Source: Amphiscolops sp. MND2022 (Eukaryota). Taken from it: a stretch of DNA of 64,000 nt. Within the stretch, counting starts at the first letter, position 1, and every line of letters starts with the position of its first letter. The position numbers were made by a program, and so were the translations under genes. The stretch is taken from the NCBI GenBank assembly GCA_964187785.1, contig OZ076418.1, positions 12,276,001 through 12,340,000 on the forward strand, in the 5' to 3' direction. The notes under the pieces are model-generated. The model ran no database searches. It saw only the letters and a program-made list of their open reading frames with translations, and had not been told where the DNA came from. Positions 1 through 64,000 of the stretch are shown here, piece by piece.

Positions 1-454
1 ATTTGTTGATGCTCAACTACAATGAGCAGATGAGGCAAGAGAAAGATGAACACTTCTCAGCGAAGGGATAACAAACGTTCTTCGTTATCGTTGGACAACT
101 TACTTCGGCGTCTGAAAAGAGAATCCCAGAGAAACGTTCTTGCAGGATATACGTTGTAATAAAACAATTGACGGATGCGATTTAGGAATTCAAGCAGAAC
201 TTGAATCAGTTCTGCAGGTGACCTGGGAGTGTAATTGTTGCTCCAATGCTTCGAACTATTGTTACTGATGACAACTTGTCAAATGGCTGTTTTGTTTGCG
301 AGTTGTGGGGCCACAGCGAGGAAGATTCAGTAAATTTTCGAAGCGATACGTCGAGGACGAGTTGAAACTGAGTCATCGTAATGCAAAAGAGCTATTGGAG
401 AGTGATGTACAAAAGGAACGAAGGATGGACTTTGATTTTAGGATAACATCGAGA

Positions 455-3105
455 CAAGACGTGAGTGAGCCGCTGAGTATAACGTTGCAAGTTCTTACTC
501 GGAGTTAGGAGGTGAGCTGCTTTTTTAATGAGATGTTTTTATAATTGATTCTTTCGATGATTTGATGGAGTACTTGCCGTCAGTAGTAGTTCTGATTCTC
601 TCTTGTAGACTATTGTTATGACTATAATGGTGAGTTTTCCTTTTTATTTTAGTGGATGGCAGAGTTGATTGGGAGAGGGGGTGATGTTATTCTAACACAG
701 TTAGAACTGATGGAACAGGCTTATGGCTCCTTGTCCGTCTTTGCTAAACGTGAGGTCAATGTCTCGTCGGAGCTGGGGGAATGCGAGTATGTGATAAACT
801 TCCTTTCAAATCAGAACTTTATGGTTCTGGATGAGTTGGAAACAATTGGTCCCTTTTTGCCCTAACTTGTGTATTTGTAAAGATTCTTCTTGTGTGCTTG
901 TATCGAAAAGGCTCCAAGAAAGAGAAGGGAGCAATTAAAGAGAAGATGTTTTCAAGGGTGCCAGACCTTCAAGCAGTTGCTGTAGTATACGAGAAAATCA
1001 AGGAACTCTGCAACCGAGATGTCACGGAGAAGTTTTTGACGTTGAAAGAACTCAAATGTTTCAATTTTTTGACCCTCGCCTTCAATTTGAATGAACGACA
1101 CGGACCATTAATAGATGATTTGACATGGGAGGCAGTTGACCAAATAAAGGATAGTGGTGTCATTGATTGCAAGGAGCATAAAACTGGTCATTTTTTCAAT
1201 ATGAAGTTAAAAATCCACATAGAACAGTTTCCCTGGCTGGAGCGCCTGAAAGAAGAATCTATTTCAAAGCATGGGCCGAATAAAACAAGAGTTTTTGGGA
1301 CGTACAAAGACACGGAAGAACATTCAATGTCCAAAATCATCAAGGAGGTACTTCCCAAACATTTTGATGACCTTTCGATTTTTAACAATGATTTTAATGG
1401 TAATTCCATACGTAAGATGTGGGAAACACGTGTATTATAACAAAGGCACAATGAGTGCAGATCAGGTTTCATTCCATAAGTCTCAAAGCGCCCACGGACC
1501 AGCTACTGCTGGTAATCATTATGTCAACTTTCCGAAACCAAGCGAAGACGTCATTGACTTTTACCACAATACGTTGCAAAGAGAAGTCAATAAGTTAAAA
1601 GGAGGACCTGCAGAAAGTTCATCGTGTCCCGGAACCCCTAGTGAATCGAAGTCTGTTTCAAAAACAGAGACTCCAGTTGCTTCAACGTCTGTCAGCGACC
1701 GCAAGAAAGTGAGAATGACCTTTACTACTTCTTCCTTGTGTCACGTAAATGTATCATCTTGAAAGAACATAAGATAATCAATCGAATCTTATTACAAGTT
1801 TCATTTATTACAAATTATCATCAATTTTTCTCACCAATTGGCTCTTTTTCCTTCAACCCCCCCCCCCAACACGCTGTGAACACCAATTTTTTACCTAATG
1901 AAATGTGTTCAATTGTAACTTTTAATTGATTTTCAAACAAATAAGGCACTGTATTTTGCTGACACCTCAAAAAATGCATAAAATGCTATCTTTTTGGCAT
2001 TATTTTCTAATATTTCATCAGTGTTTGTCATGTGTGGGGGAGGGGGAAGGAAAAAGTTCCCACAAGTTAATGTATTGTAGTAGATAATAGTAATTGGTCT
2101 GATAAAGTTGTTTTTTTTTCACAGGCACGAAAAGAAGTCCAATCGACGCCAAAATCGGCACAACAAAGCACAACAGCAGTTCTGAAAACACCTCGCCCGA
2201 AGATTTCCAGTGATGTTTCCATCAAAAGCAAGCGGAAGAAATTCTCAGAGAGTTCCAGTGATTCATTCCACCCAGATGATGACAACAGCTCGTCTGCGGC
2301 ATCGCCTACACCTAGTAAAAATAGTGCCAATAGAAACAAAGCAATCTCTATCGATAGAAAGAAATTCATTGAGACCCTTACCAAGTGGAAGAAACGTACT
2401 CCCACACAAGCAGATAAAGCATTGAAGCTGTTCACTGGTCTGCAGCTCATCGTGAAGAAAAAGTACGCCATCCGTCAGATTCGAGATGCTGGAATAAAGC
2501 TCACTGTCCAGCAAGAAATTTGATTTATTCAAAAATCAAGTGGGCTTGCTTTTCTCACCTACCAAAAAGTGGCCAATCATGATGAGTTTCTGGGATGAAT
2601 ATTGATAACAAGTTTTTTGGACGAAACTTGGTTGTTTTTGTTGTTGTTTGCAGCATTGTTGAATGTTTTTGTTCATGTTTTTAGAACCGACCAAATATGT
2701 TTTTGGCATTGTTATTTTTGAAACTTTGAAAGATTTGGAGATTGAAGATAATTTCTTTAGTCTCAAGCCGTTTTTCGTAAAGCAGTTTTTGGCTGACTGA
2801 GATAGAAGAATATGTACTTGTTGTATTTTACTGTTTGACGGAATAAGCAGTTTCGAGAAAATATTTGTTCGGATTGATATTTGTTTTAGTATGTCTTTAC
2901 AATCTTCGAGCAAAGTCAGAAAAAGGATTTTTTTTTCAGAAATGCTGAATATTTTTGTGGAGCAAAATGTGTGTGTGAACAACACCGGTTTTTCAAAAGG
3001 TCTGTCCGGGACGTGTCAAGAAGAAAAAAAACAGCTCAAATTCAGAAAAACAACTTCATGGAGACTAAATTGAAGGAACTGAAACAGCAGAGTGAATCAA
3101 ATCTT
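455..3105 (+). repeat. Copy 1 of a ~2.95-kb tandem segmental unit (tyrosine recombinase element body)
   Basis: Aligns by eye to 3408-6066 at an offset of ~2953 bp. It starts at CAAGAC|GTGAGT and breaks off after GAGTGAATCAAATCTT at 3105. Confidence 0.9.
892..1708 (+). pseudogene. Tyrosine recombinase catalytic exon, frameshifted copy
   Basis: Same sequence as 3845-4663 but lacks 2 nt at ~1427 (GAAAC-ACGTG vs GAAACTTACGTG). The product is split into ORFs 892..1440 and 1271..1762. Confidence 0.75.
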
Positions 3106-3272
3106 GGCTAGTAGTAGTCCCACCGCCGTTGAACAAAAAATGAAAGTTAGAAATTTTGTTCAGTTTCTGGGGGCGCAAAGTTTTTGGGCTGGGTAGCTGG
3201 GAAATTTTTGAGATAGCGGGGTGCTGAAAGTGAAACTTCAATCGGGTTGTTTTCAGAGCGCATTGAATAAAT

Positions 3273-3818
3273 ATGGCGGGTGTCCCAGTGATAGATCCTG
3301 CAGATGGTGTTTGGAACACTCTTTTTATCCATCAGGAAGTTTCGGAATTGGCAGCCTTAGCTAAAGAATTACGAAAGCCGATGTTACGATTGGCGGCAGC
3401 GGTTCCGCAAGACGTGAGTGAGCCGCTGAGTATAACGTTGCAAGTTCTTACTCGGAGTTAGGAGGTGAGCTGCTTTTTTAATGAGATGTTTTTATAATCA
3501 ATTCTTTCGATGATTTGATGGAGTACTTGCCGTCAGGAGTAGTTCTGATTCTCTCTTGTAGACTATTGTTATGACTATAATGGTGAGTTTTCCTTTTTAT
3601 TTTAGTGGATGGCAGAGTTGATTGGGAGAGGGGGTGATGTTATTCTAACACAGTTAGAACTGATGGAACAGGATTATGGCTCCTTGTCCGTCTTTGCTAA
3701 ACGTGAGGTCAATGTCTCGTGGGAGCTGGGGGAATGCGAGTATCTGATAAACTTCCTTTTAAATCAGAACTTTATGGTTCTGGATGAGTTAGAAACAATT
3801 GGTCCCTTTTTGCCCTAA
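3273..3818 (+). CDS. Small two-exon hypothetical protein (~117 aa; exons 3273-3413 and 3606-3818) at the 5' end of the recombinase unit
   Basis: ATG in context AAATATGG; phase-0 donor GAC|GTGAGT; phase-0 acceptor TTTTATTTTTAG|TGG; open to TAA 3818. The second exon is conserved in copy 1 (653-865). No recognisable domain. Confidence 0.45.
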
Positions 3819-3844
3819 CTTGTGTATTTGTAAATATTGTTCTT

Positions 3845-4663
3845 GTGTGCTTGTATCGAAAAGGCTCCAAGAAAGAGAAGGGAGCAATTAAAGAGAAGAT
3901 GTTTTCAAGGGTGCCAGACCTTCAAGCAGTTGCTGTAGTATACGAGAAAATCAAGGAACTCTGCAACCGAGATGTCACGGAGAAGTTTTTGACGTTGAAA
4001 GAACTCAAATGTTTCAATTTTTTGACCCTCGCCTTCAATTTGAATGAACGACACGGACCATTAATAGATGATTTGACATGGGAGGCAGTTGACCAAATAA
4101 AGGATAGTGGGGTCATTGGTTGCAATGAGCATAAAACTGGTCATTTTCTCAATATGAAGTTAAAAAGCCACATAGAACAGTTTCCCTGGCTGGAGCGCCT
4201 GAAAGAAGAATCTATTTCAAAGCATGGGCCGATAAAAACAAGAGTTTTTGGGACGTACACAGACACGGAAGAACATTCAATGTCCAAAATCAACAAGGAG
4301 GTACTTCCGAAACATTTTGATGACCTTTCGATTATTAACGATGATTTTAATAGTAATTCCATACGTAAGATGTGGGAAACTTACGTGTATTATAACAAAG
4401 GCACAATGAGTGCAGATCAGGTTTCATTCCATAAGTCTCAAAGCGCCCACGGACCAGCTACTGCTGAGAATCATTATGTCATCTTTCCGAAACCAAGCGA
4501 AGACGTCATTGACTTTTACCACAATACGTTGCAAAGAGAAGTCAATGAGTTAAAAGGAGGACCTGCAGAAAGTTCATCGTGTCCCGGAACCCCTAGTGAA
4601 TCGAAGTCTGTTTCAAAAACAGAGACTCCAGTTGCTTCAACGTCTGTCACAGACCGCAAGAAA
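3845..4663 (+). CDS. Tyrosine recombinase (phage-integrase fold, Crypton-like) catalytic exon, intact copy
   Basis: Catalytic motifs occur in canonical order: NERHG (R, 4049), EHKT (K, 4133), NSIRK (xxxR, 4364), SAH (H, 4448) and NHY (Y, 4475). H-to-Y spacing is 9 residues, as in lambda Int H333/Y342. There is an in-phase donor AAA|GTGAGA at 4663/4664. The true start is uncertain (ATG of MFSRVP or an upstream splice). Confidence 0.75.
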
Positions 4664-5902
4664 GTGAGAATGATCTATACTACTTCTTCCTTGTGTCACG
4701 TAAATGTAACATCTTAAAAGAAAACATAAGATAATCAATCGAATCTTATTACAAGTTTATCATCAATTTTTCTCACAAGTTGGATCTTTTTCCTTCAACC
4801 CCCCCCCCCCCCCCAACACGCTGTGAACGCCAATTTTTTACCTAATGAAATGTGTTCAATTGTAACTTTTAATTGATTTTCAAACAAATAAGGCACTGTA
4901 TTTTGCTGACACCTCAAAAAAATGCATAAAATGCTATCTTTTTGGCATTATTTTCTAATATTTCATTAGTGTTTGTCATGTGTGGGGGAGGGGGAAAGAA
5001 AAAGTTCCCACTAGTTAATGTATTGTAGTAGATAATAGTAACTGGTCTGATAAAGTTTTTTTTCACAGGCACGAAAAGAAGTCCAATATTCGACGCCAAA
5101 ATCGGCACAACAAAGCACAACAGCAGTTCTGAAAACACCTCGCCCGAAGACTTCCAGTGATGTTTCCATCAAAAGCAAGAGGAAGAAGAAATTGTCAGAG
5201 AGTTCCAGTGATTCATTCCACCCAGATGATGACCACAGCTCGTCTGCGGCATCGCCTACTCCAGGTAAAAATAGTGCCAATAGTAACAAAGCAGGCTCTA
5301 TCGATAGAAAGAAATTCATTGAGACCCTTACCAACTTGACAGTGGAAGAAACGTACTCCCACACAAGCAGAAGAAGCATTGAAGCTGTTCACTGGTCTGC
5401 AGCTCATCGTGGAGAAAAAGGACGCCATCCGCCAGATTCGAGATGCTGGAATAAAGCTCACTATCCAGCAAGAAAATTTGATTTATTTAAAAATCAAGTG
5501 GGCTTGCTTTTCTCACCTACCAAAAAGTGGCCAATTATGATGAGTTTCTGGGATGAATAATGATAACAAGTTTCTTGGACAAAACTTGGTTGTTTTTGTT
5601 GTTGTTTGCAGCATTGTTGAATGTTTTTTTTTGGTATTTTTAGAACCGACCAAATATGTTTTTGGCATTGTTATTTTTGAAACTTTGAAAGATTTGGAGA
5701 TTGAAGATAATTCCTTTAGTCTCAAGCCGTTTTTCGTATAGCAGTTTTTGGCTGACTGAGAAAGAAGAATATGTACCTGTTGTATTTTACTGTTTGACGG
5801 AATAAGCAGTCTCGAGAAAATATTTGTTCGGATTGATATTTGTTTTAGTATGTCTTTACAATCTTCGAGCAAAATCAGAAAAAAAGTAATTTTTTTTCAG
5901 GA

Positions 5903-6160
5903 ATGCTGAAATTTTTTGTGGAGCAAAATGTGTGTGTGAACAACACCGGTTTTTCAAAAGGTCTGTCTGGGACGTATCAAGAAGAAAAAACAGCTCAAAT
6001 TCGGAAACACAACTTCATGGAGACTAAATTGAAGGAACTGAAACAGCAGAGTGAATCGAATCTTTTTGACGACAGCTATGGGGACGGCAGAGGCTTGAAC
6101 ATTGAAAGACTCTGGCGGTATCATTCACTCTTGGATGGACCAGAAGTGTGCTGTGGATAA
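5903..6160 (+). CDS. Hypothetical short ORF or exon in the repeat unit (also at 7335-7592)
   Basis: Preceded by a TTTTTTTTCAG acceptor-like site and open in two copies. No recognisable domain. Confidence 0.25.
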   Translation: MLKFFVEQNVCVNNTGFSKGLSGTYQEEKTAQIRKHNFMETKLKELKQQSESNLFDDSYGDGRGLNIERLWRYHSLLDGPEVCCG

Positions 6161-6385
6161 CTGTTCTGCTGTGGTACAGTGAATTCACTCAATAATTTCC
6201 ATTCATCTTATACCCCAGAAGCGATGCAAATCAGAATCATATATACACCACATGATTTGTCGTGTACTTGCTGGCAATGATGTACGGAATTTTGCAATCA
6301 ACAATCAAAAATACTGCTGTTGGGACGAACAACGCAGGGCTTAAACGTGTGTTTCTGGAACGAATACCAAAAGACGTTGAATGAT

Positions 6386-7818
6386 GCATTATTTTCTAAT
6401 ATTTCATTAGTGTTTGTCATGTGTGGGGGAGGGGGAAGGAAAAATTCCCACAAGTTAATGTATTGTAGTAGATAATAGTAACTGGTCTGATAAAGTTTTT
6501 TTTCACAGGCACGAAAAGAAGTCCAATATTCGACGCCAAAATCGGCACAACAAAGCACAACAGCAGTTCTGAAAACACCTCGCCCGAAGACTTCCAGTGA
6601 TGTTTCCATCAAAAGCAAGAGGAAGAAGAAATTGTCAGAGAGTTCCAGTGATTCATTCCACCCAGATGATGACAACAGCTCGTCTGCGGCATCGCCTACT
6701 CCTAGTAAAAATAGTGCCAATAGTAACAAAGCAAGCTCTATCGATAGAAAGAAATTCATTGAGACCCTTACCAAGTGGAAGAAACGTACTCCCACACAAG
6801 CAGAAGAAGAAGCATGGAAGCTGTTCACTGGTCTGCAGCTCATCGTGAAGAAAAAGGACGCCATCCGCCAGATTCGAGATGCTGGAATAAAGCTCACTGT
6901 CCAGCAAGAAAAATTGATTTATTCAAAAATCAAGTGGGCTTGCTTTTCTCACCTACCAAAAAGTGGCCAATCATGATGAGTTTCTGGGATGAATATTGAT
7001 AACAAGTTTCTTGGACAAAACTTGGTTGTTTTTGTTGTTGTTTGCAGCATTGTTGAATGTTTTTGTTCGTATTTTTAGAACCGACCAAATATGTTTTTGG
7101 CATTATTTTTGAAACTTTGAACGATTTGGAGATTGAAGATAATTCCTTTAGTCTCAAGCCGTTTTTCGTATAGCAGTTTTTGGCTGACTGAGAAAGAAGA
7201 ATATGTACCTGTTGTATTTTACTGTTTGACGGAATAAGCAGTCTCGAGAAAATATTTGTTCGGATTGATATTTGTTTTAGTATGTCTTTACAATCTTCGA
7301 GCAAAATCAGAAAAAAAGTAATTTTTTTTCAGGAATGCTGAAATTTTTTGTGGAGCAAAATGTGTGTGTGAACAACACCGGTTTTTCAAAAGGTCTGTCT
7401 GGGACGTATCAAGAAGAAAAAACAGCTCAAATTCGGAAAAACAACTTCATGGAGACTAAATTGAAGGAACTGAAACAGCAGAGTGAATCAAATCTTTTTG
7501 ACGAAAGCTATGGGGACGGCAGAAGCTTGAACATTGAAAGACTCTGGCGGTATCATTCACTCTTGGATGGACCAGAAGTGTGCTGTGGATAACTGTTCTG
7601 CTGTGGTACAGTGAATTGACTCAATAATTTCCATTCATCTTATACCCCAGAAGCGATGCAAATCAGAATCATATATACACCACATGATTTGTCGTGTACT
7701 TGCTGGCAATGATGTACGGAATTTTGCAATCAACAATCAAAAATACTGCTGTTGGGACGAAAAACGCAGGGTTTAAATGTGTGTTTCTGGAACGAATACC
7801 AAAAGACGTTGAATGATG
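6386..7818 (+). repeat. Copy 3: head-to-tail duplication of the 3' ~1.44 kb of the unit
   Basis: Matches 4945-6385. The ORFs at 5903 and 7335 are near-identical (offset 1432). The junction reads GAATGATGC|ATTATTTTC. Confidence 0.9.
6509..6976 (+). CDS. Putative last exon of the recombinase gene: S/K-rich linker plus small helical (Myb/SANT-like?) C-terminal domain
   Basis: Acceptor TTTTTTTCACAG|GCA is in phase 0 with the donor at 4663. The frame is open to TGA 6976 (ARKEVQYSTPK...EEEAWKLF...IYSKIKW). The homologous exons at 2125 and 5069 differ by several 3-nt indels plus one frameshift each. Confidence 0.5.
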   Translation, partial: ARKEVQYSTPKSAQQSTTAVLKTPRPKTSSDVSIKSKRKKKLSESSSDSFHPDDDNSSSAASPTPSKNSANSNKASSIDRKKFIETLTKWKKRTPTQAEEEAWKLFTGLQLIVKKKDAIRQIRDAGIKLTVQQEKLIYSKIKWACFSHLPKSGQS

Positions 7819-8752
7819 CTACTGGGACGAAAGAAGCTCAAAGGATTTCGATGATGTGTTTTCCTGGAACGAATATGTGTTCTAAGGTTATTTACATTTT
7901 CTTATTGTTCTTGTTGTGGATTCACAGCTTCCACTTTTCATTTTGCAGGGTTGGAAAATTTCAAAACATATTTGAAACTACGAGATTTTGACGAAAACTC
8001 TTCGATATCAGAAATGGGCTGACTTTGGCACATTACCTCAGAGTATTTTCCCATAAAAACCATGGGACTTATTCTTAATGTTTCCATCCATCTTCCACAT
8101 TTTTCAGCTGGAATCGAAAAGATATTCGGCACATTGCTAGTTCCATCATTGCAAAAACAGTTCAAAACACCTCTTCAGTAATGAAAATCAATTCATAACG
8201 AACAAATTTGAATTTTTTTCCAACCCCGTCTTTTTGTTCAAATATATATCAAATTCTCCTCAACTTTTCCTTGCCATTCGCCTTTAGCTGCTCCACTTTA
8301 GCTTCTGCAAAAAAGGGCAAAGGGTTAGACAAGGAACCAACACCGTTGCTTAACAAGAATAATTACTGTGTCATTTCAATGATTTGGGAGCTGTCGTACT
8401 TATAAAGCCCACCCAAACTAGTCCCTCAGAAGCGCAAAACGCTACTACTCTTTTGATTGCAAGGCGCCAGTAGTTGTACGCAATGCGCCATTTCGGTCTC
8501 GCAAATCGCCAGTAGTGCAAATCGCCAGCAAAAAGCGCCATTTTTCTTTGGTTTTGATTGTTGACCTAATAGTTTATTTTATTGTCTTTGCAAAATCACC
8601 AAAGTGCTTTTTAATCATTCCAAACAAGTTCCCCGAACTATCTGAGGCATTTGCGTGAGTGCGAACGTTAAAATTTTGCATTTAAGAGAGATATAATCGA
8701 AAAATCACACACAGCGCCAGTTCCGGAGGTACGCGAAACGCCCGAGCGCAGA

Positions 8753-8774
8753 AGTAGTAGTAGTAGTAGTAGTA
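8753..8774 (+). repeat. (AGT/TAG)n microsatellite, ~7 units
   Basis: AGTAGTAGTAGTAGTAGTAGTA is directly visible. Confidence 0.9.
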
Positions 8775-9107
8775 TACTTCGTGGGGCGCTGACGGCTCCT
8801 ATGGCTGCCCTCAGCGACCGAGGCCCATTGAGCATAGGACCCCGCAGCGCCCGATTTTCAACCCCGGCTTGTAGAGGCCGCCTATCGATACCGCAGTTAT
8901 AATAGATGCTACAGCATTCAAATACAAGCTCCCAAAAAAATCAGGCCATTCCAGTTCGGTCTAAGACAAAAACGCGGGCATATGTAGTAAGGGTTCCAAA
9001 AAATACTACGTGCGGGCGTACACGGCGTTTCGATTACTACGTGCGGGCGATGACGGAATTTTTTAGTTCTGATGTTTTTAAAATATTTTTAAAGCCTTTA
9101 AATCGCT

Positions 9108-9668
9108 TTTTAGTCGGCGCTTTTCGAAGAAAAACGCAGACTATAGTAGTGACTTTTTTTTAAGACCAACGAACTGACAGATTTTATAAAGAGTTATAAA
9201 TAGCTGAGCTGACTTACAGTAACTGCACTAACAGTAACCGCAACGCTAGCTATCACTGCTAGCACTTGGCATAGAGGTTAATTAGGCTTTTTGAGGTCTG
9301 CCAAGCAGAAGGACGTGGGTTCGAGTCCCGTCCTTGATCAAATTTTTTTGTGCAGGTTTTTTTCGGCTTTGTGAGACTTTTTTCGCAAATTTTTTTAATG
9401 TCTCCGAAGGGTCCACCCTTCATTTTGTTTTCTATTTTGCATAAGAATGGATGTTCAAAACCTCCCAAAGGGCCCCTTTTACAATTTTTTGGCACTATGC
9501 GACTTACCGGAGACCAAAAAATTTCGAAAAAAAAATTCAAAAAAGTTCGGATTTTTTAAAATTTTTCCTCACGCGGGTACTGTAGGAGAGAATACTTGAA
9601 ACTTTGAAGTCTTTTTGCTATTTTTGAGCCTTAGATATGGCGCCGACTCGGGCCGTTCCCGGCTTGTT
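9108..9668 (+). mobile_element. Helentron-associated non-autonomous element (HINE/DINE-1-like)
   Basis: 5' subterminal AGTCGGCGCT and 3' inverted GCGCCGACT, followed by the short hairpin GCCG-TTCC-CGGC and TT/T-rich ends. Dispersed copies occur elsewhere in the window. Confidence 0.6.
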
Positions 9669-9750
9669 TCATTGATGTTGTGATGTTTTAGGATGTTCTA
9701 AGTGGTGTCAGACAGTATTAATAAGTTTCAAACTATATTTAGATTGAAAA

Positions 9751-10269
9751 TTGAAGAACTTGGCTTTGACCCTGTTTGATGAAATCATCAATTCGCTGTC
9801 CCAAATCGACCCGTTTGAAGACCCATTATCCCTTCAAGAGGTATTAGTTGATTGTCAAATTGATGTAGCACAACAAACAAACCCGCCGGAGTCAGAAAAT
9901 TTTCTGGAAACAGGAGTTGATATTGACCAAAATGCCAAAAGTGTCAGTTTTGAAGCGAATTTGGGTGAATTTATCCTTGAAAACGTGCTCCAGGTGGGCT
10001 CCTCTGGTGCCAATCTGGTCCCAGAGGGCTCCACCCATGACGAGAACATCGAAAATCAATCTTCGGATGAAAATAGCTCTCCTGAAACTAATATTAGAAA
10101 CGATATCTACGATGGAAGGGTCAAATGCATCATTTGCACATCAGCCGTTTTGAAGATGAGGAACCATATAAACACGGTTCATAGATGTATAGATGCTCGT
10201 ATTCGGACATACCTCATTGCCTACTACCGCAATCTTGGCAAAAACGATGTCTGGGACTGTCGCAACTGA
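9751..10269 (+). pseudogene. Acidic, C2H2 zinc-finger-containing ORF fragment
   Basis: CIICTSAVLKMRNHINTVH is a C-x2-C-x9-H-x4-H finger after an acidic low-complexity tract. No ATG start; stops on both sides. Confidence 0.4.
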
Positions 10270-10274
10270 GACTC

Positions 10275-10379
10275 CGCTATACCCTTGTCGAGTAGATACA
10301 GAATCAGTCCTGCACTACTTATTCTTTTGCCCCCTGTACGACCAGTTTCGTGCGCCCGAACTTGCCACAGGAAACATCT
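10275..10379 (+). mobile_element. LINE ORF2 C-terminal zinc-knuckle fragment
   Basis: PCRVDTESVLHYLFFCPLYDQFR resembles the C..ET..H.LF.CP.Y...R motif at the end of LINE ORF2. Confidence 0.5.
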
Positions 10380-10615
10380 AGTTGGCTAGATTTTATAAAA
10401 CAATTTTAACGCAAAATGTGTCAGCCAATCAGAACGCTCGTTAGTTAGCGTAAGTCCACACCCAAACGAGGTCCGAAAAAATTTCAAAACTTTTATTTTC
10501 GATGCTGATTACAACGCACCAAACCCGAGCTCGATCGGAGCTGTGTACGTGAAGTTGACTTTTTGACTTTCCCTCAAGAAAGTAAGGTCGAGCTATCTTA
10601 GAAAAATTTCAACAT

Positions 10616-10940
10616 TGTAAATTGTGTATATTTCCCTTTGGAAATTCAATGTATATTTCCCTGTGGAAATTCTCTCCGAATTCAATCTGATCCAAACGAG
10701 ATTTTTAACAGAAAGAGATTCAATTAATGCTAGAAGAACGGAACAATCAGAGTTAAAATGTGGGAACTAGCTAATCTGAATGGTTGAAAACAAAACCAAA
10801 GAATTTTACCGCACAAACGTGTGAACAAAAATCAAACTTCATACGTGAAACAATATGATTAGTTGCATGAACAGCATGGCAACGTGTCAGATAAACATGT
10901 CTAGAATAAAATTGAACAAACAGAAATTTTGGCGTTAACA
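10616..10940 (-). repeat. 3' LTR of BEL/Pao element 1
   Basis: Direct repeat of 17156-17478 with about 10 substitutions and one 2-bp indel by eye (~96-97%). PPT GGGGCGGAGTA lies immediately upstream on the minus strand. Confidence 0.95.
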
Positions 10941-11011
10941 TACTCCGCCCCTTGGACTATCAGTTCAATATAAATGGTCTCAATATATATATGGTCTTTC
11001 AGAGTGTGAAA

Positions 11012-11809
11012 ATGCGATCAACCAGATCACAAGCTGTGCGTCCGAGTGGCGATGACGCCTTGCGTGAGCTCTTCACAGAGGTGGAGAAGGGGGCGGTAAG
11101 GAGCAAGCGCGTGTCAAGGGGGGCCGGACCATCGGAGATCGTCGTCGGCGAGCCCTGCGTGGTGTCCTCATCTGTGGTGACGCCCAGGGACGGGCCACTG
11201 GACTTGTCTCTGTCCCCAGATGAATACCAGCAGCGATATCCATGGAATGACCACCCAGTCACGGGAACCTGCAGCCGAAAGGAAGACTTCTCGTTTGGGA
11301 GCATCTGCTACGAGTGGGTACGGCCAGACGGGACAGACGATTTCTTCCGCTGCAGTTGGGAACGGGGGGCGCCAGTGAAGCCTTCAATGCTCCTCACAGT
11401 CGGCAAGAGCTGCAGGGGTTTTCACCAGGATCTGGATCCCCCATACGACCAGATCAACACGGTCGTGGGAGGGAAGAAACTGTGGCTCTTCACTCAACCA
11501 AGGAGCCGAGTGACCACACGAGTGATTCGAGGTGGCTGGGCTTCGACCGTGTGGGAAGTGCTCGGTTGTATGAAGGACCACAAGGAAAGCCATCTCATCA
11601 GCTATGGCGTGCAGTCTGCTGGTGAGAGTGTGTACGTTCCTTAGGGATGGGGTCATGCTGTCGTCACCGACACCGATGACAAGTGCTGCCTGCAGATCGT
11701 GGAGTTTGCTTGCCAGCAGTCGGAGTTGGATTTCCACTACGGTCGTCTGCGGGACCATGCCTCGGTGGGGGTTCGCAGAGGGGACGTGGTGAGTGCGACG
11801 TCATTATGA
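11012..11809 (+). CDS. JmjC-domain Fe(II)/2-oxoglutarate oxygenase (~265 codons, one in-frame TAG at 11642-11644), antisense within the BEL/Pao element
   Basis: GFHQD (HxD, H at 11423), QINTVVGGKKLWLF, QSAGESVYVP*GWGHAVVT (distal H at 11654). The frame continues past the TAG to TGA 11809. Confidence 0.8.
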
Positions 11810-11869
11810 CTAGGAGGTAAGATAAGTCATTTCATAACTTCATTGCATGTAAACTAATTGATATGTCAA

Positions 11870-12790
11870 TCAGTTATGTTGAGAATTAGGCAGAGGCAAT
11901 TTTCTGAGCTTTCTCACTGGTCGTGTGAACTTCCGGCCGTTCATAACAACTTCCACGACCCGAACAAGCCCATCATTTCCCTTGAAGGTGTTGGTAACCT
12001 TCGCCAATGGCCACTGTAAAGGTTTCTGATTTTCCTCGGCGACATACACAACATCACCAATTTCAAGATTGCGAGCTGGGTATTGCCATTTGGACCGTAT
12101 CTGATGCCTCAGCAGGTACTCCTTCATCCATCGTCTCCAAAAATGCTGCTTCAGGGAGCACACTTCGAAATTCTCAAGTGACATTGATTTTTCGGGTATG
12201 AAAGTTAGTGGGCCTCCTATGAGGAAGTGTCCGGGCGTCAGAATGTCACCATCACTAGGGTCGTCAACCAGGGCTGTCAGGGGCCTGGAATTCAAGAGCG
12301 CTTTGATCTGGATCAGCATGGTTGACAGTTGTTCGTATGTAAGAATGATGTTCCCCATCAACTTCCTCAGAATGGTTTTCGTACTTTTGATTCCTGCTTC
12401 CCAGAGACCTCCGAAGTTGGGTGCTCGGGGTGGAATGGTGACCCAATTGATTGCCTGGTTTTCAAGATATGCTGTGATATCACTGAGATTCGTCTTGTTG
12501 CTCCAGAACTCTTGTATTTCTAATAATTCATTTCTGGACCCCAGAAAGTTTGTGGCGTTGTCGCTGAAGATTGTCTTCGGGATTCCTCGTCGACCGATGA
12601 ATCGCTTCAAGGCAGCGATGCAGGCATCTGTGGTAAGCTCTGACACAAGCTCTATATGAATTGCTCTGGTAGCAAAGCAAATAAGCAATGCAACGTAGGC
12701 CTTGTCAGTTTTGTTTGGCCCGACTCGTATTGTGAGAGGTCCGGCAAAGTCTATCCCTGTATTGGTGAACGGTCTTGCTGGAGTGATCCG
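11870..12790 (-). CDS. BEL/Pao integrase core and C-terminal domain (frameshifted from the upstream pol segment)
   Basis: TGIDFAGP, ICFATRAIHIELV, SDNATNF, APNFGGLWEAGIKS, LTPGHFLIG and WPLAKV...DGLVRVV motifs. Confidence 0.95.
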   Translation of the reverse strand, partial: RITPARPFTNTGIDFAGPLTIRVGPNKTDKAYVALLICFATRAIHIELVSELTTDACIAALKRFIGRRGIPKTIFSDNATNFLGSRNELLEIQEFWSNKTNLSDITAYLENQAINWVTIPPRAPNFGGLWEAGIKSTKTILRKLMGNIILTYEQLSTMLIQIKALLNSRPLTALVDDPSDGDILTPGHFLIGGPLTFIPEKSMSLENFEVCSLKQHFWRRWMKEYLLRHQIRSKWQYPARNLEIGDVVYVAEENQKPLQWPLAKVTNTFKGNDGLVRVVEVVMNGRKFTRPVRKLRKLPLPNSQHN

Positions 12791-15093
12791 TTCCTCGGGT
12801 AAGTCTCTCCCATTTGCTGTTCAACAGCTTTACTGTTGAATCGGAAGCATTTGATGCAGTTTCGTATGTTATTCTTGACTTTCACTCGAGCGCGGAGAAT
12901 CCAAGATTTTTGCTGAAGATGGAACAAAAATTGTTGTTGACCCGAGTGCAGTGTTTCTTCATGCGCCTCGTGGATCAATAGCCTTGCCAGTGGAGTGTCG
13001 CCATCCAGGAGAATGGGGAATTTCTTGCTGTAAGGGTAGTTGGACTGAGATAACCTCCCCCCAACACGAAGAAGACCTGTGCTATCTTCAATGAAAGGAT
13101 TCAAACTCCGAATTTTGCTAACTCTAGTCAATTCCTGGTTTTTCTGCATCCTTTCTAGCTCGGATTGAAACGAATTAGCTTGTTCGCTTGTCAGGATCTC
13201 AATACGAGCTTGTTCGATATCGTCAATCGATCGGGGAGCACACTTAGAAAATTTTCCCTCTTTGAAAATTTCAATCGCCTTCCGAACAAGTGCAAATGTA
13301 CGAAAGAGTCGTTTCGATGAGGAGAATCTAGTAATCTGGATTACCTCTGAAGGGAGCGTAGAAGGCATCGAGAGCACTTGCTTGTTCTGCTTGACCTCCA
13401 AGTCGGTCTGTTTGGAGATTTGTTGCTGCTTGGGCCAATTTGTAGAGTCTTGAGACAGCCAAGTCGGACCGTTCCACCACAATCGGAAATCCTTGAGGCT
13501 CGGTATGTCCAACCCACGTGAGGCACAATCGGCTGGGTTGTCAGCAGTTCCAACGTGGTTCCATTGATTAGGCGGTAAGACTTCTTGAATTTGTGAAACT
13601 CTGTTGGCGACGAAGCAGTTCCATCGTCTCGGCAAACTTGAGATCCATGCTAATACTATTGTAGAATCTGTCCAAGCGACCCTGCTGTTGATGACGAATC
13701 CACCTCGTTCCAAGGCAATGCTGGTGGCCTTCATCAACTTGCTAGCTAGTAGAGCTGCACACAACTCCAGTCGAGGCAGACTAACTGATTTTACTGGAGC
13801 GACTCTTGTCTTTGCTGCGAGCAACTTTGTTTCAATGCTATCACTGGTTGTGATTCGGGCGTAGATGGCCGTGGCATAGGCACTCTCTGAAGCGTCTGCG
13901 AAGACATGTAGCTGGATTTCTTCCTTCCGGTGATAGGACACTTGTCGAGGAAATCGAATTCCGTGAAGATTCTTGAGTTCTTCGTGAGTAGCTTTCCAGA
14001 TCAAGTCAATATCTGGAGGAATGGGCTCGTCCCACTTCAAACCTCGTGTCCAGGTGCTCTGCATCAGAATCTTCAACTTGATTGTACAGGGTGATAGCCA
14101 GCTCATAGGATCAAAAACTTTAGCAATTTCGGAGAGTAAGATTCGCTTCGTTGAACCGTTTTTGTACATTCCTCGATATTGGAAATTTAATGTGTCGCTG
14201 CTGGGACACCACGCAACTCCGAGTGTTTTGATTGTGTAGTCATCCTTCTGAAGGTCTAGAACGGCCTTGGTTTCACGGAGAGCTTCAGGTAGGTCTTCCA
14301 CAACTTGGGGAGCACACGATGACCATTTTCGCAATGGAAGTCCGAATTCATTCAAATGCTTTAATAGTTTTTCTTGCAGTGTCTTGGCTTCCTCTACTGA
14401 TTCTGCACCAGTAAGAAGATCATCTACGTAGAAATCGTTCAAAATAGGTCCTTTAACATCTGGGTCAGTTGAGTGATGTCCAGCTTCTTGGAGTGCGCGT
14501 ATTGAGTGAAATGAAGATGAACTGATTCCATACGTCACGCGTTTCATTCTCAGATGAGATACGTCTGTTTGGGATTCAAATTTCCACAGGATCCGGTGGA
14601 AATCTTTCGCGGGAAAATCGAGCTTGATCTGTCTGTACATTTTCTCCACGTCTGCGGACAGAGTCACTGCGTGGACTTGGAAACGCAGGAGAATTCCAAA
14701 GATGTCGTCTTGTATCGTTGGACCAATCATTAGATTCTGGTTTAAGGAACGATTACTCGATGTTTTGGCTGAGCCATCAAATACGACACGCAGCTTTGTG
14801 GTCGTGCTGCTATCTTTCATCACGCAATGATGAGGAAGGTAGTTTGATCGATTGGGTTCTATTGGGATCTCATCAGAAGGGATCATTTTCATGTGATCCA
14901 TTTGGAGGAATTCCTCTATAAAGTCTAAATATTTCTTCTTGAGGTCAGGATTTCTCTCCAGCTTCTTCTCAAGCTGATTGAAGCGCTGTCTGGCTGTGGC
15001 TAGGCTCTCACCTAGGGGTTCTGTATCACGTTTGAAGGGCAAGGAAACCTCCGGTTTCATCTCTTGTCGTAGTTTCCTTGAAGTGATCTTCAC
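12751..15093 (-). CDS. BEL/Pao reverse transcriptase, RNase H and integrase Zn-binding region (780-codon open segment)
   Basis: YLPHH, LRVVFDGS, YVDDLLTG, LHVFADASESAYA, AKTRVAP, LPRLELCAA and H..H...C..C motifs. Confidence 0.95.
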   Translation of the reverse strand: MKITSRKLRQEMKPEVSLPFKRDTEPLGESLATARQRFNQLEKKLERNPDLKKKYLDFIEEFLQMDHMKMIPSDEIPIEPNRSNYLPHHCVMKDSSTTTKLRVVFDGSAKTSSNRSLNQNLMIGPTIQDDIFGILLRFQVHAVTLSADVEKMYRQIKLDFPAKDFHRILWKFESQTDVSHLRMKRVTYGISSSSFHSIRALQEAGHHSTDPDVKGPILNDFYVDDLLTGAESVEEAKTLQEKLLKHLNEFGLPLRKWSSCAPQVVEDLPEALRETKAVLDLQKDDYTIKTLGVAWCPSSDTLNFQYRGMYKNGSTKRILLSEIAKVFDPMSWLSPCTIKLKILMQSTWTRGLKWDEPIPPDIDLIWKATHEELKNLHGIRFPRQVSYHRKEEIQLHVFADASESAYATAIYARITTSDSIETKLLAAKTRVAPVKSVSLPRLELCAALLASKLMKATSIALERGGFVINSRVAWTDSTIVLAWISSLPRRWNCFVANRVSQIQEVLPPNQWNHVGTADNPADCASRGLDIPSLKDFRLWWNGPTWLSQDSTNWPKQQQISKQTDLEVKQNKQVLSMPSTLPSEVIQITRFSSSKRLFRTFALVRKAIEIFKEGKFSKCAPRSIDDIEQARIEILTSEQANSFQSELERMQKNQELTRVSKIRSLNPFIEDSTGLLRVGGRLSQSNYPYSKKFPILLDGDTPLARLLIHEAHEETLHSGQQQFLFHLQQKSWILRARVKVKNNIRNCIKCFRFNSKAVEQQMGETYPRNGSLQQDRSPIQG

Positions 15094-17081
15094 AATCGAT
15101 TTCTTCTTGACTATATTTCATAGCAGCAGGGAGTTCTTCCAGCTCCCAGAAGCGAGAGAGCTGGGCGTCTGTAGAAACGTGATGAGATCTCACTTGACTC
15201 GAAGGAATCTTCGTTTGACCTGTCACTACCCATCCGAAAACAGTGTCTTCCAGAAAAAAGTTTTCATTTTCCTGAATCTTCCCTCCAAGTGTGAACTTCT
15301 CTGTGACATCCGCTCCGGGGAGGACGTCAATTGACGACGGTTCATTGAATCGAGGATCGGCTAGTTTCAAATTTGCAAGATTCTTGAATTGCGATTGAGG
15401 CACTGGAGATGAGGGTAGGTTGTTTGTGATCTTCGTGAGGACGAAAGCCTTCACAATGACTATTCTCTGCTTGACGATAACTGGTATGTCGACAGTGGCT
15501 CGAGATTTGACCTGGTTTTCACTTCCAAGGCCGTTAATCTCCATGTAGTTGCGTTTCTTCGAAAGACCAAGTGTTTGAACACATGATTCAGTGATACAAC
15601 TGATTTCTGATCCTGAGTCGAAAAATGCTCGGCAATACACTGAAGTGTTTGCTCGGCTCTGAACTGGTATCATTGCTGTAGGCAGCAAGGTCTGCTTCGA
15701 GAAGGTATGAGAAGAATGGTTACTAACACTTGCCGAACCCCTTGTCTTTGAAGATCTAGATTCATGACCCCGTGGTCTTTGCTGATGAATGAGAGTGTGG
15801 TGTTTGCTGCCACACGTCCGACACTTGTACTGACTCGAACACTCGCTTGCTGTGTGTCCCTTTCTAAGGCAGTTGTAGTAAAAGCCCTTAGATTGCACCA
15901 TCTTGAGTTTGTCTTCTATGATGAGATCGTTGAAGGTTTGGCATGCTTGGATTCTATGATTCTCTCCGCAGCGAAAGCATAACTCTGCCACGCCAGAGTA
16001 CACGCCTGTCTTCGAGGAGTCGTTTTCTAGAGGCCTAGATCCACTGAAACGCCACTGGGAGGACGTCGTTTCGCTGGAATGCTTCGCGGATGCAGGAAGC
16101 ACACTATGAAATTTCTGTGATTTTGACACCTCACATGAACTTTCTAGTGCTCTACATCGTGTCTCAAGGAAGTCCTTGAACTGGTCATACGTTTGTAAAT
16201 CCGATCCAGTAGATGACAATTCCCACTCCTTACGAGTCTCAGGATCTAATTTTTCAGTGACCAAGTGTAGAAGTAGAAAATCACATTCCTTGACGTTGAC
16301 TCCTTGATTTTCCAGAGCTCTTCGATTTTGGTCCAGAATTTCTTGAACGTTTCTCAGTATTCGCACGTTCTCTTGATGACCCTTCGGAATAGACATCATG
16401 GCTTCAATGTGCGCTTTCACCAGTGCTCTCTTATTCTGAAATCTGTCATTGAGAATGTCTCGAGCGATTGCATAATTTGCGTCGGTAACGGTGATCGATG
16501 AAAGCAATCTCGCGGCGTTTCCTTTTAGAGCTGTTTTCAGATAGTGCAATTTCTGCGAATTGGACAAATTTGTGTTATTGTGTACGGAGGATTCAAAAAA
16601 TGTCACGAAATGAAGTCCATTCGAGATAGTTTCCGTCAAAGTTCGCTAACTGCATAGTGGGTAGTTTCAATTTCGCGCTAGACATCATCGGGTTGGCTGT
16701 GGAAGCTGCTTGCACTGAGGCATCCAATGAGGTTTCCTCGAGTCGTCTTCTCATTTGCTTGAGCAAATTTCGTACATCGATAGAATAGCCCGATGCAGCA
16801 TCAACCTCGTTCTCTAGATCCACGTCTTTCACCAGTTCTTCGATTTGCTCGTTCTTCGATTCAACGTCTTTGAGCTTGAGGGTTATTGCTTCCTCCAAAC
16901 GCTCAATCTCTTCTTTCTGTGAAGTAGTCAAGGCATGACCTGGAATACTGAGAAGGGCTTCCGAGGCTCTGGTGAGTCTTGTGATGACTCCTTTGTGCGC
17001 TGATCGCGACTTGTTGAGTCTAGTCAGCTGCTGTTCATCAGTGGTTGATGAACCAGTTTGTGCGCGTTCTGGGCTTGACAT
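15026..17081 (-). pseudogene. BEL/Pao gag plus aspartic protease (frameshift at ~16620)
   Basis: LPTMQLANFDGNYLEW (DUF1759-like gag motif), three Zn knuckles (CFRCGENH..C, NCLRKGH....C, CRTCGSKHHTLIH) and protease FFDSGSEIS. Confidence 0.9.
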
Positions 17082-17155
17082 ATTGAAAGGAATGTCACAG
17101 AGGACGAATTGATCTTCTTTTCCGGTTTCTGTATCCCTGGTGGTCGCGGCACCAA

Positions 17156-17478
17156 TGTAAATTGTGTATATTTCCCTTTGGAAATTCAATGTATATTTCC
17201 CTGTGGAAATTCTCTCTGAATTCAATCTGATTCAAACGAGATTTTCAACAAAGAGATTCAATTAATGCTAGAAGAACGGAACAATCAGAGTTAAAATGAG
17301 GGAACTAGCTAATCTGAATGGTTGAAAACAAAACCAATGAATTTTACCGCACAAAGGTGTGAACAAAAATCAAACATCACACGTGAAACAATATGATTAG
17401 TTGCATGAACAGCATGGCAACGTGTCAGATAAACATGTCTAGAATAAAATTGAACTAAAAGAAATTTTGGCGTTAACA
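17156..17478 (-). repeat. 5' LTR of BEL/Pao element 1
   Basis: Starts TGTTAACG and ends TTTACA on the minus strand. Followed by the PBS TGGTGCCGCGACCA (17154-17141; resembles the complement of a tRNA-His 3' end). Confidence 0.95.
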
Positions 17479-17755
17479 AACATCAAATGTCAAAATTTCA
17501 ACAGCTTCGTTCTCCACTTCTACTGGTCCGATTTAGTTCATTTAAAAAGCAGCGTACTCAGCTTTGAAAGACCTTTCCAACGAGGGGTCGTAGAGAGCTG
17601 TAGCTCACTTGGTGGCTGAGAAATGATTTTTCTCGCTTCTGATTGGCTGAGAGCGGGCGGAGCTGAACGAAAGCGCCAAAATGCAGAAAAAAGTGATTTT
17701 CTTCACGTACAGACCTTATAGCAGCCTAACTTAAACTTTTTCGAGCTCAGCTAAG

Positions 17756-18482
17756 TCGCTGATGAGCTCACGAGGCAGCAAGTTGTTCACTCGAAGGTGG
17801 TTCGGATTACTAGCCGTGCCACAAACCAGCCAACATCTCTGGTCCGGGTCTTCACCACCTCCAGAAGGACAGCTGAGCAAGCCATTGCAGAAGGCATCAA
17901 GCTGGGCTACTACCTACACAGATGCGAGGCACCAAGGGAGAAGCCTGTCGAGGTCAAATAGTGCTTCAAGTGCAACGGGTTCGGGCACCTTGCCAAAGAC
18001 TGCACCCAAGAGCAAGCCTGTGCGCGATGTGGACAACCTGGACACACTCGTGACAAATGCCAAGCAGAGTCCCCGATGTGCTCCAACTGCGGAGAACGAC
18101 ACAGCGCCAAGTACGGGGCTGCAAAACTCGCACCAAGCTGGTCAATGACGAGAGACAGGCCAAACAAGCTCAGATGGCACAGTCAAAACCCACAACTCGA
18201 GCAGAAGTTGAGCAGAAGATGTCTGAGGTCCATGCGAGATGTGGCAACATCGAATCCAAGTGGGAGGCAATGATCAACCAAGTGAACGCCTACCTGATTC
18301 TCGCCTTGCAGTACCTGAGGACTCACATTCCAGGTAGTAGCCTTCAGATGCCAGATTTCAAAACTCATCTTGAAACTCTTGCGCAGAAAATTTTTTGCAT
18401 GAACGTGTCCCTTGACAGATTTGTGCATCTCTCTCCTGAATTCAACGCTTCCTCTGTCTCAAAACTACTTCGGATAAACTGA
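17756..18482 (+). pseudogene. LINE ORF1 (gag-like, three Cys/His knuckles), disrupted
   Basis: CFKCNGFGHLAKDC, CARCGQPGHTRDKC and CSNCGERH. In-frame TAG just before the first knuckle and a frameshift after the third. Confidence 0.85.
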
Positions 18483-18547
18483 ACTTATTTATTTATACTC
18501 TCACTGTTGTCCTGTATATGTTTTACTATTTTGATACTCTCCTACAA

Positions 18548-18840
18548 CTTAGCACTGGGGAAACTTTTTGCGGTACCCGTGCTAAGTTCTCCTCTATTTA
18601 CTCTACTTTTGATTTTACTCTCAGCATTGGGGAAACTTTTTGCGGTACCCATGCTAAGGCTCCTTTCCTTCCGTTTACTACTACTACTCTCTTCTCACTT
18701 TTTCCTTACTACTCACTTAGTACTGGGGAAACTTTTTGCGGTACCCATGCTAAGGCTCCTTTCCTTCCGTCTACTATTACTCCTCTCTTCTCACTCTTTC
18801 CTTACTACTCACTTAGTACTGGGGAAAGCCATGCTAGATG
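18548..18840 (+). repeat. Four tandem hairpin-containing repeats (~70-95 bp period) between ORF1 and ORF2
   Basis: The core CTTAG(C/T)A(C/T)TGGGGAAACTTTTTGCGGTACCC(A/G)TGCTAAG occurs at 18548, 18620 and 18716, with a partial copy at 18812. Confidence 0.85.
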
Positions 18841-18867
18841 CGACCACTCCTTCCCTTTTTGTACAAA

Positions 18868-21510
18868 ATGACTAAAAACAAATGGACTATACTCCTACTT
18901 AACTGTCAGGGACTAAAAAATAAACTCGGTCTTGTCCAAATGTTAGCGGACGACATTGAAGCCGATGTAGTCTGTCTTAACGAAACTAACAATACTAACT
19001 TTAGACTGGTAAACTACAACTGTGCGGGAAAAACGAAACTTGATAAGAAAACGCTGGGTACAGGCACCATGACTTTTGTTAAAACCAACCATTGGTACAA
19101 AACACTCAGAGAAGAAAGTAAACCTAAGTCCGGGGAAATTGTAGAAGTCCAAACGCCAATGGCCGCCATCACTAACTTATACGGATACGGAAGGGGGGAC
19201 ATTAAACTAACTGATCTCGAAAGAAAAGAACCACATGTAATCATTGGAGACTTAGTATGTAATCTAACCATACTGACTCTATGGGAAAAGAACTGGAACT
19301 CTTACTAGAGCAAAACAACTACTCACTTTTGAATGACAGCCGACCGACTCACAGCAGAGGAGGAATACTTGACGTTTGCCTGACTAACCAAACCCTTGCA
19401 AAACAATTCTCCGACTTTGATGTTGGCCCAAACCTTGGTAGCGATCACAACAGTATTCTTGTATGCTTCACGACCGAAGATTTCAAGGTAAAATCGACTG
19501 CTGTCCGGAAAATAAACTGGCAGAAGTATCGAGAAATACAGCTACAAGAACTGAAAGACAATCAACTCTGGCCCCCCGTGCTGGGAAAGAGATGCATTGA
19601 ATGAAACTGCCAAACTCATCGAGAAGTTAATTGACAAATGCAAAACTCTCAGTAAAGAAACCACGTCATCCATCAAAACTTCTGCAGCTATGCGAGCTCT
19701 TCTTAGAGGAAAAAAACCGACTACGACGGAAAAAGACTCAGCTCAAAAGAGATAGAAAGACTGACTCAGACGAATATAAACGCCTGGCAAAAGAACTAAA
19801 CTTCACTCGCAAGAAAATATCTAAACTTCAAAAACAAGAAAATGAAAAGCAGGAGAACAGACTAATAGAGAAATACAACCCGGATGAGCCGACCTCTTTC
19901 TGGAAAATAGTTCGACAATTGAAAAACTCCGAAAAGAAATCAGAAATGGCTCAAGAGGTTCACTTCACTATCAACAGCAAAGTGGTACTAGCAAAAACCA
20001 ATAGCGAAAAAGCAAAATGCTTTGCCAATGTCCTAGGCACCACAATGGAAGCTATTCTTACCCAGGAATTGGACTCTCACCTATCCAAACCCGACATTGG
20101 GATGACGAACTAATCGTTGACTGTACTGAACTAGACTCAATACTCAAAACTAAAAAAAACTCAGCCCCATAAGAAGACAACATCACATACGAACAAATCA
20201 AACAAAGTACTGTCGAGCTTAGAACTACTATATGTGCACTTTTGACCTCCTGCCTCAACATCGGCCTAACTCCCGAAACCTGGAAACACTCAAAAATCGT
20301 CATGATTCCAAAAGCGAACAAGGACCGCAAAGAAGGAAAAAACTATCGACTTTTTAGTCTAACAAGCTGCCTGGCGAAACTACTAGAAACTGCTGCAAAA
20401 TCCCGACTCACGAAACACTGCGAGCGAAATCGCATCATAAGCGATAACCAGACTGCCTATAGGAAAAGCCGATGTACGACAGACAATCTCACCAAACTGA
20501 CTGAAACTATAGCGAAAGGACAGAAGACTAAAAGACATACGGCGACTATCTTCTTAGACGTTGAAAAAGCCTTTGACAGTGTACATCACGAGACCCTTAT
20601 ACAAAAACTGCATGACCTTGGACTAAATCCGAGACTCACCCACTGGATCACTGACTTTCTGAGAGGAAGGAAATGCACGATCGAAATAAACAAATGCCAA
20701 TCAGATGCCTTCTACCCCAGAGCAGGAGTCCCCCAAGGAAGTGTAATTGCTCCACAACTTTTCAACATATATGTGAATGGACCACCTGTCGCCAAATCCC
20801 AAATATCTCAATATGCGGATGACATAGCACTCTACTATCAAAGCAGCAACATCGGATTAGCAATCGAAAAACAGAGACAAGGACTAGAGACTCTGACCAA
20901 CTGGCTTGACAAGAATCACATTAAAATCAACCACTCCAAAAGCAACTTTCTACTCTTCACAAACAAGAAAAACTCGGAGGATCTAACGCTCACCATTCGA
21001 AGTCAATGTCTGAAACAACAGAAAAACGTCAAATTCCTCGGAGTGACCATCAACAACAAACTGCGCTGGAATGACCATGCCCAAAACATTGAGAAAAAAG
21101 TGAAAGCTAAACTGATTACACTCAATCAACTAAGAAACCTCTCAATCAGTCGCACCAATCTCTTAACGATGTACAAAACGTATATACGAAGCCACATCAC
21201 GTACGCAGTAACAGCCTGGATGAACTCTACCAAAGCCAACCAAGACAAACTTCAAAAACTTCAAAACAGTGCGATGAGAACATGCACCAAAGCAAGAAGA
21301 AACAAAAGCAACGCCAGCCTACATGCAGAATGCAAAATAAACACTGTTCGAGAGGAGCAAAGACGTCAAGCGAAAAAATATATCGAAAGATGCTATTCCA
21401 ACAACAACAAAGCAATGGTGCAGCTATACGAAAACAGACTTGACAGCTACACAAACCTGCTGAATCTTAGAACTCCACTTATGACTATTGACTCTACTGA
21501 CGAAGAATAA
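18868..21510 (+). pseudogene. LINE ORF2: apurinic-like endonuclease plus reverse transcriptase, with frameshifts and a stop
   Basis: LLNCQGL, VCLNET, IIGDL, GSDH (APE); IVMIPK, YRLFSLTSCLAKLLE, FLDVEKAFD, GVPQGS, QYADD, KFLGV (RT). Confidence 0.92.
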
Positions 21511-22894
21511 AACACTCACTAACTAGCCGAAAAGAAAGAAAAAGCGGAAGACCCCAGTGATTGAAGTCTTAGAATAGATGGACTGATGAACTGAAGCAAC
21601 TAAGACGGACTAAGTTTCATGAGGTTCCGGACAGTGTGGCTAACACGGGAACTTGGCGAGTCCACCCAGGCGTTCGAGCAAGAGGATTCAGTTGGATAAC
21701 CCATATCTGACCTCAAACCCATGTCCTGAGCTTTCTCTACAGCACCATGCGCCTCAAGCAGAGCTATCACCACAGTACACCGGATCTTCCACCGAAGAAA
21801 CTTGGAAGTCACTGGGATTCGAACTCGATCCCTCAAGCCCACTGCTAATTGAGCTAACCACTATGCTAGAACTAGATGAAGTCAGCCATTCTAAACTCGA
21901 CTACATTCAGACCTACACTAACCAAGGAACTTCAATCTCAAAGATCCCTACCCCCACCATTGTCCCCGTAACCAAGCCCATCAACATCTCCCTGGAACCA
22001 AGCCCTCCCAGCGAAGCAGCGACCTCCTGTTGGTACGGGATCAAGAGGGGATGGATGGAGGTGCCCCTCTTACTAGGTCAACTCAAAGAAATTTTTCAAC
22101 TTTCAAGCTCCAAGCAACTTCCTAACAACAACAACCAAGAATCAGCCCTGGAACCAAGCCCGAAACTCCACCAAGCCCCATGACTAACACAGCACAGCTG
22201 ACCAACAACCAAGCAACCAACTACCACAAAGATCCCTACCCCTCATTTAGAAACTCCCCTGAAACCAAGTCCCACGCAAACCACCCCTGCAACCAAGTCC
22301 CCATCCCCCTGTAGGTGAAGCGGCCTCCCGTTGGCTAGGGACCAGGAGAGGATGGACGGAGGTGCCTCTCCACTAAAAGCTCAAAGCAATCAACTCAACT
22401 CAACACTGACTCAACCAACTCTTCACTTCGAACAAAGCTCAACCAAATTCCACTGACTAGAGACCAAAACCTAATCGCGTCCCAACTCCTACCCACATCA
22501 CGTCACTCCAACCCTAGACTGGATAGAGAATTCCAAGAAAAGCGTAGTGTTTTAAAGACTCCCTCCTCGGAGGGATGTCTGATAAACCTGTCTAGCGTTC
22601 CGCAGGACACGCTACAACATATACATTAAACTTTTTCTAGCTCAGCTAAGTTAGACGCTTCAAACGAGACCTCAAGGGGCATTGTAGCTTGCTTAGTTGG
22701 CGAGATTTTATAAATCATTTTTAACGCAAAAAGTGTCAGCCAATCAGAACGCTCGTTAGTTAGCTCAAGTCCACACCGAAACGAGGTCCGAAAAAAATTT
22801 CAAAACTTTTATGTCTGGGCGCTTGCCATCGGTTCGGTACAGTCCACGCAGTTCGAGCATTGAAGGCAAGTCGAGGGATCCCAACGTCTGGTTT

Positions 22895-23437
22895 AATGTT
22901 AGAGTTTCATTTATAGAGTTTCATTGATTATCAGTATTTTGCTCCCCACCTATCGGCGTTGATGCCTAATTAGTTTCATTTATTATCAATATTTTGCTCT
23001 CCACCCATCGGAGTTGGTGTCTAATTAGAGTTTCATTTATCATCAGTACTTTTGCTCTCCACCCATCGGAGTTGGTGTCTAATTAGAGTTTCATTTATTA
23101 TCAGTATTTTGCTCTCCACCTTTCGAAATTGATGCCTAATTAGAGTTTCATTTATTATCAGTATTTTTGCTCTCCACATCGGAGTTGGTGTCTAATTAGA
23201 GTTTCATTTATTATCAGTATTTTGCTCTCCACCTATCGAAATTAATGCCTAATTAGAGTTTCATTTATTATCAGTATTTTTGTTCTCCACCCATCGGAGT
23301 TGGTGTCTAATTAGAGTTTCATTTATTATCAGTATTTTTGCTCTCCACCCATCGGAGTTGGTGTCTAATTAGAGTTTCATTTATTATCGGTATTTTGCTT
23401 TCCACCTATCGAAATTGATGCCTAATTAGAGTTTCAT
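22895..23437. repeat. Minisatellite, ~10 copies of a 57-60-bp unit
   Basis: Unit TTAGAGTTTCATTTATTATCAGTATTTTGCTCTCCACC, followed by one of two interspersed variants (CATCGGAGTTGGTGTCTAA or TATCGAAATTGATGCCTAA). Confidence 0.95.
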
Positions 23438-24049
23438 TTAATAAGGTGAATCATAGTTATTTTGAGAAACCAGCTCAGATAAAACGGCTATTTTTTCAAG
23501 GGTACCAGATAGATGATGTTTCACAGACGAGTAACCTAAAAGATTGGATGAGCAACGTTTACCTGCATATTTAGCTTGAATAGCCGGTGCATAGGACGAT
23601 TCGAATTCGTCCACGAAATCCAAATGCAGTAATTCGCACTCCTTAGAGCTGCAATAAGTATCTGGGTCTGTGTCGGATTTGATGGGGCATGCACATACGG
23701 TGTAACGGCCAAAATCTTTACTCGATACTTCTGAAAATTTCACAATACCCATGTAATATTTATCATTGCCATCAAAATATTTGTCACAGATCAACATGAA
23801 TCGACTCCTATCTTGTAGCGTTAACACCTCCGTTTTCAGCCTCTCATTCGAACTAATTTTGACAGAAAAACGGTATGCCCTTTTCAAACTGTCGCATTCC
23901 AAATCTGTGTACACTCGAAATCCAAAAGAATGGAGTGTTGCCCCAATTGTGGATTCCAAGCCTTTATTGTAAAAGTAGTCTGTGTTGTCATAGTCGGGGA
24001 CGTTTCCAATCGTAGAATATTCAAAGCGTCGAAAGCAGTTTACACGCAT
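23438..24049 (-). CDS. Hypothetical 203-aa Cys-containing protein (possible Ig-like beta fold)
   Basis: Long ATG-initiated ORF in AT-rich DNA. KDFGRYTVC resembles the Ig D-x-G-x-Y-x-C strand motif. No other support. Confidence 0.35.
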   Translation of the reverse strand: MRVNCFRRFEYSTIGNVPDYDNTDYFYNKGLESTIGATLHSFGFRVYTDLECDSLKRAYRFSVKISSNERLKTEVLTLQDRSRFMLICDKYFDGNDKYYMGIVKFSEVSSKDFGRYTVCACPIKSDTDPDTYCSSKECELLHLDFVDEFESSYAPAIQAKYAGKRCSSNLLGYSSVKHHLSGTLEKIAVLSELVSQNNYDSPY

Positions 24050-24374
24050 TAAATTCTTACGTCATAGTCACGAGACCAAAATTTCATTCAATGAACCAAT
24101 CAAATTCCAGTAACATGAATACAGCACAAGCGACGAACTAATTACGATAATGTAATCAGCTATGCTCACACACCCCTAGTGCCCTAAATGCAGGAGCGAA
24201 GCGACGTGTCATATGGCCATGTCTCAAAGTTGCTACTTGGCGAAGGGAGCGAAGCGACCGAGCCATACAACAAATATGCTAACCTCTTCAAATAATAACT
24301 TGAAAATAATCGCTGCGATGAAATTCTTTCGACGCTTTGAATAGCCTTAATTGTTTCGACGGTTTGAATATTCT

Positions 24375-24989
24375 ACGATTTTCGAGCGCTGATTGGTTGA
24401 CACTTTTTGTGTTGAAAATGATTTATAAAATCTCGCCAACTAAGCAAGCTACAATGCTCGTTGAGGTCTCGTTTGAAACGTCTAGCTCTGCTGAGCTCGA
24501 AAAGTTCAAGTTAGGCTGCTGCGAGGTGTATACGTAGAGAAAATCACTTTTTTCTGCATCTGGCGCTTTCGTTCCGGTCCGCCCGCTCTCAGCCAATCAG
24601 AAGCGAGAGAATTCATATCTCAGCCCCCAAGTGAGCTAGAGCTCTCATCGACCCCTCGTTAGAAAGGTCTTTCAAAGCTGAGCACGCTGCTTTTTAAATG
24701 AACTAAATCGGACCAGTAGAAGTGAAGAACGAAGCTGTTGAAAATTAGAAATCTGTTGAAATTTTTCCAAGATAGCTCGACCTTACTTTCTTGAGGGAAA
24801 GTCAAAAAGTCAACTTTACGTACAATGCTCCGATCAAGCTCGGGTTTGGTGCGTTGTGATCAGCGTCAAAAATAAACGTTTCGAAAATTTTTTCGGACCT
24901 CGTTCCGGTGCGGACTTATGCTGACTTTCGAGCGTTCTGATTGGTTGACACTTTTTGTGTTAAAAATGATTTATAAAATCTCGCCAACT
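24375..24989 (-). repeat. Uninterrupted inverted copy of the repeat family split at 10380-22812
   Basis: The reverse complement matches the reconstructed left copy and ends at the same outer terminus, AGTTGGC. It has an internal direct repeat with ~550-bp period. Confidence 0.85.
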
Positions 24990-25560
24990 GAAGTGGACTT
25001 TGAGACGTCTGTCAAAGTACTAGGAGTTCATATAGATGACAAATTGAGCTTTTCACAGCAATTCTCTTATGCAGCCAACAAAACGCTGCAAACTTTTGGA
25101 AGCATTAAACGAAGTTTTCGGAAAAATAACTCTTTGAACCCGAACACTTTCAAAACTCTATGTCAAGCAGTGGTGATCCCGAGGTGGACGTATCTAACAT
25201 TCATTTGGGGTGATCGTACAAAGTTCAAAATTGAAATCTGTGGGCAGAAATAGTTACACTGTCAACTTGCCCAAAATATAATCCGCAAAGAGTACTTCTG
25301 GAAGTTATTGGAAACATTGTACCCATCGATATTCAAATCGAATCACACGGAGCCAAATTTTACATTAAAAATCGAATGCAACCTCAAAACGACCTCAAAG
25401 TTTATAATCTTCTAGAGAGTAGTAAATCACAAATTGTGAGAAGATTAGCAGCAGATAACAGAATGTACGGGTCTTTAACTTCTTACAGCCAGGAATCCTT
25501 GAAGGGACTAGTATACGGTCTTACCGGGCGTATCACGGAAGGTTCTTGTGGAAACTGTTA
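24990..25560 (+). mobile_element. LINE RT C-terminal (thumb) fragment
   Basis: SVKVLGVHIDDKLSFSQQ...KTLQTFGSIKRSF...KTLCQAVVIPRWTY...WG, typical of the post-YADD region of LINE ORF2. Confidence 0.75.
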
Positions 25561-25588
25561 ATGAGGGCTTCAGTGAAACAAGGAGGCA

Positions 25589-25877
25589 CATTAGGGGGAG
25601 GTACTGTGACATTGGGCTGTGCTGTGGCGACATTTCTCTTGATACGAGTGGCATTTTTGGCCCCGGGGGTCACAGAGGAGGACACGTGGGATGAGGAATT
25701 TGACCGGGAGCCATCGTCTCTGAAAGTGGGAACACATTAGGGGGAGGTACTGTGACATTGGGCTGTGCTGTGGCGACATTTCTCTTGATACGAGTGGCAT
25801 TTTTGGCCCCGGGGGTCACAGAGGACTCGTGGGATGAGGAATTTGACCGGGAGCCATCGTCTCTGAAAGTGGGAACA
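25589..25877. repeat. ~148-bp tandem duplication in a GC-richer, ORF-like segment
   Basis: TTAGGGGGAGGTACTGTGACATTGGG...CTGAAAGTGGGAACA occurs at ~25590 and ~25737. Confidence 0.9.
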
Positions 25878-26939
25878 GCAGCAAAGACGTCCTTGGTTCT
25901 ACCACGTTTCACATCAGCCGCACTATCTTCACTTGAAACTGACGTCACACTGTCAGCTGCTGATTTTACATGAACACAGTCCAAAATATACTCCCGGTTG
26001 ATCTCAACATTCAATTCAAAGTATGTGATACATATTCAAATTTGTGATACATTGTTTTCATTTGATTTCAGAATTTGACTTTTACAGTGCCATTAAAGTA
26101 TATAAAATGGCACTGACTTTTGACCTTTACTTTGTTCTGTTGACGTTTGCTACCTTCCTTTCACTCGTGCATTCCACCTCATTCTTTACCATATGGCGTT
26201 CGCGTTTCACTATACTTGGGAGTGTATTCATATAAAATGACGAATTTTTTTTGGAAGTATGGATGATCAGCACCAGGAACCAGGAATAGGTATAAATGAC
26301 TGAATAAAGAATAACACATTGAACAATATATGGAATCAGAGGTACCAAAGTTTATCTTCAAGCTGAGGGTTTCTTCACTTTTTCGGTGTCAGTGTGATGA
26401 ACTTTGAATACTGTCGTTGAAATTTTTTTGGCCTACTGATTTGTTGCAGACTTAGCTCCATCCAGGGTTATGAGACAGTGTGCGGACATCCAATTTGTGA
26501 CCAAGTTGAAGGCAATATACGACGATGGTTTCGACACTTGCTTGTCGCATCGAGCCACAGAGTCTCCAGTTAGTATGAATGTTTGTGGGATCGTCATCCA
26601 TGCGGCCGCTTCTCTGCTGGGTGTTGACGTATTGATCCACTGGGAGAGTGAGGACGGTGTCTTGGAGTGGATGTTGGCTTTGGCTTTCTTGCAGAAGAGT
26701 GGGCAGATCACCAGCTGGGGGTCCGTTTCCTCAATAATCACGTCGATTTCATTTCCAAATACAAGTAACTAGGTAAGTTTCGATTCGTGTTAACCACTTA
26801 TGAGTTGGGTAAGTAACTTTAACGAATAGTAAGCGAAATGAAAGGGGGGATTGAATTTGGGTAAGTGTGATTCATGAACGGAATGAATGAAGCGATAACT
26901 GATTAATTAGGAGTAAGGAATGAATTTGTAAATGGGAAG

Positions 26940-29900
26940 CTCATTGGGGAAAGGGCCTGAGCTTGACGATAGGTCCAATGAAAATCCCATTTTTCGTCTT
27001 TATCTTGGCTACTCTCGCCACGTCATCATTGCCACGATAGAGTTCCATAATTCTGGCCAAGGGCCAGTGTAGAGGATGGCTGTTGTCCTCTGCCAAGAAT
27101 ACAAGGTCATTAACCTCGGGTGCCTTTCCAGAATCTTTCCACTTCGAACGAGTTTGCAGCTGATTGTGATATTCCTTTCACCACCTTCTCCAAAACTGTT
27201 TTCGCATTCGTTGAACAAGTTTATATCTCTTCTCACTTGGAAGTATAGCCGATTCAAACATGCCAGGAAGGGCTGTTGGACTGCTACCAATAAGGAAATG
27301 TCCGGGCGTTAAGGGCTCTAAATTATTGGGTTCTGAGCTCATGGTTGATATAGGTCGTGAATTGAGTATAGATTCTATCTGAGTAACTAGCGTCAAAAAT
27401 TCTTCATAGGTCAGGATCGTTGAGCACATTTTTTTCTTCAAATGGCTTTTTGCTGATTTGATCCCAGCTTCCCAGAGTCCTCCGAAGTGGGGTGCTCGTG
27501 GTGGTATCATATTCCATTCGCTCCAATTTCGACTGTAATTGAGAGACTGAATTTCGTTTCTTCGAAGGTGTCAGTTTGAGCTTGAGCAACTCGTTTCTTG
27601 TCCCTACAAAATTTGTACCATTATCGGAAAAAAAGCTTTGGGCACTCCGCGCCTTGCTACAAAGCGCTTCAGTACGGCTATGTATGCAGTTGTACTCAAG
27701 TCCGTTGTGACTTCCAGATGAACAGCCTTTGTAGCAAAACAGACGAGTAGCGCTAGGTAAACCTTTTCCGTAGTCTTGGAGGTAATCTTCACTTTTACTT
27801 GGATGGGGCCTGCGAAATCGATCCCCGTGTGGGTGAAGGGTTTACTGGAAGTTATTCCTTCTGCTGGGAGTGGTCCCATCATCGGTTGATATGAAAGATT
27901 GGCAAATCGTGCACAGGTAACGCGAGATTGTAGAATGCGTCTGACAACATTCCGAGCGTTCACAAACCAGTACTGTTGTCTCAAACTATACAGCGAGATC
28001 GTCATGGAGACCATTGACTTGAGTTGACTGATAAATCGAAGAACGTAAGCCTGCGTGTTTCTAAGCTGCTTGAAGTCTGAAAATCTTTCATGCTTGGGGC
28101 CGATATTAGTATTCTGTGATACGACGTGGACTGAGTTACTCTTTCGTTGTTCGAGGCTTGTATCTGTTGTCGGATCTGGAGGCCAGTCTGTCGGACTATG
28201 GTGCAGAAAATGAGGTCCATGCCACAATAAATTGTCTTTGATGAGCTGTTTTGCAGTTGAACCACGAGATGCGATATCTGCTGGATTTCATTTCGTGGAA
28301 ACATGGCGCCAATGATTGGGCGGAAGATGCGACTGTATATCAGAGACTTTATTAGCTACGAATGTGTTCCACTTTGACGGCAATGCCATGATCCACGATA
28401 AAGTTATGGTGCTATCTGACCAGGCATGAATTTGAAAAATTTGTAGATCTGTGCTCAAAAATGCGGTGACGATTTTCGTTGTAAGTTCAGCTCCGAGTTG
28501 TGCGGCACACAATTCGAGTCTGGGTAGACTGACTGTTTTCATTGGAGCTACCTTCGTTTTGGATGCGACTAAATGACTTGTCCTCTGGTGATTTTTGTCT
28601 TCAGTGACCAAGTACACTGCGGCAGCGTAGGCGCTGAGAGATGCATCGCAAAAACAATGTATCTCATGCTTGACTGGATCCGCACTGGAAATGAAACGCT
28701 TGAGTCTGAACTCCTGCAAATGATTGAAGTCACTCATGTCTTTTGCAAGTTCTTGTGCCAGATCTGTCGGCATTTGTTCGTCCCAAGACAGTCCCAATGT
28801 CCACAGACGTTGTATCCAAAGCTTGCCTTCGATTGTCAGGGGTGCAAACCATCCAATTGGATCGAATAATGTAGCAATTTCGGAGAGCAGTTCACGTTTT
28901 GTCATGGGGGGATTGATTTTGGGTAGACAGAGATTGAAGTTGAAGTAGTCACTACTGTACTCTCAAACTATCCCAAGCGTCTTGATTGTTGCATGGTCTT
29001 CAAAGAGATCGGCTGACCCACATCCCCTCAAATCGGTTGGAAGTCTTCGATGAGTTTGGGCTCATTCGATACCCATTTCCGAAGTTGCATATTGGCTTTG
29101 TCGAGTGTCTTGATAATCTCATCTTGGAGTTCTGCAGCTTCTATGACACTGTTAGAGCCTGAGAGAAGGTCATCTACATAGAAGTCGCTCAGAATGGCTT
29201 GAGAGACTCGTTTGTTCTCAGTCATCGTTGATGTCTCTTGTAGAGATCGGATCGAATGGTATGAACTTGAAGCAATACCATAGGTCATTTGTAAATGCTT
29301 GATCTCCTGACTTGGATCATTGCGCCAGACAATGCGATGAAATGGTTTCGCAGTAGATGATAGGCCAATCTGCCGATACATCTTCGCGATGTCCGCTGTT
29401 AATCCGACCTTGTAATGTCGAAATCTGACGAGTAAATCAAAAATGTCAGGTTGTAAAGTAGGACCCACCATCAGGGTGTCGTTGAGCGAAACCCTTTTGT
29501 CGTTTTTGCTGAGCCATCGACTCTCAGTGCACACTCAGTTTGTAGTAGTTGTACTTGATTCCTTTATCACTGCATGATGCGGAAGATAGAAATAGTTCAT
29601 CAAAAATGGAAAAAAGCAACCATTGTCGATTTGATCCTCAGGGACTGGTTCGAGATTTCCGAAAGACACGAACTCGTCGATGAAAGCTTTGTACTGGTTA
29701 TGGAGATTCGGATTGGTCATTAAGCGTCGTTCCAGTGATTCAAAGCGTTTCAGGGCGTGTTGAACAGAATCGCCGAGACTTGGTGTCGGTTTCACAAATG
29801 GCATTTCGACAATGAATCTACCTTCACTGTCTCTGATTGTTGTGTCATCGTAGTGCTTGGTGACAGCCAATTCTTTTTTGCTTGGGCATGGAAATTTCTT

Positions 29901-31200
29901 CGGTTTCCTAAAACTTCAGCAAGTGATTGTCTTGATGCATAATATGATGGGTGACTTGTAGTCAGAAAGTCGCGCAACTGATCGTACGTCTGAATGTCAG
30001 TGCCAGGGTGTTCAAGTTCGCATTGACGTCTCGACTCTGCATCCAGCTTGTCAACCACTAGATGGATCGTGTAAATGTCCATTTCTTCGGATTGAATACT
30101 CAGAGCTGCCAAGGCTCTTCGTTGTTCGTCAACTTCTTGCCATAATGCACGAAGGCTGTTAGATTCTTGCTTTGTAACAAGAGCTGCGTTGATAATTTTC
30201 GAGATATGCTCTCTCACAAAAGCCCTTCTGTTCTCGTATCGGGTCTTGAGTGTCACGGTCAACACTGTAATTGGCATCTGTGACATTCACTGACGTTAGC
30301 AGTCTTGCGGCCTCTCCTGTGAAAAGGCCTTTGACGTAGAAGTTTTTGAGAATCAGTAAGACTCGCCATCGAATCTACTGCTCCATCAAAAAGATGAATG
30401 AGGACCACTGCGAATAATATCCATCAAACTTCGAGAGGTCAAGCTTTGGTAGCTTGAGACGTCCATCCTCTGATGATCCGTGTGTGGTTCCGCTTGTAGA
30501 AGCTCTCGCTTGAGTTGCTGTGAGTCGTACATCTAATTGCTTCAAATGACTTGTGGCTCGCTGGAAGCTCAATGATAGCTTGGCGTCATAATCCCCGCAC
30601 CTGTCGATGTCAGCAGCGATTTCTGCTTCACTGATGATTCCTGGAATGCGTTCATGGAATCCAAAGAAATTCGGAGTTTGGTGAAGCTGTCGCTCAAAGA
30701 AGCAATTTGGCATTTAACATCGTCTGTCAAATCTAAGACCAGCAATTCTTCTAATTGAGTAATACGCTTTGTGGCTGTGGCTCGCAAGCTGCCTCTGTTT
30801 TGAATCAACCTTCGTAGTTGAACGTCTTCTTTATCTGCCATTTTGCTGCTTGTTAAATGACTATTGGTAACAACAATCTGCTGAACTTGTTGATGGAGAG
30901 TTGAAAATTTGTTATTTTCGATGCCTCTCGCCTCTTTATGGCCACCAAAATGTTTTGTCTAGTGTGTGTGATTGAAAATAGATTGTTGCTAAATGAATCT
31001 TTTTCTCACTCAAATAATGAAACGAAGTGTTTGAAGAAAACTTATTCAAGAGATTGATACGAAAGAAGTCAGTAAAAAGCGTGAACAAGTCAAGAATGTT
31101 ACGTTATTTTAGAGTTGTCAGGAATCTATTGGTTGATTTTGAATTCACATGCTCTCGTGCATGACTTCATGTTCTTTTCATGCATCGTACAGCGGCAACA
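26940..31200 (-). mobile_element. Second BEL/Pao LTR retrotransposon, degenerate; only the 5' LTR was found
   Basis: Candidate LTR 30951-31200 (TGTTGCC...AAAACA), PBS-like TGGTGGCC, gag start MADKEDV (30841), LPKLDLSKFDG, YLPHH, YVDDLLSG, CFCDAS, GIDFAGP, APHFGGLWE. Many frameshifts and internal deletions. Confidence 0.9.
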
Positions 31201-32858
31201 TTCTTCTCTCGCCTTAACGATTCAACATCGTCTATGATATTCGGAAGCACTCCACGCCCCTCACAGTGGGTAGAAGCTCTAGGTGTACGACAAAAGAACG
31301 ATAATAAATAAACGTTTCACTCTCCAGTCGAACACGGCAAAATAGCAAATTGATACAATAGACATCGGAAACAGACAAATGTTATGTTTACGAAGATGAA
31401 GGTAAGAAGATTAGGTCTGTCTTTGTTTTCGTTGAGTTCTCTGCAAAATGCATAGTGACTGGATCAGATCAGCTCTATACCAGTAAGGACTACGTGAAGT
31501 CCGTTGAGCTATGGTTACCGAAAATTGATAGTAGCAGTAGAAGCAAGTTTACGTGCAGGAAGCCTCATGTGCAGAAAATCCAGGGCGGTCAGGAGGTCCA
31601 TATGAGAAATCTTGCAGAAAATGCAAACAAAATGTTAAAGCAAACAACTATACACATGAAAAGCAAGGCATTTTTCAAGGTTACTTTCACTTATTCAGAA
31701 AAAGATTTAGATATTATTTCCAATATATCAAAGATTGGACGTGTCCGGGATTCGAAGCACTCCTAACGGAGTAACGCACACATTACGCTGTAACCATTCA
31801 GCTAAAGCGCCTTGAAAGTGGTCGATGTCTACTTGCGTTTAATCTTAATGCCTGTCAGTAACGACTTTGAACGGCCGTATTCATGAGAGCTTTTTTCTGT
31901 TTACGTATACAGCATCATCCGTTGATTAGAAATGACAGATCAGTACGGGAATTCGGAACAGTAGTACGTTACGTCCCATGGTACGAGCACGTAACAGAAT
32001 ACTCTGCAATCAACTCTGCTTGTGAGTGAGCAACAATATATCTGTATAAATTACACAATTAGAGTTTATTTATGTTTACCTCTCTGCAAACAAAAAGAAG
32101 ACTTCGAGAACATTGAGAACAACACTCAAAGCTGATTGTTTTTGCATGGTCAACTTCTCGTATGGAAAGGAGAAATATAGGAAACCGATAGAGATTTCGG
32201 GAAAGTATTAGAACCAAAAGTCATGTCATATTCTGAACTCTCGGGGTCGACAACTGTCGCTTAGCCTGCTGTTGGGGTCAACAGTGAAGTATTTTGTGAA
32301 TGAACCCAAAAAGTTCACGATACCGTCAAAAACGATAGTGATAAGAGGGTATAAAAAGTAGACAGCAGCTTGATATTGACTCTAGCCATATTGCCTGTTT
32401 CGTCTACTACTGAAATCCCAATAACTTCTCAAACTCTCTCCGAAAACCTCAAAATCACAAAACATGGTTACTAAAAAACAATCGGAAGAGACACTCGGAA
32501 AACGGGAGTCACATCGGGCGGATCTCTTGCACCGAGAAACCGGTGTACAACTTGTACTCGAAAAACGATCGAAGCAGTGGCACGTGATCTGGTGACGAAT
32601 TACTGAGAGAACACAATCCGACGGATGTACCATGATTCTCTTGGAAAAATTGGATCCGTCACAAAAACACATGTGGCAGAAAACTGGTTTGTTTTCTTTA
32701 GTTTTTTAAACAACATATCAAACAGCGAATAGTAATGCTCGTTACATTTTTTGGGTCTGGGGATATCGCAAATGAGGTTTCAATGCAGTCTTTTAATTTG
32801 TAGCAATATATTTTTCGATAATGCCCATAGAAGTAAATCAATCTAGTTGAAGCAATAC

Positions 32859-32864
32859 TTTATT
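32859..32864 (-). terminator. Candidate polyadenylation signal AATAAA for the PI3K gene
   Basis: The first AATAAA on the minus strand, ~36 nt after the stop. AT-rich DNA makes a chance occurrence likely. Confidence 0.3.
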
Positions 32865-32899
32865 TCGTTTAGTTGAAGAAAGTACGTTAACTTGTCTCG

Positions 32900-63559
<30,660 letters not shown>

Positions 63560-64000
63560 CTGAACAAACAAACAAACAGACCCATAACCTGCTGCTGCTG
63601 CTGTTTCACCTTTCATGACTCACGCTCTATACAGTCAACTCCGCTTAATTCGTATCCGGATAATCCAGAAATTCGTTTAATTCGTATGTGCCTGAGACGC
63701 CCATTTTAAGACGACCCATGTAATAGCATCCATTTAATTGGTATTTCCCATTATTCGTACCATTTTATTTGGTCGCTAGCAATACAAATTGGGCGGATTC
63801 ACCTAATTCGTTTTTTTTCGTTGCAAAAAATAACTCAGTGTTTTGACAAGAAGCACAAAAGTCTATCAACGGCTAAAACTTGCAAAAAGAACGCGCGCGA
63901 AATACAGTTTCTGTATTTGAAACAGCAGTCGGCGGGAATGACCAAAAACTATGAAATTTTCCGATTTTTGGAACAGTTTCCTAGTGAGATATCATGTATA

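Follow-up and report, generated by a model that had tools for sequence, protein, structure and literature searches.

Introduction

Of all classes of eukaryotic mobile elements, the least understood are the DNA transposons that have a tyrosine recombinase (YR) as their only mobility enzyme; to our knowledge, the rules of target choice have been worked out for very few of them. The best described are the Cryptons (Goodwin et al., 2003; Kojima & Jurka, 2011, PMC3212892), eukaryotic elements in which the YR is the sole mobility enzyme, without reverse transcriptase (RT), terminal inverted repeats or long terminal repeats. They end on both sides in short direct repeats (4–6 bp), the presumed substrate of recombination; some Cryptons contain introns, their copy number is low and their distribution is patchy (PMC3212892). 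Animal Cryptons have no C-terminal domain and are related to DUF3504; fungal Cryptons carry GCR1_C (PMC3212892). Among YR-only DNA transposons, activity has been seen directly in a Chlamydomonas Crypton alone (CryptonF-1_cRei; PMC9977147).

By architecture and behaviour only, the closest described analogues of the family presented here are the repeat-specific YRs of endogenous nimaviruses, which are of animal (crustacean-associated) origin (Kawato et al., 2023, PMC10871703). These enzymes carry a C2H2 zinc-binding domain together with a SAM-like N-terminal domain, retain five of seven key catalytic residues, are encoded in some cases by several exons and integrate into simple repeats, moving viral genomes of 200–580 kb into telomeric (TAACC)n repeats or into 28S rDNA (PMC10871703). 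Non-viral YR-like homologs were also noted in decapods by the same authors (PMC10871703).

Organization of the window copy

The window (the whole 64-kb stretch of DNA that was analysed) contains a family element built of two long repeat units, 455–3105 and 3408–6064, which are 95.1% identical over 2678 columns, followed by a further partial duplication and a conserved 3′ terminus. The features are as follows.

455–3105, + strand: repeat unit X (copy 1), with 5′ segment, YR exon, intron, linker/C-terminal domain (CTD) exon and 3′ region
892–1762, + strand: first copy of the YR catalytic-domain exon; frame broken near 1437 by an indel of 2 nt
2125–2579, + strand: linker and CTD exon, copy 1; frame changes near 2517–2520 (tblastn pieces 2125–2517 and 2520–2579)
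3106–3407, no strand: spacer J1, occurring once in the window and matching nothing in the related loci
3408–6064, + strand: repeat unit X′ (copy 2)
3845–4663, + strand: YR catalytic-domain exon, intact, 273 codons; family homology from 3853
4664–5068, + strand: probable spliceosomal intron, 405 nt, GTGAGA...polypyrimidine-CAG, phase 0
5069–5560, + strand: linker and CTD exon, copy 2; its reading frame is shifted by an insertion of 7 nt near 5334 and an indel of 1 nt near 5473
6386–7819, + strand: tandem duplicate of 4945–6385, 97.3% identical
6509–6976, + strand: linker and C-terminal helical-domain exon, the only intact one; 155 codons, stop at 6974–6976
8429–8752, + strand: conserved 3′ terminal region ending ...GAGCGCAGA, with several [C/G]GCCA[G/T] motifs
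8753–8773, no strand: (AGT)7 microsatellite that separates the window element (3′ end) from a second one (5′ end)
8774–10378, + strand: second family element, 5′ part; 85–88% identical to L001 13559–14499

Every repeat copy of the element is broken at some point; in copy 1 the YR exon is split into the overlapping ORFs 892–1440 and 1271–1762, both of which are matched by the family HMM. Compared with its full-length relatives, the window copy is short of about 625 N-terminal residues. It has no SET domain, two zinc fingers or SAM-like N-terminal domain, its 5′ end was not found, and only the catalytic and C-terminal parts and the 3′ terminus are retained. The window copy is a relic, 5′-truncated, internally duplicated and partly frameshifted, and cannot be autonomous. 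We propose that its internal duplications (the 2.95-kb and 1.44-kb repeats) are secondary rearrangements.

The original prediction had placed here an element with small accessory genes, which are conserved nowhere else. None of 21 related loci contains a homolog of the supposed two-exon gene upstream (3273–3413 joined to 3606–3820), and most of its first exon lies inside the spacer 3106–3407, which is absent from the other unit; an 85-aa ORF downstream (5903–6160) has neither a Pfam match nor a homolog in the 21 loci. Indels between the copies, said to be often 3 nt long, are multiples of three in five cases out of 18, which is the chance level. It should be noted that the window also holds a BEL/Pao retrotransposon and other RT ORFs, on separate elements and on other strands or at other positions. 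The expectation of a recombinase element free of RT, RNase H, polB and capsid genes is borne out for the element itself, but the statement that no RT lies nearby holds only within its limits.

The recombinase catalytic domain

A single ORF spans 3845–4717 (+) and contains the predicted set of YR motif residues, namely R69 in NERHG (4049–4051), K97 in HKT (4133–4135), N171-x-x-R174 (4355–4366), H202 (4448–4450) and Y211 (4475–4477), the His and the Tyr being 9 positions apart. Among the 45 sequences of a family alignment, the first Arg and the Tyr are each conserved in 43 and the Lys, the second Arg and the His each in 44; since they are near-invariant, these motif positions are not due to chance. 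Position 171 is Asn in 29 sequences, Thr in 14 and His in none, and the acidic residue following Arg-I is absent. With the HxxR His and this acidic residue missing, catalysis by the family YR is putative.

The AlphaFold (AF2) model of the YR domain has a pLDDT of 86.6 and a pTM of 0.84. The best 24 Foldseek matches in the PDB are YRs without exception (XerA, lambda Int, XerH, Tn1549 Int, Flp and Cre), with probabilities of up to 1.00, TM scores of 0.36–0.48 and weak E-values (0.07). The top matches listed from BFVD are integrases, VLF-1 proteins or unnamed proteins, also with weak E-values (0.003); over both databases TM scores are given as 0.4–0.56. Sequence profiles reach few of the 45 family members: PF00589 matches four (best E 1.6e-5), the only match listed individually, that of P0070, scoring 20.1 bits, below the gathering score of 27.1 bits, and PHROG integrase families match three and two (best 3.6e-7). 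Weak Phage_int_SAM_1 matches lie immediately upstream of the family catalytic domain. The window YR ORF itself matches neither PF00589 nor another curated integrase profile, and PDB sequence searches and hhalign against XerC gave no match. DUF3504 and GCR1_C have no match at E ≤ 1 in the window ORFs or in any of the 45 members. At the nucleotide level the window YR region is 94.5% identical to L005 9947–10844, over 3853–4756 only. Motifs and model together indicate that ORF 3845–4663 is a genuine tyrosine-recombinase catalytic domain, with a predicted active-site geometry.

Probable intron and C-terminal domain

The YR exon is probably followed by an intron (4664–5068) that leads to the linker and CTD exon, with a donor AAA/GTGAGA at 4663/4664, an acceptor (T)8CACAG/G at 5068/5069 and phase 0. 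We favour this reading because the GT...AG signals are kept in the paralogs L001, L005, L006 and L007, despite an identity of only ~68%, and because relatives carry both parts in one ORF: the P0008/P0151 subfamily is without this intron, and in P0008 the YR and the CTD are joined in one unbroken ORF. The in-frame splicing first proposed for the locus thus stands for this donor and acceptor but not for the join to 6509–6976, which would link the YR exon of unit 2 to the exon of the next partial unit. The cognate exon of 3845–4663 is 5069–5560, frameshifted by the 7-nt insertion near 5334. The intact exon 6509–6976 matches the CTD of P0008, L001, L002, L003, L006 and L007, in agreement with the small C-terminal helical domain that had been expected.

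Full-length relatives

In intact relatives the protein order is SET, an acidic/repeat region, two C2H2-like zinc fingers, a SAM-like N-terminal domain and the YR catalytic domain, then a Ser/Lys-rich linker and the small helical CTD. Intact family proteins are 1000–1365 aa long, and P0151 (1365 aa), P0153 and P0155 are intact single-ORF proteins with SET; many family copies are frameshifted. The family is defined by this large protein of many domains, by conserved element termini and by boundaries in microsatellites, features that go beyond the original prediction. Between subfamilies dN is 0.10–0.35 and synonymous sites are saturated, and omega for L001 versus L007 is 0.27; the family has been under long-term purifying selection. 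Omega of the window copies is 0.57–0.64, not distinguishable from neutral. The members have a mosaic make-up: for a given pair of loci the 5′ halves differ greatly from the YR exons in identity, which complicates any simple copy history. No NCBI or UniRef origin was found among the sampled members (20 representatives and the cluster members) or the matches reported by name, so the family genes have likely been missed or mis-called in annotation.

Conserved termini and microsatellite boundaries

The 3′ terminal region 8429–8752 is 79% identical to L001 12206–12529 and 76% to L007 15768–16097, and the terminus itself, ...GAGCGCAGA followed by (AGT)n, is identical to the base in the window, L001 and L007. 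The adjoining (AGT)7 is the sole perfect microsatellite of at least 18 bp in the 64-kb window, and the homologous position in L001 holds (AGT)343; we propose that (AGT)7 is the remnant of an attachment site. Beyond it, the second element contains an N-terminal zinc-finger ORF (9705/9751–10269; N-terminal-domain HMM E=3e-12) and a short dispersed repeat inserted at about 9357–9668; other repeats and a BEL/Pao element truncate it. The window and L001 have in common the succession element, (AGT)n, element, which could represent an orthologous or a duplicated segment.

A search for dispersed copies revealed three loci (L018, L019 and L020) that have 11.5 kb in common at 98.8–98.9% identity, with unrelated flanks and sharp ends, shared by all three, inside (ATA)n on both sides; these ends have no long terminal repeats, only a direct trinucleotide repeat at each. 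Moreover, clusters at 90% identity comprise 10–16 members of varying, often truncated length, spread within one assembly over different long contigs. The family is mobile, multi-copy and dispersed, and is therefore not a single-copy domesticated gene. Microsatellite boundaries were found in four subfamilies: (AGT)n bounds L001, L003, L007 and the window element, (ATA)n bounds L018–L020 and L008, and (TCA)n bounds L004. The repeat lies on both sides of the L004 and L001 units, and boundary lengths range from 2 to 358 units. Family members also occur in head-to-tail arrays. The complete units (3.3 kb in L004, 11.5 kb in L018–L020) contain no RT, RNase H or DDE gene and no viral gene, RT is not conserved beside family members, and a scan of IMG/VR found no relatives.

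Discussion

We consider it about 75% probable that 455–8752 is a decayed copy of a YR DNA transposon that moves via a trinucleotide-repeat junction. In the mechanism that we envisage, the recombinase would excise or copy the element to give a circle with the trinucleotide repeat at its junction, and this junction would recombine with a pre-existing genomic microsatellite of the same unit, the repeat serving as crossover region. The element would end up flanked by microsatellite on both sides, the target being recreated beside every copy, which may be why head-to-tail clusters are separated by microsatellites. Recognition of the subterminal repeated motifs is probably the task of the zinc fingers and the SAM-like domain, and the SET domain may also have a role in the element.

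The microsatellites could instead be by-products of a mobile family, either a simple-repeat tail that is carried or made, or the trace of a process akin to retroposition that truncates 5′ ends. Non-LTR retrotransposons typically show both 5′ truncation and simple-repeat tails; the window copy is 5′-truncated and the repeat length is hugely variable. We find this unlikely: the repeat stands on both sides of the independent insertions L018–L020 and of the L004 and L001 units, the complete 3.3-kb and 11.5-kb units are without RT, and the enzyme encoded is a YR, whose crossover chemistry needs identical sequence in both partners.

Slightly less likely again is an immobile host multigene family, in which tandem duplicates of a domesticated recombinase-like gene would have left decaying paralogs in the window. 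Head-to-tail clustering, strong purifying selection over the long term and the gene order common to the window and L001 are all compatible with this, and the SET fusion recalls the domesticated SETMAR. Such a family would, however, hardly produce three 11.5-kb copies with sharp ends in unrelated flanks, clusters of varied and truncated copies on different contigs, frameshifts in many copies and termini conserved to the base, and no sampled member or match reported by name traces to NCBI or UniRef. A fragment of a DIRS/Ngaro-type retrotransposon or of a nimavirus-like endogenous DNA virus is very improbable, although nimaviral YRs with C2H2 zinc finger and SAM-like domain enter simple repeats (PMC10871703) and retroelement RTs occur in the window, since these RTs belong to BEL/Pao and other elements and are not conserved beside family members, the complete 3.3–11.5-kb units have no viral or RT genes and the IMG/VR scan found no relatives.

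The YR transposon reading invites comparison with the known systems. As in Cryptons, the YR is the only mobility enzyme in complete units, without RT, RNase H or DDE, and the ends carry direct repeats and no long terminal repeats. Unlike in Cryptons, a much longer protein is encoded, which includes SET, two zinc fingers and a CTD of its own; there is no DUF3504 or GCR1_C Pfam signal, the HxxR His is replaced by Asn or Thr, and the terminal repeats, 4–6 bp long in Cryptons, are here trinucleotide microsatellites of between 2 and more than 300 units. The term Crypton-like applied earlier fits if taken loosely, for any DNA element with a YR alone, but finds no DUF3504 match, and the suggested unclassified lineage, marked by the change at HxxR, gains from the family-wide Asn/Thr: domain profiles and the HxxR change support a lineage outside the described Crypton groups. 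The C2H2 zinc finger, SAM-like domain, YR and simple-repeat flanks recall the nimaviral enzymes, but the elements are 3–11.5 kb long, without viral genes, flanked by trinucleotide repeats and often equipped with SET. A YR is also encoded by eukaryotic mobile elements of the DIRS, Ngaro and VIPER retrotransposon types. DIRS-like elements, however, have RT/RNase H together with either split direct repeats or inverted terminal repeats plus a complementary region inside the element, whereas complete family units are without RT, RNase H, methyltransferase, and inverted or split direct terminal repeats. For the fusion of a SET histone-methyltransferase domain to a transposase there is a precedent in SETMAR, a domesticated SET-domain/mariner-transposase fusion of DDE type. 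Similarly, the use of microsatellites as a safe-haven target niche has a precedent in LINEs, namely Dong, Waldo and Mino, microsatellite-specific non-LTR retrotransposons that use an endonuclease and RT. In both cases the chemistry differs from that of the tyrosine recombinase encoded by the family.

The family apparently represents undescribed, animal-type DNA transposons bounded by trinucleotide microsatellites. We see it as an even bet that a distinct lineage of eukaryotic YR transposons, of superfamily rank, has here been sighted for the first time, with microsatellite attachment sites, its own SET domain acting as a histone methyltransferase, different subfamilies specific for (AGT)n, (AAT)n or (ATC)n, and arrays formed by re-insertion. 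The predicted target, a matching trinucleotide repeat, is simple, and together with the sharp ends, the recent copies and the intact 1000–1365-aa proteins it would make the integration mechanism of a eukaryotic YR directly testable. The family would be a small, non-viral counterpart of the nimaviral repeat-specific recombinases, and it adds a second, independent SET-domain/transposase fusion. It also suggests a route for the joint expansion of mobile elements and microsatellites: if the superfamily-level reading is true, the elements could both seed and expand microsatellites and would be natural repeat-directed integrases.

Identity of the flagged ORF

The flagged ORF, which is the catalytic exon of the second repeat unit of the locus, has no match in Pfam and no sequence match in the PDB (phmmer and hmmsearch). 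A word-based search with this ORF returned seven relatives, and an exhaustive profile search over 1.84 billion representatives returned 107, 69 of them with E<1e-10. In an alignment of 45 sequences, R69, H96-K97-T98-G99, R174-K175, H202, T206 and Y211 are near-invariant, and position 171 is N or T, never H, in agreement with the H-to-N change in the HxxR motif proposed in the original prediction. AlphaFold2 gave a pLDDT of only 35 on an eight-sequence alignment; the rerun with the 45 sequences reached a pLDDT of 86.6 and a pTM of 0.84, and the top 24 Foldseek matches of this model in the PDB are all tyrosine recombinases (YRs). They include XerA, lambda Int, a Staphylococcus integrase, XerH, Tn1549 Int, Flp, Cre and MrpR (probability up to 1.00, with weak E-values of 0.07-1 and TM scores of 0.36-0.48). 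In a viral structure library, the top matches listed are integrases, nudivirus/baculovirus VLF-1 proteins or unnamed proteins. Moreover, PF00589 is the only Pfam family matched by more than one member (4/45, best 1.6e-5), five members match PHROG integrase families and two have weak matches to Phage_int_SAM_1 directly N-terminal of the catalytic domain. An hhalign comparison of the family profile with E. coli XerC alone gave nothing significant, and the sampled members carry no informative protein name or accession, one JGI pair being labelled 'hypothetical protein'. The assignment of the window ORF as a YR domain is secure, and its catalytic activity is putative.

Repeat structure of the locus

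The region 1-7819 of the window is not a simple gene. It is built from the following parts.

Repeat units and coding blocks in 1-7819
455-3105 and 3408-6064: 2.65-kb repeat unit, two copies, 95% identical
3106-3407: spacer J1, unique, 302 bp, separating both repeat units
6386-7819: tandem duplicate, 97% identical to 4945-6385 (1.44 kb; end of copy 2 plus 321 bp)
3845-4717: YR ORF of copy 2, intact, with 273 codons ahead of the donor (4663)
6509-6976: second coding block, sole intact version, in the third, partial copy

Both long copies contain an ORF of the flagged type, then a G+T-rich gap and then a second coding block. In copy 1 a 2-nt indel splits the frame of the YR ORF and the second block changes frame near 2517; in copy 2 the second block has a 7-nt insertion near 5334. 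Because its intact version sits only in the third copy, the 'spliced protein' proposed previously is a mix of exons from two different repeat units and not the product of one gene copy. Homology of 1-454 with spacer J1 was rejected, as their common part is only 17 residues inside the repeat unit. An Rfam scan of the window gave no match.

The extra small genes attributed to the element did not hold up either. The segments 3273-3413 and 3606-3820 and the 85-aa ORF at 5903-6160, which has no Pfam match, are all without a tblastn match in 21 related loci, and the upstream 'exon 1' (3273-3413) falls in the unshared spacer. The indels described as often 3 nt long are multiples of three in 5/18 cases between the repeat units, which is the chance expectation. 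In our view these small ORFs are not part of the element's gene set. Accessory ORFs also occur in the L018-type element, from another subfamily (one of C2H2 type and one weakly JmjC-like); they were rejected as kin of the window ORFs since they are not homologous. A 160-aa ORF of this element type has a weak JmjC match (E 0.0075).

Full-length relatives and the truncated window copies

Eleven loci were fetched from the long-read assembly ERZ25074608, where they lie on different contigs at about 100-216x; those named here are L001-L003, L005-L007 and L018-L020, the latter being a separate subfamily, and loci from other samples were added. In L001-L003 and L005-L007 the order is constant: SET domain, acidic/tandem-repeat region, two C2H2-like zinc fingers (C-x2-C...M-R-x-H-L-x3-H, then Y-Q-C-x2-C...), SAM-like domain, YR, linker and C-terminal domain (CTD), with Pfam matches above threshold for the SET domain in several of them. 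The homology of the window to full-length relatives begins abruptly at 3853, corresponding to residue 626 of the family protein P0008, and neither tblastn nor the N-terminal-domain HMM found a SET domain, zinc fingers or a SAM-like domain upstream of either YR copy; the window copies are thus 5'-truncated. A diverged N-terminal domain within 1-3852 was rejected, the family HMM matching only a second element, at 9748-10266. In unit 2, the YR exon shares 94.5% identity with its L005 counterpart, limited to 3853-4756.

Family members are mosaic. L005 and L001, for example, are 90.6% identical in their 5' regions but only 67% in the YR exon; for L006 and L007 the values are 86.5% in the 5' half and 72.8% in the YR, a pattern suggestive of frequent exchange among elements by recombination or gene conversion.

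The predicted splice junction 4663/5069 was retained: a donor (AAA/GTGAGA) and an acceptor with a polypyrimidine tract (CAG/G) flank 4664-5068 and give a phase 0 join. GT[A/G]AGT and CAG occur at equivalent positions in paralogs of only ~68% nucleotide identity, and in L001 the equivalent splice (8967/9784) puts the frame right. In addition, P0008 (1065 aa) and P0151 (1365 aa) hold the YR, a Ser/Lys-rich linker and the same ~75-residue helical CTD in one unbroken ORF. These observations assign the downstream exon to the recombinase gene and restrict the intron to some subfamilies.

A two-element cluster joined by a microsatellite

The tract (AGT)7 at 8753-8773 is the only perfect microsatellite of at least 18 bp in the 64-kb window. 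Its surroundings and the other contents of the window are as follows.

Features from 8429 onwards (strand where assigned)
8429-8752: 3' terminal region of element 1, with homologous 3' termini in L001 and L007, directly left of (AGT)7
8774-9110 and 9671-10268: 5' part of the second element, right of (AGT)7, 85-88% identical to the next element's 5' part in L001
9751-10269: zinc-finger-region ORF of the second element (N-terminal-domain HMM, E=3e-12)
10610-17481, minus strand: near-complete BEL/Pao LTR retrotransposon (LTRs 10610-10943 and 17150-17481, 95.5% identical)
10952-11644, plus strand: 230-aa ORF antisense to the BEL/Pao element, lying between its LTR and integrase end
9357-9668, about 39250-39440, 40597-40750, 44598-44786, 52033-52289, 53186-53337: dispersed repeat (~150-300 bp), 71-86% identical
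20242-21510, 28288-28905, 46789-48918: further retroelement ORFs (RVT_1, Pao peptidase)
54085-54252: run of 168 N (assembly gap or masked)

Since an element 3' terminus lies on the left and the next element's 5' part on the right, the flagged locus is the inner part of element 1 (455-8752) in a cluster of two head-to-tail elements that meet at a microsatellite remnant. Orthology, duplication or repeated targeting may each explain why L001 has the element order seen in the window. The second element is cut off by other repeats and the BEL/Pao retrotransposon, whose ORFs contain DUF1759, Peptidase_A17, RVT_1, Integrase_H2C2, rve and DUF5641 domains. The dispersed repeat at 9357-9668, inserted in the second element and also present in several copies in L002 and L003, is probably a SINE or MITE. 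The 230-aa ORF has an H-x-D...GGKKLW stretch, cupin/JmjC-like by eye, and no Pfam match at E<=1. The whole window is transposon-rich, with no host gene recognised in it. BEL/Pao, Gypsy-type and Maverick-like elements occur in the host, a marine eukaryote.

Mobility and element ends

Dispersed copies were found: grouping at 90% identity gives clusters of 10-16 members, which vary in length and sit on separate contigs (60 kb to 1.1 Mb). L018, L019 and L020 share an 11.5-kb block, 98.8-98.9% identical, with unrelated sequence on either side. At the 5' boundary, flank is followed by (ATA)13-19 and then by the element sequence common to all copies; at the 3' boundary, the common sequence runs into (ATA)16-23, beyond which lies flank. 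In the window's subfamily, the element terminus ...AACGCC[A/C]GAGCGCAGA stands immediately before (AGT)n, as seen at 8752/8753 in the window, at 12529/12530 in L001 (343 units) and in L007 (two units), and (TAG)/(GTA) arrays also precede 5' ends in L001, L003 and L007. In L004, which represents a distant subfamily from another sample (YR 26% identical), 3.3-kb single-gene units lie head-to-tail, separated by (TCA)358, (TCA)67 and (TCA)67. In a marine-plankton subfamily, (ATA)26 precedes the gene and is a point at which several independent assemblies break. The contigs of another family protein, P0112, from many marine metagenomes, were rejected as a source of independent flanks because they are collinear. 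IMG/VR and JGI metagenomes scanned with A1 yielded no relatives.

The L004 contig (ERZ25067548, 11,875 bp), with three to four head-to-tail 3.3-kb elements split by (TCA)n, was flagged as circular by the assembler; this is probably a tandem-array artefact, an extrachromosomal multimer being the alternative. Just past the 3' end of the 11.5-kb element in L019 (~17459), outside the shared block, sits a Maverick/Polinton-like neighbour (17960-21446; double-jelly-roll capsid domain and rve integrase).

Short-motif arrays are subterminal, [C/G]GCCA[G/T] in the (AGT)n subfamily and a 35-bp repeat in L018; L021 has an 18-bp palindrome-like motif, also subterminal, on both sides. Across (ATA)n, the L018 ends read ...TGATATTT and AAAATCA..., an imperfect 7-8-bp inverted repeat, and in the (AGT)n subfamily GAGCGC[A/C] is inverted near both ends. 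These inverted motifs may be core-type binding arms, or chance in AT-rich sequence.

Relationship to known systems and proposed mechanism

Complete units contain no RT, DDE, polB or capsid gene, although BEL/Pao and other RT ORFs do occur elsewhere in the window. The label 'Crypton-like' applies loosely, to a YR-only DNA element without TIRs and with direct end repeats, but does not extend to the described animal Crypton groups: here there is no DUF3504 signal, and a CTD and extra N-terminal domains are present. By the tests available, the family falls outside these groups. Compared by description, it fits nimaviral YRs (C2H2, SAM-like and YR domains, 5/7 key residues, simple-repeat target). 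In the full-text literature searched, no stand-alone, SET-bearing, trinucleotide-repeat-flanked YR transposon was found to be described.

Between subfamilies dN is 0.10-0.35 and synonymous sites are saturated; L001 and L007, on different contigs, give an omega of 0.27. For window unit 2, omega is 0.57 against L005 and 0.64 against unit 1, values based on 20-27 substitutions and not clearly different from neutral. This fits active lineages that are kept functional and window copies that are decaying.

Strand exchange by tyrosine recombinases takes place in a short stretch whose sequence has to be the same in both partners. A circular element with a trinucleotide-repeat junction could use any matching repeat tract in the genome as its recombination partner, and insertion would leave the repeat on both sides, recreating a target beside each copy. 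This proposal builds on the Crypton model (Goodwin, 2003, summarised in PMC3212892; supported by PMC9977147) and has a parallel in the repeat-specific integration of endogenous nimaviruses (PMC10871703); such a repeat-junction circle would account for the repeat flanks, the sharp ends and the head-to-tail arrays of the family.

Follow-up and report, generated by a model that had tools for sequence, protein, structure and literature searches.

An antisense gene for a predicted JmjC-fold oxygenase carried by BEL/Pao retrotransposons of Amphiscolops sp.

Introduction

Does an LTR retrotransposon of Amphiscolops sp. MND2022 carry, as a gene of its own, an enzyme that may act against its silencing by the host? 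The question is raised by an open reading frame (ORF) on contig OZ076418.1 of assembly GCA_964187785.1, within a stretch of 64,000 nucleotides (positions 12,276,001 to 12,340,000 of the forward strand) that was analysed as a whole and is called the window here; all coordinates below are those of the window. A sequence-only reading of the window had described the ORF as an antisense JmjC oxygenase gene between the integrase and the 3' LTR of a BEL/Pao element. Retrotransposons are silenced by their hosts largely by means of repressive histone methylation. The counter-measures of transposons to silencing are, to our knowledge, few, and we know of no JmjC enzyme among them. Considered in turn are whether the ORF belongs to the element, what protein it specifies, whether that protein is kept by selection, how it could be expressed, and what it would do.

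The host element and its antisense ORF

The BEL/Pao LTR retrotransposon is on the minus strand and spans positions 10616-17478 including both LTRs (Table 1). It has the Pao-type set of gag-pol domains (DUF1759, Peptidase_A17, RVT_1, Integrase_H2C2, rve and DUF5641 by Pfam on the minus strand), and its two LTRs, each TG...CA in element orientation, are set apart in pairwise alignment by ~10 substitutions and a single 2-bp indel over 325 bp. The polypurine tract is near-identical in diverged subfamilies of the element (L008, L065). The earlier description of the element as complete holds for its LTR pair, its AACAT target-site duplication (TSD), its primer binding site (PBS) and its polypurine tract (PPT), but not for its coding region, which is degenerate with broken frames: a single intact gag-pol frame is absent, gag is split over two frames, pol and the integrase core are in separate frames, and the integrase, which is without 9 residues that the sister copy L002 has, is out of frame with the upstream pol.

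Between the integrase and the 3' LTR, on the strand opposite to gag-pol, lies an ORF of 265 codons in total whose ATG at 11012 is 72 bp from the LTR edge. It is convergent, tail-to-tail, with the integrase, and 60 bp separate the two stops. Its GC content of 0.587 (GC3 0.675) compares with 0.45-0.47 for gag, pol and integrase. Coordinates and composition thus agree with the sequence-only reading, which had the ORF antisense to gag-pol, ~70 bp from the 3' LTR and GC-richer than pol; the metal triad that it recognized (H-x-D at 11423, distal H at 11654) and the 2-oxoglutarate-binding Lys of a G-x-K-x-W strand are likewise found where it had placed them. The 3' end of the ORF in the window has a donor-like GTGAGT that the sister copies do not share. 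The ORF is interrupted in the window by an in-frame TAG, and the two pieces, each searched alone against Pfam, gave no match, so that its assignment to JmjC rests on intact relatives and on profiles.

Table 1. Features of the BEL/Pao element and its antisense JmjC ORF (window coordinates)
Feature	Position	Strand	Remarks
Target-site duplication AACAT, element 3' side	10611-10615	.	same pentamer at 17479-17483
3' LTR, 325 bp, TG...CA (element orientation)	10616-10940	-	direct repeat with 17156-17478
Polypurine tract region; complement on plus strand	10941-10959	-	abuts 3' LTR
Conserved block before antisense JmjC gene	10960-11011	+	motif order shared by subfamilies A, B, L065
17-bp tandem duplication	10968-10997	+	conserved block
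TATA-like box (CAATAWAA)	10969-10975	+	conserved block
YTTCAGA, few bases before ATG	10996-11002	+	conserved block
JmjC ORF, codons 1-210	11012-11641	+	H-x-D 11423-11431; 2OG-binding Lys 11477-11479
In-frame TAG, codon 211	11642-11644	+	interrupts JmjC ORF of window copy; sisters L002, L003, L004 read through
JmjC ORF, codons 212-265, and TGA stop (11807-11809)	11645-11809	+	distal His 11654-11656
Integrase core and C-terminal part (rve, DUF5641)	11870-12688	-	Pfam
pol: RT, Pao peptidase_A17 region, integrase zinc domain	12751-15093	-	Pfam RVT_1, Peptidase_A17, Integrase_H2C2
gag (DUF1759) and aspartyl protease region, frame of its own	15026-16639	-	Pfam DUF1759 2e-31
Leader and N-terminal gag ORF, yet another frame	16593-17155	-	includes PBS
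PBS, TGG-initiated, begins one base inside 5' LTR	about 17137-17154	-	
5' LTR	17156-17478	-	direct repeat with 10616-10940
Target-site duplication AACAT, element 5' side	17479-17483	.	

Sister copies and decay of the window copy

A DNA search of the 1.07 Gb source genome finds the window subfamily at six loci with 96-99% nucleotide identity over the ORF; five are complete or almost complete, and the sixth breaks off after about 182 bases. In three sister copies (L002, L003 and L004) the 265 codons of the JmjC ORF are read without a break, in the same place and tail-to-tail with the integrase; a fourth copy is frameshifted near codon 51, and a fifth is an internal deletion. The window protein is 92-95% identical to the close sister copies. 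In five copies of the subfamily the similarity to the window sets in precisely at position 10616, the outermost base of the LTR, and beyond it the sequences are unrelated, which marks the copies as independent insertions rather than segmental duplications and shows that the JmjC ORF moved with the element. The sequence-only reading had supposed such movement, and the ORF has indeed reached at least five sites by independent insertion.

The window copy itself is dead, with a stop at codon 211, a neutral substitution pattern, and gag, pol and integrase in different frames. Its ORF differs from the intact sister ORFs by 14-20 non-synonymous and 2-8 synonymous changes (14 and 3, respectively, in comparison with L002), giving omega values of 0.75-2.5, and on these counts the window JmjC ORF looks like a neutrally decaying pseudogene inside a frame-shifted element.

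Homologues in other retrotransposons

The family extends well beyond the window subfamily. A profile of 11 own-genome sequences gives at least 137 matches in the source genome, and most of the full-length ones are free of stops. Subfamilies B (L008/L009) and C (L010/L012) have JmjC proteins with 34-48% identity to that of the window subfamily, and their ORFs have the same position and orientation beside BEL/Pao integrases with 55-60% identity to the window integrase; for subfamilies D and E no pol was found within 1.5 kb of the ORF. Among 1.84 billion representative proteins an exhaustive profile search returned 257 matches at E<=1e-3, 70 of which are at E<=1e-10. Ten protein clusters looked up among the profile matches were all from ENA or Logan assemblies, and none of the ten carries a name. 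The deep alignments used below are built from unannotated metagenome ORFs, the host element having been checked for a few.

In those few cases the host elements are of two kinds. A 7.5-kb metagenome contig (L070) has an intact Pao gag-pol of 1755 aa with an antisense JmjC ORF just past DUF5641, and in a TARA scaffold with a BEL/Pao host (L067) a long terminal repeat starts inside the JmjC ORF. In two other sequences, L066 and L069, the JmjC ORF is antisense and downstream of a Gypsy-type pol with RVT_1, RT_RNaseH and integrase. Judged by these neighbouring domains the JmjC gene is common to two superfamilies of LTR retrotransposons, BEL/Pao and Gypsy-type, and the JmjC cargo appears as a large family, wider than the sequence-only reading had implied. 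In the family tree a BEL-borne clade of A, B and C (with L065) is supported (96/95) and is the only clade with support; this grouping is consistent with co-descent of the JmjC gene and the element, and because the backbone of the tree is unresolved the direction of transfer between BEL/Pao and Gypsy-type elements cannot be given.

Protein family and predicted fold

Single intact sequences of the window subfamily score 18-18.6 bits with Pfam JmjC (PF02373) and 20.1 bits with Cupin_8, both below the gathering cut-offs of 24 and 27.4 bits. The JmjC cut-off is passed by two relatives: L038 at 25.3 bits, whose host, placed by way of its relative L069, is probably Gypsy-type, and L070, from the BEL/Pao host described above, at 27.3 bits. 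A single window-subfamily sequence has JMJD6 as its best PDB match, at E=0.1. Profile searches of the PDB were repeated with alignments A1, which consists of own-genome sequences only (n=11), and A4, which comprises 60 sequences with relatives admitted at E<=1e-10, because the alignment A3 may include some cellular JmjC proteins; 28 of the 60 members of A4 match Pfam JmjC individually. The A1 profile matches KDM7 at 7e-5, PHF8 at 2e-4, PHF2 at 3e-4 and JMJD6 at 7e-3, and the A4 profile matches PHF8 at 4.3e-9, KDM7A at 1.8e-8, ceKDM7A at 4e-7, PHF2 at 1e-4, KDM2A at 2e-4 and JMJD6 at 5e-4. Only JmjC enzymes are among the PDB matches listed for the two profiles, and a language-model search also reaches JmjC/Cupin_8 clusters. 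The match to a JmjC or cupin profile that had been proposed as a check of the assignment was in this way obtained through relatives and family profiles.

A structure prediction by AlphaFold from 90 sequences has a pLDDT of 87 and a pTM of 0.86; a run on 11 sequences (pLDDT 50) was discarded. When the predicted model was compared with the PDB by Foldseek, the best 50 matches were all JmjC enzymes, with E values from 4e-9 to 2e-7. Alignment of the predicted model by VIA-align, which covered 180-238 of the 265 residues across the matched structures, gave Z values of 15.2 for PHF2, 14.9 for ceKDM7A, 14.7 for PHF8, and 14.3 for both JMJD5 and KDM7A, followed by KDM2A (14.0), FIH (13.7), TYW5 (13.6) and JMJD6 (13.5). 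In sequence the protein is only 12-16% identical to the closest cellular JmjC structures. The N-terminal part of the predicted model aligns only with the JmjC-flanking region, and Pfam finds no PHD finger or other extra domain in the 265-codon protein.

The residues expected of such an enzyme are in place. None of H138, D140, P143, G154, K156, W158, F160, Q201 and H215 varies among the 11 own-genome sequences (A1); in A4, with its 60 sequences, conservation of H138 and D140 is 90% or more, and K156, in a G-x-K-L-W motif, reaches at least 90% in A3. H138, D140 and H215 align to the iron triad of KDM7, PHF8 and JMJD6, and K156 to the Lys of KDM7 and JMJD6. On the predicted model the protein is a stand-alone JmjC-fold Fe(II)/2OG oxygenase with its catalytic residues intact, and in modelled fold and in profiles it is closest to the KDM7/PHF8/PHF2 histone lysine demethylases. 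The Z values of demethylases (14-15) and of hydroxylases (13.4-14.3) are nearly tied, however, so that the substrate is not fixed by the fold.

Selection on the JmjC gene

Within the window subfamily the intact sister copies differ by only 7-20 substitutions and have omega values of 0.31-0.42; in one intact sister pair there is an excess of synonymous changes (P about 0.01). This test of recent selection is weak because of the few substitutions and the five or six copies of the subfamily. Between lineages pN is 0.2-0.5 as against a saturated pS of 0.72-0.84, and by this measure the JmjC gene is under purifying selection between lineages. A ratio dN/dS<1 among family copies, put forward in the sequence-only reading as a check, is thus seen both in the intact sisters and, as a pN far below pS, between lineages.

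Expression of the antisense gene

Because the JmjC gene is antisense it is not translatable from the genomic RNA of the element and needs a transcript of its own, and since the stops of the two convergent genes are so close this antisense transcript must end within integrase-antisense sequence. The only conserved upstream signals are in the ~70-bp spacer inside the element and not in the 3' LTR, where the sequence-only reading had proposed that transcription starts. The TATA-like/YTTCAGA block of this spacer (Table 1) could be a minimal TATA/initiator promoter; alternatively it may serve as acceptor (3' splice site) for an intron in the 5' UTR whose first exon is in the LTR, a reading for which inspection of the LTR by eye gave no convincing splice donor. 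Of four RNA runs that bear the same species label, none has a read on any part of 6 kb of the element, so that they are uninformative on the ORF. A seawater metatranscriptome contains 24% of the sampled words of the ORF, in unstranded data that could equally come from the element's own genomic RNA.

Is the ORF a gene of the element?

That an element-borne, selected gene of JmjC fold is real can be stated with high confidence, and the readings that would dispense with it fare poorly against the same body of evidence. If the ORF were part of another element inserted into the BEL/Pao copy, or merely an adjacent host gene, its GC content, 12 points above that of pol, would speak for such an origin; but the ORF is inside the LTR pair and TSD, no terminal inverted repeats, direct repeats or separate TSD were found around it, and the same junctions with the PPT and with the integrase stop recur in all copies and in diverged subfamilies. 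Its location within the LTRs together with the lack of bracketing repeats identifies it as cargo of the element and not a nested insertion, an origin that the sequence-only reading had said an own TSD or TIR would reveal, and which is now very improbable. A one-off captured fragment of a host gene, decaying and functionless for the element, would likewise account for the premature stop and neutral substitution pattern of the window copy and for a subfamily no larger than five or six copies. Family copies that lack the TAG had been suggested as a test of this, and the three intact sister ORFs do not bear out a one-off capture; nor do the same-position homologues in BEL lineages with such diverged integrases and in other samples, the invariant catalytic residues, the low pN relative to pS between lineages, or an identity to the nearest cellular JmjC structures that is just 12-16%, and the capture is given almost no credence. 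There is equally little to commend the view that the sequence is conserved for the sake of the sense (minus) strand, for instance for a 3' untranslated RNA signal or a sense ORF, with the plus frame incidental. The region does belong to the genomic RNA of the element and is overlapped by minus-strand ORFs of 101 and 124 codons, but these are short, as GC-rich DNA would give, the substitutions are codon-like in the plus frame, and it is the plus-frame protein that is confidently predicted as a JmjC domain with catalytic residues in place.

Function of the encoded protein

The retention of the gene under apparent selection in many lineages of two LTR superfamilies, with the catalytic site intact, indicates an accessory, enzymatic role from which the element gains. 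On balance the ORF is probably a BEL/Pao accessory gene for a ~265-aa stand-alone JmjC oxygenase that is kept by selection, active, and of benefit to the element; demethylation that works against silencing is the leading, though tentative, candidate for the mechanism. In this proposal the JmjC gene would be copied with the RNA of the element and expressed from its own antisense transcript, with transcription presumably from the short conserved TATA-like/TCAGA block beside the 3' LTR, and the protein would be catalytically active and useful to the element. The likeliest mechanism, suggested by the nearest relatives, would be that repressive lysine methylation of the kind acted upon by KDM7 is taken off chromatin and that its loss would counter heterochromatin-based silencing of the element. 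KDM7-type marks are H3K9me2/1, H3K27me2 and H4K20me1, and the N-terminal PHD finger of KDM7/PHF8 is an H3K4me3 reader that targets the enzyme; that the retrotransposon protein has no such reader speaks against the proposal. By analogy with these relatives the protein may be a histone demethylase used against silencing, a proposal that is tentative. The same caution attaches to the fullest form of the proposal, by which a family of LTR retrotransposons (BEL/Pao, with exchange with Gypsy-type) might encode its own histone lysine demethylase under its own antisense promoter and erase host H3K9/H3K27/H4K20 methylation.

The same element-borne JmjC gene could instead encode a protein or RNA hydroxylase of the "JmjC-only" type (JMJD6, FIH, JMJD5, TYW5-like), whose target would be a factor of the host, a protein of the element or an RNA (splicing/export factors or tRNA, for instance). 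The protein is a stand-alone JmjC domain without readers, as in the JmjC-only hydroxylases; JMJD6 comes first in the single-sequence PDB search; the Z values of JMJD5, FIH, TYW5 and JMJD6 (13.4-14.3) are 1-2 units below those of the top matches; and subfamily A has, in an alignment read by eye, an Asn at the position of the 2OG-binding Asn197 of JMJD6. Against these stand the strict A4 profile, in which PHF8/KDM7A have E-values about five orders of magnitude below that of JMJD6, and the best structural matches, covering near the whole protein, which are PHF2, ceKDM7A and PHF8. Hydroxylation is, like demethylation of histones, a possible activity that falls short of being probable, and what remains of the likelihood belongs to another activity or to none.

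Relation to known systems

The JmjC protein of the retrotransposon resembles KDM7A/PHF8/PHF2 (JHDM1D-type) in that these are its best profile matches and best structures (Z 14.3-15.2 over 220-238 of the 265 residues) and that its H-x-D...H triad can be aligned with theirs, as can the Lys that follows the G-x-K motif. The known enzymes, however, are host proteins of 900-1100 aa with a PHD finger, whereas the protein described here is of ~265 aa, retrotransposon-encoded, without a reader, and only 12-16% identical. It shares a single-domain JmjC architecture with the JmjC-only hydroxylases (JMJD6, JMJD5, FIH, TYW5, JMJD7), from which it differs in that their profile E-values are weaker than those of KDM7/PHF8 (JMJD6 5e-4).

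Accessory ORFs of other kinds are known from LTR retrotransposons. Ty3/Gypsy elements of Phalaenopsis carry an extra ORF for an AlkB-type 2OG dioxygenase that has been proposed to counter host control and for which m6A RNA demethylase activity was demonstrated in vitro (PMC9289625). Both there and here a lineage of LTR retrotransposons has a fixed Fe/2OG dioxygenase ORF; the orchid case is from a plant, of AlkB fold and with activity assayed (PMC9289625), whereas the present one is from an animal, of JmjC type, and known from sequence and model. In bdelloid rotifers LTR retrotransposons are described with enzymatic ORF3s downstream of pol that are common to different retroelement types and include GDSL esterase, DEDDy exonuclease, dUTPase and env (PMC5408684). 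The occurrence of the same ORF type across unrelated retroelement groups has its parallel here in BEL/Pao and Gypsy-type elements; unlike the present case, the abstract of that paper has no JmjC and the word "jmjc" is absent from its text (PMC5408684). In Ty3/Gypsy and Copia LTR retrotransposons of plants, additional ORFs are reported in the stretch from pol to the 3' LTR, and some of them are antisense (PMC7264820); these differ in being of plant elements, the abstract gives no function for them, and "jmjc" does not occur in the text. A full-text literature search, with most subscription journals outside its range, turned up no paper in which a JmjC gene is described from an LTR retrotransposon; the sequence-only reading likewise knew of no described JmjC cargo in BEL/Pao elements.

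Implications

The gene adds a new class of enzyme to the accessory ORFs of LTR retrotransposons, here in BEL/Pao and Gypsy-type elements of animals, and the family offers a compact ~260-aa JmjC scaffold for biochemistry. If the protein is a hydroxylase, its target, in the host or in the element, would be one not yet known from the life cycle of the retrotransposon. If its substrate is histone methyl-lysine, the family would be a direct case of a mobile element that erases its own silencing marks, and the enzyme, should demethylation prove true, would be the first chromatin-erasing anti-silencing enzyme known on a retrotransposon.

Tandem repeats and the surroundings of the BEL/Pao element

A TATA-like box upstream of the JmjC ATG is duplicated in tandem in the window's element; the duplication is specific to subfamily A, the subfamily of the window's own JmjC ORF, and the box is present as a single copy in subfamily B, which is also BEL/Pao-borne in the same genome. 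Elsewhere in the window, near-identical ORF sets recur every ~1.43 kb, a recurrence that points to a tandemly duplicated unit. Further repeats are an array of ~9 units of 57-58 bp with 60-96% identity, and two 96-bp units in tandem that are 93% identical. A 116-nt direct repeat, its copies 90% identical and 12.3 kb apart, lies on either side of the BEL/Pao element; the two copies may derive from a different repeat family that served as its insertion site. Just beyond the 3' LTR is a plus-strand ORF of 172 codons with a Cys/His-rich C-terminal stretch.

Repeated features and neighboring ORF (window positions unless a locus is named)
Feature	Position	Description
TATA-like box	10968-10997	17-bp tandem duplication, ATATAAATGGTCT / ATATATATGGTCT
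Recurring ORF sets	4900-7600	
Example pair	5903-6160 and 7335-7592	~1.43 kb spacing
Example pair	5192-5560 and 6632-6976	~1.43 kb spacing
57-58-bp array	22914-23443	
96-bp units	18620-18811	
116-nt direct repeat	10379-10494 and 22694-22809	
172-codon ORF	9751-10269 (+)	
L067 terminal repeat	1111-1961 and 8273-9123	851 bp, 99.6% identical; BEL/Pao element, TARA metagenome scaffold

Arrangements in related elements

The subfamily-B loci L008 and L009 (G000:C8:48063137-48067089) consist of two identical JmjC-integrase-partial-pol units in tandem, 3173 bp apart; in the first unit pol breaks off at residue 461. This is a nested or rearranged pair of elements. In L067 the terminal repeat starts within the JmjC ORF, so that the catalytic C-terminal 165 residues are encoded by both LTRs, and the element-internal N-terminus is found only at the 5' LTR copy; this arrangement is possibly an artefact of metagenome assembly.

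Neighbors of the subfamily-F JmjC gene

The subfamily-F JmjC gene, found in the same genome (L035, L036, L038, L051) and having a relative outside it that is carried by a Gypsy-type element (L069:6090-15791), is flanked on both sides by other ORFs. On one side is a pol-strand ORF with a weak Macro-domain match (Pfam Macro E 0.003-0.01, below cut-off); on the far side are small ORFs, one of which has a heptad region weakly resembling coronavirus S2 (E 0.0035), while another appears by eye to be membrane-spanning. The host of this gene may be a retrovirus-like, env-carrying element with several accessory genes.
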